Shown: piece after piece, positions 1-64,000 of the stretch
Layout: each line of letters opens with the position of its first letter
Position numbering within the stretch: position 1 is the stretch's first letter
From: Chryseolinea sp.
GTDB lineage: Bacteria; Bacteroidota; Bacteroidia; Cytophagales; Cyclobacteriaceae
Reading direction: 5' to 3'
Assembly (NCBI GenBank): GCA_035489615.1
Contig: DATHKA010000522.1
Location: 2,420-66,419, forward strand
Length of the DNA stretch: 64,000 bases
Program-made: the position numbers and the translations under genes
The notes under the pieces: model-generated
Databases searched by the model: none
What the model saw: only the letters and a program-made list of their open reading frames with translations
What the model was told of the DNA's origin: nothing

Positions 1-304
1 AGATCAAGGGCATACCCTACTAATTTAGTGAAAAGCCACCACAAAAGTGGGTGGGATTACTTGTATGGAAATTTGGCAGGGCCTCTTCCGCACCAACCAT
101 GCACAGCAGGGGTGTGAGGTGCTCGATTTCTGACCAAACGAGGTCTAAATAAGCTGGAAATACACGTCCGTGGAGTGATCGTCCCGTGACGCATGCTGTT
201 GTGAATGGTTACCGGCTTTTTGTCAATGTATGGGAAGGCGACGGTCAAAAGTGGACCTCAGGTACGCAGACATTTTCCGATCTGCCTGGCGTGGAGAATA
301 TGAT

Positions 305-2782
305 TTACTCATATTTGAGCGCCTTAACCGGACTTTCCAATGTCCTCCTGAGGCTGATAATGATCACCACGGTCAAGGTTACTACGAATAGGATCAATAC
401 GGGCAGCCCGACTACCTGCCATCCAACGCCAACAGCATTGGCAAATTGGCTGAGCCATTGCTGTCCTCCAAAAAAAATCACGGGAACAGCTACAACATAT
501 GTGCCCATGAGAATGCGAATAAGGTCGTGGGAAAATAAATACAAAATACGTATAACTGGTGCGCCGAGCACTTTTCGTATCCCGATCTCCTTGGTGCGTT
601 GTGACACTGTAAAGACGGTGAGACCTATTAACCCAAGGCATGTGATTACGATCGCAAGGCCGGTGAAAATTCCGACAAGTTGTCCAAGCTTTTTGTCGGC
701 TTGGTATTGCTGGTTATAGTAGTCGTTGAGTCGATAGCTCACAAACGGATTGTCAGGAAAAATATTTTTAAAAATGTCGCGTGTCAGGGAGAGATTGGCC
801 GCTGAATTTTTATTTGTCATACGGAGAGAAAAATATTTCCAGGTCGTCCACTGGGGTTGCATATAGGCGATGGCCTCGAATGGATCTTTCAATGACAACT
901 GATGGTGATCATTCACAATTCCGATGATCTCGGCGTTCCGTTCATCAGGTCCCCACCAAAACCTTACTTTCTCGTTCAAGGCCGTTTGGGGAGTAAGCCC
1001 CATCCGGCGCACGAACTCCTGGTTAACCACTAAACGGATCATCTCCGCTTCTGGTGCCCTCCGGAAATTCATTGTCTCATGGTCGGTAAATTTTCTTCCT
1101 TCTATCAATCGAATCCCATAGGTGCTGAAGAAACTGGTATCGACACCAAGCATGGCAGATCCAAACGCTTCATCGTTGTTACCACCCATACGGGAAATGC
1201 CGGTCGTTTCGATGATGGGTTGGCCGGGAATGTTGGCCGAAGAGGTCATGTTTACGATCCCAGGAGCTTCGAGCAGTGATTTCTTTAGAAAATTAATCTT
1301 GCTGTTGGTAGCAGAGTCATACACGGCGGGACCCTCTACGACCACGATTTCATCCTTTGTGTATCCGGTATCCTGCGACTGCAGAAAAGATAACTGTTGA
1401 TATAAGAGCACCGTTCCGGCGATCAGCAACAAGGCGACAAAATACTGGAAAGATATCATGGCCTTGCGTGCCGTTGCCCCCGATGACGATTTCAGGAATT
1501 TTCCTTTGAGCACTATGGCGGGGTTGAAAGACGACAACAACAATGCCGGATAGCCACCAATAACCACAACACCTGTCATGAGTGAAAGCATGACTACGCA
1601 CACGACCGTTGGAGAGGAAAATAATACCAGCGGCATCTGTTTACCAACGAGGTGCTGAAACGCAGGCCATAATGCCGTAACCAGACAGCCAGCTATCAGG
1701 GCAGAGATTGAGTTAACCACCAATGCATCCATTAGAAACTGGAGCACCAGTTGTTGGCGCGTTGCGCCAACAACTTTACGCAGTCCCACCTCTTTTGAGC
1801 GATCCAGTGCCTTAGCTGTGGAAAGGTTAATATAGTTGACCCACGCGATGAACAAAATCAGAACTGCTAACAGGGTAAGAAAATAGGTTGTCCGGGTATC
1901 ACTAACCGGTGATTGTTCATTGTTAAGCCCCGAGCGTAGGTGGATGTCACCGACAGGTTGAAGCGCGAACCGCGTATGATACTCCTGGTAGTCCGCAAAC
2001 TCGGGTGCACGCTTCTTCAGGAACGTGTTGATCTTGATGTCAAACGCAGCTGGATCACTGCCGGGAGCAAGCTCAAGATAAGTATAGAATACGGACCAGC
2101 CCCAAAAATTGTCACCGTCAAATGTGCTGCCGGTAGTTGAATACGAGAGTAATATGTCAAATTTAAGATGTGAGTTTTCCGGTATGTTTTTCAGCACGCC
2201 GGTGACGATCATGCTTACTTCGCGGTTAAGCGATAGTGATTTTCCCAGTGCTGGTTCGTCACCAAAGTATTTGCGGGCAACGGACTCTGTAATAACAATC
2301 GAGTTTGGTTCTTTCAATGCGGTTTCGGCATTACCCGATAACAAAGGGAAGTCAAACATATCGAGAAACCGTGCGTCGGCGAAGTAGACATACTCTTCGT
2401 TGAAAGCTACCAGCGAGCTTTCTAACGGGCGCGAAAATTCAAGCGCATTCGTAACGCTCTTGGTCAATGACGACGTAAAAAGGGATGACTTTACAAGTCT
2501 TGCATAGTTGAGCACTTCAGGAAATTCCTGTTTCAACGCGGGACCTGCGGCGGAGGTATTGGATGCATTACCACCGTTAACCGATTCCCCTTTAAAGTAT
2601 TTCAGCGATACCCGGTAGAGCCGTTTGTTTTGAAAGTCGTCATATCCGGATTCGAACTGCACGTATTGATATAATAGAAAAGCGGCAGCAATGGCGATCG
2701 CGAATCCGCATACCGTAATCAGAGAGAAAACCTTGTTACGCAACATGGTGCGTATGGTTACGAGAAAATAGTTCCTGATCAT
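305..2782 (-). CDS. ABC transporter permease (MacB/FtsX duplicated, Bacteroidota type)
   Basis: 825-aa ORF. Starts MIRNYF..R...RNK.FS.I; carries AWVNYINLSTA..R.KEVG.RKV.GA and QRTKEIGIRKVLGA motifs; ends SPVKALKYE. Confidence 0.93.
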   Translation of the reverse strand: MIRNYFLVTIRTMLRNKVFSLITVCGFAIAIAAAFLLYQYVQFESGYDDFQNKRLYRVSLKYFKGESVNGGNASNTSAAGPALKQEFPEVLNYARLVKSSLFTSSLTKSVTNALEFSRPLESSLVAFNEEYVYFADARFLDMFDFPLLSGNAETALKEPNSIVITESVARKYFGDEPALGKSLSLNREVSMIVTGVLKNIPENSHLKFDILLSYSTTGSTFDGDNFWGWSVFYTYLELAPGSDPAAFDIKINTFLKKRAPEFADYQEYHTRFALQPVGDIHLRSGLNNEQSPVSDTRTTYFLTLLAVLILFIAWVNYINLSTAKALDRSKEVGLRKVVGATRQQLVLQFLMDALVVNSISALIAGCLVTALWPAFQHLVGKQMPLVLFSSPTVVCVVMLSLMTGVVVIGGYPALLLSSFNPAIVLKGKFLKSSSGATARKAMISFQYFVALLLIAGTVLLYQQLSFLQSQDTGYTKDEIVVVEGPAVYDSATNSKINFLKKSLLEAPGIVNMTSSANIPGQPIIETTGISRMGGNNDEAFGSAMLGVDTSFFSTYGIRLIEGRKFTDHETMNFRRAPEAEMIRLVVNQEFVRRMGLTPQTALNEKVRFWWGPDERNAEIIGIVNDHHQLSLKDPFEAIAYMQPQWTTWKYFSLRMTNKNSAANLSLTRDIFKNIFPDNPFVSYRLNDYYNQQYQADKKLGQLVGIFTGLAIVITCLGLIGLTVFTVSQRTKEIGIRKVLGAPVIRILYLFSHDLIRILMGTYVVAVPVIFFGGQQWLSQFANAVGVGWQVVGLPVLILFVVTLTVVIIISLRRTLESPVKALKYE

Positions 2783-3156
2783 GGCGGTGGTTTTTGGTGA
2801 TGAGGTTGTATTTAAATAGTCTGTGTTTTGGGCGATTGGAGAGCTCCTCGTTTCTTTTGTGTCTTCACAGTGTCGTACACGCGCCTCAGTTCCTCATCAT
2901 GGTCATAAAGAGCATTGTACTGTTCAAGATTGGTGCCATACTTAAACGGCCACATGGCGCTAAAAACTCAATCGATTTATTCATTATGGTTCGGATACGA
3001 ACAAACTCGTCCGCGTTCGGTCAATGACTCTAGTCATGGCTCTACAAGACTTGGCAAGCGGTAAAAATCCAAGAGCTATCAGGGAGGCGTAGATTCGAAC
3101 CTGACAACGTCAAAAACGCAATGAGTGATTCGATTGAACGACCAGTAGGCGGAACG

Positions 3157-3546
3157 TTAAAGTGCCGACTTCGATACGATTCGTTTTACCATGTGCACAA
3201 GCGGAACATAGTCCTTTAGTGAGACAGGCTTGCAATAGAAATAGCTGCATCCCAGATCAAAACAACGTGCCTCGTCATTCTTGCTGGATGACGCTGTTAA
3301 TATAATGACCGGGATATCTTTGAGTGTTGGATGAGTCTTGATTTCCTGCAGTGTTTCAAATCCGTTTTTAACAGGCATATTTAAGTCCATCACAATTACA
3401 TCAGGAGTCGCTTTAGGTTTGACCAATTTCTCCAAGAGTACGCGACCATTATTGGCAGTGTCCACGGGCCCCTTATAACTGTGAATAGAAAGCGCCTCTC
3501 TTACGAAAGCAATATCATCTTCGTCATCATCAACCAGAAATACCAT
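3157..3546 (-). CDS. Single-domain response regulator (receiver)
   Basis: LVDDDEDD, DVIVMDLNMP, ILTAS and KP receiver motifs. Start placed at ATG 3546 because the ORF-track start (3606) leaves only 2 bp to the divergent gene. Confidence 0.88.
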   Translation of the reverse strand: MVFLVDDDEDDIAFVREALSIHSYKGPVDTANNGRVLLEKLVKPKATPDVIVMDLNMPVKNGFETLQEIKTHPTLKDIPVIILTASSSKNDEARCFDLGCSYFYCKPVSLKDYVPLVHMVKRIVSKSAL

Positions 3547-3608
3547 TTCTTCAGACGTTTCATGCAAAATAGCTAATTTAGTAGGAAGTATAGGACCTAA
3601 TTCCACCT

Positions 3609-4418
3609 ATGGACATAAGGAAGAGAAATAATGTGAAGATACTGGGAAATGGCTCTACGCCAATGGTGTTTGCTCACGGTTTCGGCTGCGATCAAAACAT
3701 GTGGCGGTTTATATCTCCTGCTTTCGAACAAGCCTATAAAATAGTTTTGTTTGACTATGTAGGCGCAGGAAGGTCTGACGTCGGTGCGTACAACGAGGAG
3801 AGGTATTCCAACTTGAATGGCTATGCGCAAGATGTATTAGAGATTTGCCACGAACTTGATCTTAAGAATATAATATTTATCGGACACTCTGTTAGCAGTA
3901 TGATTGGTTTGCTTGCTGCAATAAAGGAGCCCGGACGCTTCGATTGTCTGGTAATGATTGGGCCCTCGCCGTGTTACATTAACGACATTGGATATAAGGG
4001 CGGATTCGAACGAAGAGATATCGAGGAGCTTTTGGAGACGATGGACAAAAATTACATCGGATGGGCCAATTTCCTTGCGCCAGCGATCATGAAAAATCCT
4101 GATCGCCCGGAGCTTGGTCAGGAGTTGACAGCAAGTTTTTGCTCCACTGATCCCAAAATTGCGAAGCAGTTCGCCAAGGCTACTTTCTTTTCAGACAACA
4201 GGCGTGATCTATCTAAAGTCACCATACCTTCCTTGATTATGCAGTGTTCGGATGATATTATAGCTCCGTATGAGGTCGGGGATTATCTTTACGCAAATCT
4301 GCCGATCAGTACATTGAGAGTTTTGAAGGCGACGGGTCATTGCCCACACATGAGCGAGCCTGAAGAAACAATTGAAGTCATCCGACAATATCTTCAAGAT
4401 AAAGCAGTCGCAAGTTGA
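3609..4418 (+). CDS. rsbQ: RsbQ/KAI2-like alpha/beta hydrolase
   Basis: FAHGFGCDQNMWR, LFDYVG, GHSVS nucleophile elbow, GPSPCYIND and GHCPH; typical RsbQ signature. Confidence 0.9.
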   Translation: MDIRKRNNVKILGNGSTPMVFAHGFGCDQNMWRFISPAFEQAYKIVLFDYVGAGRSDVGAYNEERYSNLNGYAQDVLEICHELDLKNIIFIGHSVSSMIGLLAAIKEPGRFDCLVMIGPSPCYINDIGYKGGFERRDIEELLETMDKNYIGWANFLAPAIMKNPDRPELGQELTASFCSTDPKIAKQFAKATFFSDNRRDLSKVTIPSLIMQCSDDIIAPYEVGDYLYANLPISTLRVLKATGHCPHMSEPEETIEVIRQYLQDKAVAS

Positions 4419-5639
4419 ATGAGTAACTGGCTAGACGTCGCACCATGCGGTTATTTATCATTCAAGGATGACGGATCGATCATATATTTGAATCAAACCT
4501 TATCAGGATGGCTTGGATATAGCACAGCCGAACTGCTGGGCACAAAGGTGGAGCATATTTTTACCGTGGCTACGCGAATCTTCCACAATACGCACTTTTT
4601 TCCCCTGCTGAAATTGCATGCAAAAGCCGAAGAGATTTTCTTATCACTTCGTGCAAAAAATGAAGACAATATTCCCGTATTGGCTAGCGCAGAAAGACGT
4701 GTGGAGGATGGCATGGCTATCAACCATTGCGTCTTCATCGCAATATTTCAACGCCAGAAGTATGAAGAAGAAATTCTAGCTGCCAGACGTGAAGCAGAAA
4801 AGGCGTTGAAGGAAAACAAATACCTTGAAGAACTAAGGAACTCGCTGGAAATACACACGCTGGAATTGGAACAACAATATCAGAAACAGCTGGTTCAACA
4901 TAAAAATCTAACGCAATTCAACAAGATTGTCTCACATGATTTACAGGAACCGATTCGTAAAATATTGCTATTTTCTGACATACTGATCAATGATTTGGGC
5001 GCCACCCTTAACGAGAAAAATTTAACAACCATCTCAAGGATCAAAGACGCCTCGACGAGGTTGAGGGGACTCACAACCGGATTACAGCAATACCTCACGG
5101 TTGACGCTGATCAAATGGATACGGATGTAGATCTCAATGCTGTTCTGGAAACGGCAAAAAAGAGAGTCATTGATGGCCGGCACCTGCAGGAATTGGACCT
5201 GGTTTACAAAAAAATGCCAGTGATTCGTGGTTATCGGGCGCAACTTGAATTGCTGTTTTACCATCTGTTTGACAATGCCGTTCAATTTGCTGATCCGATT
5301 CGATCCTTGCGGATTAACATCACTTGGGTATTAAGCGACGAGAATATTTACAAGATGGAAAAGAATAAATACTTGTTCGTCGAGCACCTTCGATTGACTG
5401 TATCTGACAATGGGATAGGTTTTGAAAATGAGTATAAGGAATACGTAACCGGACTTTTGAATAAGCTTAACCCATCCACAGAGGGCTTAGGTATTGGTTT
5501 ATCTATCATTACAAAGGTCATAGATAATCACAGTGGCACTTTGTACATCGAATCGAAGAGAAATACGGGTACGTCGTTTTCCCTGCTGATCCCAACAAAG
5601 ATTCATAGCCGGCCAGACCGCACGGGCAGTGCGTCGTAG
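4419..5639 (+). CDS. PAS-domain sensor histidine kinase
   Basis: N-terminal RsbP-like PAS (APCGYL..D.G.I...N.TL..WLGY), H-box SHDLQEPIRK, N-box DNA, G1 DNGIG, G2 GLGIGL. Start abuts the rsbQ stop (TGA ATG). Confidence 0.92.
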   Translation: MSNWLDVAPCGYLSFKDDGSIIYLNQTLSGWLGYSTAELLGTKVEHIFTVATRIFHNTHFFPLLKLHAKAEEIFLSLRAKNEDNIPVLASAERRVEDGMAINHCVFIAIFQRQKYEEEILAARREAEKALKENKYLEELRNSLEIHTLELEQQYQKQLVQHKNLTQFNKIVSHDLQEPIRKILLFSDILINDLGATLNEKNLTTISRIKDASTRLRGLTTGLQQYLTVDADQMDTDVDLNAVLETAKKRVIDGRHLQELDLVYKKMPVIRGYRAQLELLFYHLFDNAVQFADPIRSLRINITWVLSDENIYKMEKNKYLFVEHLRLTVSDNGIGFENEYKEYVTGLLNKLNPSTEGLGIGLSIITKVIDNHSGTLYIESKRNTGTSFSLLIPTKIHSRPDRTGSAS

Positions 5640-6382
5640 AAGTGCCAGTCCACTCTACCGGACCTGGTGGTTTAGCACTGAAATTATCCAGTACCGGGTT
5701 CATGAACTCATGGCGCTGTTCGAGAATGGCAAAGTATGGATCATGAGAGAGCAAATAATTCAACAAAAGCTTGTATTTAATTCAAACTTGCGGCATTTTA
5801 AGTCGCTTAACGTTAACTGTCACTGTTGTATGATCCGGGTCAATCGTAATTCGTTCTATGTCATTTTTCTGATCGTTTCCGGGCCCATTTTTTTGGTGAT
5901 CTTGTTAGGGACGCTCGCTGTTCGATGGGCGATAGGTCGGATTCGAAATCTTCCTGTTTTTCGGCGGGAAATTGATTATGGTGCTAATTCAAGAAAATAG
6001 TTCTGCGCTTTGTTATCCCTATCCACGGGTGGAGTAGGGCATGTTTATGAAATTGAATATTTACTATTTTTTGGTATTGCCTAACTAATTAGTGCTACTT
6101 CTATGTCAAGCTAAGTTTGGTGTGTTCGCTTTGAGTTGGGATAGGGCAACGAATGTGAGCCAAAAGAAATCCATTTATCGCTGACGCCCGTAGATTTTGA
6201 TTGGGCGCCGTCAATCCCCGCCCACACGATGACTTGAAGTAGGATTAGTAACTGGCATGCGTGCAGCAGATATCTATATTACGGGACGCTGTTCATACGC
6301 AGGGCATGAAGACCGCTTCCGAACGAGGAGGTTCAAAACCCTATTGTCACGTTTGTTCGAGGGGAAATTTGAACATTACCAG

Positions 6383-6847
6383 TCAGACAGCGCGACCGTC
6401 GCATATATTTATCATTCCATAAATCGTCAGGGATAGTACAACGTGCCCCAGGGCGATTACCAATAGGTAAACGTGCAATTCGACTGGTGGAGGTCCAGGA
6501 TGAATATGAAAAAATAGACGCCAACCGATCACCGCCACAACGCCAATCAGTACTCCATAAAAAAGGCTTCCAATAAGCAGAGATTCTGCCTTTCCTGTCA
6601 CCAAGCCATGGAAGCCGAAGGTGAATATAATTCCAATGGCATAGTGAATGAAATTTGCGATCAATACCATTGACCTGGGGGGCACTGATCTCAAATTGGT
6701 CGCACGGTTAAATAAGAGCATATTCCCAAGGATTCTAACAACGTGATATGGCCGCTTAATGATTGCGAATACAGACTCAGTGAATAGGGTCATAGCCAGC
6801 GTTGAAAGAATGCCAATAGGTAAATTTTCAATCATCATCCTGGCCAT
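6383..6847 (-). CDS. Hypothetical 4-TM membrane protein (DUF2938-like)
   Basis: 154 aa with four hydrophobic segments and an HYAIGIIF motif; family recalled only. Confidence 0.6.
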   Translation of the reverse strand: MARMMIENLPIGILSTLAMTLFTESVFAIIKRPYHVVRILGNMLLFNRATNLRSVPPRSMVLIANFIHYAIGIIFTFGFHGLVTGKAESLLIGSLFYGVLIGVVAVIGWRLFFHIHPGPPPVELHVYLLVIALGHVVLSLTIYGMINICDGRAV

Positions 6848-7285
6848 AGATTTGTATTTTCCGATTCAAAACATTGCCTGAGCAAAATTTCTAAGAGTCC
6901 GAGCGGTTTTCCAGCATTTCCCGACATGTCAACCGCGGCTTCGAGTAATTGGTCACGACAATTGAACCCAATAAGGTGCCAAAATCATGGCACTGTGATC
7001 TGGCCTCCCCTGGAATAACACACAATGACCGCGGTGCGACAGGTACGGAAAAGACTGAGTTCATTTTCTTCAGACAGACTCAGAAACGAAAGGCCGGCGT
7101 GCCCATATTTAAAAATCGTGATGTCCACAACTGAACACTTTGATTTGGGCTGTGCAGCAAATGACCGAATTTATGGCCTACAGAGACTTGGCATCATTGT
7201 TAATACACCTGGGCCGCCGAGTCGATCATCGTTATAAGGCCTGGCAATTTGCTCAACCTATCTCAAGCAATTACAACGCCCTGCC

Positions 7286-9709
7286 ATGTTCAAGCGCTAT
7301 TTCAAAATCGGATGGAGAAACCAGATGAAACACAAGGGTCTGTTTGCCATTAATATTGGTGGGCTCGCCCTTGGCATAGCCACCTGCCTCGTTATTTCGC
7401 TTTTCGTGGTGGACGAACTAAGTTATGATCGATACAATGAGCACGCAGATCGAATCGTCCGTGTGGTGCTGAAGGGAAGGGTAAACGGTGAGACGATCAA
7501 AGAGGCCATCACGCCGGCGCCTGTGGCGCCCACCCTGAAAGCTGAATTTCCGGAGGTGGAGGAAGGCACCCGTATTCGCCGTGTGGGCAGACCGAAGATT
7601 GCTTATGAAAACACAACGTTTCGAACCAGTGAGGTAGCGTTTGTAGATCCAAATTTCTTTAGGGTTTTCTCGTTGCATTTTATCCAGGGCGATCCTATGA
7701 TCGCGCTGAAAAATCCGGGCAGTATCGTTATCACAGAAAGTGACGCCAAAAAATATTTTGGCAACGAAGATCCCCTGAACAAGGTGCTAGATTTTAAAGA
7801 CGCGAAAGAACAGTATAAGATTACCGGCGTGATCGAAGACGTGCCCACCAATTCCCATTTTCATTTCGACTTGTTCGCCTCCATGGAAGGAATGGAAGAT
7901 GCAAAAAATACCAACTGGATGGCTTCCAACTATTTTAACTACCTACTGCTGCGCGACGGCGCCAGCTATAAGACGTTGGAGTCAAAGCTGCCGGCAATTG
8001 TCACAAAGTATATGGGCCCCCAGGTCGAACAGATGGGGATGACCTACGAGAAATTCAAACAAAACGGAAATGAGGTTGGGCTGTTCTTCCAACCGATCAC
8101 TGACATTCACCTGCACTCGGAATTCACCAGCCAAACCGAGATGGAAGCCGGCGGAAATATTAAGGACGTCTTCATCTTCGCGGCCGTGGCGATATTCATG
8201 TTGCTGATCGCCTGTGTAAATTTTATGAACCTTTCCACTGCTGCGGCGAGCAGGCGAAATAAGGAAATTGGTGTGAGGAAAGTGTTGGGCTCGCAGCGCA
8301 GGCAATTGGTTCAACAGTTTATTGCTGAATCGTTTATTACCACCGCTGTTGCCATGATTGTGGCGGTGCTGTTGGTCGACCTCTCGGCGCCCGTCTTTAA
8401 TCGCCTCGCAGGTAAACAGCTGGATCCAATGTTCTTGTTTAACCCACAGGTCCTCATAGTGCTGGGCATATTCACACTTGTAGTGACACTCCTCGCGGGC
8501 AGCTATCCTGCCTTCCTGCTCTCTTCCCTCAGACCTATTACAGCGCTCAAAAATGGAATAACGGGCACCGCACGAAGCAAAACCATCCGAAGTGCGCTCG
8601 TAGTATTCCAGTTTGTAATATCGGCAGCGTTGATTCTTTCGATCATTATTGTTGACCAGCAGCTTGACTACATACAACACAAGGCGCTGGGCTACGAACG
8701 AGATCAATTGCTTGTACTCCGCGACAGCTACCTCCTGGGGAATAACGAAAATGCCTTTAAGAATCAGCTTGCTGCTGATCCGCGCGTGGCTGGTCTCTCC
8801 ATGTCTGCATATTTACCTGCCGGCTCGACCCATAATAGCATGACCGGTGTATATCCCGGTCAACAAAAAGAAGCCATTCGAAGAACAATTTTGTTCAATG
8901 TAGATGACCAGTACATCACCACGATGGGCATGCGTTTAACCACAGGAAGAAATTTTTCTGGGATACCGGCAAATGATTCACTTAATGTTATAATCAATGA
9001 GACTGCCGTGAAAGCTTTCGAACTCGGCGATCAGGCCGTGGGCCGACAATTAACCGGTAATGTTGGTCCGGAGGGTGCTGCTCGTACGCTGACCGTGATT
9101 GGTGTAGTTAAGGACTTTCATTTTCGTTCGCTCCACGAACCAATCGCTCCGCTCATCATGCTGAACAATCCTTTTGGTGGGTTAATCATTCGCGCAAAGT
9201 CGGAAGATATGCCTAATCTATTATCGACGATCGAGACTAAATGGAAGTCTTTTGGTGCCGGAGAGCCCCTCTCATTCGGCTTGTTAAATGAATTGTATGC
9301 TGAGACCTATGTTGCAGAACAGAAGACCGGAAACATCATGCGGATTTTTGGTGCCCTGACAATCCTCGTCGCTTGTCTCGGCCTTTTCGGATTGGTCACG
9401 TTCACGGCGGAACAAAGGGTAAAAGAAATAGGCATACGAAAAGTACTCGGTGCCGATGTGACCGAAATCGTGGCGCTTCTATCGAGGGACTTGTTGGTGC
9501 TTGTCGTCATATCATTCTTCATCGCCTTTCCATTGGGCTACTATGTGATGAACATATGGCTCGAAGACTTTGTTTACAGAGTCGATATAGAATGGTGGGT
9601 GTTCGGACTTACAGGTGTGAGTACCTTGTTCGTAGCATTTTGCACCATGACGCTAAAGACCGTGAAGGCTGGACTGGCCAATCCAATAAAGTCGTTGCGA
9701 ATGGAGTAG
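7286..9709 (+). CDS. ABC transporter permease (MacB/FtsX duplicated)
   Basis: 807 aa; ACVNFMNLSTA, KEIGVRKVLGS, EQRVKEIGIRKVLGA; ends NPIKSLRME. Confidence 0.93.
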   Translation: MFKRYFKIGWRNQMKHKGLFAINIGGLALGIATCLVISLFVVDELSYDRYNEHADRIVRVVLKGRVNGETIKEAITPAPVAPTLKAEFPEVEEGTRIRRVGRPKIAYENTTFRTSEVAFVDPNFFRVFSLHFIQGDPMIALKNPGSIVITESDAKKYFGNEDPLNKVLDFKDAKEQYKITGVIEDVPTNSHFHFDLFASMEGMEDAKNTNWMASNYFNYLLLRDGASYKTLESKLPAIVTKYMGPQVEQMGMTYEKFKQNGNEVGLFFQPITDIHLHSEFTSQTEMEAGGNIKDVFIFAAVAIFMLLIACVNFMNLSTAAASRRNKEIGVRKVLGSQRRQLVQQFIAESFITTAVAMIVAVLLVDLSAPVFNRLAGKQLDPMFLFNPQVLIVLGIFTLVVTLLAGSYPAFLLSSLRPITALKNGITGTARSKTIRSALVVFQFVISAALILSIIIVDQQLDYIQHKALGYERDQLLVLRDSYLLGNNENAFKNQLAADPRVAGLSMSAYLPAGSTHNSMTGVYPGQQKEAIRRTILFNVDDQYITTMGMRLTTGRNFSGIPANDSLNVIINETAVKAFELGDQAVGRQLTGNVGPEGAARTLTVIGVVKDFHFRSLHEPIAPLIMLNNPFGGLIIRAKSEDMPNLLSTIETKWKSFGAGEPLSFGLLNELYAETYVAEQKTGNIMRIFGALTILVACLGLFGLVTFTAEQRVKEIGIRKVLGADVTEIVALLSRDLLVLVVISFFIAFPLGYYVMNIWLEDFVYRVDIEWWVFGLTGVSTLFVAFCTMTLKTVKAGLANPIKSLRME

Positions 9710-9755
9710 GAAATTGTCGATGCTAAGGCTCGAACAAGGTCTCACACCAAGGTAG

Positions 9756-11114
9756 TCAGGGTCTGATGATCGTCCCATCGCGCTTGCGGACCTGCCAGTT
9801 TGATTTACTCGAAATCGGGTACTTAGCTGCCTCTTTTTCGTTGATGTCTACGCCCAGTCCCGGCACTTCATTAACTGACATGTAACCGTTGTTCATCGTC
9901 GGACATCCACTGAACACTTCGAGCATTTTGTCGGAGAAACTCACCGCCTCCTGAATACCGAAGTTCCAGACTGCAAGATCAATATGTGCGTGGGCGGCGT
10001 GGCCAACGGGCGAAACATCTCCAGGTCCGTGGAATGCCGTTCTGATATTGAACCATTCGCCCAGGCGCGCAATCTTCATGGCCGGCGTGATTCCGCCGAT
10101 CTGCGAAACGTGAACCCTGATGAAATCGAACCACTGGTTAACCATCGGCATTTTAAATTCGTTGATGTTGTTGAACAATTCACCCATCGCAATAGGCACT
10201 GAGGTACTTGCCCGCAGCTGCTTGAACCATTCCATATTTTCGGGCGAGAATGGATCCTCGACAAAGAATGGATGAAATTCATCCAGTTTCTTGATCATGT
10301 TGATGGCGTCCATCGGTTGTACGCGCTCGTGAATATCATGCAGCAATTCAATCTCATCACCGCATTGTTTGCGAACCATTTCAAACATTTTAGGCACGGA
10401 CTTCAAATACATCTGCTCATTCATGTAGTTGTCTGTTTCGTAGCCATATCCGGCTTTTTTGAAATCCGGCTGTTCATTGAGACTGCCCACTGCCCCATAG
10501 CCTCCCTGTTGAATGCGTATGTACTTGAATCCGCGTTCCATAATTTTTTTGACGTCTTCGGCAACCGCTTCCGGGGAGTTACCTCCTGCGTGTGTATAAC
10601 ACGGTACGGCAAAACGTGATTTGCCACCCAGTAATTGATACACTGGCATGTTCGCACGCTTGCCTTTAATATCCCACAGCGCCTCGTCCAGGCCGCTAAG
10701 CGCATTATTCAGAACAGGGCCGTTACGCCAGTACGAACTCACGTATGCGGAATTCCACATGTCTTCGATGTTGTCAACATCTTTGCCGACGCAGAATTCG
10801 TTGAGATACGTATTGACCGCTGTTACAACAGAAAACGCCCGCTGCGTAAATGTCGCACAACCCAATCCATAGAGGCCAGGCTCAGATGTCTCAACTTTCA
10901 CCACAATCAGGTTGGAACCCTGTGGCGCCGTGGCAATCGCCTTCACACTTTTTATCTTTACGGGCGGCAACCCTTTCGCATAGGCTGGCTTGCTGTCGCG
11001 CGCTTCTGCGTTTGTCCCGGAAATCAGACTCAATACGCCGGCAGCAGACGTCGCTCCAATTGTTTTCAGTAAGTCACGGCGACCAGCCATGAATCGATTG
11101 TCATTTTTATTCAT
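9756..11114 (-). CDS. Enolase-superfamily acid-sugar dehydratase (ManD/RspA subgroup) with Tat signal
   Basis: SYWRNGPV, LWDIKGK, LLHDIHER, EDP, GELFN and FHGPGDVSPVG motifs; N-terminal RRDLLK plus hydrophobic stretch and AEA cleavage site. Confidence 0.88.
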   Translation of the reverse strand: MNKNDNRFMAGRRDLLKTIGATSAAGVLSLISGTNAEARDSKPAYAKGLPPVKIKSVKAIATAPQGSNLIVVKVETSEPGLYGLGCATFTQRAFSVVTAVNTYLNEFCVGKDVDNIEDMWNSAYVSSYWRNGPVLNNALSGLDEALWDIKGKRANMPVYQLLGGKSRFAVPCYTHAGGNSPEAVAEDVKKIMERGFKYIRIQQGGYGAVGSLNEQPDFKKAGYGYETDNYMNEQMYLKSVPKMFEMVRKQCGDEIELLHDIHERVQPMDAINMIKKLDEFHPFFVEDPFSPENMEWFKQLRASTSVPIAMGELFNNINEFKMPMVNQWFDFIRVHVSQIGGITPAMKIARLGEWFNIRTAFHGPGDVSPVGHAAHAHIDLAVWNFGIQEAVSFSDKMLEVFSGCPTMNNGYMSVNEVPGLGVDINEKEAAKYPISSKSNWQVRKRDGTIIRP

Positions 11115-11234
11115 CGTTTCGTTCGTTTAGATTTAAAAGAAAGGCGCTGTCCATATTGACGTTGCTTGCGTAGTGAACATTTCAAGACGTACAGAGCCAT
11201 ATACATAATGGAAGTGCTTATTTAAACCAGAGGC

Positions 11235-12761
11235 TTATTCCACATCCCACCATACGCGGGTTTCCAGTGAGTTTCCACCCTGCCGCGAAATAGCTTCCTG
11301 TACGTTCGCCACGTTGATGCCGAGCTCGGTGTCCGGATACGTGAGCTTCCGAATGAAGTTGCCTGATATATCTTTACCTGGGTAAGGATTTGGATCGAGA
11401 GCCGGATATCCAGTCCGTCTGAAATTCGCGAACGCCTCCGGCCCGTTTAGAAATGATACTACCCAGTACTGCGTGTTGATATCGTCCATCGCGTTGCCAG
11501 GGTGCAAGGGATGGGCCGCTACGTAGGCATCGATGTCGGCTATAGCAACTGCCGACGACGTCGAGTAAGTTGTCATCTCCAGCATGTGGGCACGGATGGC
11601 TTGTTCATACAGCGCGGCCGCATCTCCCGTTGTCCAACCGCGAAACACAGCTTCTGCAAGGAGCAGTTTGGTTTGCGCGTGACTGACGAGATAACAGGGA
11701 GCGTCAATTTTGCCCATTCTGAACCGGTCCAATTGTGAATAATCGTAGAAACTGGCGAGGCCGTCGGCCGTTGCCCGTGCCACAATGGTGCCGTTGTCAT
11801 ATCCCATCGGCATACCAACCTGCACGGCCGGATCAAAATTAGCCGCTGCGGGTGTTTGCTGCGGGCCACTGGCTGCGCCTACGTAGCGAACAGCAATGGA
11901 CTTGAGTCGCGGATCATTGTTAGCTTTGAGGTAGTTAACAAATGGAGCGGCGAGATAATAGTTATTTGCTTCTGCGCTGTTCACAAAATTCCCAACGGCA
12001 TTGTTATACAAACTGGAATGACGAACCTGAGCACTGCCGAGATTGGATGAGATCACCCCGCCCGCTACTGCCTTGGCCACGTATGTTTTCGCTGTTTCCG
12101 CATCAACTTTTGATAGGCGCATGGCGGCACGCAGCATCAAAGAATATCCAAAGGATTTCCACAAAGCGACGTCTCCGGCATACAGCACATCCGTTGTTAC
12201 CGTAGGCTTTGCCGGATCAAGGGCCGCACATGCCTGTTCGAGTTCGCTGAGGATGTCTGCATAAATGGCCTGCTGCGCGTCGTACTTGGGTAACGATACG
12301 CCAGCGATGTAGCCTAGACCTGCTTCACTGTAGGGAATGTCACCATATGAATCAGTCAATATCATAGAACCAAATGCCCGGAGTATTCTCGCCGATTGAT
12401 ACAAGTTTGACATGGCGTCATCTTCGCGCGACGCGTTCATCACGTCAGCAAGCGATTTCATAACATCCCGGTAGTACCGGACCCAGTTGGCGCCGTTCCT
12501 CGGTTTGTTGTCCTGATTGAAATTTCCTCCGCCCAGTACACCGCCGAACGGTGTGACAATCTGCTGCACGATAGGCAATTCGAATACTATTATTTCAAGA
12601 GGGAAAGACGATAGAACGATTGCGTTATTCAGCAAGAACGCAGGATCCATTGTGGTGGGCGAAGTCTTGCTGATATTAAGTTCGTCAAAGCCATTGTCGC
12701 ACGCGGGCAACATGACAAGGGTCGTAAGGCAAATGAATAAATGTATGCTTGCTCGTTTCAT
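11235..12761 (-). CDS. susD: SusD/RagB-family outer-membrane lipoprotein
   Basis: Lipobox LPAC, LTDSYGDIPYSEA, EAFANFRRTGYP and RVWWD terminus; directly downstream of susC. Confidence 0.92.
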   Translation of the reverse strand: MKRASIHLFICLTTLVMLPACDNGFDELNISKTSPTTMDPAFLLNNAIVLSSFPLEIIVFELPIVQQIVTPFGGVLGGGNFNQDNKPRNGANWVRYYRDVMKSLADVMNASREDDAMSNLYQSARILRAFGSMILTDSYGDIPYSEAGLGYIAGVSLPKYDAQQAIYADILSELEQACAALDPAKPTVTTDVLYAGDVALWKSFGYSLMLRAAMRLSKVDAETAKTYVAKAVAGGVISSNLGSAQVRHSSLYNNAVGNFVNSAEANNYYLAAPFVNYLKANNDPRLKSIAVRYVGAASGPQQTPAAANFDPAVQVGMPMGYDNGTIVARATADGLASFYDYSQLDRFRMGKIDAPCYLVSHAQTKLLLAEAVFRGWTTGDAAALYEQAIRAHMLEMTTYSTSSAVAIADIDAYVAAHPLHPGNAMDDINTQYWVVSFLNGPEAFANFRRTGYPALDPNPYPGKDISGNFIRKLTYPDTELGINVANVQEAISRQGGNSLETRVWWDVE

Positions 12762-12784
12762 TTTAACTCCAGCGTCGCTGGTCA

Positions 12785-15700
12785 TTAGAATTTGACATTA
12801 AGATTAAATCCGATGCTTCTGCTTGTAGGCAGACCTGTACCTTCGAGGCCCACCTCGCGGTCCGAGACGTTGCCAAATTGTTCAGGGTCAATGTTTGGCA
12901 CCCATTTTTTAAGAATAGCCACGTTGTTGGCCACGGCGCTAACCTTTACTCCTTTGACGAAACTGCCGACTGGGAGGAACTTAGTAAAATCGTATCCAAG
13001 AGTAATTTGTCGCAACTTCCAGAAGCCGGCGTTGTAGGCGAATTCCTCGCGTATACCGCTCGTATTTACAGTCTCATAGTATGTTTGCAAGGGCGTTTGA
13101 ACCGCGTTTGTTTCTCCGTTTGGATTCACACCATCGCCCACAACGTATCCCTGTTCCCTGCCATTGAGCGTCTCCTTATGTAAGCCGTGGCGCCATAGGT
13201 TGAAATTGGTCGCCGAACCCAGGTAATGTCCGAGCTTGAAGTCTATCAGGAAGGAGAATGAAACGCCATAAACGTTTAATGAGTTGGTGATCCCTCCAAA
13301 GTAACGCGGTACCGCAGTGCCAACACGGATAGGGCTTGGTCCCCGGAGCGGACGGCCATTGTTGGGATCAAAAACTTGTCTGCCCTGGTCGTCGCGCAGA
13401 TAGGACGTCACGTAGAGTCCGCCCACCTGTTCGCCGACGACCTGTCGGATCGAGTTGTTGCCGGGATCGCCACCGACGACAATCTCATTTACGCCAGGGC
13501 CAAGGTTTAGGACTTCAGATGTATTGTAAGATCCATTGAAGCTTACATCCCAACGTACGTTGGATGACTGAACGGGTGTGCCTGTGACCAGCAGTTCAAT
13601 TCCATTGTTCTTACTCTCCCCGACATTGATGAGCTTGGCCGTGTATCCCGAACCGTCGGAGATTTGCGCGGCCAGGATTTGGTCGCGACTGATCTTGTTA
13701 TAGTACGTAAAGTCCAGGCCGACACGATTTTCGAAGAACTTCAACTCGAATCCAACTTCAGCTTCTGACACGCGCATGGGCTTCAGGTCCGGGTTAGGAA
13801 CGGTTGTGGTCGGAATAACACCGACAGGCTGTGCAGCGCCCAGTGGGTTATTAAACAAATTGTTGTTCACGCTGTAGTAAAGGCTATTGGCATACGGTGC
13901 CACATCAGCGTCGCTCCCCACTTCAGCGTAGCCAGCTCGTATTTTTCCGTATGACAACCACTCTGGCAAATTCTGGAACGCTTGAGTGAACACGAAGCTT
14001 CCGTTTACCGAGGGATAGAGAATGCTCCGGTTGGCGGGTGCTAAAGTAGAGAACCAGTCGTTTCTAGCCGTGACGTTGAGATACAGATACTCCTTGTAGG
14101 AAAATTCCGCGGCGCCATAAAGCGAGTTGATCTTTCTCTCCGAGAGGTCATAGAAGGGATCTTTTACGCGACCATTCATAACGGTATAGAGGTCGCGTAT
14201 AACAAAGTCCTGTACCAGTACTACGTTCTGGTCGTAGCGGGAATATCGCTGGTTGCCACCGAGCGTGATATCGACTGCAAAATCACCGAACTTGCGATTT
14301 GCGCCAATGAGAAAGTCAGTATTGAGTTCGCGGGAGCGGATGACTTCCTGGGTATAACGACCGTTGACAAATCCGGCCGGCGCAGCAGCGTTGGAAGCCC
14401 GCCCGGTCGGATCGTTGAAGTCATGATCGCGGGAGAAATAGTCTTGTCCGATTCGACCTTGTACGTACAGCCAATCCGTGAAATTGTATCGCGCCGTAAT
14501 ATTGCCAAATAGCCGGTCGCGCAACACGTTTTCGAAGCGGTCATACACCGATATGTAGGGATTGGTTCTGTTCCTGAACCGCGACCAAACAAATTCGTTG
14601 CCACTTGCATCGAAGCGTTTAGCACTCAGTAAGTCGAGGGGCATCGAATTAGACATCGTGTAGATCACCACCGGCGTGCTGATATCTTGTCCGCCAATGA
14701 CAACGGGATTCTTGTTATCCTCCCGTGAATAGGCAAGGTTGCCGGAGATGACAAGCTTCTTTCCCAGTTTCTGATTGAATCCGAGGTTGATCGTCTTGCG
14801 GTTGAAAACTGTATTTGGCTGGATACTCTTATTGTCCATGTTTGACAGCGAGAGATTGAGTCCTCCATTTTCGCCGGCCGTGGACATCGACACCGTGTTG
14901 GTCCAGGTGCTTCCCACGCGATAGAATTTCTTTATCCTGTCCCGTACCGCCTCGTAGGGAACCTCGACTCCATCGAACAACACTTGCGTCATTCCTGGCT
15001 GAAATTTTTCGCCGAAGCTCCAGACACCAGAGGTTGGATTAGGCGTCGTAGGGCGCACACCGAATTCACCCTGTCCGTACTCGTATTGAAAGTCAGTGAA
15101 ATCAAGCGGTGTATCTGACGTGTAGTTGCTGTTAAATTCAACACCGATTCCGCGTCCTTTTCCGGTCGACTTTGTCGTAATCATGATTACGCCATCTTTC
15201 GCGCGCGACCCGTAAAGGGCTGCAGCGGCGCCACCCTTAAGCACGGTCATCGACTCTATGTCGTCGGGATTAATGCTCGACAGTCCGTCTCCTCCGTCTG
15301 TTGTACCGGTGGCACCTCTTCCGGCAAAACTGCCACCCACGCCAAATGATGTGTTGTCTATAGGCACCCCGTTGACTACGATGAGGGGACTGTTCACGGA
15401 CCCAAAAGATGACTGGCCGCGAATGCGGATCTTGCTAGAGCCCGACGGGCCAGTACCCATGGGGGTAATGTTAACGCCCGCCATTTTCCCTTGCAGGCTG
15501 TTTACGAAGTTAGTGGTCCGGTTCTCCGTGATCTGATCCGGCGTCGCCGTACTGGTAGCGTAGCCCAGGCGTTTTGTCTCTTTCTTAATACCCAAGGCTG
15601 TCACGACGACTTCCTCTAAGGAATGTACTTCCGGTTCAAGAGCGACATCGATAACTGTGCGACCCGCCACAGCGACCTCAACCACTTTATAACCGACAAA

Positions 15701-16321
15701 AGAAAAAACTAATACCGCAGACTGTTCGTCGGCCGACAAGGTGTACTTTCCGTTGATGTCAGTGGTTGTCCCGGCCGTTGTGCCCTTCACGACAATGTTG
15801 ACACCAGGGAAAGTCAATCCATTTTCATCCTTCACGGTCCCCGAAATCGTTGCCAGAATAGGTACAACTAAAAGCTGTTCCCGCGAGGCTGTACCGGTCA
15901 AGGGATGAGCCATGTCCTCCGCTGTCTGAACCATTTCCGGTGGCATGGCCAGGGCTGAACTTTGTGGCGACCCGGAGGTGCTGGATGTCCGTCGATAGAT
16001 GACGAAGAAATTTTCTCCAGCCTTTTCGTAGTACAATCCTGTTCCGCTCAACAAACTGTCGAGCGCCTGCTCGGGCGCTGTGAACTTGCTGAGGTCAATC
16101 GTCGAAATCTTGTTCTCAATCCATTCATCCTTGTAGGCGATGGATATTTTGAATGATTTTTCCAGCGTCCGCAAAGCGTGGGTGAGCGGACTGACATCCT
16201 TTTGCTGATCGTGTAGTGGTTTCGCTGGACCTGTCAGTGAAGCATACATCGCCGCCTCCTGGGGCATCGCCCGCAGGAACATGAACAGCAACATGAGAAA
16301 TAGTAAGTAGCGCTTCTTCAT
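12785..16321 (-). CDS. susC: SusC/RagA TonB-dependent transporter with N-terminal signalling (STN-like) extension
   Basis: 1178 aa; LEEVVVTALGI TonB-box region, PLIVVNGVP, LKGGAAAALYGSRAKDGVIMITTK plug; C-terminal Phe. Confidence 0.95.
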   Translation of the reverse strand: MKKRYLLFLMLLFMFLRAMPQEAAMYASLTGPAKPLHDQQKDVSPLTHALRTLEKSFKISIAYKDEWIENKISTIDLSKFTAPEQALDSLLSGTGLYYEKAGENFFVIYRRTSSTSGSPQSSALAMPPEMVQTAEDMAHPLTGTASREQLLVVPILATISGTVKDENGLTFPGVNIVVKGTTAGTTTDINGKYTLSADEQSAVLVFSFVGYKVVEVAVAGRTVIDVALEPEVHSLEEVVVTALGIKKETKRLGYATSTATPDQITENRTTNFVNSLQGKMAGVNITPMGTGPSGSSKIRIRGQSSFGSVNSPLIVVNGVPIDNTSFGVGGSFAGRGATGTTDGGDGLSSINPDDIESMTVLKGGAAAALYGSRAKDGVIMITTKSTGKGRGIGVEFNSNYTSDTPLDFTDFQYEYGQGEFGVRPTTPNPTSGVWSFGEKFQPGMTQVLFDGVEVPYEAVRDRIKKFYRVGSTWTNTVSMSTAGENGGLNLSLSNMDNKSIQPNTVFNRKTINLGFNQKLGKKLVISGNLAYSREDNKNPVVIGGQDISTPVVIYTMSNSMPLDLLSAKRFDASGNEFVWSRFRNRTNPYISVYDRFENVLRDRLFGNITARYNFTDWLYVQGRIGQDYFSRDHDFNDPTGRASNAAAPAGFVNGRYTQEVIRSRELNTDFLIGANRKFGDFAVDITLGGNQRYSRYDQNVVLVQDFVIRDLYTVMNGRVKDPFYDLSERKINSLYGAAEFSYKEYLYLNVTARNDWFSTLAPANRSILYPSVNGSFVFTQAFQNLPEWLSYGKIRAGYAEVGSDADVAPYANSLYYSVNNNLFNNPLGAAQPVGVIPTTTVPNPDLKPMRVSEAEVGFELKFFENRVGLDFTYYNKISRDQILAAQISDGSGYTAKLINVGESKNNGIELLVTGTPVQSSNVRWDVSFNGSYNTSEVLNLGPGVNEIVVGGDPGNNSIRQVVGEQVGGLYVTSYLRDDQGRQVFDPNNGRPLRGPSPIRVGTAVPRYFGGITNSLNVYGVSFSFLIDFKLGHYLGSATNFNLWRHGLHKETLNGREQGYVVGDGVNPNGETNAVQTPLQTYYETVNTSGIREEFAYNAGFWKLRQITLGYDFTKFLPVGSFVKGVKVSAVANNVAILKKWVPNIDPEQFGNVSDREVGLEGTGLPTSRSIGFNLNVKF

Positions 16322-16368
16322 AGTTGACGTATTGTTGGTTTGACGTTTATTACTGTATTGGAATTCTA

Positions 16369-17367
16369 TTATTCCTGCATGAAAGCTTCAATTTTTACAT
16401 AGTTTCCGTTTCGCGTCATCTTCACACGATATGCCATCGCCAGCTGTTTTAATAAAGCGTCGGCGTTTCCGTGAGGCATAGATCCTGAGACTGTCTCTGC
16501 CAGCAGTTTGGTGTCGGGGATATCAACGGTAAGGCCATACGTATCGCGAAGCATCTGCACCATCTCAGCAAGGGAGGTATGATCGAGGATAATCTTGTTT
16601 GTCGTCCAGGCGGTATAGAGCAACGGATTGACATCCCGCTTGCTGTAGCGTTTCGCCTTGTACTCCACCATTTCGCCGGGCTTCATGGTAATGGCTTCAG
16701 CGGACTGCTCAACCGGTATGTTCATTCTGATCTGGCCCGTGTTCAAGACAACTTTCGTTTCCTCCACACGATTGTAGACATTGAACGTCGTGCCCAGCAC
16801 CTCGACGCGCACACCCTGTGCAGCGTGGACGACGAACCGTTGATCATTTTTTTTGTGCTGAACATCGAAGTAAGCTTCCCCCTCTATCCAAAGATCACGA
16901 GGTTTTGTAGTGTCCCACGGCGACTTTAATGTCAGCGTAGAATTAGCATTCAACACGACCGAGGATCCATCTGGCAGGGTGATTCGCCGCGTCTCGCCAT
17001 AGGGGACAGAATATTCTTTCCAGGGTTTGTTCCATTGCGTGAGGACAAATGTGGACAGCAACAGTATCGTTGCCGCTGCGGCTACGGCCGCGTATATGAC
17101 GGCACGCTTGCGTCCCGGTTCGACCAGGGATTCAGTCTGCCCGATGCGCGTCCAAAGCGCGGTTACCTCGCCGGGCGAAAGACTATGACGTTCAAATTGA
17201 AGCGCCCCCAGTAAACGTTTTGCTTCCTGTACTTCTATGATTTTTTCCGGGTGTTCTTTCATCCAAAGCTGCCAGAAACGCTCTGTTCCTTCGTCCGGAT
17301 GAAATACCCAATTTTGGAAATACTCGTCTTTTATAAAATCGCGAACTGAATAGTCACTATACTTCAT
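16369..17367 (-). CDS. FecR-family anti-sigma factor
   Basis: Single TM; LPDGS.V.LNANS.L, GEAYFDV and VLGTTFNV motifs. Confidence 0.92.
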   Translation of the reverse strand: MKYSDYSVRDFIKDEYFQNWVFHPDEGTERFWQLWMKEHPEKIIEVQEAKRLLGALQFERHSLSPGEVTALWTRIGQTESLVEPGRKRAVIYAAVAAAATILLLSTFVLTQWNKPWKEYSVPYGETRRITLPDGSSVVLNANSTLTLKSPWDTTKPRDLWIEGEAYFDVQHKKNDQRFVVHAAQGVRVEVLGTTFNVYNRVEETKVVLNTGQIRMNIPVEQSAEAITMKPGEMVEYKAKRYSKRDVNPLLYTAWTTNKIILDHTSLAEMVQMLRDTYGLTVDIPDTKLLAETVSGSMPHGNADALLKQLAMAYRVKMTRNGNYVKIEAFMQE

Positions 17368-17465
17368 GCAGCCCTAAGAGGCATGCAGGCACCCGATCTC
17401 ATCAGTTATTTTAAATTATTTTTTTAGTGAACCGAACACCCACAGAGGTTCGCGTCAAAAAGCCA

Positions 17466-18092
17466 CTACTTGCCCATGGAACGGCGGAGATTACTCAGGG
17501 CCTTGCTGATGATGTTGTAGATAGAATCAACGTGAAGATCCATCACCAACGCAATTTCTGCGTAAGTAAGATCATTGTAAAACTTGAGAAAAATTGCTTC
17601 GCGCTGCCGGCGAGTTAGAGATTTGATAGCGGAGCCAAGTTTCAGAAGGACCAATTCAGCCTGTTCAACGCTTACGATCGTACTTTCAATAGGCGGCACG
17701 ACGTCAAATTCAGCGGCCGGTGAAAGTTTCATCATGAACCGGCGACGCCACGTGACCCTTTTGATCAGAAGCCTGCGAAAAGACATGATCAGATAGGCAT
17801 TGACAGAGTGAATTACATCGAGTTGCTGACGACGAGTCCACAATGTTGCAAACAATTCCTGCATACAATCCAGAACGAGGTCATGATCATGGCACAAATG
17901 AATGCCGAAATTATAGAGTTTCTGCACGTACTTTTTATACAGTACAGAGAATGCCAATGCATTGTCTTTCGTGACGTTCTCCCAGAGGTGTTCATCATCC
18001 AATTCTGCATTCTTATCCCCTGACCATTTTCCGGATTGCGGGTTAAGTGGGGGTTCCGGGTCGAATAGCATGAGGGATAGGTAAACTTGCAA
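17466..18092 (-). CDS. ECF sigma-70 factor (FecI-like)
   Basis: Region 2 (AFSVLYKKY..LYNFG...QELF..LW) and region 4 (LT.RQREAIFLKFYNDLTYAEIA); upstream of fecR-susC. True start may be slightly downstream. Confidence 0.9.
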   Translation of the reverse strand: MQVYLSLMLFDPEPPLNPQSGKWSGDKNAELDDEHLWENVTKDNALAFSVLYKKYVQKLYNFGIHLCHDHDLVLDCMQELFATLWTRRQQLDVIHSVNAYLIMSFRRLLIKRVTWRRRFMMKLSPAAEFDVVPPIESTIVSVEQAELVLLKLGSAIKSLTRRQREAIFLKFYNDLTYAEIALVMDLHVDSIYNIISKALSNLRRSMGK

Positions 18093-18475
18093 TCGAATTA
18101 ACCGAAAACGTTTGAAGTGTGCAAATTTTCGCGTTTTGCTCCCTTTTTCGGGCGTTGTGTGCGGTCACATCCAATCAGCCTGATCAAGCTAAAAGGCATT
18201 TTCCTTTAACTCCAGGGTTAAGGCGTGGGGTGTTTTTACAGCTGCCCCGTCGATTATCCCGACCGGTATACTGCCGTTATGTTGCACAGAAAATACGGTT
18301 CATTGTCCGATACGAGGGCGTCTTTTTTTTCCGATACCCAGAACGAACAGCAGGGTCAAGCCGCACCGTTCGAAGTGAAGCCTTGGTGGATATTCACGAA
18401 AGAATAACGTTTGGTTTGCTGCATGATATTTTCCACTTTCCTCCCACCAACAACCACACCCTACTGGTCCATATC

Positions 18476-19282
18476 ATGAGTGTACTAAAGAAATTAAGAG
18501 ACGGCAAGCGCGTGTACGGAACGGCCTTTACAGCCACGGCACCTTCCTGGCCGCTGAGCTTACAGAAAGCAGGACTTGATTTTGCGTTTATAGACAACGA
18601 GCATATTTCGATGAACAGGGCCGACCTGGCTAAATTATGTCAGGTGATAAAATCCTATGGAATTTCTCCAATTGTCCGGATTCCGAGTCCCGATCCGTAT
18701 CTCGCGTCTCAGGCAATTGATGCGGGTGCCGTGGGAGTGGTGGCACCCTATCTCGAGTCAGTTGACCAGATCCGCGACCTGGTCGGCGCGGTGAAATACA
18801 AACCGCTAAAAGGAGAGGTGCTCGATCAAGTATTGAAAGGTGAAGAAACGTTGAATGAGAAAACGCAAGCATACGTGGAAAGGCTTAACGCCGGAAATAT
18901 GGCGATTGCCAATATTGAAAGTGTTCCTGCCATCAACAAACTTGATGAGCTGTTATCCGTGCCTGGTCTGGATGCCGTTTTTATCGGCCCGCATGATCTT
19001 TCCGTAAGCCTTGGTCATCCGGAGGAATATGACCACCCTGTATTTGAAGCGGCTGTAAAGAAAATCATACAAACCGCCCGTGGTAAGGGACTGGCAATTG
19101 GAATCCACTTTTCTCTTGAACCCGAACGTCAGATCAAGTGGGTGAAGGAAGGAGCGAACATCATTGTTCACAGCTTTGACATTGCGCTCTTTACGCAACG
19201 ACTGATTCATGATATGAACATTATTAAGGCAGGAGTGGGCGACCAGGTTTCCGCTAAGCAATCGGACGACATGATTATTTAG
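18476..19282 (+). CDS. HpcH/HpaI-family class II aldolase (2-keto-3-deoxy-sugar-acid aldolase)
   Basis: DFAFIDNEH, VRIP, D.GA.GVVAP, NIES and FIGPHDLS motifs. Start moved to ATG 18476 because the upstream ORF extension is not homologous. Confidence 0.88.
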   Translation: MSVLKKLRDGKRVYGTAFTATAPSWPLSLQKAGLDFAFIDNEHISMNRADLAKLCQVIKSYGISPIVRIPSPDPYLASQAIDAGAVGVVAPYLESVDQIRDLVGAVKYKPLKGEVLDQVLKGEETLNEKTQAYVERLNAGNMAIANIESVPAINKLDELLSVPGLDAVFIGPHDLSVSLGHPEEYDHPVFEAAVKKIIQTARGKGLAIGIHFSLEPERQIKWVKEGANIIVHSFDIALFTQRLIHDMNIIKAGVGDQVSAKQSDDMII

Positions 19283-19314
19283 GAATAACGTAATAGTAGA
19301 AACTTTCGCAAGCT

Positions 19315-21747
19315 TTACTTTTTCTGTATCCATATCTCGCCGACCTGTGCGCCCTGTTCACCTTCCGGACAGACAAATGTGAAGATCACGTCTCCGGTTG
19401 ACAAGGCGGCTTTGGGAATATCAAAGGAATAAATGGGTTGGTCGCCTGTCAGGAAGTAATCGTGCACGAGATATCCGTTCGCCGTTAACTTGATACGGGA
19501 ACGCAGCCTTCCCGTGTAGGCGATCCGGATACTATAAGAACTTTTTGCGTCGAGATTTTTATAGTGAATACTCAGTGGCGTGTCGTACAAAGTTCCGGTC
19601 TGCGTCATCCATGCTTTGGGTACGATTTGCCCGCTAAAGCCCCTCGGTAAGACTTCGTGTACCCATTCATCCTCTTTTGTTCCAACGCCAAAGTTTACCA
19701 GGGGTGACTGAAGACCACCTGGATCTTTCAACCAGCCAGGTCCCGGCACAACGTACGGTCTGGCCGCCGGCGTACCGAAATTTGTGTAGATGCCTCCGTC
19801 ACCTGGGTCTGCACGATGTAGCAACGCATGTATTGTTTCAAATGCTTCGTCTTCATTCCTGAGTGCTGCTATTTTTCGTAGTTGATCCGTGAGCCAGGGT
19901 GCGTCATTCAAAGGCACGTCGATGTTGTCGATAAAATTTCCCCGGCCTTCAGCTGCGCCGTGTTTTTTGATAGTCAATTGTGCACCAATACTTTTGAACA
20001 AAGAGTCTGCCAGCACCAGGCATTTAGCTTTGTATGAATCATATTGTGCTGGATCATTTGCCTTCATAAGTACACGTCCTGCTTTGACCAGAGCAACTAC
20101 CGATCCTGTTTGCCTGGCTTGCGACAATGCGCGGTAGGCTTCCTGCTCCAGTTTTGTTTCGCGGATCAATCTCTCTTGGACGAAGGCATCATAGTACGCA
20201 CGAAGCAAACACATCTGAAAGCGGAAGTTCTGCATCATTGGAACAGACGCTTGTTTTTCGAGTGACTGGAAATGCTTCAGCGTCTTGCCCACTTGTTTGT
20301 TGGACAATAATGGTCCGCGTAGATTTTCTTCCAGCTCAAGGATACCTGCTGCAATGGATTTTGCATGATCGGGGCCGATGAAGAACCTGGCATAGTCCTG
20401 AAGAGTTTCTTCCACAGTGATGTGTGGATCCCAATCCTGATCGCTCCATATGAATTTATTGACGTCGTCGTTGGTGCCTTCAGAATAGCTGATGCTTCCC
20501 GTTCCATACCTGGCAAATAGGTTGTGAATGTGTTTTTCATCCGTTGGCCGGGGATTGATGCATTCGCGCCCCAGCGTCATGGCATAGGCAAGGTCCCAAT
20601 CCGGTACAGGGTATTGCGAGCTTAGGCTATGCGTTATGTCGGGATACATTCGAATGGGAATGGAGGCATCAATCAGCATGCGCATGGAATCAACGGGCGT
20701 TTTTATCCAGGGACCGAAAACAACCCCACCAAGCCAGACGTATTTCCGATTCACATGATCGTAAAAAGCGTTCATCCACTTTCTGGTTGGGCGAAAAACC
20801 TGTGGAGACACCCAGATTTTTGCGGTCGGATGGTATTTTTTCAACACTGCTGCTTGCTTCTCCAGCCAGGTAAACAATGCATCTGGCTGCAGTTCGCCCG
20901 GATCTCCACCGGGAACAAACACGGCATCTAACTTTTCCAACGCTGCAAAAACAGTTTCACGTTCATGCAACTCATCCTGTAGTGTTTTTTCGTCGGCGTA
21001 GTCAGTTCCCATGTTCGGATACCACATCCAAACGTCGAGTCCGTAGGATTTGCAGATCCTGGATTGTTCGGCCATCATTTTCATCGGTGCCAGTTTCATG
21101 TGCGCGCTGGTGGCGTCATCATCGGTACGAGGCGGCACAATCTCGATGCTGTTCGTACCAAACAACGCAAGTTCCCGTATGTAGAGATCAAATTGCGCAA
21201 CACTGAAAGCATCATACGAATTTGTTTTTGGTCGATATCCAAGCTGATGGCCGCGGACCGGATACACCGGTGACGATGAAATCGTCGTCGACACAGGCAC
21301 GGAAAAGTTGCCGGCCCGCAGGTCTGCTTTCCGGAGCAATCTTCCGATACCATATAGGATACTTCTTGCATCGTCTCCCGTAATCACGACCGTTTTGGCC
21401 TCAGGCTGCATGAGCAATTTAAATCCATCTTTGCCTGTTGGTGCCATGCGATCGAGGGCTGCCCGTAGGAACGAGGGTAGTATGCTTAGCTCCTCCGTTG
21501 TCGCGAGGATCACTCGTGGCTGTGCTGGAACAGGTGTGGCTTTAAGATCGTGGTTTATCGTTAGGATAATTCCCGTTCGTTTATAAACTTCTTCCTGTAA
21601 AACGGTGATCGGTTTTTGAATGGCTTGCTCTCCCCCGGGCGTTACAAAAATGGAAGCCTGCGAGAAGTTAATGGACTGAGCCAGGCTCACAAACGCGACG
21701 GAAATACCCAACAAGGTCATCGCAAAGCGTTTTATGTCGTGAATCAT
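19315..21747 (-). CDS. Secreted ~810-aa protein of unknown function with GH20/GH67-type N-terminal domain (paralogue A)
   Basis: Signal peptide; ITGDDARSILYGIGRLLR N-domain motif; core motifs shared with paralogue B. Confidence 0.8.
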   Translation of the reverse strand: MIHDIKRFAMTLLGISVAFVSLAQSINFSQASIFVTPGGEQAIQKPITVLQEEVYKRTGIILTINHDLKATPVPAQPRVILATTEELSILPSFLRAALDRMAPTGKDGFKLLMQPEAKTVVITGDDARSILYGIGRLLRKADLRAGNFSVPVSTTISSSPVYPVRGHQLGYRPKTNSYDAFSVAQFDLYIRELALFGTNSIEIVPPRTDDDATSAHMKLAPMKMMAEQSRICKSYGLDVWMWYPNMGTDYADEKTLQDELHERETVFAALEKLDAVFVPGGDPGELQPDALFTWLEKQAAVLKKYHPTAKIWVSPQVFRPTRKWMNAFYDHVNRKYVWLGGVVFGPWIKTPVDSMRMLIDASIPIRMYPDITHSLSSQYPVPDWDLAYAMTLGRECINPRPTDEKHIHNLFARYGTGSISYSEGTNDDVNKFIWSDQDWDPHITVEETLQDYARFFIGPDHAKSIAAGILELEENLRGPLLSNKQVGKTLKHFQSLEKQASVPMMQNFRFQMCLLRAYYDAFVQERLIRETKLEQEAYRALSQARQTGSVVALVKAGRVLMKANDPAQYDSYKAKCLVLADSLFKSIGAQLTIKKHGAAEGRGNFIDNIDVPLNDAPWLTDQLRKIAALRNEDEAFETIHALLHRADPGDGGIYTNFGTPAARPYVVPGPGWLKDPGGLQSPLVNFGVGTKEDEWVHEVLPRGFSGQIVPKAWMTQTGTLYDTPLSIHYKNLDAKSSYSIRIAYTGRLRSRIKLTANGYLVHDYFLTGDQPIYSFDIPKAALSTGDVIFTFVCPEGEQGAQVGEIWIQKK

Positions 21748-21874
21748 AGTGGTTGGCCTTTCAAAAACACGTGAATTGAATACTTAGATGCGCGAAATGC
21801 GGTAAGCAGGCGTGGTCATTCTTTTTACCTTACCCGGATGGCAATCATCACTTCCAATAAAAATTAAGGTACTC

Positions 21875-24256
21875 ATGAACATAACGAGATTCAAAATTTT
21901 ATTGCCGGCAACACTGGCTGCTTTATTGACTTCCCTGATTTTTGATTTGTCTGCCCAGGCAATAACCTTGCAGCACGTTACTATTTTTCAGGAAAAAATT
22001 TCATTGGGCAACGGGGAAATTGCCGCGGCGGAAATGTTGAGCGAGGAAGTTGCCAAACGAACGGGAGCAAAATGGCCCGTATCGGTCACGTGGCCTGCTT
22101 CCGGCGATGTGATCGTGCTGAAAAAAGCTGCCGCAAAAACAAAGCTGCCGTTTTCAATTCCCGCTGCGCCCCGGCTGGCAAAGAAGAGCGAGTCGTATCG
22201 CCTTGTAAATGTTCAGCATCAGGGCCAAAGGGTGATCATCATAGAGGGTGTTGATGATCGTGGCGTTCTCTTTGGAACAGGCTACCTGCTCAGAACCATG
22301 CAGTATACCGGAAACAGCGTTGGCCTTGATCAGCTTCCGTCCGTAGCCAGCAGCCCGGATAAATTTATGCGCGGCCATCAATTAGGCTTCCGCAATACAG
22401 CTAATTCATGGGATGCCTGGACCAAGCAGGAATTTGAACAGTACATACGCGACCTGGTGGTATTCGGAACCAACAGCATCGAATCGATCCCGATTTTTGA
22501 TGAAAGCGTAAGCCCTCATTTTAAGGTTCAGCCAGCTGAAATGAATGCGTTCATCAGTACGATATGCCAGAAATATTCGCTGGATTACTGGATGTGGATT
22601 CCCGCGCAATTTGACTTAAAAGATATGGCCCTTCGGAGCAAGTACCTCAGCACCTTTGAGGAGATATGCAAGCAATCGGTTCGCATCAACGGTGTGTTTT
22701 TCCCAGGCGGTGACCCCGGTGACAATCCTCCTGAATTGGTTATACCACTTTTGCAGGATTTGGCCGTCATTCTAAAGAAGTATCACCCGCAAGCAAGTAC
22801 CTGGGTATCCTTACAAGGTTTTACGCCCGCACAAAGCCAGTATGTGTATAAATACATCCAGGATAAAATGCCGGCCTGGTTAGGCGGCTTGATCACCGGC
22901 CCCAGCAGCCCGACCGTTGAAGAAACAAGAGCTGTATTGCCTGCCAGGTACAAATTGCGTCACTATCCTGATCTTACCCACAACGTGCGATGTGAATTCG
23001 AAATTCCGTGGTGGGATCCTTCGTTCAGCTTAACCCTGGGAAGAGAGGCGATCAATCCCAGACCGTACCATTACTCGGCCATATACCATGCCCTTGATCC
23101 CTACATTGACGGATTCATCTCGTATTCAGATGGTGTGCATGACGACGTTAATAAAATCATCTGGACGGCCCTGGCGTGGGACCGGAAAGCAGACGAACGC
23201 AAAATCCTGCAGGAGTACAGTAACTATTTTTTCGGGAGCGCTGTTGCCGAAGAGGCAGCAGACGGCATTCTGGCATTAGAGAAAAACTGGCAAGGCCCCA
23301 TCGTTTCCAACGGTGGCATCGCTACGACACTTACCGCGTGGAAAGCGCTTGAAAAAGAAAATCCATCGCTGGATAATAACTGGCGTTGGCAAATGAATCT
23401 TCTGAGGGCTTATTATGATGCGTATACCCGGGCCCGTTACATCTATGAGACACAATTGGAACAGCAAGTGAATGAAAAGTTATTGGAGGCAGCGTCGATC
23501 GGTGCCGATGCAGCAATGAAAGAGGCCAACACCATTCTGGCAAAAGCGGAAACACAACCGGTCATGACGGAAGTCCATACGCACATCATTGATTTATGTG
23601 AAGCACTTTACAAGTCGGTTAGCCTGCAAACCAGCGTAAAAAAGTACCAGGCGTCTGGTCTCGAGAGGGGTGCTGTACTGGATTTTCTGGATCGGCCCTT
23701 GAATAATCGCTGGTGGCTGGAAGATGAATTCAAAAAAATACAAGCCCTCCCTGAAGACGATAAAGTTATGGCACTCGAGGTTATTGCGAATTGGGAAAAA
23801 GCAGGTCAGGGCAGCTATTATGATGAAGTCGGAAATGTTGGTAAATCTGTTCATGAAATGAAAGGTGAAGATTGGAGGATGGATCCCATCCTGCGAAAGA
23901 ATTTTAACCCGGGTTACGATTTTTCAGATAACGGCCTTAGTCGTAAAAGGCTTTCGTGGCTCACGTATATGCGATGGCCCATAGCCATGGAGTACGACAA
24001 CATCGATACGGCTGCGCGCTATACGGTAAAGATCAACGGGATGGGTGAATGTCTTCTGAAGATAAACGGACAGCGTGTAGCGCCCAGTCGTTATGGCAGA
24101 GCCTATGGAGAGATAAAGGAGTTTCCCGTTCCGCAGGCATTGGTGGAGCAAGGCAAGCTGGTGTTGACATGGGACGATATCAATGAAGATTTCCTCAACT
24201 GGCGGAAGCAATCCAGGGTTACGGAGGTATGGCTGGTGAAAGATACAGGACATTAG
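21875..24256 (+). CDS. Secreted ~790-aa protein of unknown function with GH20/GH67-type N-terminal domain (paralogue B)
   Basis: Signal peptide; IEGVDDRGVLFGTGYLLR; shares GHQLG.R..NS.DA, FGTNSIE, PGGDPG, YPD.TH and LGRE.INPRP with paralogue A. Confidence 0.8.
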   Translation: MNITRFKILLPATLAALLTSLIFDLSAQAITLQHVTIFQEKISLGNGEIAAAEMLSEEVAKRTGAKWPVSVTWPASGDVIVLKKAAAKTKLPFSIPAAPRLAKKSESYRLVNVQHQGQRVIIIEGVDDRGVLFGTGYLLRTMQYTGNSVGLDQLPSVASSPDKFMRGHQLGFRNTANSWDAWTKQEFEQYIRDLVVFGTNSIESIPIFDESVSPHFKVQPAEMNAFISTICQKYSLDYWMWIPAQFDLKDMALRSKYLSTFEEICKQSVRINGVFFPGGDPGDNPPELVIPLLQDLAVILKKYHPQASTWVSLQGFTPAQSQYVYKYIQDKMPAWLGGLITGPSSPTVEETRAVLPARYKLRHYPDLTHNVRCEFEIPWWDPSFSLTLGREAINPRPYHYSAIYHALDPYIDGFISYSDGVHDDVNKIIWTALAWDRKADERKILQEYSNYFFGSAVAEEAADGILALEKNWQGPIVSNGGIATTLTAWKALEKENPSLDNNWRWQMNLLRAYYDAYTRARYIYETQLEQQVNEKLLEAASIGADAAMKEANTILAKAETQPVMTEVHTHIIDLCEALYKSVSLQTSVKKYQASGLERGAVLDFLDRPLNNRWWLEDEFKKIQALPEDDKVMALEVIANWEKAGQGSYYDEVGNVGKSVHEMKGEDWRMDPILRKNFNPGYDFSDNGLSRKRLSWLTYMRWPIAMEYDNIDTAARYTVKINGMGECLLKINGQRVAPSRYGRAYGEIKEFPVPQALVEQGKLVLTWDDINEDFLNWRKQSRVTEVWLVKDTGH

Positions 24257-24360
24257 GGATGGCCTAAGAGCAATCGAATTGGGACACATATTGTCGATTA
24301 TCTAATCATTTATCGGAGGTTTGATGATTTGAGAGGTCAGGCCAACTTGAAAAACTCGCA

Positions 24361-27022
24361 TCAGTCAATCTTCAGACTCTGCGAAGGATTTTTCTTCACT
24401 ACGCGCCAGGTTTGTATGCCGACTGATAGCAGTGCAAATGCCAACGCGAGTACCAGCGGGACGATCAGATTGCTTACGCTGATCTGTATACGCAAGGCAA
24501 ATGTTTGAAGCCACTGCTCAATTGCCCACCACGTCAATGGCAAAGCGATAGCTCCGGCTATCACCACCATCAGTAAATATTCCCCGGTCAGTAAATGCAT
24601 GAGATGTTTCGCAGGTGCGCCAAGTACCTTTCGAATGCTCATTTCTTTCGCACGCTGGTTTAAAGAGAAGAGCGATAGCGCGAACCAATCCCAGGCACGA
24701 AATAGCAATGGCAAGTGCGCAAAAGAATTGGAATACGTTTTTTAATTGCCGTTCGCCAGTGTAAAGGCTTTCATAATGATCTGCGAGCATGAAATAGTCG
24801 AAGGCATTCTCGGGAAAGAACTTATCCCACTCGCTCTGTATGGCAAGAACGGTCGTTTTAAGATTGTCACCCATGGCCTGGGGCGATAGTTGAATGGACA
24901 AGAGTGATCCGTCATTGGCGGTATAGATTGCCGGACCAAGAGGTTTTTTCATTGAACGCTGATAGTAGTCATCGATCACGCCAACAATGCGACACGCATT
25001 TCCGTCCCAATGCATCACGGTCCCAATTGCGTCGTCGGGCCTCATAAAACCAAGTCGAACCGTACCGGTTTTATTGAGAATTATGGGCTCCACCTTGTTA
25101 AAGAATTTTTCGACCGGGTAATCCGCCGCCACAAAGTTCCGGCCAGCCAGCAATTTGAGTCCATAACCATCGATAAAGCCAGGATCAATGATATTTACAT
25201 AAAATACCTGTCGCTCGTCATTTTTTTCGCGACTCACACCGGCTGTCCAGCCTTCTGACGTTTCAAAGATTAACCCTGACGTAAATACTTTTTCGGCAAC
25301 CGAATGATTCTGCAAAGATGAACGCAGTTGGGTGAGACGTGTCCGGAATGATGAATCGGCGTTGGATGGACTCAGCACAACCAGTGTTCTTTTATAGTCA
25401 ATACCTGTATCCTTTTCGTTCATGACTCCAAATTGCCGGTTTAAAGCAATCACCGCCATCAGCAAAGCTATGGTACAGGCGAACTGAAACACTACCGACG
25501 AACGGCGAAACATTCCACGGCTCTTCATAAAAGTAAATTTTCCTTTGAGTACGCTTACGGTGGGAATCGATGCCATCACTCGTGCGGGCAGAAATCCAGA
25601 GATGAACATACCAGCAAAGAAAAGCCCTGTTATGATCCAGCCAGTCAAGCCCAGATCCGACCAGTAGATTTTATTCCAGGGGAATGTGATCCCGACATAC
25701 TCATAGAACCACGGCGCAATGACCGCTACCATTCCAACGCCGATGGCCATGCTGATTGCATTATACACCAAGGTCTCACTCAGGAACTGATGCGCAATCT
25801 GTCGGTACGTTGCGCCGGCAGTTTTTCTCACGCCTACTTCTTTGGCTCTGGCGAAAGAACGCGAAATTGAAAGATTGACATAATTGATCCAGGCCAGCGC
25901 TAGAACAACAAAGGCAATGAACAACAGGAAAACGATGCGATTGGGATCGGATGCGTCGTTAAGCTGATTTTCCGCTATCGAGTACAGGTGAATATCGGCT
26001 ACAGGTTCAAGGAAGATATCGTATTTCGTATTTTCCGGGGCCGGATATTTTGCAGCAAAGGAAGTCATCTTTGCCTGCACATCGTTCAGCAGAGTAAACT
26101 CATTTAGCAAGATGTAGGCAAAGCTGTCGAACGATTTACGATACTGGTTCTGATCGGTGGATGCGAAGGAAAGCAGAATATCATTTCGGTAATGCGAGTT
26201 CATTGGTTGATCTTCCATGACGGCCGAAACGGTATAATCATGCACATCACTGCTTCCGCGAAAATGCAATACTTTACCAATGGGGTCCTCGTCGCCGAAG
26301 TATTTAGTTGCTGTGGATTGGGAGATCACCACTGTGAATGGCGATCGGAGCGCATCTTTCGCATTGCCCGACTTAATCCTTATATCGAACATGTCTAAAG
26401 CCCCGTGCGTGGCATAGGCAACGTTCCTTTCATTAAACGTTCGGCTGATGCTGCCTTCATGGTAGGTGAACGAACAAGTGAACCACCATGCCGTTGTGGC
26501 AAATTGAGCAGACGCTTCAATGCCGGTCACGTTTCGCCGGATTTCCGACAACGCATCTACCGGTAGCGTTGCACTTTCGCTTCGAAGAATACCCTTTTCG
26601 TAAGTCCGCAGATTGACCCGGTAAATGTTGGATGCTTTGGGATAATACCTATCGAAGCTAAGTTCAAAGCTTGCATACTGAAATATTAGCAGGCATGCCG
26701 CGATGCTGCTAGATAGCGCGAAGATGGTGATGAAAGAGAATACTTTATTTTTCTGCATGTGTCGCATGGCCGTTGCCAGGTGATTCTGAAACAGAATCGC
26801 TTCGCGACGCGTTGTCATAATGTTGTTACGAAGAATGATTCCCGGCCGGAAAAACATAAGGGTTCGTAGGAACAACCGCAGGATGGACCTGGATCGGCCA
26901 TAGTGGTTGCGGTCTTGAAGGAACTTCTGCGTCAGGTCGCCTTCGATTTCTTCTGCAAGATGCGCGGGACAAAACAAGTTAAGCATGTGGAATATCCATC
27001 GGGGAGGAGATGACAAGCTCAT
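24361..27022 (-). pseudogene. ABC permease with N-terminal prefix domain, frameshifted by +1 near 24685
   Basis: Coding strand reads TGC CTG GGA TTG G TTC GCG CTA; removing one G gives CLGLFALSLFSLNQRAKEMSIRKVLGA and a continuous 886-aa product. Confidence 0.85.
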
Positions 27023-27185
27023 ATATGCTTATATTTTGTTAAGTAAATAAAATGAATCAATGTCAGATCTGCAAATTCTTTGTTTCTGTCATGGTCTATA
27101 GCCGATTACGATCGGCCTGTGGAGCTTTTGGGCAGTGCCGGCCTGGATGGTATCTCAACGGACGATTCTCATCAACGAGGCGCGC

Positions 27186-28385
27186 TCACGCATGCAGCAA
27201 GGCATAGCACTGGCGTGCAATCTCCAGCTCTTCGTTCGTAGGAACAATGAGGATCTTTACAGGTGAGTCTGTTGTGCTGATCTCGGTTACTCTATTGCCG
27301 CCTCCTTTGGTTTTTGGTGCATCCACGAATATTCCCAGCGACTCCATGTCTTTTGCAACCAGGCTTCTTGTCAGCGGATCATTCTCACCAACGCCTGCTG
27401 TAAACACGATCGCGTCCAGGCCATTGAGCACGGCGAAAAAAGCGCCGATGTATTTTTTGATGTGGTATGCATACATTTCGTACGCCAATACGGATTCCTC
27501 GTTTCCTTTGTCATACTCAGTTTTCACATCGCGCATGTCGCTGAATCCGGTAAGACCGAGCATTCCACTTTTTTTATTCAGGATAGTATTGACATCTTCC
27601 AGAGAATAGCCCAGATGATGGACCAGGTAAAAAATGATAGATTGATCGATATCGCCTGTACGTGTGCCCATGATCAGACCATTCATTGGTCCGAAGCCCA
27701 TCGTGGTGTCGATACAAACGCCATTCCGAACGGCGCTCATACTGCAGCCATTTCCCAAATGGATGGTAATGATCTTAGTGTCCTTCCTTTTTAAATACGC
27801 TGCTGCTTTTTCTGAAACATATTTATGACTCGTGCCATGAAACCCATAGGCGCGGATACCGTGCTCGTCGTAAAATGACCGGGGGATAGCAATGCGATAC
27901 GCGACAGGTGGCATCGTTTGATGAAAGGCGGTATCAAATACCGCCACCTGTCTGGCCGAGGAGAAAATTGCTTCGGCAACCTCAATACCCAGGTAGTTGG
28001 GTGGGTTATGAAGGGGAGCGAGTGAGAATAGTCTTTTGATTTCTTGTTTGACTTCGGGCGTTATGATCATCGTTTCAGAAAAGCTCTCGCCACCATGAAC
28101 TACGCGATGACCCACGACATCAATTTCTTTCTGGTCTTTGATGACGCCCATATCGGGATCGGTTAAGAGTCGCGATACCTCGGTTAGTCCGACAGCATGA
28201 TCTCGAATGGGTAAAATCTCTTTTTTTATTTTTTCGTGTTCGTGTATAAATGCTTTATGATGAAGCGTAGAGCTATCCTGTCCGATCCGGTCAATAAGCC
28301 CGGAGCAAATCACGCTTCCTTGGGGCATGCGAATGAGCTGGTATTTGATTGAACTGCTTCCGGAGTTAATGACAAAAACTTTCAT
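27186..28385 (-). CDS. ackA: Acetate kinase
   Basis: VINSGSSSIKYQ, GHRVVHGG, APLHNP, VFDTAFHQT, YGFHGTSH, HLGNGCS and PTNEE motifs. Confidence 0.97.
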   Translation of the reverse strand: MKVFVINSGSSSIKYQLIRMPQGSVICSGLIDRIGQDSSTLHHKAFIHEHEKIKKEILPIRDHAVGLTEVSRLLTDPDMGVIKDQKEIDVVGHRVVHGGESFSETMIITPEVKQEIKRLFSLAPLHNPPNYLGIEVAEAIFSSARQVAVFDTAFHQTMPPVAYRIAIPRSFYDEHGIRAYGFHGTSHKYVSEKAAAYLKRKDTKIITIHLGNGCSMSAVRNGVCIDTTMGFGPMNGLIMGTRTGDIDQSIIFYLVHHLGYSLEDVNTILNKKSGMLGLTGFSDMRDVKTEYDKGNEESVLAYEMYAYHIKKYIGAFFAVLNGLDAIVFTAGVGENDPLTRSLVAKDMESLGIFVDAPKTKGGGNRVTEISTTDSPVKILIVPTNEELEIARQCYALLHA

Positions 28386-28400
28386 AGTTGGTGCTAAAGA

Positions 28401-30488
28401 TTATTGCTGAGCCTGAATCGCGGTAATCACGACTGTATTGAATACATCGGCAACGGTACATCCTCGGCTGAGATCATTTACGGGTTTGTTGAGACCTTGC
28501 AGTATGGGTCCGATGGCCAGCGCGCCAGTTTCTCTTTGCACCGCTTTGTACGTATTGTTACCCGTATTGAGGTCGGGGAAAATTAAGACACTGGCTTGTC
28601 CGGCCACGGTTGAGTTTGGTATTTTCTTTTTGCCCACGGAAGGATCGACCGCCGCATCGTACTGAATGGGACCTTCAATTTTCAGATCAGGTCTTCTTTG
28701 CCGTACCATTTCCGTTGCCCGCCTGACTTTCTCGACGTCTGCGCCCTCGCCGGACGAACCGGAAGAGTACGAGAGCATGGCGATCTTCGGGTCGATGTTA
28801 AACATCTTGCTGGTTTCTGCCGAGGAAATGGCAATGTCTGCAAGCTGTTCGACCGTCGGATTTGGAATGACGGCACAGTCGCCAAATATCGACACGCGAT
28901 TCGGAAGGCACATGAAGAAGACGGAGGAGACTGTTGACACTCCGGGTTTGGTTTTAACAAACTGCAGCGCCGGTCGTATGGTATGTTGTGTCGTGTGCAC
29001 CGCTCCCGAAACCATTCCGTCGGCTTCACCTTTGTATACCATCATGGTACCGAAGTACGAGACATCCAGCATCAGGTCGCGCGCCATTTCCAATGAAACG
29101 TTCTTATTTTTCCGGAGCTCATAAAGGGTATTCACATATTCTTCATACCGACCGGAAGTGGCGGGGTTAATGATTTTTACTTTCTGCAGGTCCATGGTGA
29201 TATTGAGTCGCTGTAATGCCGCCTCAATGCTTTCCTGGTGACCCAGGATGGTGATATCAACCACATTTTGTTTGATCAATGCATCGGCAGCGATCAGTAT
29301 GCGATCGTCATCGCCTTCGGGAAGCACGATATGTTTCCTTTGTTCCTTTGCGCGCTTTACAATCTGATACTGGAACATCCGCGGGGTAAGGTTGGTATTG
29401 CGGAAGGAAATGATTTGTTCTTCTAAGGATTTGACATCTACGTACTGGTCAAACATACTGATGGCAAGGGCAATCTTTTCTTTATTCTCGGGATAGATAC
29501 GCGATTGTGTATTGGCCACACGCGTAACCGTTTTAAAGGTGCCGGTTTTTACGGAGATGATAGGAACAATGGTGTCCAATCCTTCAATCAGATTCATAAT
29601 TGTTTGTTCGGGCACTAGTCCTCCCGTGAGAATAAGGCCCGCAATTTTCGGATAGCTTTTCGAGATGTTGGCCTGCAGCGCACCGATGATGATATCACCG
29701 CGGTCCCCCGGTGTAACAATGAGGGTGTTCTTACTAAATCGGGAAAGACAGTTGTGTAATTGCATGGCACCAACAATGGAATCGTCAACCTGGTTGGTCA
29801 TCAGGTGTTCGCCAAACAGAATTTTGCCACCCACTGATTCAAATATTTCTTTCATAGTGGGACTTCCCAAATCTTTGCTTGCGGGAATCGACGCTACTAG
29901 AATTCCTTTTGGAAGCGCTTCTGTAAGCTGTGTCCGGATCGTGGCTTCTTTTTCAGTATCTATTTTGTTGGCAATGACCGTAATTACCTGGACGCCTTCA
30001 TCTATGAAACTCTTGGTAGTCGACACGGCATTGTCCACAATTTCTGAAACCGATTTTCCTTCACCTTTCACAATGATGGCCGCGGGAATACCCAGATTTT
30101 TGGCGATGGCAATATTTCCGTCGAATTCCAGGTTTGTGCTGGCGCCCCTGAAATCGGTTCCTTCCACCACCACAAAATCATTTTTTTCCTGTAGTTTCTT
30201 GAAGCGCTCAATGATCGTATCAATAACATACGCTTCGTTACGGGAATTGAAATGCTTAACCACTTCGTTACGGGTGAACGCAAACATATCCTGATACGGA
30301 ATGTCCAGGTTGAAATAGCCGGAGATGGTAGCGAGGTGTCTGTCTCTCTCGTTTCCTTCGCTGCTGATGATAGGTTTGAAGTAGGCTATTTTTTCTGATT
30401 TGCCTGTCAGTAAATTAACCAGGCCAAGCGCTATAATTGACTTGCCTGAGTAAGGTTCCGTAGTGTTGAGGTAGATGGCGTTTGTCAT
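28401..30488 (-). CDS. pta: Phosphate acetyltransferase (long form with DRTGG domain)
   Basis: YFKPI, TPGDRGD, IVLPEG, SGAVHTT, GPIQYDAA, GNNTYKAVQR and NDLSRG motifs; operon with ackA. Confidence 0.97.
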   Translation of the reverse strand: MTNAIYLNTTEPYSGKSIIALGLVNLLTGKSEKIAYFKPIISSEGNERDRHLATISGYFNLDIPYQDMFAFTRNEVVKHFNSRNEAYVIDTIIERFKKLQEKNDFVVVEGTDFRGASTNLEFDGNIAIAKNLGIPAAIIVKGEGKSVSEIVDNAVSTTKSFIDEGVQVITVIANKIDTEKEATIRTQLTEALPKGILVASIPASKDLGSPTMKEIFESVGGKILFGEHLMTNQVDDSIVGAMQLHNCLSRFSKNTLIVTPGDRGDIIIGALQANISKSYPKIAGLILTGGLVPEQTIMNLIEGLDTIVPIISVKTGTFKTVTRVANTQSRIYPENKEKIALAISMFDQYVDVKSLEEQIISFRNTNLTPRMFQYQIVKRAKEQRKHIVLPEGDDDRILIAADALIKQNVVDITILGHQESIEAALQRLNITMDLQKVKIINPATSGRYEEYVNTLYELRKNKNVSLEMARDLMLDVSYFGTMMVYKGEADGMVSGAVHTTQHTIRPALQFVKTKPGVSTVSSVFFMCLPNRVSIFGDCAVIPNPTVEQLADIAISSAETSKMFNIDPKIAMLSYSSGSSGEGADVEKVRRATEMVRQRRPDLKIEGPIQYDAAVDPSVGKKKIPNSTVAGQASVLIFPDLNTGNNTYKAVQRETGALAIGPILQGLNKPVNDLSRGCTVADVFNTVVITAIQAQQ

Positions 30489-30736
30489 GTTGAACTAAAC
30501 TGATTTGCTGACCATTTCGCAGGGCTGGCGTAAAACTAATGTTAGGCACCACTTCTGGCAGATTTTGCAAAAATCCGCGACGTCTCTGTGCAACACCATC
30601 AGGGATTCATCTTTTTGCTGTGAAGTAAAAATGCGAGGAGTACCCTCTAGAATATTCGTAGCAAATTATCATAAAACTTACATGAAGCCCAATCTTAAAC
30701 GGCAATTCAATATATTTAAACAAGCTTATCAGGCTT

Positions 30737-30988
30737 TTGTGTAATATTTTGAATAGGGATCTATACTTGGAAACTTCAGCAAATCAGGTAATCAACTGGG
30801 TTAATGATAACCTTCCTCCCTTAAGTTGGCGGATCATCACGATGGAAAACATGAAGGTCATGTCAAAGAATAAAATCTACCCATCAAAAATTGACGATAC
30901 AACCAAATTTAACGAGGAAGTGATGGCCGGCCTCACCCGTTCGATAAAGGAGCGTTATCAGAAAGAGTTGCCTAACTGTTGGATATAG
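30737..30988 (+). CDS. Small hypothetical protein
   Basis: 83-aa ORF ending 1 bp before the next start, suggesting an operon; no recognised family and start uncertain. Confidence 0.4.
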   Translation: MCNILNRDLYLETSANQVINWVNDNLPPLSWRIITMENMKVMSKNKIYPSKIDDTTKFNEEVMAGLTRSIKERYQKELPNCWI

Positions 30989-30989
30989 G

Positions 30990-31631
30990 ATGAAGCGGCG
31001 CGCAATTATTTTTTTCACATCCGCCCTTTTGGCAGTCATTCTAATCGGGTGGATCTTTTGGGAACAGGAAGTGAAGTATTCATTACCTACATCTATTCCG
31101 GATCATTTTAAAGATGTGGAATTGGGTCAGGCGATAGACCTATCGTTTTACCACCTTTTGCCGGGTAAGATAGCCATGCTTCATTTCTTTAATCCCCATT
31201 GTCCGTGCTCACGCTTTAATATGATGGAGTTTGAGCGCCTGTCAATGAAGTATAGAGACCAGGCAGACGTGTACGTCATCCTACAATCGTCAGACGAAAG
31301 TGACGTTGAGAAATTCAGGTCGAAGTACAAACTGAACCTGCCCGTTCTTTTGGATAAGAATGGCGAGATTTCGGATAGGTGTGGGATTTATTCAACTCCC
31401 CAGAGCGTGTTGCTCGATAGGGAATCCAGACTCTATTTCAAGGGCAATTACAATGCAGCACGTTATTGTTCGCGTAAAGAGACAAGCTTTGCTGAAATGG
31501 CAATGGACCACTTATTACAGGATGAAACGCTTCCACTTTGGATAACGACCGAATTGACGCTTCCTTACGGTTGTGCCCTTCCTTCAGATGAGTCGTATCC
31601 GCCGTTTGAAATCGCGCGCTTTTTTAACTGA
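30990..31631 (+). CDS. Membrane-anchored thioredoxin-fold (AhpC/TSA-like, DUF6436-like) protein
   Basis: N-terminal TM; HFFNPHCPCSRFN (CPCS), IYSTPQ cis-Pro loop, YFKGNYN..RYC, YGC. Confidence 0.75.
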   Translation: MKRRAIIFFTSALLAVILIGWIFWEQEVKYSLPTSIPDHFKDVELGQAIDLSFYHLLPGKIAMLHFFNPHCPCSRFNMMEFERLSMKYRDQADVYVILQSSDESDVEKFRSKYKLNLPVLLDKNGEISDRCGIYSTPQSVLLDRESRLYFKGNYNAARYCSRKETSFAEMAMDHLLQDETLPLWITTELTLPYGCALPSDESYPPFEIARFFN

Positions 31632-31638
31632 TTTTTAT

Positions 31639-32427
31639 ATGAGCATCACCACTTCAATAGAATCGTCAAGCATTCCGACTAGTTATCTCACCAGATTCAC
31701 TAGGCAGACCAATAAGCGGTCGGACGCACTCATTGAAATTTTTCTGATAGGATATTTTCTGTTTGGCTTGGCGATAGCGTCACAATACGATACATGGTTC
31801 ATCGCCATAACCATTGGAGGAATATTGATGGCGATCTATTTCCTTGCAAAAAGGATGTTTTCAGGGGGTACCGTCCATCAGTTTGTTGCCAGTGCTGTTG
31901 TCGGTGTTTTTATGGGACAGTTCATTTATCAAACTCACGGTTTGTTTGAAATGCATTTTTTTGCATTCATCGGAGCAACGCTGTTAATCACTTACCAGAA
32001 TTGGAAAGTCCAGATTCCATTAGCAATAGTTATAGTTTTGCATCATGCTGTTTTCGGATATTTGCAATACATTACGTTCATACAAAATGGTGCCGGTAAA
32101 GTATACTTTACGCAGCTGAATTATATGGACATACACACCTTTATAATGCATTGTTTTCTGGCCGTAATCATTTTGGTCATTTGTTGTTTATGGGCTTATG
32201 AACTGAAAAAGCGAACTGTCGAGAATGCCAAAAATATTCATGCTGTAGAAGAACTATCGATAAACTTTTCAAAGAATCTTGAATTTGCCAATATGCTAGC
32301 CAACGGCGTCTATGACCAGGCGACTGAAGTTGACAGAAAGGACCCGTTCGCTGTTGTTTTGGTTGAGTTGCAGGAGAAACTTAAAGCAACAAGAGTAGCA
32401 AATTCTGTCGACTTGAACGGAAAGTGA
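31639..32427 (+). CDS. His-rich polytopic membrane sensor-like protein with short HAMP-like tail and no output domain
   Basis: About six TM segments; QTHGLFEMHFFAF..LL..YQNWK and LHH motifs; tail FANMLANG...D..AVVLVELQEKL; 7 bp after the redoxin gene. Confidence 0.7.
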   Translation: MSITTSIESSSIPTSYLTRFTRQTNKRSDALIEIFLIGYFLFGLAIASQYDTWFIAITIGGILMAIYFLAKRMFSGGTVHQFVASAVVGVFMGQFIYQTHGLFEMHFFAFIGATLLITYQNWKVQIPLAIVIVLHHAVFGYLQYITFIQNGAGKVYFTQLNYMDIHTFIMHCFLAVIILVICCLWAYELKKRTVENAKNIHAVEELSINFSKNLEFANMLANGVYDQATEVDRKDPFAVVLVELQEKLKATRVANSVDLNGK

Positions 32428-32750
32428 ACAGGTGTGGTCATATAAAGGCCGCCCGAATGTAACATGTCGTTCGGCATGTGATACTCTACACTATAGTACG
32501 TTACGATCAGCACCGATGCCGTTTGTCGAGAAGAAGGGGCAATACTCTTCAATGGGCGGTTACAAGGCCTCTACAGGTGGGAAGCGGAGCAACCATCCCC
32601 CTGAACGGAAGTCCTTAGTTGAACAGTGTCGCCTTCGTTTTTTAGCGACGCAATTGTCACCTTTTAGTCAATGTCGGGTAATACAAGGGAATCCATGCAT
32701 CCAGTATGCCTGGGATTACTATCTCATTGTTCCACGGCAAACGCAACAGC

Positions 32751-34031
32751 ATGAAAAGACTCTGCTTAATCCTACTTTCGTTTTGTGCATGGGCCGTAGC
32801 CCTTGCTCAAAACCCAACTGTTCACTACGACACCATTTACTCGGAGATTTTACAGGAAAAGAGGCCTCTTCAAATTTACTTTCCGACAAATTATCAACCC
32901 GGCGCTGCAAGTAAGTTTGACGCGGTGTACGTGCTGGACGGCGAGTGGAATACATCATTGACATCCACGGTTCATAATTTTCTAGCCTACGCAAAATTTG
33001 TTCCTGAAGACATCATCATTATTGGCATCAACAATCCATCAAAAGGCGATGTTAACTTGCGCGACCGGGATTTTACTCCCACGCACACTGACTACGGACC
33101 TGTATCAGGTGGCGCTGACAAATTCCTTGCCTGCATCAAGGAGGAGTTGATGCCGCACATTCAACAGAGTTACTCGGCAAAAAAAGAAGGGGGTACCCTT
33201 TACGGAACGTCTCTTGGAGGGCTCTTTGCGTTATATGCTTTCTTGATGGAGCCTCAGCTATTCAAATCCTACTTAACTGTCGAACCGGCCTTATGGTGGG
33301 ACAATCACTACTTAACTGGGTTCGCGAAAAAAAGACTTGACGAGCTCAAAGATTTAAACAACACCGTTTGGGTTGCGTCACGAGACGGAAATGCACTTCA
33401 ACAAATGGGTGTCGGGGGAATGGATTCGGTTTTTCGTAAGAGTGCTCCATCGGGGCTGGTATACAAAAGCGTTGCGTATCCAGACGAAACTCACTTCTCA
33501 GCAATATGGAAAGGCATTTATGACGGGCTAAAATTTTCGTATACAGGCCATCTGAAAGAAGGAAACATCCGGATCAATCCCATGAATGGTATTGTGCTCA
33601 AAGAAGAGCCCTTCCGTCTATCGTGCTACAATTCGGGGGCTGACTCAACGATGCGTTACACAACCGACGGCTCGTCACCTACCTTGGCCTCATCAAGACT
33701 GAGAATTGAAAATCTAATGGCCTTCTCCGATTCCAGGACACTCACCGTAAAATCATTTAGTCCCCGCGAAGAGTTCAATTATACGAGGACGGGACGTTTT
33801 GAAGTTGGAAGTAGGTTGCCTTCGCTGGCTAAACCGAAAGGCGTGAAGGCCGGGGGGCTGCATTATGTCTATTACGAAGGTGACTGGGATGTCGTTCCTG
33901 ATCTCAAAAAACTGAAGCCACAGCGATCGGGGTTAGCCGACAAGAACTTTGACCTCAACAACCTCTCTAATTCAACAAGCTTTGTTTGCATTTTGAACGG
34001 ATATCTCGAAATCACGGAGGCAGGCTATTGA
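32751..34031 (+). CDS. Secreted alpha/beta-fold esterase (IroE-like) plus Fn3-associated domain plus truncated PA14 domain
   Basis: YVLDGE, RDRDFTP, YGTSLGG nucleophile, ETH; RYTTDGSSP; YYEGDWD..PD start of PA14, ending prematurely at GYLEITEAGY*. Confidence 0.8.
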   Translation: MKRLCLILLSFCAWAVALAQNPTVHYDTIYSEILQEKRPLQIYFPTNYQPGAASKFDAVYVLDGEWNTSLTSTVHNFLAYAKFVPEDIIIIGINNPSKGDVNLRDRDFTPTHTDYGPVSGGADKFLACIKEELMPHIQQSYSAKKEGGTLYGTSLGGLFALYAFLMEPQLFKSYLTVEPALWWDNHYLTGFAKKRLDELKDLNNTVWVASRDGNALQQMGVGGMDSVFRKSAPSGLVYKSVAYPDETHFSAIWKGIYDGLKFSYTGHLKEGNIRINPMNGIVLKEEPFRLSCYNSGADSTMRYTTDGSSPTLASSRLRIENLMAFSDSRTLTVKSFSPREEFNYTRTGRFEVGSRLPSLAKPKGVKAGGLHYVYYEGDWDVVPDLKKLKPQRSGLADKNFDLNNLSNSTSFVCILNGYLEITEAGY

Positions 34032-34070
34032 CGACCGGCGATCGTCGGGAGTTCCGGCAGCAATGCGAAT

Positions 34071-34119
34071 TACTTATCCGGATAACTATTTCAGATGAAT
34101 ATACTTAGCCGGATAAGTA
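34071..34119. promoter_or_regulatory. Two 18-bp near-palindromic operators upstream of marR
   Basis: TACTTATCCGGATAACTA (34071-34088) and TACTTAGCCGGATAAGTA (34102-34119). Confidence 0.7.
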
Positions 34120-34152
34120 TTTTGTATATATTTGAGCAACAACCATCCGGCA

Positions 34153-34581
34153 ATGCCTCAGAAAAAGAGTAACGAATCAATCACGGCCCTGCTGACGCAG
34201 ATCGGCAAGATCCACCGCAACAAGACGAATGAGTTGCTTTCAGAAGCCGGAATACATGCCGGTCAGGACATTTTACTGTATTTTTTGTCCATCGAGGATG
34301 GTCAGACCGTTTCAGCGCTCGTCGAGAAGATGTGCAACCAACATGCCACACTCTTCAATATGCTGGAACGTATGGAAGCCAATGGCATGGTGCGGAAAGA
34401 GAAAGATAGCGCGGATAAAAGGACCTCCAGAGTCTACATAACCAGCAAAGGAAAAAATGCATACAAGAAAGTTACTCAAACCTGGGTTCATCTGGAAGCA
34501 ACAGCCCTTGCGGGAATTAACAAGGAGGATGCGAAAATATTAGAATCGCTGCTTAAGAAGGTGCAGCGCAATCTGAGTTGA
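34153..34581 (+). CDS. MarR-family transcriptional regulator
   Basis: Winged-helix motif LERMEANGMVRKEKDSADKRTSRVYITSKG. Confidence 0.9.
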   Translation: MPQKKSNESITALLTQIGKIHRNKTNELLSEAGIHAGQDILLYFLSIEDGQTVSALVEKMCNQHATLFNMLERMEANGMVRKEKDSADKRTSRVYITSKGKNAYKKVTQTWVHLEATALAGINKEDAKILESLLKKVQRNLS

Positions 34582-34594
34582 GTTTTTATGGAAT

Positions 34595-34612
34595 TACTTA
34601 GTCGGCTTATTA
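34595..34612. promoter_or_regulatory. Third, degenerate MarR operator upstream of the FMN reductase
   Basis: TACTTAGTCGGCTTATTA matches 14/18 positions of the 34102 site. Confidence 0.5.
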
Positions 34613-34629
34613 AATAATAAACAGACATT

Positions 34630-35187
34630 ATGAAAGTAGCAATATTAACAGGCAGCATCAGGCATGGACGCCAATCTCACCAAGTTGGATTATTCCTGGA
34701 AGAACTGATCGTGCAAAGAAACATTGAGGTATCACTCATCGACCTCACCGAATACCCGTTACCGGTTCTTGGAAGCGCTAATACACATCCTGAGCATCGA
34801 GAATTCATCAGTCGTCAGTTTTCAGAAGCAGATAGCCTTCTGTTCGTCAGTCCTGAATACCATGGAAGCTTTTCCGGGGTGATCAAAAATGCGTTGGATC
34901 ATTTCTGGAGTGAATTCAAAAAGAAGCCGATCGGGGTGGTGACTGTTTCCAGCGGGAAATTTGGAGGCATCAATGCTTCAACCCATCTCCAGCACGTCAT
35001 CCTGAGCCTGGGGGCATATCCCCTGCCGCTGAAGTTGCTTGTTCCGGAGGTTCACAGCGCATTCACTAAACTCCCCGACGCTGTCGACCCGAGCCTTCTC
35101 GCCGCTGCGAAAAAGTTCCTCGACGACTTCCTGTGGTTCGCGGACGCCATCTATATCAAAAAACAAAGCAGGCTCACGCCATACTAA
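34630..35187 (+). CDS. NADPH-dependent FMN reductase (flavodoxin-like)
   Basis: GSIRHGRQS, SPEYHGSFSGVIKNALD and KPIG motifs. Confidence 0.9.
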   Translation: MKVAILTGSIRHGRQSHQVGLFLEELIVQRNIEVSLIDLTEYPLPVLGSANTHPEHREFISRQFSEADSLLFVSPEYHGSFSGVIKNALDHFWSEFKKKPIGVVTVSSGKFGGINASTHLQHVILSLGAYPLPLKLLVPEVHSAFTKLPDAVDPSLLAAAKKFLDDFLWFADAIYIKKQSRLTPY

Positions 35188-35208
35188 GTATCATCTAAAG
35201 CATTCATT

Positions 35209-35640
35209 ATGAAAACCGCCGATAATATAGCATGGAACAAACAGGAGGAGATTGATTCCATCATGCACGCCATGTCGGACTTTGAAAAACATGCCAATAA
35301 CCATCAGCCTGAGAAGGCGGCTGAATTTGTCAGTCAGAATGCAGTTATTGTTAACGTTGTAGGCATTCGACTCACGGGTAAGGACGAATTTTACCAATTT
35401 ATAAAGAAGGCCATGCAGGGAAGACTAGCTAATCTTGTGCGAAAGAATGAGGTCAAGGACATTCAATTCCTTCGACCTGACATTGCAGTGATCAGCGCAA
35501 CCCAAGTGGCATCGACCAGAGAAGGCTCCGTTCTCAAAGAGCATGGGTCGGGAGCCATGACCGTTGTATTGACAAAGGAGGATGGAAAATGGCTGGTTGC
35601 AGTAGCCCAGAATACAATGATCGGGGAATGGAATGAATGA
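35209..35640 (+). CDS. SnoaL/NTF2-like protein (SgcJ/EcaC, DUF4440)
   Basis: VNVVG.RL.GKDE, IQFLRPDIAV and KEDGKWLV.AQNT motifs. Confidence 0.8.
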   Translation: MKTADNIAWNKQEEIDSIMHAMSDFEKHANNHQPEKAAEFVSQNAVIVNVVGIRLTGKDEFYQFIKKAMQGRLANLVRKNEVKDIQFLRPDIAVISATQVASTREGSVLKEHGSGAMTVVLTKEDGKWLVAVAQNTMIGEWNE

Positions 35641-35850
35641 TTGACTAGTGGGCTGGATGATCGATCCTGACCCCGCTATTTTACATCCTATCTGTTAAAC
35701 ACCTCTGGAATAGCCGTTTTTCTATAAGTACATTGAAATAAAGTGATCTCATTAGGTGAAATCTCAATTCGATTTCCGGCTGCGTTTTACAGCATTTGAT
35801 TCAGGTAAAAGGGCTTTTATTGGAAGCCTTTTTTATTTAATCTCCGGGCA

Positions 35851-36825
35851 TCAATTTCCTTCACACTTTTTAGCACGTGACGGGGAATCATCAGCTGCAC
35901 AGGCCTTTTTATCGTTGATCAGTGTTGGTTTTACAAAACTCTCTTTGGCTTTTTCAGCCCACTCCTTTTTAACGAGTTCAAAATCCTTACGGAATTTCTT
36001 GTTCAGGAAAAGCTTGTTCACAAACTGACGCGCAAACATTCGCGCAGATTCAGAATCTGATGGATAGTGAACCCCAATTATTTCCCTGGAATGGGCCATA
36101 TCGTAGGCATCCTTCAAAAACACGTCAGCGAACTCCAGTGCAAGTTCCTGATAGATATAGGCATTTACATAAGAATTAGCTGCATGGCCACTCGGATAAG
36201 CTGCCCAATCGGTTTCCTGCAAATTCTTGATGTCCGAGTCAATGAATACAGGTCTCATACGCGCGTACTTGAATTTCAACGACCAAATGAAAAAGCTCGC
36301 ATCACGCCAGGCGTTTGCCATCAGATCGGCCGTCACCGGCAAGTTCTCATGGTTAAACCATGAACCGATAGAGCTTCCAATGTGAAAGAGGTTTCTTCTG
36401 TACATGGAGTATGTAGAATCTCCTGGTTGGACACTCAGGTTATAATAAATGTCTGCCATGTAGAGGCTTGCCCTGACTTCTTCGTCCGTTCTGGAGTTCT
36501 GCAACGCAAGCAGATAATTGATTTCTGCCCTTGTTTGCTCTGAACTGTTTGCAGGAACATCCGGAATTACAAAATCATTAACACTTACTTCCTGAAGGTA
36601 GTAGGGTGTCCGGCTCATTCTTCTATCAATGGTCTCCTTATCGGTTATAAATTTCTGCTTGTCGATCCCTTCATTGGACGACTTAGCCTTCGGGCTAAAC
36701 GCAGTCAGTTGCTTGTAATGGCCCCGTGCTGGTGTTAGCGCTCGTTGATGATCCTTTTCTTTTTGACCGAATCCGATTGATACTACAGTAAACAGTGCCA
36801 GAATAATTGAAACGATTCTTTTCAT
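35851..36825 (-). CDS. Secreted PAP2/class A acid phosphatase
   Basis: Signal peptide; K..Y.R.RP (C1), YPSGH (C2), SREIIGVHYPSD (C3). Confidence 0.88.
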   Translation of the reverse strand: MKRIVSIILALFTVVSIGFGQKEKDHQRALTPARGHYKQLTAFSPKAKSSNEGIDKQKFITDKETIDRRMSRTPYYLQEVSVNDFVIPDVPANSSEQTRAEINYLLALQNSRTDEEVRASLYMADIYYNLSVQPGDSTYSMYRRNLFHIGSSIGSWFNHENLPVTADLMANAWRDASFFIWSLKFKYARMRPVFIDSDIKNLQETDWAAYPSGHAANSYVNAYIYQELALEFADVFLKDAYDMAHSREIIGVHYPSDSESARMFARQFVNKLFLNKKFRKDFELVKKEWAEKAKESFVKPTLINDKKACAADDSPSRAKKCEGN

Positions 36826-36923
36826 GTTGTGGGAATTTACTAATATGACGGAAACGTATTGAAAAAGACGCAAGAATTTTCCGCGTCTTTATGGACCCGG
36901 AACGTTGGTTCTGCCCTTCAAAT

Positions 36924-37484
36924 TCAAATCCCAAACTCGTCTCGTTGAGGACACGAGCACGGAGTTTTATTTTCACAAACAACAACGTTGCCGTATAAAT
37001 CCAGTTTGATCTGGTAGGCTTCATCCATCTTTTCCTTTAGCATCTGGCGGGCACGTTGAACCCTGGACTTCGCACCTGAATATGAAATGCCCAGCGTATT
37101 AGCTAACTCAAGCTGAGAAATATTCTTTAATTCAGTCAGCTCTAATGCTTGTCGGTATTTGTCCGGAAGGGTCGCAAGCATGTCCGAAAGACAGGACGAC
37201 ACACAGTCATTCAATGAGACATTCTCGCTTTCCCAATCGATGTCATGCGCGTTTAATATTTTTGCTTTTTTACGGAAATAATCCGTGATCGTATGGCGGG
37301 TGACCTGGAAGATCCAACTAACGAGTTTATCTGATTCTTTTAACTGACCGACTTTCGCATGAACCTTCAGGAATACATCCTGGACAATATCGTCTGTGAT
37401 CGCTTTGTCTCTGGTTTGTTTGAAGACAAAGCTCTTCAACCTATCCTGGGTGCTAGCCCAAATCAAAGTCTCTGAAGTATTCAT
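36924..37484 (-). CDS. sigZ: ECF sigma factor, SigZ family
   Basis: DDIVQDVFLKV, SWIFQVTRHTI.DYFR and LGISYSGAKSRVQRAR motifs; Cys-rich tail. Confidence 0.85.
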   Translation of the reverse strand: MNTSETLIWASTQDRLKSFVFKQTRDKAITDDIVQDVFLKVHAKVGQLKESDKLVSWIFQVTRHTITDYFRKKAKILNAHDIDWESENVSLNDCVSSCLSDMLATLPDKYRQALELTELKNISQLELANTLGISYSGAKSRVQRARQMLKEKMDEAYQIKLDLYGNVVVCENKTPCSCPQRDEFGI

Positions 37485-37511
37485 GGGATAGCTTTTTGGC
37501 TCCTATCTTAC

Positions 37512-38567
37512 TCATTTTTTCGATAGCACAGTGCGGTCTGGATATAATCGTTTCTTAAACCAAAACGCCAGATTAACCAGTAGGATTAACGCTGGGACTT
37601 CGATCAAAGGGCCGATAACGCCTGCGAAGGCCTGTCCTGAATTAATTCCGTACACACCTACCGAAACAGCAATAGCTAATTCAAAGTTGTTTCCTGTCGC
37701 TGTAAAAGAGACCGAAGCATTCTCTTCATAATTTGCTCCAAGTTTTTTCGAAAATATGAAGCTGATGGTAAAAATAAGGATGAAATAAATTACCAGTGGT
37801 ATAGCAATTCTTATAATATCAATAGGCAGATCAAGGATCATTTTGCCCTTTAAACTGAACATTATCACAATGGTGAACAGTAAAGCAATCAGGGTAAGAG
37901 GACTGATCTTTGGTACAACGTTGGTAACATACCACTCTTCACCTTTAACTTTCTTGAATAGATATCGGGTCAAAAATCCAGCTAGAAAAGGGATGCCAAG
38001 GTAAAGAAATACGCTTTCAGCGACATCACTCATTTGCACGTCTATGACTGATCCATTAATGCCAAAATATGGCGGTAGAACTGTGATGAACAGCCAAGCA
38101 AAAATGCTGTAGAACAAAACTTGAAATATGCTGTTTAGTGCTACCAGTCCAGCTGCATATTCTTTATCGCCTTTTGCTAAGTCATTCCAAACAAGTACCA
38201 TTGCTATACACCGGGCAAGCCCAATCAGGATCAGGCCAACCATATACTCTGGTTTGTCATGCAGAAAAATAATGGCAAGGAAAAACATGAGGATAGGACC
38301 GATTATCCAATTAAGCAAAAGAGAAAGGCTGATAACCTTTACATTTCTAAATACTTTACCAAGATGTTCATATCTGACTTTTGCAAGTGGAGGGAACATC
38401 ATTACAATAAGACCAATGGCAATCAATATGTTGGTAGTGCCAATCTGAAAATGACTCATCAAATTTTCTATAGGTAAAACATTTCCGATACCAATTCCTA
38501 TAGCCATTGCTAGAAAAATCCACAGGGTTAGATACCGGTCTAAAAATCCAAGTTTTGAATTACTCAT
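37512..38567 (-). CDS. acr3: ACR3-family arsenite efflux permease
   Basis: [46 protein letters not shown] and GPLIEVP motifs. Confidence 0.96.
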
Positions 38568-38575
38568 TAATAAAA

Positions 38576-39426
38576 TCAGTTTAGAGCGACTGATTGTTCA
38601 GCCTCATATTTATCAAACGCAGATCGTTGCAAATGTTGAATACGCCTTGAGTCCGGGTATAGAATGGCTGCCTTTTTCAAAGCCCTCAAGCCTTCCAGGG
38701 AGTTATTTTTATTTATATGATTTACACCGATATTGTAATAGTGCAGACCGGAAAGTTCTTTCAATGAGATCTCGTCATAGACCGTATCGGTATTAAACGG
38801 TGGCGCAAACGTTCCCTTTACCTTAGCTCGTTTTTGTTTGTCCATCAAATACTCATTTAATCTCTTGCCCGCATCTGACGCGCTGGTAACCAAGCCATTG
38901 AATGGATCAGTAGATTCTACCATAACCTTTGACTGGCCTAAGTTTATTATGAGAAACAAGTGAAATCGGGTTTCGTAGATTGAGGCTATATACCCAAGTT
39001 GATTTAGAAGTGTAGCATACAACGCCACGCCTGATACGCAATTGTATTTTCCCTTATTAAACACACCAGTGAACGATTGAGGATAGTCATATTGCCTTAA
39101 GTATTTTCTGTTGGCATCGTTAAAGACATACCGCAAAAAATAGACTTCACCCTTAAACTTGTTTTTTTCAATAGAAGCAATATTGCTGTAGGCGCGGATT
39201 TCATCGCTAACCTGCTTATATGCTTATAGGAAACCGAATCTACTGAAGGATCTGGAGCTAAGAAAAATACTAGCGGATCACAATCGCTTTGTTTGTCATT
39301 CTGAAATGCATTCTTCTCAAGAGATGAATCAAATAGTAAACAAAACCTGAGACCGGGGACATCCTGGCCCAACGCAGCATAAGTTCCCAGCACCAGAAAA
39401 AGCAATATTGTACCCTTATTTTTCAT
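38576..39426 (-). pseudogene. Secreted transglutaminase/papain-like (Cys-His-Asp) protein with TPR-like tail, frameshifted by an 8-bp tandem duplication
   Basis: TGCTTATA-TGCTTATA at 39213-39228. Removing one copy fuses the two ORFs into 280 aa with signal peptide, YNCVSG, ETRFH and ESTDP. Confidence 0.75.
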
Positions 39427-39433
39427 ACTGACA

Positions 39434-40075
39434 CTAAAGCTTTACTAATGAAAAGGCGTAAAGAATGTCTCTACCGATCTCATGAGTGCGCTCAGTATAC
39501 TTTTCTGATTCCTGGGGTGTACCATCGAAATCCTTTGGATCATCATAGGGCGTGGCAATCCTGAGTGCTGCGCCAAGTACCACAGGGCAATTTTGATCCG
39601 CCTGAGAGCATGTCATAATCGCGCCAAAACCTTGTTTTGGATTTTTATCCGAATCATACTTTTTGGAGAAAGCTTTTATTGCGGGAGTATCATCTGCAAA
39701 CCGAATTTCATACAATGGATTTTCTCCACCCGTTGTGTCGATAATCTTGAACCCAATGTCGGACATTGCTTTGACGGCACGCGGATTGAATGCTGTTGCT
39801 TCTGTTCCGCCTGAATATGTAACTACCCCCGAAATACTATAGTAGGCTGCTGCTGTTTGTGCCCAAATTTGTGCAATGTGACTTCTGCGGGAATTATGTG
39901 TACAGATGAATATCAATTCTGCCTTACCTCCGCTGTTACGCTTTTCTTCAATAAATAAAGCAAGTCTTTTAAGTGCTTTTCTCCGGTCTTCGGGGATACG
40001 GTCAAATTCCTTTTGGTATTGATCGAGGTGCTTAATAATGGGAGAATAGATCTCTTTTGAATCTGTAAATGACAT
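39434..40075 (-). CDS. arsC: Arsenate reductase, LMW-PTP family
   Basis: FICTHNSRRS P-loop, SGGTEATAFNPRAV, MTCSQAD..CP and YDDPK motifs; inside the ars operon. Confidence 0.88.
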   Translation of the reverse strand: MSFTDSKEIYSPIIKHLDQYQKEFDRIPEDRRKALKRLALFIEEKRNSGGKAELIFICTHNSRRSHIAQIWAQTAAAYYSISGVVTYSGGTEATAFNPRAVKAMSDIGFKIIDTTGGENPLYEIRFADDTPAIKAFSKKYDSDKNPKQGFGAIMTCSQADQNCPVVLGAALRIATPYDDPKDFDGTPQESEKYTERTHEIGRDILYAFSLVKL

Positions 40076-40164
40076 CAGTATTACGATTAAAATTAGTATT
40101 GCAACCCCGTTTCATTGGGCTTGGTTATAAAGTTATTTGACTAAGCTCTTGAAGCATATAGTTA

Positions 40165-41007
40165 TTAATCGCAGCAACCAGGTGCGCAACAGTTCTCCGG
40201 CTTCTTGGCATATACGGTAACGCTGAATATGCCAGTCGTTCCTGAATTGAACTCTGTAATCTGATCAGTTGATAAATAGTCTTTAAGAATTTCCGCTGGA
40301 AGTGTAATGCGCTTTTCCTTTTGAATTATAATGTCCGTGAAGCCCGTCTGCTGAATGATCGCCAAGTACTCGTCTTTTTGAATTGCTCCGGCAACGCAAC
40401 CTGCATACATCTCTGCAGATTTTCGCAAACCTTCCGGGAGATCACCAACGAGCACGATATCTGATACGCTGAAGTGGCCGCCTTTTTTCAAAACCCTGAA
40501 TGTTTCTGCGAAAGCCTGCTTCTTATTTGGCACCAGGTTAAGCACGCAATTGCTTACGATTACATCCGCAATGTTTCCAGTCAGTGGCATGTTTTCAATA
40601 TCTCCCTGTCGGAACTCTACATTCTTATAGCCAAGTTTCTCAGCGTTGATCTTTGCCTTCTCAATCATCTTATCGGTAAAGTCAACGCCGATAACTTTTC
40701 CACTTTCACCCGTAATGGAGCGGGCAACAAAAGCGTCATTGCCTGCACCTGAACCAAGATCAACTACGGTATCACCTTCCTGGATTTTCGCAAACTCGGT
40801 TGGCAATCCACATCCTAAGCCCAGGTCGGCATCAGCAACATACCCATCAAGCTTTGTGTAATCATCGGCCATAACGGTGTAGTCTATGGTTCCGCAACCC
40901 GTTGCGCCACAACAACTGGAAGCATTTGTGTCCTTGCTTTGCAAAGCGATCTGGGCGTACTTCTCTTTAACAAGTTCCTTTAGCTGTTCTGATGTTTGAT
41001 TTTCCAT
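40165..41007 (-). CDS. arsM: Arsenite S-adenosylmethionine methyltransferase
   Basis: SCCG, LGLGCGLP, VDLGSGAGND, SNCVLNL, YAGCVAGA and terminal CCAPGCC. Confidence 0.95.
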   Translation of the reverse strand: MENQTSEQLKELVKEKYAQIALQSKDTNASSCCGATGCGTIDYTVMADDYTKLDGYVADADLGLGCGLPTEFAKIQEGDTVVDLGSGAGNDAFVARSITGESGKVIGVDFTDKMIEKAKINAEKLGYKNVEFRQGDIENMPLTGNIADVIVSNCVLNLVPNKKQAFAETFRVLKKGGHFSVSDIVLVGDLPEGLRKSAEMYAGCVAGAIQKDEYLAIIQQTGFTDIIIQKEKRITLPAEILKDYLSTDQITEFNSGTTGIFSVTVYAKKPENCCAPGCCD

Positions 41008-41018
41008 GCTTATAATAT

Positions 41019-41036
41019 TATCGTAATATTGCGATC
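41019..41036. promoter_or_regulatory. ArsR operator upstream of arsM
   Basis: TATCGTAA-TA-TTGCGATC, a degenerate copy of the arsR operator. Confidence 0.65.
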
Positions 41037-41057
41037 AATCAAGTCAAAAAAATAGCG

Positions 41058-41384
41058 TTAGCAGCACTCAGTCCCTTTGTACGTTTCGAACAGGTCGCCA
41101 ATCAATTTCTTCGCTTTGTTCCAGGCCTTCTCGTCTATACAATAGCATACACTTGGCCCTTCAATGTCTCCTTTAATAAGTCCGGCTTTCTTAAGCTCAT
41201 TCAGATGTTGAGAAACGGTTGATTGAGATAGCGGCAGTTCATCTACGATGTCCCCGCAAATGCACGATTTTGATTTAATCAAAAACTGAAGGATGGCAAT
41301 ACGGGCTGGGTGGCCCAATGCTTTGGTCAACATTGCCAGTTCATTCTGCGCTTTTGTAAATTCCTCTGTTTTTGTCAGTCCCAT
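41058..41384 (-). CDS. arsR: ArsR-family As(III)-responsive repressor
   Basis: KALGHPARIAI, SCICGD, SQSTVSQHL, VCYC and terminal CC. Confidence 0.93.
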   Translation of the reverse strand: MGLTKTEEFTKAQNELAMLTKALGHPARIAILQFLIKSKSCICGDIVDELPLSQSTVSQHLNELKKAGLIKGDIEGPSVCYCIDEKAWNKAKKLIGDLFETYKGTECC

Positions 41385-41392
41385 ATTCTACC

Positions 41393-41410
41393 TATCGTAA
41401 AATTACGATA
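41393..41410. promoter_or_regulatory. ArsR operator upstream of arsR
   Basis: Perfect inverted repeat TATCGTAA-AA-TTACGATA, 9 bp upstream of the start. Confidence 0.8.
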
Positions 41411-41632
41411 AATGTTTCATTCGTCATAATATCTTTGTAAGATTTTTTAACTGGGGCGTCAGCCTTTGACAGAGGGAGGTAGATCGTTAATTATAGCCGT
41501 CCTTATTCAAGATTTTCTTGCAATGGGCAATTGAAAGCTTCTTCTGCCGGCTTTCATCTGCGTTACGTACTAGAGTCCCGAGTTCGATTCTGGTTTGGGC
41601 CAGGAATAGAACCCTCAATGGATTGTCGGCTA

Positions 41633-41900
41633 TCAATACGGCCAGTGTTTGCAATCGGGTTCGTACGCGATCGGTTTGGATTCGTCGATGGTTTTTTTTA
41701 TTTCTGTTCTTGCAGCGAAAATTTCTTTTACGATCTTTCTGATCTCTGTTTAGTCGACTGCTTTTGGGATGTAAGCGTTTGCACGATGAACGATGATCAT
41801 GTCGCTTTTCGGAAATAGCATCAATACGTGCCCGCCATAGCCTTCGGCGGTGTAGCATTCTGGCTTCCCTCGGATCTCGGTCGCTAATGAATCCAAGGCA
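41633..41900 (-). pseudogene. C-terminal relic of a serine hydrolase/beta-lactamase-family gene
   Basis: A minus-strand frame not in the ORF track reads YTAEGYGGHVLMLFPKSDMIIVHRAN..VD*TEIRKIVKEIFAAR; in-frame stop and no 5' part. Confidence 0.55.
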
Positions 41901-42035
41901 GAGAAAAATATTTCCCATCTAAGTACATAGCTGGGAATATTTGATTTACAACAATCCCAATTTCACATGCAAAGTGAAGTTGCCTGAAAAAGGTTCGAAG
42001 GCGTTCCCGCCAGGTTCTAATAAATAGATAAGACC

Positions 42036-44447
42036 TTACTCGCTTCGTAAACTCTTCAACGGGTTCGCAACAGCGGCTTTCACGCCGTGAAAGCTTACAG
42101 TAAACAATGTGATCAATAGCACACTCGAACCCGTAGCCACAAACACCCACCAGTTGATCTCCGTGTGGTAATGATACGTCAACAACCACTTCTGCAAATA
42201 ATACCACGCTATCGGCATCGCTACCAATAAAGAGATCGACACGAGCACAACAAATTCCTTCGATAGCAACATCCAAATATTGACAAGCGAAGCGCCAATC
42301 ACTTTTCTCACACCGATCTCCTTCGTTTTCTGTTCTGCCACAAACGATGAGAGTCCGAACAATCCAAGGCACGAAATAAAGATTGCAAGCACAGCGAATA
42401 CCGAAGCGAGGTTGCCGATACGTTGCTCTGCTTTGAATTTCATTCCATACTCATCATCCACGAAGCTATATTCGAGCGTGCTCGAAGTCACCAGCTTGTC
42501 GTGGATCTCCTCAATGGCCGACAACGATTCGGCAGTGCTTTTCTCCGGGTTGAGCCGGATAATCATCTGACCCAAACCGTTGTTCACAATATCCTTATCC
42601 AACCAGTAAAAGCCCGGACTCACCGCTTCGTAGGGACTGCTAGCAATCACATCTTCTATTACACCAATAATCTCACGCTCCATGCCATTTGCATTGATCG
42701 TTTCGCCAACAGGATTTTCGAAACCGATATAATCTGCCGCCGCCTTATTGATAACAACGGCATTCACATCCGTTGAATGTTCACGCGAAAAATCCCTGCC
42801 CTTCAATATCTTCCATTGGATCGTTTTACCGTACTCTTCATCAATCCACGTCACCGTAAAATTCGGATCAGTGTCCGGATTTTTTCCGCGCCAGTTAAAT
42901 CCACTCCAGTTGTCCCAAATGTCGGTGACCGGACTGCTCGCAAACGCCACGTCTGTCGCAATGCGATTCGAAAGCAACTGATTTCTCATCGCAAGCTTAC
43001 TTTTATCAAATTCTACATCGTGAATAGCAATACGAATGAGATTCTGTCGATCATAACCGACCGGTCTTGCTTGCGTGAATTGTACTTGTTGATACACGAT
43101 GATCGTTCCGATGATGAGCACCGACGACACACCAACCTGGATTACCACGAGAAATTTGCGCGGCATTGAAGCAAATTTGCCAACGCGAAATGTTCCTTTT
43201 AAAACTTTTACCGGTTGAAATGACGAGAGATAGAACGCCGGATACAGTCCTGCGAGAAACGCAGTGATAATAAGAAAACCGAGACTCGCCATCCAGAAAT
43301 ATATATTTGCAAAAGGGAGCGAGATCTTTTTGTCTGATAATTGATTAAAAGCAGGGAGCGATAGCGATACCATCAACAGGGCAACAGCGAATGCGATGGA
43401 GACGATCATAAAAGACTCACTCAGAAATTGATTGACGAGTTGAGACTTCATCGAGCCGATGGCCTTGCGAACGCCAACTTCACGTGCGCGTTTTTCGCTT
43501 CGTGCCGTACTTAAATTCGTGAAGTTGATGCAGGCAAGCAGCAATACAAAAGCGCCGACGATTCCAAACAGCCACACGAACGTGATACGTCCGGTAGCGG
43601 GATATCCGTCTTTGAATTCAGAATAGAGGTACCAGTTTTTGATTGGATTCAGCCATACTTGCGTCAGATGCTCCCGGGAATATTTTGCCACTTCTTCCGG
43701 CGTGTCTTTCAGGTAGAGATCTGCAATGACCGCGTTGGCTTGTTCGATCGAAATATTGTCGGCCGCCTGAACAATGATACGGGATGCATTATTTCCCCAG
43801 TTGGTTTCATTTGCTTTCATGAACGGCGTATTGTTCTTCAGGCCTTCGAAGTTTCCAAAGAACTCGATGTGACCAAAAAAGGAATTAGGCGCCATGTCGT
43901 ACACGCCAGTGATAATCGCATCGTGCGATGCATTGATCCTCACTGTTCGACTGACGGGGTCCTCGTCGCCAAAGATTGCTTCTGCAGCTGATTTCGAAAT
44001 GATGATTGCATTCGGATCGTCGAGGCTGTTGATGTCGCCACGAATCATTTTCATAGAGAAAATATCGATGGCCGATTTATCGATGTATTGGCCCTTCTTG
44101 CTGAAATTGCGCTCACCAACACGGATCGCATAATCGGCCTCCCACCACATAATCGCAACGTTCTTGAAGAGATGACCATATTTTTCTGTTAGGATCTTGG
44201 CAACAGGTTGAGCTGTTCCGAACCAGCTAACGGTGGTTTGACCTACCGGATCTACATTGGTGCGGTAAAACATGGCGATGTGATCGTAGTTCGTATAGCT
44301 GTGATTGTAGCTCACCTCATCGTACACCCATAACCCGATCATAATCGTTACCGACATCCCCACGGCGAGTCCGCCAATGTTGATGAGGCTGTACATTTTG
44401 TGTCGGAGAAGATTTCTGAAGGCGACTTTGAAATGATTGCGGATCAT
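42036..44447 (-). CDS. ABC transporter permease (MacB/FtsX duplicated)
   Basis: 803 aa; ACINFTNLSTARSEKRAREVGVRK, EQKTKEIGVRKV; ends NPLKSLRSE. Confidence 0.93.
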   Translation of the reverse strand: MIRNHFKVAFRNLLRHKMYSLINIGGLAVGMSVTIMIGLWVYDEVSYNHSYTNYDHIAMFYRTNVDPVGQTTVSWFGTAQPVAKILTEKYGHLFKNVAIMWWEADYAIRVGERNFSKKGQYIDKSAIDIFSMKMIRGDINSLDDPNAIIISKSAAEAIFGDEDPVSRTVRINASHDAIITGVYDMAPNSFFGHIEFFGNFEGLKNNTPFMKANETNWGNNASRIIVQAADNISIEQANAVIADLYLKDTPEEVAKYSREHLTQVWLNPIKNWYLYSEFKDGYPATGRITFVWLFGIVGAFVLLLACINFTNLSTARSEKRAREVGVRKAIGSMKSQLVNQFLSESFMIVSIAFAVALLMVSLSLPAFNQLSDKKISLPFANIYFWMASLGFLIITAFLAGLYPAFYLSSFQPVKVLKGTFRVGKFASMPRKFLVVIQVGVSSVLIIGTIIVYQQVQFTQARPVGYDRQNLIRIAIHDVEFDKSKLAMRNQLLSNRIATDVAFASSPVTDIWDNWSGFNWRGKNPDTDPNFTVTWIDEEYGKTIQWKILKGRDFSREHSTDVNAVVINKAAADYIGFENPVGETINANGMEREIIGVIEDVIASSPYEAVSPGFYWLDKDIVNNGLGQMIIRLNPEKSTAESLSAIEEIHDKLVTSSTLEYSFVDDEYGMKFKAEQRIGNLASVFAVLAIFISCLGLFGLSSFVAEQKTKEIGVRKVIGASLVNIWMLLSKEFVVLVSISLLVAMPIAWYYLQKWLLTYHYHTEINWWVFVATGSSVLLITLFTVSFHGVKAAVANPLKSLRSE

Positions 44448-44904
44448 GACGGTAGCGGTTTATCCTGTTTCATAGACTACAGGCGAGTTGAGAAATGGTT
44501 ACAACAGAACTTTCGTTGAATTCAACATTATCGTCAAACAATTTGAAAATTGCTTTTTTTAAACCGGCCTTTCGATAGCGTCTTTCAATCTTTCACTGAA
44601 AAGTATTTCTCCAGCATTCCCATGATTATTTCACAACTCCGCACAGGAATCCGGTGAAACTCGCTATAAAATTGGATTCGAAACATTCCCGTCAGGTTCA
44701 GGAGGCCTCACAAATTGTTAGACGGAAAGATCATAAAAGGTAATCTTTCTTGTGAGTTCAATAGCTGCTTGCCTGCGGGCTAAGGTTTACAAAAGGGTGA
44801 TTATGTGAGTGATGTAAGCTTCTCAGGAAAAGTGCCAGGAGACTAATCAATTGAATCATTTAAGTAGTGCCAATCTCGTAACGATAATGAGGACGCACCA
44901 GCAC

Positions 44905-47283
44905 TTATTCGGACTTCAGACTATTGACAGGATTGATAATTGCCGCACGAATGGCGTGGTAGCTGACAGTTGCCAACGCAATCAGCAACGCGCCTCCAAC
45001 TGCTACGGCAAAGATCCACCACGAAATTTCCGTGCGATATTCATAGTGACTGAGCCAGTCGTTAAACAGGTACCATGCGATTGGGGTTGCCACCAGGCAA
45101 GCGACAATCACCAGGATAACGAAATCCCTGGAGAGCATTTTCCATAAGCTGGCCACGGATGCCCCGAGTACTTTTCGAATCCCTAGTTCTTTCATTCGCT
45201 GTTCGGCAACGAACGAAGCCAGACCAAACAACCCCAGGCAGCTGATCGCAACGGCGAGTACAGCAAAGATCGAAGACAATTTTCCAACGCGAACTTCAGA
45301 TGAAAACTTTTGCTCAAATTCCTGGTTTACGAATTTATAATCGAACGGAACATTCGGAACTATTTTCCTGAACACCGACTCCACCAGAGCGATGGATTCA
45401 GCAGCACTTTTATCCGGGTTCAATCTCAGGTTGATCCAATTGACGGATTTATAATCGAGCAGGTAAATGGCTTGTTTTACCGGAGAGTAAGGCGACTGAA
45501 TAAGTACGTCCTCAACAACCCCGATGATATGGAGTTTGTCTGGTCCCCATGTAATCTCCATCCCCACGGGATCCTTGATACCCATAAACTTTACAGCGGC
45601 CTCGTTCAGAATAACAGCACTGAAGTCGGTCGAATGGTCACGTGAAAAATCTCTTCCTTCTTTGATCACCCAGTTTATTGTTTTTCCATACTCGTGTGTC
45701 GTTTTAATGGTCGCAAACTCCGGCATCAATGCAGGGTCCTTCCCTTTCCATTCAAACCCTCCGTTGTTGTTCCAAATTGCCGTGAGCGGACTCTGCGACT
45801 CGGACATTTCCAGCACAGCCCCAGAGTTTTTGAGTTCGTTGCGCAGCGCGTCAAACTTTCCGTGGAAGTCAGGCGATTTCATCGAGATCATAACGAGCCC
45901 GTTTCGATCATAGCCAACGGAGCGGTTTTTGGTGAATTGAATCTGACGATAGACAATTACAGTACCTATAATCAGAGTTACAGACACGGTAAATTGGACA
46001 ACCACAAGGACTTTTCGCGGAAGGGAAGAGAATCGTCCGCCTTTGAATATGCCTTTCAAAACCTTGACGGGTTGGAAGGAACTTAAATAAAGTGCCGGAT
46101 ACGATCCGGCCGTCAATGTTGTTACGACAATGAATCCAGTGCTAACCAGCCAGAACCGCGGGTTCACCCAATTGATAATGATTCTCTTGTCAGCCAGCTC
46201 ATTGAACCACGGCAGCGATAACATGACAAGACCCATGGCAACAAAAAAAGCAAAAAAAACAACAAGAAACGATTCACTTAAGAATTGATTGATCAACTGA
46301 CTCCTCACCGAGCCGATCGTCATGCGGATCCCGACCTCCTTAGCACGCTTCTCCGAACGCGCTGTGCTTAAGTTCATAAAATTGATACATGCGAGGAGCA
46401 ATACAAACCCTCCTATAGAACCAAACATCCAAACCATTTGAATTCTGCCACCTGCTTGCTTGCCGTCTTTGAAATCTCCGCGCAGGTACCAATCGCTCAT
46501 CGGAAGAAGGGCCAATTCAGGATCGAATTTCTGTTCTTCTTTAACGGCATTGAATTTTACTTTTTTTATTTTTTCGGATAAGGCCTTCATATCCGAACTG
46601 GTATTCGCTTGCACATACATTTGGAACGAATTGTCTCCCCAATTCGTCAGGTTTTCTTTTACCCAGCCTTCTGTAATATAAAGTTCCCAACTGGCAATGA
46701 AGTCGAGTTCATGAAATGTCGTATTGTAGGGGAGATCCTGGTAAACACCAATGACTTTGACGTCATATTTGTTATCGATCCGCAGCGCTTGATTTATGGG
46801 GTCCTGTTCTCCAAAAAGAGCTTTCGCTGTCGATTGTGATAGCAATATTGATGAAGGGTCATGTAATCCTTTACGGGTTCCATTAACCATTTTTAAGCTA
46901 ATCATCTCCGGAAAATCTTCCTGGTAATAGTTTCCGATTTTTCCAATGAAGTGATCTCTGACAGACAAGATATGCTCCCCTGTCCAGCTAGACATTGAGA
47001 TATGCTTGAAGTCAGCGCCGTAGCCAGTACGCAAGGCATTTTCGAATGGACGAGGTACGGCATTGCCGGTTTCGCGGACGCCATTGAAGGTCGCGTGCTG
47101 AAGCACCTGTGCGATGTCACTGTAGTTATCGTGGTAATGATCGTATGAAAGTTCATCATGAATCCAAAGGCCGATCGTCATTGCAACAGCCATTCCGAGG
47201 GCGAGGCCACCAATATTGATGAGAGAATTAACTCTGTTTTTGTTAAGGCTGCGAAAGGCTACTTTGAAGTAATTTCGGAACAT
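44905..47283 (-). CDS. ABC transporter permease (MacB/FtsX duplicated)
   Basis: MFRNYFKVAFR start at 47283; ACINFMNLSTARSEKRAKEVGIR; ends NPVNSLKSE. Confidence 0.93.
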   Translation of the reverse strand: MFRNYFKVAFRSLNKNRVNSLINIGGLALGMAVAMTIGLWIHDELSYDHYHDNYSDIAQVLQHATFNGVRETGNAVPRPFENALRTGYGADFKHISMSSWTGEHILSVRDHFIGKIGNYYQEDFPEMISLKMVNGTRKGLHDPSSILLSQSTAKALFGEQDPINQALRIDNKYDVKVIGVYQDLPYNTTFHELDFIASWELYITEGWVKENLTNWGDNSFQMYVQANTSSDMKALSEKIKKVKFNAVKEEQKFDPELALLPMSDWYLRGDFKDGKQAGGRIQMVWMFGSIGGFVLLLACINFMNLSTARSEKRAKEVGIRMTIGSVRSQLINQFLSESFLVVFFAFFVAMGLVMLSLPWFNELADKRIIINWVNPRFWLVSTGFIVVTTLTAGSYPALYLSSFQPVKVLKGIFKGGRFSSLPRKVLVVVQFTVSVTLIIGTVIVYRQIQFTKNRSVGYDRNGLVMISMKSPDFHGKFDALRNELKNSGAVLEMSESQSPLTAIWNNNGGFEWKGKDPALMPEFATIKTTHEYGKTINWVIKEGRDFSRDHSTDFSAVILNEAAVKFMGIKDPVGMEITWGPDKLHIIGVVEDVLIQSPYSPVKQAIYLLDYKSVNWINLRLNPDKSAAESIALVESVFRKIVPNVPFDYKFVNQEFEQKFSSEVRVGKLSSIFAVLAVAISCLGLFGLASFVAEQRMKELGIRKVLGASVASLWKMLSRDFVILVIVACLVATPIAWYLFNDWLSHYEYRTEISWWIFAVAVGGALLIALATVSYHAIRAAIINPVNSLKSE

Positions 47284-47499
47284 ATCGTATGACTTAGGTG
47301 ATGCATATTTCCTTTTTCGAAGTGCAAACGGCCGCAAATAGTTAAGGACCGGGTACCAATAATTCAGCCGCGCACGCAGTAACGATTTGCGTTTGGCCGG
47401 GATATTAAAATTCTTCTCCAGGTCGCCAGTAACTCATTCTATCAATTTATGCCGTAGGAAGCCTGTAGCAGTTTTGTAGCGGATATCGGTGGTCGTTTT
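47284..47499 (-). pseudogene. Decayed permease N-terminal prefix domain
   Basis: In frame upstream of the ATG: IE*VTGDLEKNF...RARLNYWYPVLNYLRPF (TGA at 47436-47434), preceded in a shifted frame by KRPPISATKLLQ. Confidence 0.7.
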
Positions 47500-47849
47500 G
47501 TACTATCCTTCACGAATCAGTTTTGCGGTTTTCCGTTTACTGCGTTTCGTGTGATTTGTTCTGCTTTTTAGCATTAAATACAGGAGAGTTTTAAGAAGGT
47601 TACACGCGTGGTTAACTTTTTCAGTAACCACCGTGGCTGGCTTACCGAGCCGCAGGCTGGGAGGAGTCAGATGATGCCAGCCTCCTTGTAGTGACTAATG
47701 GTTTGGATTGAAAAACCATGAACTGAACGGAATGTGGGTTTTGTGAAGACGCTCGGATCTGGCGCATCCAATCACAAGGAACATCACAAAGACAAGGAAA
47801 TTCCATCGAATTTCTACGGTCATAAATAAAACAGCAAAATAAATTTTGA

Positions 47850-47890
47850 GAAACCAATCAGTTGCGTATGTTTGCAACCGAATAGTTGCA
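47850..47890. promoter_or_regulatory. Tandem operators upstream of the ArsR/SRPBCC pair
   Basis: TGCAAC-N6-GTTGCA (47873-47890) and degenerate GAAAC-N6-GTTGC (47850-47865). Confidence 0.65.
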
Positions 47891-47902
47891 CATAAAACCA
47901 CG

Positions 47903-48223
47903 ATGAGACGAGATATTTTTCAAGCTATTGCCGACCCTACAAGAAGGGCAATTCTGGTGCTTATCGCTGCACAGGCTATGACACCTAATTCCCTGGCAGA
48001 ACACTTTGATACCACGCGACAAGCGGTTTCAAAACACTTGAAGATTTTAACGGAGTGTGCGTTGGTGAAACAAGAGTATCAAGGAAGAGAAATTTACTAT
48101 CAACTTGAGATTGATAAAATGAAAGAGATTGACAAATGGATTGAACAATTCAGAAAAATTTGGGAAACCCGATTCAATCAACTTGACATAGTATTATCAA
48201 CAATTAAAAAACAAAAAAAATGA
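47903..48223 (+). CDS. ArsR/SmtB-family regulator (non-metal, SRPBCC-linked type)
   Basis: [18 protein letters not shown] and [15 protein letters not shown] motifs. Confidence 0.88.
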
Positions 48224-48735
48224 AAAACGGTTTGCTATTTGATTTTACCGTTGACAAGGTAAAAAAAACGGTATTCATAAACAGAGAATTTGATGCCGGC
48301 CTTTCGCTGGTATGGGATGCTTTTACCAAACAGGAAATTCTTGACCAATGGTGGGCACCTAAACCCTGGGCCTCAAAAACAAAAATCATGAATTTTGAAG
48401 TTGGCGGACGAAGATTTTATGCGATGGTAAGCCCGGAAGGACAGGAGCGTTGGTCTATTCAGAAATATACTTCCATCAGTCCAAAAACCAATTTCAAAAT
48501 GTTGAATGCTTTTGCAGACAAAGATGAAAATCCTGAATTGCCAGGTTCTGAATGGGATTTCAATTTCAGTGAACAAAACGGACCCGATAGCAATCGGGTG
48601 ACAAAAGTCAGTATTTCTATTTATAATGAATCCCTTGACCGCTTAGAGAAGATGATTGAAATGGGCTTCAAGGAAGGATTTACGATGACGTTGAAAAGCC
48701 TGGAAGAAATATTGACATCATGGAAGAATAAGTAA
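48220..48735 (+). CDS. SRPBCC/AHSA1-like ligand-binding protein
   Basis: [24 protein letters not shown] and GFKEGF motifs; 4-bp overlap with the regulator. Confidence 0.87.
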
Positions 48736-48781
48736 GCACAACGACCAAAAAGATGCAGCATAAATAACAATTTGTTAAGAA

Positions 48782-48814
48782 ATGGTCGAAGCATTTAAAA
48801 CAAATGTTCAGGAA
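48782..48814 (+). pseudogene. 5' stub of the small Bacteroidota MVEVFKTNVQ-family gene
   Basis: MVEAFKTNVQE matches the recalled N-terminus of that family, after which the sequence diverges. Confidence 0.4.
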
Positions 48815-49023
48815 CGCGCTCTCTTTCAAACAGTACCATTGAAAACAAAAAACGGGCAGATCAGAAATTTGCCTGACCTGCCCGGTCTGGTAGATCTGAC
48901 CGGTAGATTGTCGAATTCCGTAAAACAGTTATGTGTTGTAATTCAGGAGGTTATGGCGGCTTAGCCACTTAGAATCAGTTCGATACTTCCGGCTGGGTTT
49001 TAAACAGCATTTGATCCGAGAAG

Positions 49024-49045
49024 AGGCTTCCGCTGGAAGCCTTTT
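49024..49045 (+). terminator. Intrinsic terminator-like hairpin
   Basis: AGGCTTCC-GCT-GGAAGCCT followed by TTT. Confidence 0.45.
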
Positions 49046-49090
49046 ACTATTGAAATTGAAAGCTTAAATCACCCCTTCATAGGCCACCGT

Positions 49091-49285
49091 TCATGTGAGA
49101 CATTCTCCATTATTTGCCCTTTCCTGGCGCTTGCCTTGAAAAATAACTAATGAACCTACTGACCAGTCAGTATGTGTTTTTGAGCGTGTGTAGAAAATTA
49201 TTTTATCGGGTTGGTAATGGGCATCCCAGACTTTTGACGGTGGAGCAACGATATCAATGGAATTTTTGATTGCACGTGTAGCCAT
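49091..49285 (-). pseudogene. Degraded SRPBCC-family gene
   Basis: IKNSIDIVAPPSKVWDA(c)ITNP...TDWSVGSLVIFQG, with frameshift and early stop. Confidence 0.6.
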
Positions 49286-49600
49286 AGTTATTCAAATATT
49301 TTTTGTTACGTTTTTATAAGCTTTATGATTTGACCGTCTTGTAAAAGCAAAAAAATCGCCCGGACGGCCAGACTCACATTTAAGTATCACGTTTTACTTT
49401 TCAGCTATTCATAGCATAGTCAGTGATCTTGTTGAAACGGTTTGGTTCTTACCGGTACTTTCGTTGAATATGCCTCGAGGTATCAGCTTCCTTCTTATTC
49501 AAAGCAGGTTGGTGCAGGAATTCTCCCTGCAAAATTGTCCATTTAACGAGGGAAAATGTCCATTTGTCATACCTGGCAAATATCTTAGATTGAGCGCTCT

Positions 49601-52600
49601 ATGTTGAGACCGATACTTTTACCTGTTTTTCTTTTTCTCACCTGTTTCAATCTTTCAGCACAGCAGACCTGCGGCGCCGATGAGGTTTATCGTAAAATGA
49701 TGCAGGATCCGGATTATAGATTAAAGTACGATCAGTTCAAAACCGTTACGCGCAATGCAGTAGTCGGGCGCAGAAACGTGCGAATTCAGTCAAACAGCAC
49801 CGTTTATTCTATTCCCATTGTATTCCACATCATGCATAAGGGCGAACCGCTGGGTTCTGGTGTTAATCTCACGGATGAAACAATCGTTGCTGTGGTGAAA
49901 GGGATGAATGAACGGTACAGAAAAATTCCAGGAAGCATCGGTGATGGCCATTCGGTCGATATGCAGTTCCAGTTTGTGCTTGCTGTACAAGATCCGGACG
50001 GCAATTGCACCAATGGCATCAATCGTGTCGACATGAGCAGCTACCAGGATTATATGGACTATGGCACGGCAGGCCCTTTGAGCGTTCCCTTGGGCATGGA
50101 GGATGCCGATGTAAGAGCGCTCAGTTCCTGGGACTCCCATTATTATTGTAACGTGTGGATTGTATCTGATATTTATGGATACGCCGGCTATGCGTTTTAT
50201 CCCGATCAGCACGGCAATCCATGGGATGGAGTAATGATCAAGTCCGATGTGGTCGGTGATGCCGCTTCGCCTGCATTGACACATGAACTGGGACACTATA
50301 TCGGCCTCCGCCATGTTTTCGAGGGTGGAGACACAGAGAACTGTCCTGTCAATAACGATTGCGCCATTGATGGCGATGGCGTATGCGACACCCCTCCCCA
50401 ACTTCTGTCTGCGCCCTGTGAGCCTACGCCGAATTCTTGCGCGCCGGGAGAAATTCTTGAAGCGGTTAACTACATGGGTTACTCCTGCATGAATGAATTT
50501 ACAGAGGGACAAAAAGAGCTGGCCAGGAATGCCTTTGAGATTTACCGCAGTTCGTTGCTGGAAGAAAACGGAAATCTCGCGCTCGTTCCCGTCGGGACGC
50601 CTGCACCCGATTTTACTCTGGTGACAGTGCCAGGCGCTTGCATGATCGCGGGAGATAAAATTCAACTGTTCGACCACACGCTTTGCATTCCCAACACACT
50701 CGTCAATTCATGGGAAGGCTCTGGCGTTGCATTCAGTTGGATAATGACAAACAACGATGGAGCCACCCTGACATCAACCGACCAAAATCCTGCTTTCGCC
50801 ATACCGGCAGAGGGTAGTTACGATGTAACCCTGACGGTCACTTCATCGCTGGGAACGAACTCAGTGACCCAACAGGATTTCGTAATAGCAGGCCCGGCAC
50901 CTGCACCCGATTTTACGCTGGCAACAAGCACTTGCATGGTCGCGGGAGCTGAAATTCAACTGCTCAACAGTACGCCTTGCCTTCCGAATATCAATGTATC
51001 CTTTGACTGGACGATCACAGACAACCATGGCGTAACCCTGACATCAACCGATCAGAATCCTGCCTTCACGATTCCAGTGCAGGGTAGTTATGATGTAACC
51101 CTGGCAGTCACCACATCGATAGGAACAAACTCAGTTACCAAACAGGATTTCGTAATAGCGAGTGCGGGACCGGCACCTGATTTTACGCTGACGATAGCGC
51201 CTGGCACTTCCCTAACTGCAGGATCTGAAATTCAATTGATCAATGGTACGCCCTGCCTTCCTAACACCAACGTTTCTTTCAACTGGACCATCACCAACAA
51301 CCATGGCGTAACCCGGACATCAACCGATCAGAATCCTGCGTTCACCCTTCCAGTGACTGGTAATTACGATGTGACCCTGGCAATTACCACACCGCAGGGA
51401 ACAAACTCTATTACCAAACAGGATTTTATAGTGGTAGGAGAAATACCACAGGCACCGAGCTGTGTTGCCCAGACAGCCGACCCGGTCGATTACCAGTACC
51501 GCGGTGACGATATCGGAATCCGTGAAGTAATATTGAATGACCTGGACCATCTTTCAGGAACTACAATACAAGATGCAGCAGGGGGTGTGACCAACGCTAA
51601 TGGGTATGGTGATTTCAGTGGCAGCCAGATGGCGAACCTCGAGCCATTTACGGAATACACCATCAGTGTTGTACTGAGCGATGTTAATCCTGAAAACGTT
51701 CACGTTTACATCGACTTTGATAATAATGGAATCACCGAAGATGACCTCGTGACCTTTGCCTATAATATTCCGGCAGGCTCAGGAACGTACGCGCTTCCTT
51801 CTTTTGCATCGCCAGACTTTCCCGTTTACAATACCCGGTTACGCATGCGGGTTGTCGATGAGGATATCTACAGTCCATATCCGGAGACTTGTGGTGTACC
51901 CGTCTATGGACAGGCTCAGGATTATAGCGTCATTTTCAATAATTCATTCCCTGTAGCAAACGATGACGCGGCAACCGTCAATGAGGACGAAATGGTTGTC
52001 ATCGATGTAGCAGATAACGACTCGGACGCAGATGGGACGCTTTTGGCCGGGTCAGTGGACATGGATTTCTCTACTCCTCTCAATCAAGGTGCAAAATCGA
52101 CTCCGGAAGGAGCTTGGCTGTACGTTCAGGGAAATAGAGTTTCATTCAAGCCCATACCAGATTTCAATGGTACGGCTACGCTGGAATATACCGTCACTGA
52201 TGACAAGTACATAGTGTCTAATCCGGCCACAATAACCGTAACTGTAACCCCGGTGAATGATCTGCCCTCGTTCACAAAAGGAGCAGATCAATTTGTGAAC
52301 GAAGGTTCCGGTCCGCAGCTTGTGAATGGCTGGGCAACAGTGCTATCGTCAGGGCCACCGGATGAGGCATTGCAGGAATTGACCTTCTCTCTCTCCAACG
52401 ACAACAACGCATTGTTTGCCGTTCAGCCTTCCATCGACGCCAACGGAGACCTCACGTACACTTCTGCGAATAACACTTCCGGTTCAGCCATCGTAAGCGT
52501 TGTATTGAGTGATAATGGAGGAACAGCTAACGGCGGTGTCAATACGTATACAACGCAAACATTTACGATCACAGTAGCAGAAATACCTCAGGCACCGAGC

Positions 52601-54277
52601 TGTGTTGCTCAGACAGCCGACCCGGTCGATTATCAGTACCGCGGTGACGATATCGGAATCCGTGAAGTGATATTGAATGACCTGGATCATCTTTCAGGAA
52701 GCACGGTGGAAGATGCAGCAGGGGGTGTGACCAACGCTAACGGGTACGGTGATTTCAGTGGCAGCCAGGTGGCGAACCTCGAGCCATTTACGGAATATAC
52801 CATCAGTGTTGTATTAAGCGATGTTACTCCTGAACACGTGTATGTTTATATCGACTTTGATAACAATGGGATCTCTGAAGATGACCTGGTGACCTCTGCC
52901 CATGACGTCCCGGCAGGCTCAGGAATGTATGCGCTTCCTTCTTTTATAACACCTGGCTTTCCCGTTTACAATACCCGGTTACGCATGCGGGTAGTCGATG
53001 AGGATATCAATAGTCCATATCCGGAGGCTTGTGGTGCACCTGTCTACGGACAGATCGAGGATTATAGTGTGATCTTCAACAATGTATTCCCTGTAGCGCT
53101 GGATGATGCCGTCGCCATCAATGAAGACCAAGTCATTGTCATCGATGTGACGAGTAACGATTCGGATCCCGATGGAACGATTCCCGCTGGGACGGTGGAC
53201 ATGGATTTCTCTATTCCTCTCAATCAGGGCACAAAATCGACTCCGGAAGGAGATTGGCTGTACGTTCAGGGAAACAAAGTTTCATTTACACCAAAACCAA
53301 ATTTCAATGGTGTTGCTACGCTGGAATATACGGTCCAGGACAATAGATACACAACGTCTAATCCTGCCACGATAATCGTAACCGTTAATGCCGTTAATGA
53401 TCCACCATCGTTCACGAAAAGAGCAGATCAAATTATAAATGAAGATTCCGGTCCGCAGCTTGTGAGCGGCTGGGCAACGGCGCTATCGACAGGTCCTTCG
53501 GATGAATCGTCACAGGAATTGACATTCACCGTTATGAATGATAACCATCTCTTGTTCATTGTTCAGCCCTCGATCGACGCAAACGGAGACCTCACGTACG
53601 CTTCTGCTGATAACGCCTCCGGTTCAGCAACAGTAAGCGTTGTATTGAGTGACAATGGCGGGACAGCCAACGGCGGAATAAATACCTACGCAACCCAGAC
53701 TTTTCTCATCACAGTTAATCCGGTGAACGATCCTCCGGTAGTCGTGAACTACTCCATCACGACTATGCAAGGCACTCCTGTTTCCGGGAATTTCTCTGCC
53801 GGAGACAGTGATCCCGATGGCTCGATCAATTATGAAACAACTCCGGTATCCGGTCCTGACCATGGCATGATCGTAGTTCATGCAGATGGAACGTTTATCT
53901 ATACACCGGATGAAACATTCGCAGGAACGGAAGTGATCATTATCGAAGTATGTGATGACGGTACACCCTCTTCGTGCACACCAAAAACATTGACCATTAC
54001 TGTAGAGCCGCAGGAAATCACGGGTATAGAATCTACTGAACTCGCATCGGTATCGGTTTATCCGAATCCTTCTACCGGAACATTCATACTGCGTGTTTCG
54101 CCCGCCCTGCGCGGAAGCACGATCAAAGTATCCGATCTGGTTGGTAAGATCATTCATGAATCCAGGATCGATTACGACGAAAAATCCATCGACCTTTCAG
54201 AATATGCCAAGGGGATATACCTGTTGCAGGTCGAGAGAACGGATAGAAGATTCGTGTCGCGGATCACCTTGAAGTAA
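49601..54277 (+). CDS. T9SS-secreted M43 (pappalysin/ulilysin) zinc metalloprotease with PKD, GEVED and Ig/cadherin-like domains
   Basis: Signal peptide, CGAD propeptide Cys, HELGHYIGLRH zinc motif, NYMGY Met-turn, GQ..DY GEVED ends, VYPNPS...KGIYLL type A CTD. Confidence 0.92.
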   Translation: MLRPILLPVFLFLTCFNLSAQQTCGADEVYRKMMQDPDYRLKYDQFKTVTRNAVVGRRNVRIQSNSTVYSIPIVFHIMHKGEPLGSGVNLTDETIVAVVKGMNERYRKIPGSIGDGHSVDMQFQFVLAVQDPDGNCTNGINRVDMSSYQDYMDYGTAGPLSVPLGMEDADVRALSSWDSHYYCNVWIVSDIYGYAGYAFYPDQHGNPWDGVMIKSDVVGDAASPALTHELGHYIGLRHVFEGGDTENCPVNNDCAIDGDGVCDTPPQLLSAPCEPTPNSCAPGEILEAVNYMGYSCMNEFTEGQKELARNAFEIYRSSLLEENGNLALVPVGTPAPDFTLVTVPGACMIAGDKIQLFDHTLCIPNTLVNSWEGSGVAFSWIMTNNDGATLTSTDQNPAFAIPAEGSYDVTLTVTSSLGTNSVTQQDFVIAGPAPAPDFTLATSTCMVAGAEIQLLNSTPCLPNINVSFDWTITDNHGVTLTSTDQNPAFTIPVQGSYDVTLAVTTSIGTNSVTKQDFVIASAGPAPDFTLTIAPGTSLTAGSEIQLINGTPCLPNTNVSFNWTITNNHGVTRTSTDQNPAFTLPVTGNYDVTLAITTPQGTNSITKQDFIVVGEIPQAPSCVAQTADPVDYQYRGDDIGIREVILNDLDHLSGTTIQDAAGGVTNANGYGDFSGSQMANLEPFTEYTISVVLSDVNPENVHVYIDFDNNGITEDDLVTFAYNIPAGSGTYALPSFASPDFPVYNTRLRMRVVDEDIYSPYPETCGVPVYGQAQDYSVIFNNSFPVANDDAATVNEDEMVVIDVADNDSDADGTLLAGSVDMDFSTPLNQGAKSTPEGAWLYVQGNRVSFKPIPDFNGTATLEYTVTDDKYIVSNPATITVTVTPVNDLPSFTKGADQFVNEGSGPQLVNGWATVLSSGPPDEALQELTFSLSNDNNALFAVQPSIDANGDLTYTSANNTSGSAIVSVVLSDNGGTANGGVNTYTTQTFTITVAEIPQAPSCVAQTADPVDYQYRGDDIGIREVILNDLDHLSGSTVEDAAGGVTNANGYGDFSGSQVANLEPFTEYTISVVLSDVTPEHVYVYIDFDNNGISEDDLVTSAHDVPAGSGMYALPSFITPGFPVYNTRLRMRVVDEDINSPYPEACGAPVYGQIEDYSVIFNNVFPVALDDAVAINEDQVIVIDVTSNDSDPDGTIPAGTVDMDFSIPLNQGTKSTPEGDWLYVQGNKVSFTPKPNFNGVATLEYTVQDNRYTTSNPATIIVTVNAVNDPPSFTKRADQIINEDSGPQLVSGWATALSTGPSDESSQELTFTVMNDNHLLFIVQPSIDANGDLTYASADNASGSATVSVVLSDNGGTANGGINTYATQTFLITVNPVNDPPVVVNYSITTMQGTPVSGNFSAGDSDPDGSINYETTPVSGPDHGMIVVHADGTFIYTPDETFAGTEVIIIEVCDDGTPSSCTPKTLTITVEPQEITGIESTELASVSVYPNPSTGTFILRVSPALRGSTIKVSDLVGKIIHESRIDYDEKSIDLSEYAKGIYLLQVERTDRRFVSRITLK
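50600..51439 (+). repeat. Three tandem PKD-like domain repeats
   Basis: Units start at about 50600, 50900 and 51170: PDFTL...TSTDQNPAF..P..G.YDVTL..T...GTNS.T.QDF. Confidence 0.85.
51440..53719 (+). repeat. 1140-nt (380-aa) tandem intragenic duplication
   Basis: Units start GAAATACC(A/T)CAGGCACCGAGCTGTGTTGC at 51440 and 52580; each unit is GEVED plus two Ig-like domains. Confidence 0.92.
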
Positions 54278-54408
54278 CGCGCTGCGTAACATTCATTGAA
54301 CCACTTCATGACATACCTATAAATGAGTTAGCGTTGATTTGGAAAAAACGAACCGACAACCAAGATATCAATCGATAAATTAAAATGAGTATTTGAAATT
54401 TAAAAAGG

Positions 54409-54906
54409 ATGTTAAAAAAGATACCCAAACGATTAAAATTAAGTGCGGTACTCTTGCTGGGAGTAGGTCTCAGGCTACAGGCACAAAACACAATTCCTGC
54501 AAGTGGAGGTAATGCTTTGGGTAGCGGAGGTACTGCGAGTTATTCCATAGGGCAGATGGTTTATACCACCAACACATCCGTTTCAAACGGTTCGGTAACA
54601 CAAGGTGTACAGCAACCGTACGGAATCTCGGTAGTAACAGAATTGGAAGAAGCCAAGGGCATCAACCTTACGGTTTCGACTTATCCCAACCCTACGACCG
54701 ATTACCTTACATTGAGTATTGATAATTTTGAAGCTTCGAAATTGTCATATCAGCTACTTGACATAAACGGAAGACTTTTAGAAACAAAAAAAATTGACGG
54801 CAATCAAACCATTATTGTTACGAGCAATCTTATGCCCGCAATGTACTTTTTAAAAGTAACCGAGAGCAACGGGAAAGTAAAGACATTTAAAATCATTAAG
54901 AATTGA
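54409..54906 (+). CDS. Small T9SS type A sorting-domain protein
   Basis: ASGGNA.GSGG..SYSIGQ..Y, GVQQPY, YPNPTTD..YFLKV..KTFKIIKN. Confidence 0.85.
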   Translation: MLKKIPKRLKLSAVLLLGVGLRLQAQNTIPASGGNALGSGGTASYSIGQMVYTTNTSVSNGSVTQGVQQPYGISVVTELEEAKGINLTVSTYPNPTTDYLTLSIDNFEASKLSYQLLDINGRLLETKKIDGNQTIIVTSNLMPAMYFLKVTESNGKVKTFKIIKN

Positions 54907-54919
54907 AGGCGAATAAATA

Positions 54920-55921
54920 ATGAGAAAGATATTTACAATTATATCAACCGTATTACTAACGGCAACAGTGTGGGCACAAGCACCACAAAAAATGAGTTAT
55001 CAGGCAGTAATACGAAATAGCAGTGATGTTTTGATAACAAACATTCAAATTGGTATGCAAATAAACATTCGCCAGGACTCACCAACCGGAACTGTCGTTT
55101 ATACCGAAACCCAGACACCAACAACCAATGCAAATGGTTTGGTAAGTGTTGAAATAGGTGGCGGAACAAATTTTAGTGCTATTGACTGGGGAAGCGATAC
55201 GTATTATATCGAAACTAAAACCGCAGTAGTTGCACCTTTGACAACTTACACCATTACAGGAGTAAGCCAGTTATTAAGCGTACCTTATGCATTACATGCA
55301 AAAACAGCTGATAGCATTACCGGCGGAATTACCGACACCAAAGTAACCCAGGGTACCAACATAACCATAACAGGCAACGGAACAACAGCAACCCCTTATG
55401 TCATTAGCAGCAGTGGTTTTACCCATTACGTAGGCGAACTCTATGGCGGTGGTATTGTGGTATCGGTATGGAAGCAAGGGGCTGCGGAACATGGTTTAAT
55501 TGCCTCATTAGCAGATTTAAGTGCTGGTATAATATGGACACCAGCAGCGTATCAATCAACGATGGTTCCTGCTGGTTCATTAAGCCCAATGGATGGTTTG
55601 GCAAATTCAAATGCAATTGTTGCACAGGCTGGTGCCGGAACTACTTATGCGGCCGGTTTGTGCAGGGCATATGGTGCTGCCGGCGATGGTGTTCTTAACG
55701 ATTGGTACTTGCCATCAACGTGGGAATTAAACCAATGTTATAATGCTGCATATGCCGTAAACACAATTTTAGGTGCTACGAATGGCTTTCAGTTTGTGGA
55801 TTACTGGAGTTCAACCGAGCTCAACACCGGCTACGCGTGGAGTATGTATTTCTACAACGGCGACCAGGGCTATGCCAGTAAGGGCAGTAGCTATAGGGTT
55901 CGTGCAGTCAGGAGATTTTAG
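54920..55921 (+). CDS. Secreted DUF1566 (Lcl C-terminal/C-type-lectin fold) protein; putative DGR target
   Basis: QAPQKMSYQAVIRN and SVPYALHA N-terminal motifs; C-terminal GGIV..HGLI, DWYLPS..EL, YWSSTE..AW..F..G..VRAVR. Confidence 0.85.
   Translation: MRKIFTIISTVLLTATVWAQAPQKMSYQAVIRNSSDVLITNIQIGMQINIRQDSPTGTVVYTETQTPTTNANGLVSVEIGGGTNFSAIDWGSDTYYIETKTAVVAPLTTYTITGVSQLLSVPYALHAKTADSITGGITDTKVTQGTNITITGNGTTATPYVISSSGFTHYVGELYGGGIVVSVWKQGAAEHGLIASLADLSAGIIWTPAAYQSTMVPAGSLSPMDGLANSNAIVAQAGAGTTYAAGLCRAYGAAGDGVLNDWYLPSTWELNQCYNAAYAVNTILGATNGFQFVDYWSSTELNTGYAWSMYFYNGDQGYASKGSSYRVRAVRRF
55802..55921 (+). other. DGR variable-region-like segment
   Basis: All 18 codons at the Asn-run positions of YWSSTE-x5-AW-x-M-x-F-xx-G-x-Q-x4-K-x4-RVRAVR end in C or T, as expected for codons derived from AAC/AAT. 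Confidence 0.65.
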
Positions 55922-55936
55922 CTATTTCATGCCTGC

Positions 55937-55951
55937 GCAGGAGCCTCCTGC
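55937..55951. terminator. GC-rich hairpin between convergent genes (terminator and/or DGR target stem-loop)
   Basis: GCAGGA-GCC-TCCTGC, beginning 16 nt after the stop codon. Confidence 0.55.
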
Positions 55952-55959
55952 CGGGTCTG

Positions 55960-58206
55960 TTAGTTGAACACTATTTTCTGTGTGAGAATTTCCCCGTCCG
56001 ACTCAATGACCAGTAGATAGAGGCTTTTTTTAACACCCGGAATTTCTACCTGTGTTTCCCCGTTCCCGGAATGTTGATAGATTATTTTACCCACAGGGTC
56101 GGAAATCATTATCTGGTATTCACCGACATGAGTCGGCACACGGACAATGAATTTTTCAGTGGCTGGATTCGGGAAGACCGAGACCCATTCTGAAGTCTCT
56201 TCCTTCACGCCTGTTATCCCGGATGCAACAACCGCAATTTCGCGTGATGAAGACGTGCAGCCATGATTACCGAGCTCAAGTCTGTATACCCCATCTTGTC
56301 TCACCGTGAGAGAGTTTGTTGTTTCGTCCGTGATCGGGTTGTTGTCGTGATACCATTGATACTTATCGGCAACGACAGGTGTCAACAGTATGTTGCCGGT
56401 TTGATTGACTGCGGTGTCGGGATAATTGTAAAAGGTAATGGCGACAGGGCTTGAAAAATCACTGACGCAACCATTGACATCCGTTACCTTTACCGAGTAA
56501 TCCCCTGAATCTTGAGCGTTGATCGTCTCTGTTGTTTCCCCGGTATTCCAGTGATACGCGGCAAATCCGGTTGGAGCAGCGATAGTGATCGATCCTCCGG
56601 TGCATCCTTCCGTAGAGGATGGCGGGGTCAGCACAGGAGCGTCCAGCGGCAAAGGTGTTACCTGGGTGACACTCGCGGGAACGGATTGGGTTCCGCGTCC
56701 GAGCGCGATGACCCGGAAATCGTAGGTCTCACTGCACACCAGATTTCCGGCCGTATAGGAAGTTACGTCAGCGTCAATTGTCTCCAATACGATATAGCTG
56801 CCGCCCTGTGATTTTTTATATTCGATCCGGTAGTTGTCTTCATCCGCTACATCATCCCATGTCAATGCAATGGAAGACGTGCTTGCGCCGATGCCTTCAA
56901 GATTTGAAGGCGCGACAGGTGTAGTAATCGTTTTGACTTTAAATGTCTGAATGGTAAAAATGAAGTGCGGCACCGCATCCATCAGCAGGATCTGCCCCGT
57001 TCGGGCATTCGGATGTACCGATACCGTAATTGCTCGGCTTGTCGTTGTAATTCCCGTGGTTACCGCCGGTGATCCTGAAAATTGAACTTTATCGATCGCT
57101 GATAAATTGACGCCCGTCAGGGTGATCATATCTCCGGGATAGGCTTCGGCCGGAACGATTCCGTTGGAAGCTACAGCGGGAATCCCCGCGTTCTTAATCC
57201 CTGCGCCGTTCAGTAAGGCTTTACTGCCCGGAAGCAGATCATAAAAATCAGTGAACAGTCCGTGATCACCGAGTGTACCCAGTAAGGGATCGATGGGAAC
57301 TGCTTCAGTGCCAACATAGTCATTATTGGCACTCGGTTGTCCCTGACGAAACGTTGGAAATGAAATCTGTGCGACCACCGGATACGATCCGATCAGGTTA
57401 CCTCCGTCCGTATACACGGCTCCACTCAGGTCGAACTCCTTACCGTTATCGGGAGAAGCGGGATTATCATAGGTGTTTTTCGCTACGATACAGTTCTTGA
57501 GATAAATGTTGTCTGTGGATGTGTTGGCGTTCACCGTAAAGACATTGTAGATAGCAGCTGGAAGATTGACATTCCAGCAGCTGTTATTAACAACCACACA
57601 GTTTTCCAGTGCCGTCGTTCCACTATAGGTATGGATCGCAGAACCCGTTCCCTGCGTGGCAACGTTATCCGTAAATGTACAATTCTTTGCCGTGAAGCCG
57701 TAGGTACTGCTGATAGCAACCGCTCCCCCCGATGGAGCCTGGTTACCTTTTAATAAACAATTGTAAAGTGCTACTCGCGCACCGCTGATCTTTATTGCAC
57801 CCCCGTCACCGTTTCCATTCGGAAGGGTGGATCCTCCTATGAGATTTGTATTGTAAAGAATAACATTGCAACCCGAAAAGTAGAGCAGTCGCAAAACAGC
57901 AATGGAGTTGTCGCGCATAAGCGTTGCTCCGTTTCCCAGGAACGTTAACGAATTTGCATCACTTCCATCCCGGTCAAATAACGGCAGGGCGTTGTCACCC
58001 AAAAAATTATTGTCAACCGTTGTAAACCGGTATGTCCCGAACGGCGCAAGATGAATTGTGTCAGGTTTGTTGTTGCTATTGGAGACGATAATTGCCGCCT
58101 TTAAGGCTGCTATATCTCCATTAGAAATATTGAACTGGTCTCCACGACAATAAAATACGCTTACCACCGCAAGCGACAACAGCAGCGCCTTCTTCAAATT
58201 TTTCAT
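55960..58206 (-). CDS. T9SS-secreted surface protein: beta-helix (choice-of-anchor Q-like), IPT/TIG, Fn3, Ig-like, CTD
   Basis: Signal peptide; GGAI/N..GGA beta-helix repeats, DPLLG.L..HG, Fn3 LTWDD..YRIEY..YDFRV.A, VFPNPA CTD. Confidence 0.82.
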   Translation of the reverse strand: MKNLKKALLLSLAVVSVFYCRGDQFNISNGDIAALKAAIIVSNSNNKPDTIHLAPFGTYRFTTVDNNFLGDNALPLFDRDGSDANSLTFLGNGATLMRDNSIAVLRLLYFSGCNVILYNTNLIGGSTLPNGNGDGGAIKISGARVALYNCLLKGNQAPSGGAVAISSTYGFTAKNCTFTDNVATQGTGSAIHTYSGTTALENCVVVNNSCWNVNLPAAIYNVFTVNANTSTDNIYLKNCIVAKNTYDNPASPDNGKEFDLSGAVYTDGGNLIGSYPVVAQISFPTFRQGQPSANNDYVGTEAVPIDPLLGTLGDHGLFTDFYDLLPGSKALLNGAGIKNAGIPAVASNGIVPAEAYPGDMITLTGVNLSAIDKVQFSGSPAVTTGITTTSRAITVSVHPNARTGQILLMDAVPHFIFTIQTFKVKTITTPVAPSNLEGIGASTSSIALTWDDVADEDNYRIEYKKSQGGSYIVLETIDADVTSYTAGNLVCSETYDFRVIALGRGTQSVPASVTQVTPLPLDAPVLTPPSSTEGCTGGSITIAAPTGFAAYHWNTGETTETINAQDSGDYSVKVTDVNGCVSDFSSPVAITFYNYPDTAVNQTGNILLTPVVADKYQWYHDNNPITDETTNSLTVRQDGVYRLELGNHGCTSSSREIAVVASGITGVKEETSEWVSVFPNPATEKFIVRVPTHVGEYQIMISDPVGKIIYQHSGNGETQVEIPGVKKSLYLLVIESDGEILTQKIVFN

Positions 58207-58222
58207 AGCGGGATTAATGCTC

Positions 58223-58230
58223 CAAAGTTA
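58223..58230 (-). promoter_or_regulatory. Bacteroidota sigma-ABfr -7 box (TAACTTTG)
   Basis: Matches TAnnTTTG, 17 bp upstream of the 58206 start. Confidence 0.55.
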
Positions 58231-58306
58231 CCGGTTAGGCTTCGAAAACAACATGGATAAATTGGAAGAGAGGATGGACAATTTTTCAAGTAAGGTCACG
58301 GCTAAC

Positions 58307-59275
58307 CTATAAAGAAGTTCCATGCGGCAGCAAGGCTTCCCGACCTGAGCCCACTGTATCCCGGTAAATTTGAGGGGAAATGTCTGCTCTTTTTTTGAAA
58401 AAACGACTGAAATAATATTCGTCAGAAAAACCGAGTTTATAGGCAATCTCTTTTACGGGTTTTGAGGTCAGATACAACTCACGCTTTGCCTCAATCATTA
58501 TCCGTTCGCCAATCAGATCAGTCAAGGTTTTATCCAAATATTTTTTTGTTAATCTCGCCAGTGCTTTTGCAGGAATCCCAAGTAAATCTGAATATTCACT
58601 GGTAGCATGTTGTTTTCGGAAATTTTCTTCAATGGCATCTACAAGATGCTGCAATCTGGCTGCATCCATATTTTTTGTTAGCATATCTTTCACATGATCC
58701 TGCTCACGATTCTTAATCCGGATAGCATTGATAAGAATAATCTTCAGATGAAGGATAAGAAGCTCTTGTTGCGCAATTTCCTTTTTCTGTAGCTCCACCC
58801 TAATCTTTGATGCGAATTGTAAAATCTCTTCGCACTCTTCGAGAGTGATCGGAAAAAAAGGTGAATGATATGCGTTGTTAAAAAGTGCACCATTACTCGC
58901 CACTTCATTCTGGTGCCGGAAAATGCAGAAAAAATCAGGGTGAAAGTGGATAACCGTACCATGCAAGTCCGTTGCATTCTTAATCGCAAAAGGTTGATAT
59001 GGTGAAAAAAAACAAAGCCCATCTGCCGAAAATGTAGCTGTTGAAAAGTTGGAATTTAGCATCCCACTACCTTTTGTAATGATCAATACCGTATAATAAT
59101 TGTTGTGCTGAAGCGAGGTAAAAGGATTTGAATTTTCGAAAGACTTAATTGCAAACGCAAGATTGCCAGTATTCTTATCTGTTAACGTAAGATTGTTTTC
59201 TTCGTCATTTCGTAGGAAATGGATTGTTGCTGTCTGCACCGGCCTGTCTATCATGGGATTAGGTTTTGATATCAT
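58307..59275 (-). CDS. AraC-family transcriptional regulator
   Basis: FHPDFFCI..H..EV..NG.LFNN; C-terminal KEIAYKLGFSDEYYFSRFFKK. Confidence 0.93.
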   Translation of the reverse strand: MISKPNPMIDRPVQTATIHFLRNDEENNLTLTDKNTGNLAFAIKSFENSNPFTSLQHNNYYTVLIITKGSGMLNSNFSTATFSADGLCFFSPYQPFAIKNATDLHGTVIHFHPDFFCIFRHQNEVASNGALFNNAYHSPFFPITLEECEEILQFASKIRVELQKKEIAQQELLILHLKIILINAIRIKNREQDHVKDMLTKNMDAARLQHLVDAIEENFRKQHATSEYSDLLGIPAKALARLTKKYLDKTLTDLIGERIMIEAKRELYLTSKPVKEIAYKLGFSDEYYFSRFFKKRADISPQIYRDTVGSGREALLPHGTSL

Positions 59276-59321
59276 CCTACAAAAGATAATAATAAATCCT
59301 TAAAACCCGCAATACAATGGA

Positions 59322-60176
59322 TTAATCAGTCTTGGAAATGGATAAATCTGCAACTACTGAAATGCCCGTCTTCTTTCTAAAAGTTTGTGGAGACACCTTC
59401 GTTACCTTTTTAAAAAAACGGCTGAAATAATGTTCGTCATCAAACTTCAATGCATGGGCAATGTGTTTCACGGTTTGCCTTGAAAGATGAAGCTTTTTTT
59501 TCGCTTCAAGCACAATCCGCTCACCGATTAGTTCAGAAGGTGTCTTACCGAAATAAACTCTACAACGCTTTGTAAGCGAATTAGGAGAAAGACCAAGAAG
59601 TTTAGCATAATCCGCAGGTTTTCTAATGGTAATGAAGTACTTGTCCAGCAGTTCGCGAAACAACTCCATCATTTCGTCGCGCTTCAAATTTCGCGTTCGC
59701 CTTTTCATTCGAACGCTGGCTGATTTGGCTAACAATAATTGAATAAGAGTGATCACAATCGAATCGAACGGCCTGGAAGCTGTTAACTCTTTATTAAGGT
59801 CAGCAAGAATACGACAGAAGTCAGCATGACTTTCCGGCATCAGCGGGATACAAGGATTACTATAAACATTATTGAATAAAATTCCATTGCAGCTTACTTC
59901 TTTCTTATGGTATTCAATGCAATAAAAATCTCCATGAAACTGCAATATCGATATTTCATGGAAGTGACCTTTTAGCTGGATGGTTTGAAGTGGAGTCGAA
60001 AACACAATGCAAGGACCCTTGGCATTAAAGGTCCCAAAGTCAGCCTTAAAGTCGCCAACACCATCTTTGATGACAAGAATGGTATACATGGCGAATTGCT
60101 TCGGGGCCGCGAGAATATTTTTACTATTCTGGGTTAGCTGTACTAACAGTTGACCATCCTTGGAAAGGTTAGGCAT
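59322..60176 (-). CDS. AraC-family transcriptional regulator
   Basis: FHGDFYCIEYHKKEVSCNG.LFNN; LKFDDEHYFSRFFKK. Confidence 0.93.
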   Translation of the reverse strand: MPNLSKDGQLLVQLTQNSKNILAAPKQFAMYTILVIKDGVGDFKADFGTFNAKGPCIVFSTPLQTIQLKGHFHEISILQFHGDFYCIEYHKKEVSCNGILFNNVYSNPCIPLMPESHADFCRILADLNKELTASRPFDSIVITLIQLLLAKSASVRMKRRTRNLKRDEMMELFRELLDKYFITIRKPADYAKLLGLSPNSLTKRCRVYFGKTPSELIGERIVLEAKKKLHLSRQTVKHIAHALKFDDEHYFSRFFKKVTKVSPQTFRKKTGISVVADLSISKTD

Positions 60177-60319
60177 GTTCAGGTATCTAAGGTCATTGGT
60201 TGAGAGCAAGACCACTGACTCTTACTGTCAGTATAGGTGGTAACTGACTAAGTAATCCTGAGGCCCCACGACGATTGCTTTGAGAGTAACTATTATCTAA
60301 AACCGCGAAATTTTTGCGA

Positions 60320-60622
60320 TCAGGGTTTTGACGCCAGGACATCAACAAATTCAATGACGGGATCCCTGGCAAGCAAGCGTTCGACATTGGTCAGTAATGC
60401 AGCAGCGACGTTTCCAGCCAGATGGGCTTTGCGTCCTGCATCATGTGGAAAGGTGTCAAAGATGCCAAAGGTAGACGGGCCCAGTTGAATACCATACCAT
60501 GTTGTGGTGTAAGGTTCACTTTGAACAATGGGTAAACCGCTCCGCAAGAAATCAGCTACTTCCTTTTCTTTTCCTGGCTTTGCTTCAAGCCTAACTAACA
60601 AGGCAACTTTTGTCATAAGCAT
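60320..60622 (-). CDS. Antibiotic-biosynthesis-monooxygenase-like (putative quinol monooxygenase) protein
   Basis: LLVRLEAKPGKE, TTTWY.IQLGPSTFGIFDTF, GRKAHL.G motifs. Confidence 0.85.
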   Translation of the reverse strand: MLMTKVALLVRLEAKPGKEKEVADFLRSGLPIVQSEPYTTTWYGIQLGPSTFGIFDTFPHDAGRKAHLAGNVAAALLTNVERLLARDPVIEFVDVLASKP

Positions 60623-61096
60623 TTTATTTGTTAATGGTTTTCTCTAAAGCAAAGGTTCAGAAATTCGAAGACATGCGGAATGGATGTTCATTACGATGAG
60701 ATGGATAATTTTACCAAACATATCTGCCGCCTGACTCATGCCTAACGTTTCCACCGCTAGCCTTAAAACGATTCAGATGGCGTAAAAATACTTGGATGAT
60801 AGGCACGTGTTGATTTGATCGCTGTTGGTAAAATAATCCATCACATACGTGTCAACATCCATTTTACAAATCTGATATGTTGCAAGGTTTTGCCGTTCGG
60901 CTTGTGGTACCAGCGTCATTGCACCAGGTCAATAGCAGATAGATGTGAGCCAATAAAGGTGGCCGAGCATAATGGTATGAGCACGTACAAAACCTTGCCC
61001 GACTATAATGCCAACCTGCATGGGTAGGACTTCATTTATAACTAAAATGCGCACTTTTTTTTGCCAGATGACAAATACCCAGAAAAAAATGATTAC

Positions 61097-61104
61097 TAAC
61101 TTTG
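61097..61104 (+). promoter_or_regulatory. Bacteroidota -7 box (TAACTTTG)
   Basis: Matches TAnnTTTG, 4 bp before the Crp start. Confidence 0.55.
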
Positions 61105-61108
61105 CACA

Positions 61109-61678
61109 ATGAATGAATTAATACACTACCTATTACAATTCGGACACTTGAATCAACAGCAGATTGAATTGATACAAAGTAAATTCCATCAAAAAGAAAT
61201 CGAAAAAGATACCTATTACCAAAAAGCGGGGCAAATTCCTAATGAATTCATCTTCATAACGGAAGGCGTAATGAGAGTATGTTATTACGATCACAATGGT
61301 GATGAAATTACCAAAGCGTTTGTTGATGAACACAAACTGGTTGCTGATATAGTAAATTATAACATTGGCTCACCTAGCACAGAATATATTCAAGCTATTA
61401 CTCACTGTAAATATCTAACAATTTCAAAGTCGGCGATGGAGGATCTTTCACAAACCGTCATTACCTGGGATGCCATTATCGCCAAGATAATCTCAAAAGG
61501 ACTCACACAAAAAGTTAACATATTTAGCCGTATGATGGCAGAAGATGCTACTGAACGTTATCAGAAATTTCTTATTCATTTTCCTAACATAGTCAATAGA
61601 ATTCCTCTTTCTTACGTAGCTTCTTTCTTAGGTATGACACAATCTTCATTAAGTAGAATAAGAAAAAATATCAGCTAA
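61109..61678 (+). CDS. Crp/Fnr-family regulator
   Basis: cNMP domain (FITEGVMR..Y...G.E.T..F) and HTH IPLSYVASFLGMTQSSLSRIR. Confidence 0.9.
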   Translation: MNELIHYLLQFGHLNQQQIELIQSKFHQKEIEKDTYYQKAGQIPNEFIFITEGVMRVCYYDHNGDEITKAFVDEHKLVADIVNYNIGSPSTEYIQAITHCKYLTISKSAMEDLSQTVITWDAIIAKIISKGLTQKVNIFSRMMAEDATERYQKFLIHFPNIVNRIPLSYVASFLGMTQSSLSRIRKNIS

Positions 61679-61757
61679 CTCACTTTTTGCCAAATGGCAA
61701 ATGATTTTTCTTTTAAACGTGCAACCTTTGCAATACATTTTTAAAAGAGAAAAAAAT

Positions 61758-62693
61758 ATGCCGACAATTTTCATTACAGGTGGACACAGTGGTATTGGTA
61801 TTGAGTGTTGCAAACTTCTTGCTTTAACATATCATTATAATTTGATTTTAGCTGGCCGCAGTCCTGAACGAATGGAAGCTTTCGCACAAGAATTAAGAAA
61901 TTCTTATGGTGTAAAAGTAAATCTACTTACAATGGACACATCGTCTTTGGCTTCTGTAAGGGCAGGTGTTGCACAATGTCGCAATATGCTTGATAATGGC
62001 GAAATTGATTCCTTGCAGGCAATTATTTGCAATGCAGGGGTTCGACTAAACGGGGCGGTTTCTTACACTGTAGATGGCTACGAGGAAACATTTGCCACCA
62101 ACTATTTAGGACACGTTCTATTAGTAGAATTACTTATTGACCGGGTAGCCAACAATGGACGAATTGTGTTTACCGCAAGCGGAACACACGACCCCGACGA
62201 AGCAGATGGAAAAATTATGGGTATTGCGGCAGAGTATGACGCAATAGAACTTGCTAATTCAGGTAAGGATGGTAAAAAACCACTTTCACCGGGTAAGTCA
62301 TATTCTACATCAAAACTGTGTATGATACTTAATGCCTATGAATTGGGTAGAAGATTAAAAAAGTCCGGCAGCTCTATTTCATCTATTGCTTATGATCCAG
62401 GTGCAACTTCAGGAACAGGTTTTTTAAGAAATATGCCAAAACCTCTTCAATGGCTTGCCAGTAGTGCATTGATGCATTGGGTGATGAAGCGAAATGGGGT
62501 GACTATGGGAGATATTGTTTTTTCGGGCAGATCCCTTGCTAAAGTTGCTGCAGATCCTGCTTATACAAACGCTTCAGGGAAATATTTCCAATCAAATAGT
62601 GGTAAATTGAATGAAAGGCGCTCTTCAAAATTATCGTACGACGAGAAAAGAGCATTGAAATTATGGAATGATACTAAAAAGCTTATCCAATGA
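61758..62693 (+). CDS. Short-chain dehydrogenase/reductase (retinol dehydrogenase/protochlorophyllide-reductase-like)
   Basis: ITGGHSGIG, ICNAG, FATNYLGH, YSTSK and DPG motifs. Confidence 0.9.
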   Translation: MPTIFITGGHSGIGIECCKLLALTYHYNLILAGRSPERMEAFAQELRNSYGVKVNLLTMDTSSLASVRAGVAQCRNMLDNGEIDSLQAIICNAGVRLNGAVSYTVDGYEETFATNYLGHVLLVELLIDRVANNGRIVFTASGTHDPDEADGKIMGIAAEYDAIELANSGKDGKKPLSPGKSYSTSKLCMILNAYELGRRLKKSGSSISSIAYDPGATSGTGFLRNMPKPLQWLASSALMHWVMKRNGVTMGDIVFSGRSLAKVAADPAYTNASGKYFQSNSGKLNERRSSKLSYDEKRALKLWNDTKKLIQ

Positions 62694-62700
62694 TTATTCA

Positions 62701-62784
62701 GATATTATGGAGCCTTATCGTCCGTTTGCAGATGCGTTGGTCTATGAAATTATACGGAATGGGGAAGACCATACTGAACTCAAT
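62701..62784 (+). pseudogene. cas1: cas1 internal fragment (type II-C, Bacteroidota-like)
   Basis: Translates DIMEPYRPFADALVYEIIRNGEDHTELN, matching the recalled Cas1 catalytic D-I-M-E-P-Y-R-P-x-x-D-x-L-V motif; no 5' part. Confidence 0.7.
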
Positions 62785-62817
62785 GCCTCTTCGGATGGTA
62801 TACCGAACATATCTTCA

Positions 62818-62853
62818 GTTGTCAAAGATCGTCTGTTGAAAGCAACTCACAAC
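62818..62853. CRISPR. Solitary 36-bp CRISPR-like repeat
   Basis: GTTGTCAAAGATCGTCTGTTGAAAGCAACTCACAAC, with GTTGT..ACAAC termini. The reverse complement GTTGTGAGTTGCTTTCA..ATCTTTGA resembles recalled Bacteroidota II-C repeats. Lies 33 bp from the cas1 fragment. Confidence 0.6.
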
Positions 62854-63062
62854 TCTATTAGCTTTTTCAGGAATAATAAAGGCAGGCTCAATTGTCTGAC
62901 ACGGCCTAATAGTCTTTATAAATGTAACTCACGCTTCCGTCCAAATTCGCTCACCTTCGTCCGCCTACGTGCAAATGCCCAATCGTCATCTCATCAAAGA
63001 CTACAAATTTACGACTTATCACCGGCACGAAGTTGGTAAGTCGAGTGTGTAATCTCTCCCTT

Positions 63063-64000
63063 ATGCTCAAATCCTACTTCATCGTTGCCCTGCGAAACTT
63101 ACTGAAAAGCAAAGTTTACTCTCTCATTAATATAACAGGACTTGCCATCGGATTGGCCTGTGCTCTGGCGATCGGAATTTTCCTCGCCGATGAGTTCAGT
63201 TATGACCGTTTTCATGATCGCGCCGATCACATCTACCGAGTTGTGCAAACACAGGACCAGAACGGCGAGTTGTACCAGGTTGCGTCCAGCCCTGCACCCA
63301 TGGCAGACGCACTCAGAGCCGACTTCAGCGAAGTGATCGGCTCCTGCCTCGTGGGTTACAATCGGACTGGCGTGTTGCAGGCAGGTGGAACGACGATAGA
63401 GGTACCGCATATAACCGTCGCTAATCAAGGATTTCTCGACGTGTTCGACTTCGAATTGATCCGTGGCAATGCAAACGAGCTGTTCACCGACCCGCGGCAG
63501 ATCGTGATCAGCGACAAAACAGCGGAGTCTCTGTTCGGTCGCGACTGGCGGAGCCGTCATGACATCCTGGGAAGCACGATCGCCGTCCAGAAGAACCGCG
63601 AATTCTCGCTGGCCGGCATTTTACGCGAAGCGCCGGAAAACTCACACATCCAGTACGACGCCATCCTCGCCTTCGATCCCGCAGGCGACGGAAACACTAA
63701 CTGGTTCAGCAACAACTACCACACCTATATTGAGCTAGCTGAAGGCGCTAGTACTTCAGATCTCAATGAAAAGCTAGCTACGTACATCGACAGATACTCT
63801 AACCCGACGACACGCACTTTCAAATCGCCTGCCTTCTACCTTCAACCACTCACGGACATTTACCTTCACTCCGATTTTGACTTTCATACAGACTGGACCA
63901 AAACGAGCAGTATAATATATGTGCGCGTGTTCCTGGCGGTAGGCGCTGTCGTGCTGCTCATTGCTATCTTCAACTTCATTAATCTCTCCACAGCACGTGC
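63063..64000 (+). CDS. ABC transporter permease (MacB/FtsX), partial, runs off the window end
   Basis: MLKSYFIVALRNLLKSKVYSLINITGLAIGLAC...DEFSYDRFH...IAIFNFINLSTAR; absent from the ORF track because no stop falls in the window. Confidence 0.9.
   Translation, partial: MLKSYFIVALRNLLKSKVYSLINITGLAIGLACALAIGIFLADEFSYDRFHDRADHIYRVVQTQDQNGELYQVASSPAPMADALRADFSEVIGSCLVGYNRTGVLQAGGTTIEVPHITVANQGFLDVFDFELIRGNANELFTDPRQIVISDKTAESLFGRDWRSRHDILGSTIAVQKNREFSLAGILREAPENSHIQYDAILAFDPAGDGNTNWFSNNYHTYIELAEGASTSDLNEKLATYIDRYSNPTTRTFKSPAFYLQPLTDIYLHSDFDFHTDWTKTSSIIYVRVFLAVGAVVLLIAIFNFINLSTAR

Follow-up and report, generated by a model that had tools for sequence, protein, structure and literature searches.

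Two divergently transcribed genes of Chryseolinea sp., A and B, encode secreted paralogues, one from each of two clades that diverged long ago within a single large family, here termed FAM. As judged against Pfam, NCBIfam and the PDB, FAM is an uncharacterised family. It is functionally coupled to a dedicated HpcH-type class II pyruvate aldolase, and this association points to an undescribed breakdown route for an acidic sugar. The genes lie in a stretch of 64,000 nucleotides (the window), whose numbering is used throughout. The pair and its partner are arranged as follows:

18500..19282, plus strand: HpcH/HpaI-family class II pyruvate aldolase, 260 aa, without a signal peptide; the conserved partner of FAM
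19315..21720, minus strand: paralogue A, 801 aa from M10; a secreted putative glycoside hydrolase of the A-type clade of FAM
21721..21874, no strand: divergent spacer that separates A from B, 127-154 bp; presumed site of both promoters
21875..24256, plus strand: paralogue B, 793 aa from MNITRF; B-type clade of FAM

The open reading frame of A spans 19315..21747 on the minus strand (810 aa), with an alternative ATG at 21747, and that of B spans 21812..24256 on the plus strand. The probable start of A is M10 (nt 21720), which gives 801 residues, the same form as the called protein P0001; that of B is MNITRF (nt 21875), which gives 793 residues. The gap between the genes is 127 bp from 21747 to 21875, or 154 bp with the A start at M10. 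The two proteins share 33% identity across their full length (BLASTP, E = 7e-131), a similarity far above chance, and are divergent full-length paralogues. Both N-termini carry a hydrophobic segment resembling a signal peptide, ending AQ/S and AQ/A (heuristic call). The sequence-only reading of this DNA had described a head-to-head pair of secreted paralogues approximately 127 bp apart and next to an aldolase gene, and the arrangement found here agrees with it: the aldolase gene is convergent with A and ends 32 bp from the A stop. A promoter and terminator scan of 18000-24700 yielded none above shuffled background, and a sigma-70 consensus scan of the intergenic region yielded none above background.

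Searches with A and B in Pfam 2025, NCBIfam June 2026 and PDB 2026 returned no match beyond a weak N-terminal domain of GH67N/GH20b type. In Pfam, A matched GH67N with E = 1.2e-4 (22.7 bits, below the gathering cut-off of 24.3), and B had no match whatever, GH67N included. No Pfam match to either protein was obtained for GH67M and GH67C, the catalytic and C-terminal models of GH67, for GH20, GH84 or DUF4838, or, at E<=1, for Glyco_hydro_115. Searching the PDB sequences gave no match to GH115, even with a FAM profile. That profile matched the N-domains of GH67, GH84 and GH20 with E values of 2.8e-11 to 1e-2; the match to GH67 AguA (E = 2.8e-11) covered profile positions 21-241, corresponding to the N-domain and approximately the first three barrel strands. 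As the GH67N/GH20b-type N-domain is common to several GH families, it defines none of them. The GH138 alpha-galacturonidase model NF049878 scored 11.2 bits against an equivalog cut-off of 1300, in the N-domain only. Using hhalign, FAM matched the DUF4838 N-domain with a probability of 94.6. The FAM barrel was rejected as a relative of DUF4838 (GH163/GH185): alignment to six neighbouring DUF4838 proteins was confined to columns 29-139, the N-domain. Members of FAM currently carry the names 'hypothetical protein' or 'alpha-glucuronidase family', and a full-text literature search found no paper on the family. The initial impression that the pair bears no known GH or PL signature was borne out by sequence and by profile, with no match to a characterised family in Pfam, NCBIfam or the PDB.

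The AlphaFold model of A (pLDDT 94.8, pTM 0.94) contains a complete barrel. Based on DSSP analysis of this model, and for the barrel also on conservation among 67 members, the protein consists of four parts, all encoded on the minus strand:

21286..21675, minus strand: N-terminal alpha/beta domain of GH20b/GH67N type, residues ~16-145
20425..21273, minus strand: (beta/alpha)8 barrel, residues ~150-432
19801..20415, minus strand: helical-bundle domain, residues ~436-640, with invariant R500 and the LLRAYYDA motif
19318..19791, minus strand: C-terminal beta-sandwich, residues ~644-801, with invariant Y729

This order of N-domain, TIM barrel, helical bundle and beta-sandwich is that of GH115 and is partly found in GH84, GH20 and GH67 as well. 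In a Foldseek search the model matched GH115 (4zmh, E = 3.9e-19) most strongly, followed by GH84, GH20 and GH67, and all top matches were glycoside hydrolases. These nearest solved folds share just 8-15% identity with A. The GH156 and GH33 sialidases were absent among the top 50 matches. The barrel fold anticipated from the sequence is what the model depicts.

Residue conservation was computed over 67 FAM sequences of 27-84% identity. Ten positions are invariant; eight of these carry polar or aromatic residues, and the ones within the barrel are located at strand ends. In A, the invariant residues include R156, R385, R500 and Y729. The conserved residues at the strand ends of the barrel are R156 (strand 1), N190 and E193 (strand 2), D273 (strand 4), Q307 (strand 5), W338 (strand 6), D361 and H364 (strand 7), and Y412, D418 and D419 (strand 8); R385 is in the loop between strands 7 and 8. 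Conserved acidic residues occur at the C-terminal ends of the strands in the model. The active site would be expected at the C-terminal face of the barrel, with D273, D361/H364 and Y412/D418/D419 as candidate catalytic residues, and R156, R385 and R500 may hold the anionic group of a sugar. The sequence-only reading had nominated the DD of DDVNK and the E of NSIE as acidic catalytic residues. The former (D418/D419) was retained in 65 and 67 of the 67 sequences, respectively. The latter (E193) was present in only 57 and otherwise replaced by Q, S or G. D273, in the GGDPG motif, was present in 65 sequences with Gly and Pro on either side. D273, D361/H364 of YPDITH and Y412 are better catalytic candidates than E193.

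The motifs FGTNSIE, PGGDPG, YPD[IL]TH, LGRE.INPRP, ISYS[ED]G[TV][NH]DDVNK and LLRAYYDA are common to A and B, as had been proposed. Two details of the proposed set required correction: the N-domain motif reads RS in A (GDDARSILYGIGRLLR) where RG had been given, and RGHQLG[YF]R and NS[YW]DA, both present, are separated by three residues instead of two. At the positions where the paralogues differ as EGTN and DGVH, a difference that the sequence-only reading suggested may set specificity, both variants recur in the family (E/D 51/14, N/H 40/14).

FAM comprises approximately 1,950 clusters at 50% identity. Its members come from several phyla, and some are secreted while others are cytoplasmic. 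The family is scarce in Bacteroidota (6 of 401 sampled genomes). B-type proteins form a separate clade in the FAM tree (support 100), and their orthologues, at 44-93% identity, occur in other genomes and metagenomes. Genomic context of the A-type clade was scored in 80 loci, using a query built from 13 closer sequences. An HpcH gene was present in 44 of the 80 and was separated from the FAM gene by <300 bp in 40. Of these 40, 37 have both genes on one strand; HpcH is upstream of FAM in 14 and downstream of it in 26. The adjacency spans at least three phyla and both gene orders, and includes loci of Planctomycetota and KSB1. About half of the A-type loci had no aldolase within 10 kb. Among 80 B-type loci, many of them on short contigs, HpcH was found in 11, DHDPS in 4 and RraA in 1. 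The reciprocal relationship was also evident: the aldolase subfamily of the window (>=47% identity) occurred in five of the six FAM-bearing Bacteroidota genomes and in 0 of the 395 others, and the sixth has a 29%-identical HpcH gene directly beside its FAM gene. Other aldolases were seen near FAM, in some cases together with HpcH: an RraA-like aldolase in five loci, and a DHDPS-like aldolase with an SSF symporter in six. One FAM member of 36% identity is encoded in an overlapping DHDPS-FAM-esterase operon.

In the window, the aldolase gene is preceded by a polysaccharide utilization locus (PUL), assigned from Pfam and NCBIfam matches:

9756..18092, minus strand: backbone of the local PUL
9756-11114, minus strand: ManD-family dehydratase with a Tat signal (Tat motif)
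11235-12785, minus strand: SusD
12785-16321, minus strand: SusC with an STN domain
16369-17367, minus strand: FecR anti-sigma factor
17466-18092, minus strand: ECF sigma factor

FAM is not conserved together with this context, which is peculiar to the local lineage. SusC/SusD, present in only 9-13 of 80 loci, were rejected as conserved partners, as was the ManD dehydratase, which was absent from all 80 A-type loci and present, at a distance, in 1 of 80 B-type loci. Of the earlier proposal that the pair supplies a dehydratase/aldolase route, co-occurrence therefore upholds the aldolase and not the dehydratase.

Recurrent neighbours of FAM include a BT_1020-like (GH143-type) propeller with a sialidase-like CBM, BNR_2, DUF386 (YhcH-like) and esterases, as well as GH20, DUF4838, GH92, GH123, GH38 and GH109-like proteins. 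These fit a role in the breakdown of ulosonic acids and glycoconjugates. Uronate isomerase, uronate dehydrogenase and glucarate dehydratase were all absent from the recurrent neighbours. In Flavobacteriaceae loci and in locus L195, a 2-hydroxyacid dehydrogenase accompanies the HpcH and FAM genes. In Cytophagales, the FAM gene lies within a NagX/GH20/ROK/MFS amino-sugar cluster: a NagX/HGSNAT-type membrane acetyltransferase is encoded directly upstream of FAM in 18-19 of 80 loci, and Dyadobacter has a tight NagX-FAM-HpcH operon. Only a few Cytophagales genera show the NagX linkage; that with the aldolase extends across phyla.

Two candidate relatives were discarded. A 708-aa neighbour in Spirosoma is an unrelated membrane protein and not a FAM paralogue. 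U746 was rejected as a distant FAM member (hhalign probability 0.1); its model comprises a beta-propeller, for which alone fold matches were obtained, and a helical domain. Separately, FAM loci point to the U746 family and DUF3748 as further partners.

The aldolase of the window matched Pfam HpcH_HpaI with E = 8.8e-25 (87.7 bits, cut-off 25). Its nearest named models were YfaU, HpaI and GarL at ~1e-30, and its nearest PDB entry was YfaU (2vws, E = 5e-28). Thus, its nearest named relatives are 2-keto-3-deoxy-sugar-acid aldolases. At ~100 bits, it fell below every NCBIfam equivalog cut-off (370-440 bits), so it represents a distinct HpcH subfamily. On inspection by eye of IDNEH, VRIP, NIES and FIGPHDLS, the metal-binding and catalytic positions appear intact by comparison with HpaI.

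Weighing these data, we give about even odds to A and B being periplasmic glycosidases that free an acidic 2-keto-3-deoxy sugar of the ulosonic type, the putative substrate that the aldolase then cleaves. In the periplasm, the secreted proteins would detach the acidic sugar from a glycoconjugate of microbial or host type. The freed sugar would be, or readily become, a 4-hydroxy-2-oxo acid, such as the 3-deoxy-2-ulosonic acids Kdo, Kdn, Dha or a relative of sialic acid. Once imported, it would be converted by the cytoplasmic HpcH-type aldolase to pyruvate and an aldose or aldehyde. In this genome, the pair would have been recruited into an ECF-sigma/SusCD locus with a Tat-exported ManD-type dehydratase. 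The paralogy, the fold, the conserved residues, the lack of a matching family in the searched libraries and the genomic coupling with aldolases are established here; we infer the hydrolase activity, the catalytic residues, which sugar is freed and how the steps of the FAM-aldolase route follow one another. A bolder version, which we advance tentatively and consider distinctly less probable, is that FAM is a barrel-fold 'ulosonidase' and, with the HpcH-type aldolase, forms an undescribed two-step module for the catabolism of 3-deoxy-2-ulosonic acids. The sugar would then be Kdo, Kdn, Dha or a bacterial nonulosonic acid, and FAM with HpcH would be a non-orthologous replacement of a beta-propeller sialidase and the class I lyase NanA. 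Such a module would let Bacteroidota of soil and sea, Planctomycetota and others scavenge acidic sugars from capsules, algal walls, glycoconjugates or the cores of lipopolysaccharide. To our knowledge, every Kdo, Dha or Kdn hydrolase described to date, like most sialidases, has the beta-propeller fold, which counts against FAM in this role. In its favour, GH156 offers the precedent of a sialidase with a barrel fold (bioRxiv 10.1101/2022.06.28.497753). Several observations count against an ulosonic substrate. In structure, FAM is nearest to alpha-glucuronidases and beta-N-acetylhexosaminidases rather than to ketosidases; a 2-keto-3-deoxy acid as the direct product would make the ManD-type dehydratase of the window superfluous; and there remain the A-type loci that have no nearby aldolase and the Cytophagales amino-sugar cluster. 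In some loci, the propeller neighbours (BT_1020-like, BNR_2) could be the true ulosonic-acid-releasing enzymes instead of FAM.

The structural relatives suggest another substrate. FAM proteins could be uronidases, functional analogues of GH67 and GH115 that free GlcA, GalA or a methylated uronic acid; the sugar would pass through an isomerase or dehydrogenase and a ManD-type dehydratase to a GarL/KDG-aldolase-like HpcH at the end of the route. The top structural match is a GH115 alpha-glucuronidase, the sole significant sequence-profile match extending into the barrel is a GH67 alpha-glucuronidase, and a C6 carboxylate could bind the invariant arginines. The ManD-family dehydratase and the HpcH aldolase occur together in the locus of the window, and the 2-hydroxyacid dehydrogenase of the Flavobacteriaceae loci and L195 would also suit such a route. 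We nevertheless consider both the activity and the route unlikely: ManD is missing from all A-type loci scored, uronate isomerase, uronate dehydrogenase and glucarate dehydratase do not recur near FAM, the genes around FAM encode HexNAc, mannose and sialidase-type enzymes and not xylan or pectin enzymes, and the catalytic-domain models of GH67 and GH115 gave no match.

The NagX linkage, including the Dyadobacter operon, and the GH20, ROK kinase and MFS genes clustered with FAM would instead suit a substrate-assisted N-acetylhexosaminidase-like enzyme (as in GH20, GH84 and GH185) acting on an amino sugar that is N-acetylated by periplasmic NagX, with the aldolase serving a separate downstream branch. 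GH84 and GH20 are close structural neighbours of A, and GH185 (the DUF4838 family) resembles FAM in its set of fold neighbours and has a single catalytic Asp (PMC10570127). Strand 4 of A ends P-G-G-D273-P-G, a single Asp in place of a D-E or D-D pair. In GH20 and GH84, an adjacent pair of catalytic carboxylates sits after barrel strand 4. With the NagX linkage confined to a few Cytophagales genera against a cross-phylum aldolase linkage, and the catalytic barrel unaligned with the DUF4838 or Pfam GH20/GH84 models, this activity seems improbable. We regard as least probable, and as very unlikely, a protein that is not a hydrolase, be it a lyase, phosphorylase, carbohydrate-binding or scaffold protein or pseudoenzyme, with the aldolase linkage reflecting shared regulation only. 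The lack of a recognised canonical GH signature and the variability of E193 are compatible with such a protein. The ten invariant positions, those of the barrel at strand ends, the top fold matches, all of which are active exo-glycosidases, and the retention of FAM in catabolic loci of several phyla in secreted and cytoplasmic forms argue against it.

If the activity is confirmed, FAM would found a new glycoside hydrolase family, and thousands of genes that now bear the label 'hypothetical' or 'alpha-glucuronidase family' could be better annotated. The reciprocal link with a specific class II aldolase subfamily offers a concrete route to identifying the sugar and, probably, the glycan. If true, the proposed route would describe the microbial turnover of a sugar so far unaccounted for, and the ulosonic-acid module, if real, would provide the gene, long sought, of an aldolase of Kdo or Kdn type.

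Among known systems, GH115 (SdeAgu115A, 4zmh; BoAgu115A, 4c90) is closest to A in structure (E = 3.9e-19, TMq 0.49). The two families share the order of N-terminal alpha/beta domain, TIM barrel, helical bundle and C-terminal beta-sandwich in proteins of 800-950 aa, and both include secreted Bacteroidota PUL enzymes acting on an acidic sugar, putatively so for FAM. The likeness is structural only, at 11% identity; FAM lacks a xylan-type genomic context, and its motif set (RGHQLG, GGDPG, YPDITH, SYSEGxNDDVNK) is its own. GH67 (Geobacillus AguA, 1k9d/1l8n) is the only solved family that the FAM profile reaches past the N-domain. The structural alignment has 15% identity, the rest of the barrel and the C-terminal domain are unmatched, and GH67 lacks the C-terminal beta-sandwich that FAM possesses. 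Genes for xylan utilisation typically accompany those of GH67 enzymes. FAM has a GH20b-type N-domain and a barrel and helical-bundle fold in common with GH84, GH20 and GH163-GH185, but not the strand 4 D-E or D-D pair of GH20/GH84. FAM genes also frequently adjoin GH20 and DUF4838 genes.

The modules of sialidase and NanA (GH33/GH156) follow an analogous logic of secreted exo-glycosidase and cytoplasmic pyruvate aldolase. This likeness is of context alone, with no sequence kinship of FAM to GH33 or GH156 detected. Some FAM members are accompanied by a DHDPS/NanA-like aldolase, SSF symporter, esterase, ROK kinase and DUF386/YhcH-like protein, but the usual partner is a class II metal-dependent HpcH, not class I NanA. 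Finally, YfaU/RhmA, GarL and HpaI of E. coli have the same fold as the aldolase of the window and belong to the same family. Unlike these enzymes, the aldolase of the window has a distribution that follows FAM rather than the rhamnonate, glucarate or aromatic-acid pathways.

The two secreted paralogues of ~800 residues, A and B, were located as long, divergent reading frames:

19315..21747, minus strand: A, long ORF divergent from B
21812..24256, plus strand: B, long ORF divergent from A

In the protein collection, A (P0001) has 801 residues and starts at M10. The most plausible start of B is MNITRF at nt 21875, which leaves 127 bp between it and the longest A start. BLASTP aligned A and B over their full length at 33% identity (E = 7e-131). 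Thus, they are true paralogues, and the siting, gap and paralogy all agree with an earlier, sequence-only reading of this DNA. They are the only family copies in the source genome. Signal peptides were called throughout using a simple hydrophobicity heuristic, by which both N-termini look cleavable, as had been proposed. The motifs listed in that reading were all present in A and B, with two trivial slips in wording: A has RS rather than RG, and RGHQLG[YF]R is followed by three spacer residues, not two. Downstream of B, a MacB/FtsX-like permease gene (24361-27022, minus strand) contains a frameshift near nt 24,700, with its proper C-terminus (...QRAKEMSIRKVLGAP...KKNPSQSLKID) read in a different frame (24361-24741); the frameshift reflects either an assembly error or pseudogenization. 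The window contains several scattered MacB_PCD/FtsX-type permease paralogues of ~800 aa (305-2782, 7286-9709, 24518-27022 and possibly 42036-47337).

The sole Pfam match of A was GH67N, below threshold (22.7 bits; cut-off, 24.3 bits), and B had none. NCBIfam returned only noise for either protein, and single-sequence queries matched no PDB chain. A profile of 67 family sequences matched Geobacillus GH67 AguA (E = 2.8e-11) in an alignment spanning just the N-domain and roughly barrel strands 1-3; the profile matched GH84 and GH20 enzymes in their N-domains as well. Similarly, hhalign aligned the family with neighbouring DUF4838 (GH163/GH185) proteins over the N-domain and nothing beyond. Thus, neither Pfam, NCBIfam (June 2026) nor the PDB has an entry covering the catalytic domain, consistent with the lack of a recognizable GH signature noted previously. 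Members are named ‘hypothetical protein’ or ‘alpha-glucuronidase family’ in their sources, the latter label apparently deriving from the N-domain.

No family member has a solved structure. The AlphaFold2 model of A, built using the family alignment, was very confident (pLDDT 94.8, pTM 0.94) and comprised four parts:

Residues ~16-145: alpha/beta N-domain
Residues ~150-432: eight-stranded (beta/alpha) barrel
Residues ~436-640: helical bundle
Residues ~644-801: beta-sandwich

The barrel had been predicted from sequence. In Foldseek searches of the PDB, the top matches were all glycoside hydrolases, at 8-15% identity: GH115 SdeAgu115A was best (E = 3.9e-19, TMq 0.49), followed by GH84 O-GlcNAcases, GH20 hexosaminidases and GH67. 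Conservation was scored over 67 members having 27-84% identity to A. Invariant residues (A numbering) were P151, R156 (strand 1), G188, D361 and H364 (strand 7, YPDITH), R385, Y412 (strand 8), D419, R500 (helical domain) and Y729, while D273 (strand 4, GGDPG) and D418 were each conserved in 65 of the 67. Of the catalytic acids suggested earlier, the DD of DDVNK (D418 and D419) is therefore well conserved, but the glutamate of NSIE occurred in only 57 members. The model placed the conserved barrel residues at the C-terminal ends of the strands, the substrate-binding side of TIM-barrel glycosidases; their pocket geometry is deduced from this model. All these invariant and near-invariant positions are common to A and B, which differ at neighbouring ones (A to B: E414D, T416V, N417H, W338 lost, Q369E and P371E).

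Clustering at 90% identity gave >7,000 family clusters, and at 50% identity there were 1,956 representatives (E ≤ 1e-3). Even so, the family is rare: 6 genomes carried it among 31 close relatives, and 6 in an even sample of 401 Bacteroidota genomes. Orthologues were found in Cytophagales, Chitinophagales, Flavobacteriales and Bacteroidales, as well as in Planctomycetota, KSB1 and Calditrichota MAGs. In a FastTree phylogeny containing several other clades, A and B fell in separate, well-supported deep clades, indicating an old duplication. Paralogue pairs recur: the head-to-head pair with an aldolase is also present in a congener (G014) and in locus L092, and Chitinophagales have a tandem of B-type, A-type and HpcH genes. 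By the heuristic, no signal peptide is present in approximately one-third of members. Among these is a cytoplasmic tandem pair, 49% identical (L196:8001-12778, plus strand; L195), whose neighbours encode a CUT1-type ABC importer, an MFS transporter, an IclR regulator, DUF386 (YhcH-like) and an Fe-ADH, suggesting a variant of the pathway in which the substrate is imported first and cleaved inside the cell.

We mapped 80 genome loci containing A-type orthologues (≥49% identity), using ORFs from a simple script and labels from BLAST to Pfam-annotated exemplars. An HpcH-family aldolase was present in 44 of the 80, bearing out half of an expected co-occurrence with ManD and HpcH; ManD was in none. 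HpcH lay <300 bp from the family gene in 40 loci (same strand in 37; upstream in 14, downstream in 26) from Bacteroidota, Planctomycetota (L081, L082, L084, L086) and KSB1 (L061). SusC and SusD occurred in 13 and 9 loci, respectively, an RraA-like aldolase in 5, and a DHDPS-like aldolase with an SSF symporter in 6, some of these also having HpcH. Of 80 B-type loci on metagenome contigs, many of them short, 11 had HpcH next to the family gene, 4 had DHDPS and 1 had RraA. In one of these, L138, SSF and DHDPS replace ManD and HpcH within the window's ECF/FecR/SusC/SusD layout. A 36%-identical member lies inside an overlapping operon with DHDPS and an AXE1 esterase, and a BNR_2 sialidase-fold gene follows a 32%-identical member. 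Because the 80-locus sets include related genomes (around twelve from Dyadobacter, for instance), the raw counts exaggerate how many loci are independent; even so, the adjacency was seen in both gene orders and across >20 genera from at least three phyla.

A reciprocal phyletic test used the same 401 genomes. The window-type aldolase subfamily (≥47% identity, E ≤ 1e-76) occurred in exactly five, all among the six with the family, and in none of the other 395; in the sixth, a 29%-identical HpcH adjoins the family gene. The association is more than adjacency, as several of these genomes carry the two genes on separate contigs or at distances of tens of kilobases. The window aldolase has no signal peptide, and it matched YfaU, HpaI and GarL at ~1e-30, far under the NCBIfam equivalog cut-offs. 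Its mechanical ORF (18119-19282, plus strand; 387 aa) begins with a low-complexity 5' stretch that is unlikely to be translated, homologues starting at MSVLKKL (~nt 18500). The window's ManD-family (enolase superfamily) dehydratase (9756-11114, minus strand) carries a 50-residue N-terminal extension with a twin-arginine signal, MAGRRDLLKTIGATSAAGVLSLISGTNAEA, and is therefore predicted to be Tat-exported to the periplasm. Such export is unusual, as enzymes of the ManD family are normally cytoplasmic, and the dehydratase does not consistently accompany A/B-family genes.

Other recurrent neighbours at the 80 A-type loci were a NagX/HGSNAT acetyltransferase (19), GH20 (18), MFS (17), an AraC-type regulator (16) and a ROK kinase (15), mostly from a single Cytophagales cluster; DUF3748 (14), DUF4838 (10) and a BT_1020-like propeller with a sialidase-like CBM (8); and GH92, GH109-like, Metallophos and 2-hydroxyacid dehydrogenase genes. 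One Pirellulales locus contained GH38, GH123 and an esterase. A tight operon of a NagX/HGSNAT-type membrane acetyltransferase, the family gene and HpcH, in that order and with gaps of ~15 bp, recurs at L015:8879-13270 (plus strand) and at roughly twelve Dyadobacter loci (e.g., L018, L029, L030), divergent from a GH20-ROK-MFS-AraC cluster. This operon would offer a good way into genetics in cultured strains. An unannotated, secreted or lipoprotein-like family of ~746 aa, U746, occurred in 20 of the 80 loci (L023:1810-4050, minus strand, plus 26 further copies) and in eight B-type metagenome loci, often adjoining the A/B family and DUF3748. It matched no Pfam, NCBIfam or PDB sequence. Its AlphaFold model (pLDDT 84.5) has an N-terminal beta-propeller like those of HTCS sensors and a large C-terminal domain built entirely of helices, whose fold was matched by none of the listed hits.

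Fold, conservation and context make it very likely that A and B belong to an uncharacterised glycoside hydrolase family. Because three pyruvate aldolase types, structurally unrelated to each other, recur beside this family, and one aldolase subfamily is phyletically locked to it, its product or a near derivative is most simply a 4-hydroxy-2-oxo acid. We infer that the enzyme may release a 3-deoxy-2-ulosonic acid, for which import and a single aldolase step would suffice. Such release would fit the minimal modules of HpcH plus an A/B-family gene in Planctomycetota and the sialic-type accessory genes of other loci (DHDPS, SSF, esterases, DUF386, ROK, and BNR and BT_1020-like propellers). GH156 is a (beta/alpha)8 barrel able to act as a sialidase (bioRxiv 10.1101/2022.06.28.497753).

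This step has weaknesses: the propeller proteins could be the true ulosonidases, and the folds nearest to the model are alpha-glucuronidases and hexosaminidases. In this window, moreover, the Tat-exported ManD-type dehydratase suggests that a dehydration step may have to come first for the sugar acid released at this locus, if not at others. Based on the propellers, folds and dehydratase, we retained two alternatives to ulosonic-acid release: that the family is a uronidase, which is unlikely, or a NagX-dependent hexosaminidase-like enzyme, which we consider quite improbable.

Full-text literature searches found no publication on the family; the nearest relevant paper, on GH185/DUF4838 (PMC10570127), describes another family whose fold neighbours are similar. 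Judged against Pfam, NCBIfam, the PDB and the literature, A and B probably represent a new GH family within the superfold of GH20b N-domain and TIM barrel, with an aldolase partnership that is unusual and testable. Among known enzymes, GH115 has the architecture nearest to that predicted for A, and the closest PDB match of the partner aldolase is YfaU, a 2-keto-3-deoxy sugar aldolase.

What the first reader, a model, noticed from the sequence alone, without database searches (positions are those of the whole stretch)
55790..55951. Orphan DGR variable region on a surface lectin-fold protein, with no template repeat or reverse transcriptase in the window
Seen: the last 40 codons are TAC TGG AGT TCA ACC GAG [CTC AAC ACC GGC TAC] GCG TGG [AGT] ATG [TAT] TTC [TAC AAC] GGC [GAC] CAG [GGC TAT GCC AGT] AAG [GGC AGT AGC TAT] AGG GTT CGT GCA GTC AGG. 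All 18 bracketed codons are NNC or NNT, in a gene otherwise rich in A/T-ending codons, and a GC hairpin starts 16 nt after the stop. Known: DGRs mutate adenines of AAC/AAT-rich templates into C-terminal CLec/DUF1566 variable regions and use a downstream stem-loop for target recognition. Inference: a trans (remote) DGR target, or a fossil of one, diversifying a chromosomal, probably T9SS-displayed adhesin.
Basis: partly seen in the sequence, partly recalled or inferred. Interest (0 to 1): 0.8.

Follow-up and report, generated by a model that had tools for sequence, protein, structure and literature searches.

The report
Fossil DGR variable region, cassette lost
The tip of this secreted lectin-like protein was once rewritten by a diversity-generating retroelement, but the rewriting machinery was not found in this genome and the tip has since evolved like ordinary coding DNA, so this is a frozen relic of a known system.

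Summary
The gene at 54920-55921 (+) encodes a 333-aa secreted DUF1566/Lcl_C protein. Its last ~130 nt (55787-55917) have the codon footprint of a DGR variable region (VR).

The decisive evidence comes from relatives. Homologues 62-66% identical (loci L120, L121) carry an intact cassette directly downstream: target, bAvd, template repeat (TR), reverse transcriptase (RT). Against the L120 TR, our VR mismatches at 25 of 50 TR adenines but only 5 of 63 other sites (p = 8e-7).

The machinery was not found here:
- The 6.8-Mb, 99.4%-complete assembly has no TR-like copy, no Avd and no DGR-type RT. Its only RT is a type III-A retron RT.
- Similarity to DGR-bearing loci ends 9 nt after the stop codon.
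- The lineage's conserved CCGCGAAGCGG hairpin is absent.

The closest relative, P0002 (85% identical, also without a cassette), shares most derived VR codons. It differs from ours in the ordinary way, mostly at third codon positions. So no rewriting has occurred since the two lineages split (dS about 0.33).

Cassette-less loci are the majority in this family: 38 of 45 sampled, and 16 of 18 such genomes have no matching RT anywhere.

Verdict: a fossil VR and an ordinary member of a known kind.

The parts
54409..54906 (+). 165-aa protein with a T9SS type A sorting domain; conserved upstream partner of the target gene (13-nt gap, likely one operon)
   Evidence: Pfam Por_Secre_tail E = 2.8e-13 and TIGR04183. 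The same 159-165-aa neighbour precedes the homologue in L011, L009, L095/L096 and L119-L122.
54920..55921 (+). 333-aa secreted DUF1566/Lcl_C protein, a former DGR target gene. It has an N-terminal signal peptide, a conserved N-terminal domain and a C-terminal lectin-like domain.
   Evidence: Pfam Lcl_C E = 3.1e-12 over residues 198-331. More than 7,900 homologues were found. The alignment shows the scaffold YWSSTExxxxxAWxQxFxxGxxxxxxKxxxYRVRAVRRF. The signal peptide is read from the sequence (MRKIFTIISTVLLTATVWA|QAP), not predicted by a tool.
55787..55917 (+). Variable-region equivalent: the 131 nt that align with the TR/VR pair of the DGR-bearing relatives L120 and L121
   Evidence: Over 113 nt against the L120 TR, mismatches fall at 25/50 TR adenines and 5/63 other sites, p = 8e-7. 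The only hit of that TR in the own genome is this stretch.
55820..55894 (+). The 25-codon hypervariable block (codons 301-325, LNTGYAWSMYFYNGDQGYASKGSSY)
   Evidence: Codon statistics. The hypervariable columns are visible in the family alignment. AAY codons of the relatives' TRs fall where ours are NNY.
55919..55927 (+). Stop codon plus 6 nt (TAGCTATTT): the last stretch similar to DGR-bearing loci, and so the deletion or rearrangement boundary
   Evidence: Tails compared. L120, L121 and L119 continue TAACTATTT(T/A)TCAATTTAA...CCGCGAAGCGG and then avd. The own sequence diverges after TAGCTATTT.
55932..55955 (.). Imperfect GC hairpin (inner stem at 55937-55951) in the 38-nt gap between two convergent genes. 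It is not homologous to the DGR-lineage hairpin; its function is unknown, possibly a shared 3' end structure.
   Evidence: Fold (z = -1.8). Comparison of tails. No T-run, so not flagged as a terminator.
55960..58206 (-). Convergent 748-aa gene occupying the place where relatives carry avd-TR-RT. Its function was not tested here.
   Evidence: ORF list. The same arrangement, with a convergent 752-aa gene, is seen next to P0002.

Best explanation
This is a fossil DGR variable region. An ancestor of this gene sat directly upstream of an avd-TR-RT cassette, as in the related loci L120 and L121. That cassette copied an AAY-rich template into the last ~130 nt of the gene while misreading its adenines, which produced the NNY codons seen today.

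The cassette was then deleted or replaced, with the boundary 9 nt after the stop codon. This removed avd, the TR, the RT and the downstream recognition hairpin. It happened before this lineage split from its nearest known relative, P0002. Since then the VR has been inherited vertically and has changed only by ordinary point mutation. Its amino-acid replacement rate is about 3-fold that of the rest of the gene, as expected for an exposed ligand-binding face.

The protein is presumably still made, as a secreted lectin-like binder with one fixed specificity, possibly working with its T9SS-sorted neighbour.

Shown: the family membership, the adenine-specific relation to relatives' TRs, the lack of any detectable machinery in the assembly, and the normal substitution pattern since the split. 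Inferred: the order of events, and that the protein is expressed and surface-associated.
For: 1. The protein is an Lcl_C/DUF1566 domain protein.

2. Homologues are genuine DGR targets. TR/VR pairs with adenine-dominated mismatches lie next to Avd and an RT carrying the IGNLTSQ motif:
- L011: 22 of 23 mismatches at A.
- L120: 14 of 14. L121: 21 of 21.
- L072, L009 and L107 also carry TR/VR pairs.
- The L011 Avd matches NF033474.

3. Own VR against the L120 TR: mismatches at 25/50 A sites vs 5/63 non-A sites, p = 8e-7. Against the L121 TR: 25/50 vs 7/63.

4. The codon-position pattern against DGR-bearing P0008 is inverted. In the gene body, third-position identity is 0.61 and position 1+2 identity 0.85. 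In the VR plus tail these are 0.85 and 0.67.

5. No machinery was found in the own 6.8-Mb assembly (99.43% complete):
- blastn and an adenine-tolerant scan find no second copy of the VR.
- PF00078 finds a single RT, which is a type III-A retron RT (E = 7.7e-134; QGAPTSP and VTG motifs).
- tblastn with the L011 and L120 RT and Avd finds nothing.
- The Avd HMM gives at best 25.6 bits against a cut-off of 80.
- No AAY-rich TR-like window exists anywhere: the maximum is 13 of 30 codons, in a stretch with no VR-like partner elsewhere in the genome.

6. The VR has been frozen since the split from P0002:
- The two share most derived variable codons (CTC, GGC, TAT, TAC, GCC and others).
- VR plus tail identity is 0.77 at third positions and 0.86 at positions 1+2, the same normal pattern as the gene body (0.82 and 0.91). 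Body dS is 0.33.

7. The nearest relatives P0002, P0003 and P0004 also lack a cassette, and P0002 and P0004 show the same synteny.

8. A decay series exists in the family:
- L119 keeps only the first 138 nt of the cassette, and its VR has 1/63 non-A mismatches.
- L005, L015, L038 and L006 keep only 5' fragments of avd.
- Non-A mismatches: own 5/63, P0003 8/63, P0002 9/63, L004 10/63.

9. The 90%-identity protein cluster has one member, and two other assemblies carry the identical DNA straight through the VR.
Against: - The assembly is fragmented (613 contigs, none under 2 kb). A ~2-kb cassette on a short or unbinned contig, plasmid or phage would be missed.
- The two extra assemblies with the identical sequence are 100% identical over 2.5-3.5 kb, so they may come from the same population and are not independent.
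- VR dN is 3-8 times that of the rest of the gene among the four closest relatives, with several two-base codon differences. Occasional old rewriting events in some branches, P0003 or P0004 for example, cannot be excluded.
- The cognate TR of this exact lineage was never seen. The inference rests on TRs from relatives 62-66% identical in protein.
Confidence: 0.8

Rival explanations
1. This is an active remote (trans) DGR target. A cassette elsewhere in the cell, on an unassembled contig, plasmid, ICE or prophage, still rewrites this VR.
For: - Remote targets are documented: 45 of 372 DGRs, some more than 100 kb from the RT (Wu et al. 2018, PMC5758913).
- The NNY/A-free footprint here is as sharp as in active VRs of relatives: NNY 0.80 here against 0.72-0.76, and A3 0 against 0.08.
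- The assembly is fragmented.
- One genome with a cassette-less homologue (G055, locus L004) does hold a DGR-type RT on another contig.
Against: - No TR, Avd or DGR RT was found in a 99.4%-complete assembly by five different searches.
- 38 of 40 genomes of the genus have no hit to this RT type, and the other two have only weak hits at 26-37% identity.
- The lineage-specific hairpin and everything beyond 9 nt after the stop are gone.
- The VR shares derived codons with P0002 and has accumulated third-position changes at the background rate, which one homing event would have erased.
- No VR variants exist in the protein collection.
- A pattern search for a cognate TR found none in viral contigs and only L011-type pairs in JGI metagenomes.
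- In G055 no TR matching L004 was found.
Confidence: 0.1
2. There is no DGR history at all. The NNY bias and hypervariability come only from the amino-acid composition (Tyr, Asn, Asp, Ser, Gly) and from diversifying selection on a lectin binding face.
For: - Another 25-codon window in the same gene reaches the same NNY count.
- Many of the codons (TAY, AAY, GAY) can only be NNY.
- Homologues in genomes with no RT at all still show some NNY excess: mean 0.69 against 0.54 in the gene body.
Against: - Composition cannot explain why mismatches to a foreign TR fall on its adenines (25/50 vs 5/63, p = 8e-7).
- It cannot explain why third positions are better conserved than first and second positions only in this stretch.
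- It cannot explain why synonymous sites of the scaffold codons match the TR.
- Direct homologues sit beside intact cassettes.
- The cassette-less loci form a gradient from pristine to eroded, which fits decay after loss.
Confidence: 0.04
3. The VR was imported ready-made. The gene, or only its 3' end, arrived by horizontal transfer or recombination from a DGR-bearing donor without the cassette, so this lineage never had a working DGR.
For: - The gene is absent from all 24 other genomes of the genus that were searched, so it is accessory.
- The VR scaffold is much closer to the TRs of distant hosts than the gene body is to their genes: third-position identity 0.85 against 0.61.
- Bacteroides DGRs are known to move on ICEs (bioRxiv 10.1101/2024.11.15.621889).
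Against: - There is no mobility gene or composition break at the locus in the region examined.
- The upstream partner gene and the gene body are co-linear with those of relatives.
- The outcome, a frozen VR with no machinery, is the same as in the main explanation. This rival differs only in where the cassette was lost.
Confidence: 0.06

Closest known systems
DGR target proteins of category 'd' (CLec2 variable regions overlapping DUF1566/DUF823/Fib_succ_major), exemplified by Legionella pneumophila LdtA (Wu et al. 2018, PMC5758913)
   Same: - A C-terminal DUF1566 lectin-like domain with the VR at the very C-terminus.
- The YWSSTE...AW...F..G......K....VRAVR scaffold.
- A secreted or surface location.
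- NNY codons derived from AAY template codons.
   Different: - No TR, Avd or RT was found in this genome, so the VR is frozen.
- It has a Sec signal peptide rather than a lipoprotein signal.
- It is paired with a small T9SS-sorted neighbour.
The Bacteroidia DGR loci L120 (GCA_009930305.1, RZYM01000018.1) and L121, the nearest intact cassettes found here
   Same: - The same two-gene front end: a 162-aa T9SS-domain protein followed by the DUF1566 target.
- Target proteins 62-66% identical to ours.
- The TR matches our VR at 58 of 63 non-adenine sites, including the ...TATAGNGTTCGTGCAGTCAGGANATT 3' end.
   Different: Those loci continue with the CCGCGAAGCGG hairpin, bAvd, the TR and an IGNLTSQ-type RT. 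Here the similarity stops 9 nt after the stop codon and a convergent 748-aa gene follows.
Remote (non-adjacent) DGR targets, e.g. the seven dispersed targets of the Treponema denticola DGR (TvpA family)
   Same: The VR-bearing gene lies far from any RT.
   Different: Remote targets have a TR in the same genome that differs only at adenines, and they keep their 3' recognition elements. Neither was found here.
Legionella collagen-like adhesin Lcl C-terminal domain (Pfam PF07603) and the solved structure 8Q4E/8QK8 'HbP1'
   Same: Sequence-level membership of the same domain family: Pfam E = 3e-12, and PDB 8q4e E = 1e-3 over residues 258-333, with the same YWSS.E...W...G...K..VRAVRAF end.
   Different: The domains upstream differ, and no link to a DGR was examined here for those proteins.

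Membership tests
DGR variable region (functional target of a diversity-generating retroelement) | VR lies at the C-terminus of a C-type-lectin-like (here DUF1566/CLec2) domain with the conserved scaffold | tested here: met
   Pfam Lcl_C E = 3.1e-12. The scaffold and hypervariable columns are seen in the alignment.
DGR variable region (functional target of a diversity-generating retroelement) | A cognate TR in the same genome that differs from the VR (almost) only at TR adenines | tested here: not met
   - blastn with word size 7.
- An adenine-tolerant ungapped scan of both strands, whose best non-self window has 35 non-A mismatches in 132 nt.
- The TR of L120 against the genome hits only the VR itself.
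- A scan for AAY-rich windows finds no TR-like stretch.
DGR variable region (functional target of a diversity-generating retroelement) | A DGR-clade reverse transcriptase (I/LGxxxSQ motif) in the genome | tested here: not met
   PF00078 finds one RT (C61), a type III-A retron RT with QGAPTSP. tblastn with two DGR RTs gives nothing better than E = 0.19.
DGR variable region (functional target of a diversity-generating retroelement) | Accessory protein Avd (or equivalent) next to the TR | tested here: not met
   NF033474 gives at best 25.6 bits against a cut-off of 80, on C350, with no RT or TR found anywhere in the genome. tblastn with two Avd proteins gives nothing.
DGR variable region (functional target of a diversity-generating retroelement) | 3' recognition elements: the IMH at the VR end and the downstream GC hairpin/cruciform conserved in the lineage | tested here: not met
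   The VR 3' end (GTTCGTGCAGTCAGGAGATT) is retained. The lineage hairpin CCGCGAAGCGG, about 32 nt after the stop, is absent, and similarity ends 9 nt after the stop. The own hairpin has an unrelated sequence. Whether that hairpin could substitute functionally is not testable here.
DGR variable region (functional target of a diversity-generating retroelement) | Adenine-specific relation to a template (historic signature) | tested here: met
   Against the TRs of relatives: 25/50 A sites vs 5/63 non-A sites mismatched, p = 8e-7 (L120), and 25/50 vs 7/63 (L121). Third positions are better conserved than positions 1+2 in the VR only.
DGR variable region (functional target of a diversity-generating retroelement) | Ongoing hypervariation within the population | not testable with these tools
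Indirect evidence points against it: a one-member 90% cluster, identical DNA in two other assemblies, and a normal substitution pattern against P0002.
Lcl_C / DUF1566 domain family (PF07603) | Score above the Pfam gathering threshold | tested here: met
   47.3 bits against a cut-off of 34.9, residues 198-331.
T9SS cargo protein | C-terminal T9SS sorting domain (Por_Secre_tail / TIGR04183) on the protein itself | tested here: not met
   Only Lcl_C was found on the 333-aa protein, and its C-terminus is the VR. The sorting domain is on the upstream 165-aa neighbour.

The most novel reading that the evidence does not exclude
Cassette-less VRs of this Bacteroidota family may not be dead ends. They could be standing landing pads that are occasionally rewritten 'hit-and-run' by mobile DGR cassettes carrying a highly conserved TR.

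The hint is that the TR and VR scaffold is 92-98% identical at non-adenine sites across hosts whose target proteins are only 56-66% identical and whose gene bodies have third-position identity of only about 0.6. That degree of conservation would be explained if the cassette spreads horizontally and services resident homologues in trans before being lost again.

This copy, however, lacks the lineage hairpin and shows no rewriting since its split from P0002.
Probability: 0.07. Interest if true: 0.6.

Novelty: new member of a known kind. Interest (0 to 1): 0.27.

Why it matters
For this genome it matters little. The gene should be annotated as a DUF1566 lectin-like secreted protein with a relic DGR variable region, not as part of an active hypermutation system.

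The family is more useful than this one locus:
- It offers a graded series, from intact cassette, to cassette truncated within avd with a pristine VR, to cassette gone with the VR drifting.
- Mismatches at non-adenine template sites act as a rough clock since the last rewriting.
- 38 of 45 sampled loci lack a local TR/RT, and 16 of 18 such genomes lack any matching RT. Surveys that start from the RT therefore see only a minority of genes shaped by DGRs.
- The three papers checked here do not use terms such as 'orphan', 'vestigial' or 'decay' for VRs. This scan's own notes list many similar cassette-less VRs, so the phenomenon appears common rather than surprising.

Tried and rejected
- Structure: the AlphaFold2 model of the whole protein from a 20-sequence alignment was poor (mean pLDDT 45, pTM 0.36). 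I ran no fold search and draw no structural claim from it.
- Search for a cognate TR elsewhere: a degenerate pattern built on the VR scaffold found nothing in viral contigs. In JGI metagenomes it found only three L011-type loci, one of them a TR/VR pair. Records of the window's own sample may have been left out of that search.
- Trans-targeting in relatives: G055 (the genome of L004) has a DGR-type RT at a contig end. REP-like hairpin repeats and a transposase-like ORF lie upstream of it instead of a TR. The only other match to L004's VR in that genome is a second VR of a paralogue, not a TR. This stayed unresolved.
- The genomes holding L119, L122 and L095 could not be searched because they are not held. 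Whether P0007's nearly pristine cassette-less VR is served from elsewhere in its genome is therefore unknown.
- The weak tblastn hit of the L011 RT on C569 (E = 0.19) was not pursued. PF00078 did not flag it.
- The AAY-rich window on C419 (13 of 30 codons) has no VR-like partner anywhere in the genome.
- The hairpin as a DGR recognition element was rejected because its sequence is unrelated to the lineage hairpin and similarity breaks upstream of it. It was not confirmed as an intrinsic terminator either, since it has no T-run.
Full report
**What is there.** The stretch 55790-55951 covers the 3' end of an ORF at 54920-55921 (+) of 333 aa, and the 38-nt gap to a convergent 748-aa ORF at 55960-58206 (-).
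- The protein has a Sec-type signal peptide (MRKIFTIISTVLLTATVWA|QAP), read from the sequence.
- It has a conserved N-terminal domain with a sub-threshold match to the N-terminus of Bdellovibrio mosaic adhesive trimer fibres (NF053851, E = 4e-12).
- It has a C-terminal Lcl_C/DUF1566 domain (PF07603, 47.3 bits against a cut-off of 34.9, residues 198-331).
- Thirteen nucleotides upstream ends a 165-aa protein with a T9SS sorting domain.
- The target protein itself has no such domain.

**Check of the observation.** The quoted codons are exact. I compared the 25-codon block 55820-55894 with the other 308 codons of the gene.
- NNY codons: 20/25 vs 159/308 (p = 0.006).
- C-ending codons: 14/25 vs 57/308 (p = 8e-5).
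- A-ending codons: 0/25 vs 105/308 (p = 7e-5).

Another window of the same gene reaches the same NNY count, so NNY alone is weak. The C-rich, A-free third position is stronger. The hairpin exists (inner stem 55937-55951) but is barely better than shuffled sequence (z = -1.8) and has no T-run.

**No machinery found in this genome.** The window lies in a 6.83-Mb assembly of 613 contigs, estimated 99.43% complete.
- A sensitive blastn of 55700-55960 finds only itself.
- An ungapped scan of both strands that forgives every mismatch where the genome base is A finds no template. The best non-self window has 35 non-A mismatches in 132 nt.
- PF00078 finds one RT, on contig C61. It has QGAPTSP and VTG motifs and scores E = 7.7e-134 to type III-A retron RTs, so it is not a DGR RT.
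- tblastn with the RT and Avd of two related DGRs finds nothing.
- The Avd HMM gives at best 25.6 bits against a cut-off of 80.
- A generic scan for AAY-rich windows finds nothing TR-like.
- In 40 genomes of the genus, 38 have no hit to this RT type and two have only weak hits at 26-37% identity.
- The gene itself is absent from the 24 other genomes of the genus that were searched, so it is an accessory gene.

**Relatives show what the stretch is.** The protein has more than 7,900 homologues. In an alignment of 20 of them almost every column is conserved until YWSSTE. After that only a scaffold survives: xxxxxAWxQxFxxGxxxxxxKxxxYRVRAVRRF.

Among 80 loci from species genomes, four carry TR/VR pairs with adenine-dominated mismatches just downstream of the homologue. 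The layout is T9SS-domain protein, target, Avd, TR, then an RT with the IGNLTSQ motif. The AAY codons of those TRs fall where our codons are NNY.

The closest cassette-bearing relatives are P0008 (66% identical; locus L120, GCA_009930305.1) and P0010 (62% identical; L121). Their own VR/TR mismatches are 14/14 and 21/21 at adenines.

Over 113 nt, our VR mismatches the L120 TR at 25 of 50 adenines and only 5 of 63 other positions (p = 8e-7). Against the L121 TR the figures are 25/50 and 7/63. Three of the five non-A mismatches to the L120 TR are at third codon positions.

The codon-position pattern is inverted exactly here. Between our gene and P0008, third-position identity is 0.61 and position 1+2 identity 0.85 in the gene body. 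In the VR and tail these are 0.85 and 0.67. This is the signature of copying from a conserved template with adenine misreading. Amino-acid composition cannot produce it.

**Why fossil rather than active.**
1. The machinery was not found (see above).
2. Similarity to cassette-bearing loci ends 9 nt after our stop (TAGCTATTT). L120, L121 and L119 continue with an AT-rich spacer, the hairpin CCGCGAAGCGG about 32 nt after the stop, and then avd. L011, L009 and L072 also carry a CCGC...GCGG hairpin, about 26-35 nt after the stop. Ours continues with unrelated sequence that holds a different hairpin and then the end of the convergent gene.
3. The nearest relatives P0002 (85% identical), P0003 and P0004 (82% each) also lack a cassette, and P0002 and P0004 show the same synteny.
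4. Ours and P0002 share most derived variable codons (CTC, GGC, TAT, TAC, GCC and others). They differ largely by C/T changes at third positions.
5. In the VR and tail, their third-position identity is 0.77 and position 1+2 identity 0.86. This is the normal coding pattern, matching the gene body at 0.82 and 0.91 with dS 0.33. A single homing event in either lineage would have reset third positions to the template and scrambled the rest.
6. The 90%-identity cluster of the protein has one member among about 15 billion sequences. Two other assemblies carry identical DNA straight through the VR, though they may come from the same population.

**The family shows a decay series.**
- L119 (P0007) keeps only the first 138 nt of the cassette, and its VR has 1/63 non-adenine mismatches to the L120 TR.
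- L005, L015, L038 and L006 keep only 5' fragments of avd.
- Non-adenine mismatches in other cassette-less VRs: ours 5/63, P0003 8/63, P0002 9/63, L004 10/63.
- Of 45 family loci with the C-terminal domain, 38 have no local TR/RT. Their NNY fraction runs from 0.88 down to 0.50, while the gene body mean is 0.54.
- Of 18 genomes holding such loci, several with very large contigs or complete chromosomes, 16 have no matching RT anywhere. One has an RT fragment with stop codons, and one has an RT on another contig with no matching TR found.

Cassette-less VRs are thus the rule in this family.

**Elevated replacement rate.** VR dN is 3-fold (against P0002) to 8-fold (P0002 against P0004) that of the rest of the gene. 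I read this as relaxed or diversifying selection on an exposed binding face. Older rewriting events on some branches cannot be excluded.

**Comparison with what is known.** DUF1566-type (CLec2, category 'd') VRs make up about 14% of catalogued DGRs, and remote targets are documented (Wu et al. 2018, PMC5758913). Large metagenome surveys start from the RT and do not detect separated targets (Roux et al. 2021, PMC8144416). Bacteroides DGRs move on ICEs (bioRxiv 10.1101/2024.11.15.621889). A frozen VR left behind after cassette loss follows naturally from that biology. This scan's own notes list many similar cases (unchecked AI notes, used only as context).

**Limits.**
- Read-level variation was not testable.
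- The assembly is fragmented.
- The structure model was too poor to use.
- The cognate TR of this exact lineage was never seen.

**Verdict.** This is a new member of a known kind, of low to moderate interest.

Noticed in passing
own genome contig C61:175-1116 (locus L001), outside the window: A 313-aa reverse transcriptase that scores E = 7.7e-134 to PADLOC type III-A retron RTs and is just under the NCBIfam cut-off for retron St85 RT. It is the only RT in the assembly. A tRNA-like sequence lies downstream on the minus strand.
   Followed up: partly
window 54950-55174 (residues 11-85 of the 333-aa protein): The conserved N-terminal domain has a sub-threshold match (E = 4.4e-12, 46 bits against a cut-off of 60) to NF053851, the N-terminus of Bdellovibrio 'mosaic adhesive trimer' chimeric fibre proteins. 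This hints that the family may form fibres with exchangeable tips.
   Followed up: no
window 49601-54277 (+): A 1558-aa secreted protein with a zinc-metalloprotease-like motif (HELGHYIGLRH), read from the translation only. It carries a large internal duplication: about 750 nt at 51823-52575 are 80% identical to 52963-53715. Other assemblies break their contigs here rather than at the VR.
   Followed up: no
loci L119 (6922-7059), L005, L015, L038, L006: Homologous target genes followed by only the first 90-285 nt of the DGR cassette (hairpin plus the 5' part of avd), with the TR and RT deleted. These are independent examples of cassette truncation. L119's VR is still nearly pristine (1/63 non-adenine mismatches).
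   Followed up: partly
locus L009 11566-12711: The DGR RT next to this homologue is split into two ORFs (84 aa and 294 aa). This is either a frameshifted, decaying cassette or an assembly error. Its TR/VR pair shows 24 of 30 mismatches at adenines.
   Followed up: no
G042:C1:1412634-1412891 (locus L099; Patiriisocius sp. complete genome): A DGR-type RT fragment with two in-frame stop codons lies about 0.48 Mb from two adjacent cassette-less DUF1566 homologues (locus L048). It looks like a pseudogenised DGR in a closed genome.
   Followed up: no
G055:C141 (locus L100, 8130-10047): An intact-looking 400-aa DGR-type RT (IGNLTSQ motif) at a contig end. Several REP-like GC hairpin repeats and the end of a transposase-like ORF precede it in place of an Avd/TR. 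The same genome has two cassette-less RRF-type DUF1566 paralogues with different NNY-rich VRs.
   Followed up: partly
locus L031 (VR 4882-5067, RT 5699-6844, Avd 6856-7194, TR 7351-7536): A contig binned as Gammaproteobacteria carries the conserved N-terminal domain of this family fused to a different, longer VR. All 28 of its mismatches fall at TR adenines, and the cassette order is target-RT-Avd-TR. The N-terminal module is evidently combined with different diversified tips.
   Followed up: no
own genome C350:13682-13984 (locus L110): A 138-aa ORF with a weak match to the DGR Avd model (25.6 bits against a cut-off of 80). It is probably a generic four-helix-bundle protein. No RT or TR was found anywhere in the assembly; the flanks of this ORF were not examined individually.
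   Followed up: partly

Follow-up and report, generated by a model that had tools for sequence, protein, structure and literature searches.

A short site in the genome of Chryseolinea sp. is very probably a non-functional scar that several deletions left of a type II-C CRISPR-Cas locus. In the window, which is the whole 64,000-nt stretch of DNA analyzed here, an internal fragment of a type II-C cas1 gene (62688..62789, plus strand) is followed by one intact 36-nt type II-C CRISPR repeat (62818-62853, with the crRNA sense on the minus strand). Both the gene fragment and the repeat are homologous to intact II-C loci, and they have kept the native order and orientation. The genome lacks what makes up a functional type II-C system, namely cas9, full-length cas1 and cas2, a tracrRNA with an anti-repeat, and an array of at least two repeats. 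A decayed CRISPR-Cas remnant is an already known kind of object. Among the three readings offered by the initial annotation, that of a deletion scar of a II-C system is the one upheld here: intact loci of the same genus, with the order tracrRNA-cas9-cas1-cas2-leader-array, share the repeat and its orientation, and the junctions of the cas1 piece are abrupt.

The cas1 fragment and its junctions

The fragment corresponds to approximately codons 221-260 of a gene of about 310 codons. The surviving cas1 DNA comprises 102 nt (about 34 codons), with an internal deletion of 9 nt and a well-aligned core at 62701-62789. The frame at 62701-62781, which begins 7 bp past the stop codon (TGA, 62691-62693) of a gene for a short-chain-type (SDR-family) oxidoreductase, translates to DIMEPYRPFADALVYEIIRNGEDHTEL. 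This peptide is identical at 26/27 residues to Cas1 of the intact type II-C locus in the Bacteroidota MAG L018 and at 23/27 residues to Cas1 of the same-genus genome G029 (BLASTP, E 6e-16). The NCBIfam profile TIGR03639 (cas1_NMENI) matches the frame at profile positions 215-240 of 278 (E 8.9e-5, 21.9 bits), and Pfam Cas_Cas1 matches it at the corresponding profile position (E 0.078); these bit scores are far below whole-protein cut-offs only because 27-30 residues are left. The profile searches and the BLASTP match to G029 confirm the earlier assignment of this frame to Cas1. The initial annotation had also noticed an in-frame TRPNSLYKC at 62899-62925 and likened it to the Cas1 C-terminus. 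Its position and frame are correct, but none of the HMM, BLASTP and tblastn alignments reaches this patch, and at the DNA level it has no alignment with the 3' ends of cas1 genes; we therefore rejected SLYKC as a Cas1 C-terminus.

Compared with L018, the fragment agrees at 28/30 residues but at only 78% of nucleotides, with 16 synonymous versus 2 non-synonymous codon differences. Over 30 codons, it differs from the intact cas1 genes by 14-17 synonymous and 2-6 non-synonymous changes, and the same synonymous-heavy pattern is found among the intact cas1 genes themselves. The predominance of synonymous differences indicates that most of the divergence of the fragment accrued under purifying selection and that the gene was selected until recently. 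Judging from the codons, the truncation is recent relative to the split of these cas1 lineages, and the two private changes in the repeat fit this timing.

On the left, the fragment adjoins the SDR gene (61758..62693, plus strand, 311 aa; Pfam adh_short, E 3e-22). Eight of the nearest homologs of its product (76-83% identity) are 322 aa long and continue with ...LIHLQPNExSxKLR, whereas the window protein ends with ...KKLIQ and a stop, and is thus without the 11-residue C-terminal tail. DNA homology to the SDR genes stops at 62689, and cas1-like DNA begins at about 62688, where CAATGATTATT... resembles CAATCATTAC... of cas1, and a 9-nt gap precedes GATATTATGGAG. This upstream extension, with matches at 9/12 positions, is of marginal significance only; should it be genuine, the last SDR codon and the TGA stop would have been supplied by cas1-derived DNA. 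A few more distant members of the SDR family are likewise devoid of the tail, so the shortened enzyme may still work.

On the right, homology to four intact cas1 genes ends abruptly after ...AATGCCTC at 62789 in the DNA alignment. Between this break and the repeat lies a spacer-sized piece of 28 nt (62790..62817) that does not align to cas1. The distance from the end of the frame (...TEL) to the repeat, previously given as 33 bp, is 36 bp (62782-62817), of which the first 8 bp align to cas1 and leave these 28. The piece could be a former spacer or a remnant of the leader. Its scores against three leaders were within the spread of those given by 57 real spacers, 27-31 nt long, of related arrays. 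The initial annotation had suggested that the flanks of the repeat be compared with phage sequences; for both flanks, the protospacer search gave only chance-level matches in the own genome, in 50,697 phage records and in IMG/VR. Two candidate explanations of the join were rejected. An AACTCA microhomology between cas1 and the 3' end of the repeat is not the crossover point, as the cas1 homology runs 8 nt beyond it, and a self-targeting spacer that recombined with cas1 is incompatible with the lack of any match between the 28 nt and cas1.

The solitary repeat and its genomic setting

The repeat reads GTTGTCAAAGATCGTCTGTTGAAAGCAACTCACAAC on the plus strand and GTTGTGAGTTGCTTTCAACAGACGATCTTTGACAAC on the minus strand. 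The window contains it once, where none is expected by chance, and a search of the entire 6.83-Mb genome that allowed up to three mismatches gave no further copy. It is identical at 34/36 positions to the consensus shared by the arrays of G022, G025, G029 and L018, and has the same orientation relative to cas1 as in intact II-C loci. The one 36-bp repeat that had been pointed out earlier is thus a genuine single-copy CRISPR repeat, which matches arrays adjoining cas9-cas1-cas2 in relatives; its exact variant was not found among JGI metagenome contigs. We assign the crRNA strand from the anti-repeat of the G029 tracrRNA upstream of cas9 together with published II-C biology (PMC8092290). In type II-C arrays, promoters embedded in the repeats drive transcription toward the leader end, and a Bacteroidota -33/-7 promoter layout has been proposed for their repeats (PMC8092290; PMC10309648). 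The minus strand of the window repeat keeps a promoter-like motif, TTG-N19-GATCTTTG. As read from the sequence, both of its private substitutions fall outside the motif boxes; one of them, A29C on the plus strand, is at position 8 of the crRNA handle, a site that is invariant across all working arrays seen. The predicted RNA fold was no better than that of shuffled sequences on either strand, scans for sigma-70-type promoters and terminators stayed at chance level, and a search of Rfam gave nothing credible.

The repeat is followed by about 210 nt of non-coding unique DNA (62854..63062), which is AT-rich to about 62934 and extends to the start of an FtsX/MacB-type ABC transporter permease gene at 63063. 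This flank showed no tblastn match to Cas1 or Cas2 and no match to phage or IMG/VR sequences, and nothing upstream of 63063 resembled the prefix domain that the closest FtsX homolog carries. A candidate second, degenerate repeat at 62909-62932 (18/24 positions with one gap, the best local match) was rejected with a shuffle p of 0.13.

The partners of the cas1 fragment and the repeat were sought in the whole genome. Searches by tblastn with Cas9, Cas1 and Cas2 of G029 gave the cas1 fragment itself as the sole match (window 62701-62832, E 5e-10): Cas2 had no match, and the best alignment of Cas9 (1428 aa) covered 60 residues at E 0.017, which is not credible. The cas1_NMENI profile found no further match in the genome, and the general Pfam Cas1 profile found none genome-wide. 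A tracrRNA anti-repeat was sought by short-word BLAST with the repeat as the query, which returned only chance matches of at most 14 nt in the genome, and a k-mer scan of the assembly detected no CRISPR array. The earlier remark that the window contains no cas9, no cas2 and no second clear repeat accordingly holds, and it extends to the entire genome. Four apparent arrays, at C102:1-290, C407:1-160, C310:90-220 and C207:6540-6650, were rejected as tandem repeats with units of 62-70 bp and no unique spacers; three of the four are situated at contig ends. Since the genome contains no Cas9, tracrRNA, Cas1 or Cas2, the remnant should be able neither to acquire spacers nor to guide interference.

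The genome is a MAG of 6.83 Mb in 613 contigs (99.4% complete), and the site lies about 1.9 kb from a contig end. It is part of a lower-GC accessory tract (58250-62930). The GC content of this tract is 39%, a value also found in the intact cas operon of L018, whereas the genome as a whole has 49.5% and the permease gene 52%. On its minus strand, the tract carries two genes of the AraC family and an ORF of 100 aa; a Crp-like gene and the SDR gene follow on the plus strand, and then comes the relic. Around the relic lie AraC, Crp, SDR and FtsX genes, and the genes read at 58-64 kb included no hallmark of a phage or plasmid. Many different Bacteroidota settings contain the Crp-SDR pair as a two-gene cassette; in one of them (L025), an RteC gene is nearby. 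In the surroundings of the closest SDR homologs this pair was present in varied settings, and CRISPR was never adjacent. The right-hand neighbor of the scar, the 5' part of the permease gene (63063..64000, plus strand; Pfam MacB_PCD, E 1e-18), has a GC content normal for the genome. It has at least 57 paralogs in its own genome and its best same-genus match is only 61% identical, and for these reasons it is unusable for synteny. The permease family is greatly expanded, with similar copy numbers in many genomes of the genus.

Intact type II-C loci in relatives

A DNA search of 60 related genomes for the repeat and the cas1 piece revealed true arrays of this repeat, with a 66-bp period, in three genomes of the same genus (G022, G025 and G029), and the cas1 piece in G029. 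In G029 (contig C117), cas9 (1428 aa), cas1 (311 aa) and cas2 (109 aa) precede a leader of about 95 nt and the array, whose repeat GTTGTCAAAGATCGTTTGTTGAAAGCAAATCACAAC is on the same strand as the cas genes. The layout in G025 (C263) is the same, as is that in the Bacteroidota MAG L018 (JBBCII010000001.1), which has 47 repeats.

Upstream of cas9 in G029, an anti-repeat GAATTGAAAGCTTATCACAAT is found on the opposite strand, followed by AAGGCTATAAGCC, which we take to be nexus-like in view of what is generally known about type II tracrRNAs, and then by a hairpin plus U-run; this GC hairpin with its U-run looks like a terminator. These elements probably constitute the tracrRNA gene of the locus (L013, approximately 1700-1860, minus strand), and the anti-repeat pairs with the crRNA handle at 16/18 positions. 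The orientation of the anti-repeat indicates that the crRNA sense is opposite to the cas genes. The called GTG start of G029 cas9 overlaps the likely tracrRNA, and the true start is probably an ATG near 1893. In the otherwise intact L018 locus, cas9 consists of two overlapping ORFs (845 and 553 aa; 1119-5314), the result of either a frameshift or a long-read sequencing error. In G022, at the array end farthest from the expected cas side, 10 nt separate the last full repeat from an inverted partial repeat, CCGTTTGTTGAAAGCAAATCAAAAC (L015 5742-5764, corresponding to G022:C16 at about 9741-9763), which is not placed like the G029 tracrRNA; the partial and the full repeat together could form a 23-bp hairpin.

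The system is patchy in the genus. Of 40 genomes of the genus, two carry a complete type II cas1; G021 has a partial type II cas1 at a contig edge, and G022 has an array while type II cas1 was not detected in its assembly. In an even sample of 400 other genomes across the order, the repeat family was found in two, with 34 and 42 copies, and a single copy of the family is found only in the genome of the window. This distribution suggests that the II-C system has been gained and lost often.

Origin and significance of the remnant

The deletion-scar reading, which we regard as very probable, can be put as follows. A type II-C locus with tracrRNA, cas9, cas1, cas2, leader and array would once have been located between the Crp-SDR pair and the FtsX gene, and would have belonged either to this lineage or to whichever organism donated the low-GC tract. 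The reading calls for two or more illegitimate deletions. One would have joined the 3' end of the SDR gene to cas1 at about codon 221, removing the tracrRNA, cas9 and most of cas1; the other would have joined cas1 at about codon 260 to a point 28 nt before the repeat, removing cas2, the remaining 3' part of cas1, and the leader or the proximal array or both. Recombination between repeats, or a further deletion, would have cut the array down to one repeat. The homologies, the positions of the junctions, the missing partners and the identical sequence in a second assembly are observed directly, whereas the order and the mechanism of the deletions, like the lack of function, are what we infer from the remaining pieces. 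Because an intact locus at the same site was not found in any relative examined, the ancestral arrangement is likewise a reconstruction. It also counts against the deletion-scar reading that three breakpoints within about 170 nt make an unusually busy scar, and that the repeat is fully intact and has a promoter-like motif.

In a rival reading, the repeat has been kept for a function, as a Racr-like mimic RNA, as a crRNA-like regulator, or as an orphan promoter from which antisense transcription would cross the cas1 fragment and enter the SDR 3' end. The repeat is complete, TTG-N19-GATCTTTG on its minus strand fits the Bacteroidota -33/-7 layout firing toward the leader side with neither substitution inside the boxes, and solitary repeat units can serve as RNA anti-CRISPRs (PMC10651486). 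However, an RNA of this kind would have no Cas9, tracrRNA, Cas1 or Cas2 to work on in this genome, the fold is no better than that of shuffled sequences on both strands, and the arrangement was found only on contigs of the same organism. The repeat also adjoins a cas1 fragment in the native order and orientation, unlike solitary repeat units, and the genes read at 58-64 kb show no phage or plasmid hallmark. We therefore consider the retained functional solitary repeat of the initial annotation unlikely: the genome offers no usable Cas9, tracrRNA anti-repeat, Cas1 or Cas2, and the repeat sits where decay of a native locus would leave one.

The 28-nt piece invites another explanation, in which a CRISPR integrase or recombination at the repeat border made the join at a repeat-spacer border through ectopic integration, disintegration or long-fragment capture. 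The 62789/62790 junction is 28 nt from the repeat, and related spacers measure 27-31 nt. Yet a random breakpoint would fall within a nucleotide or two of such a border approximately 5-8% of the time, which makes the coincidence weak. Moreover, there is no repeat upstream of the 28 nt and no target duplication, cas1 sequence is not taken up again beyond the repeat, and the SDR/cas1 junction is unrelated to any repeat border. The proposal that a spacer and repeat were integrated ectopically into cas1 itself fails because cas1 does not resume past the repeat and the repeat is not duplicated. Border recombination is accordingly very unlikely. Just as improbable is that the site is a fossil of a CRISPR adaptation machine that rearranged and destroyed its own cas1 or, in a milder variant, that an orphan repeat promoter still fires antisense RNA into the truncated SDR gene.

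Least probable of all, to the point that we consider it excluded, is an assembly chimera, in which metagenomic reads of a CRISPR-bearing relative were mis-joined into the MAG contig near its end: the MAG has 613 contigs, the site is about 1.9 kb from a contig end and GC moves from about 39% to about 52% across it, but a Logan contig of 2,794 bp, built from the single run SRR7026570 and independent as an assembly although it may share its sample with the MAG, is 100% identical to window 62500-63300 (801 nt) across every junction, an ORF of 49 aa (62690-62836), which crosses both cas1 junctions and runs into the repeat, has been recorded as a predicted protein (JGI/Logan/ENA) on a 170,157-bp contig, and the 102-nt cas1 piece and the 28-nt piece are both shorter than a read, so that a mis-join would need shared k-mers at each joint, of which none is visible.

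As a deletion scar, the site resembles the type II-C loci of Bacteroidota, such as those of Flavobacterium columnare and F. psychrophilum and those described above in G029, G025 and L018, in having cas1 followed by the repeat in the same orientation and in the close match of its pieces to L018 (26/27 to 28/30 residues of Cas1) and to the array consensus (34/36 repeat positions). As in II-C repeats with embedded promoters, a TTG is found 33-35 nt before the spacer side (PMC8092290, PMC10309648). Unlike these loci, it keeps about 34 cas1 codons and one repeat, without cas9, cas2, tracrRNA or leader, and the repeat carries its two private substitutions, including A29C at a position that is invariant in working arrays. 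With degenerate or orphan CRISPR loci and cas pseudogenes it shares a patchy distribution in the genus, abrupt deletion junctions, the loss of partners and an accessory lower-GC tract, but it is more extreme than the usual orphan array, being reduced to a single repeat and a 102-nt gene fragment that supplies the stop codon of the SDR gene, if its marginal upstream extension is real.

Solitary repeat units (SRUs) and Racrs are marked, among other traits, by an isolated repeat that resembles a CRISPR repeat, and the window repeat, a single copy without an array, shares this trait (Camara-Wilpert et al. 2023, PMC10651486). A Racr is in addition a small RNA that has its own promoter and inhibits a cognate Cas complex. 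The window repeat differs from these elements in that it is chromosomal, has a cas1 fragment 28 nt away with the native order kept, and belongs to a genome without cognate Cas proteins; the published SRU search surveyed prophages, plasmids and viral genomes, and SRUs were described as unassociated with cas genes (PMC10651486). Screens of solitary repeats for RNA anti-CRISPR candidates will catch scars of this kind, and a cas fragment beside the repeat is a simple filter against them. The site records a type II-C system that was once held, and recently lost, by this lineage or by the donor of the low-GC tract, which fits the patchy distribution in the genus. Beyond its correct annotation, the scar matters little. 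Gene callers yield spurious ORFs across it: the 49-aa ORF, which has entered public protein collections, and a 123-aa frame (62668-63039), whose relatives among genome and metagenome contigs comprise only two intact cas1 genes, with no second copy of the relic.
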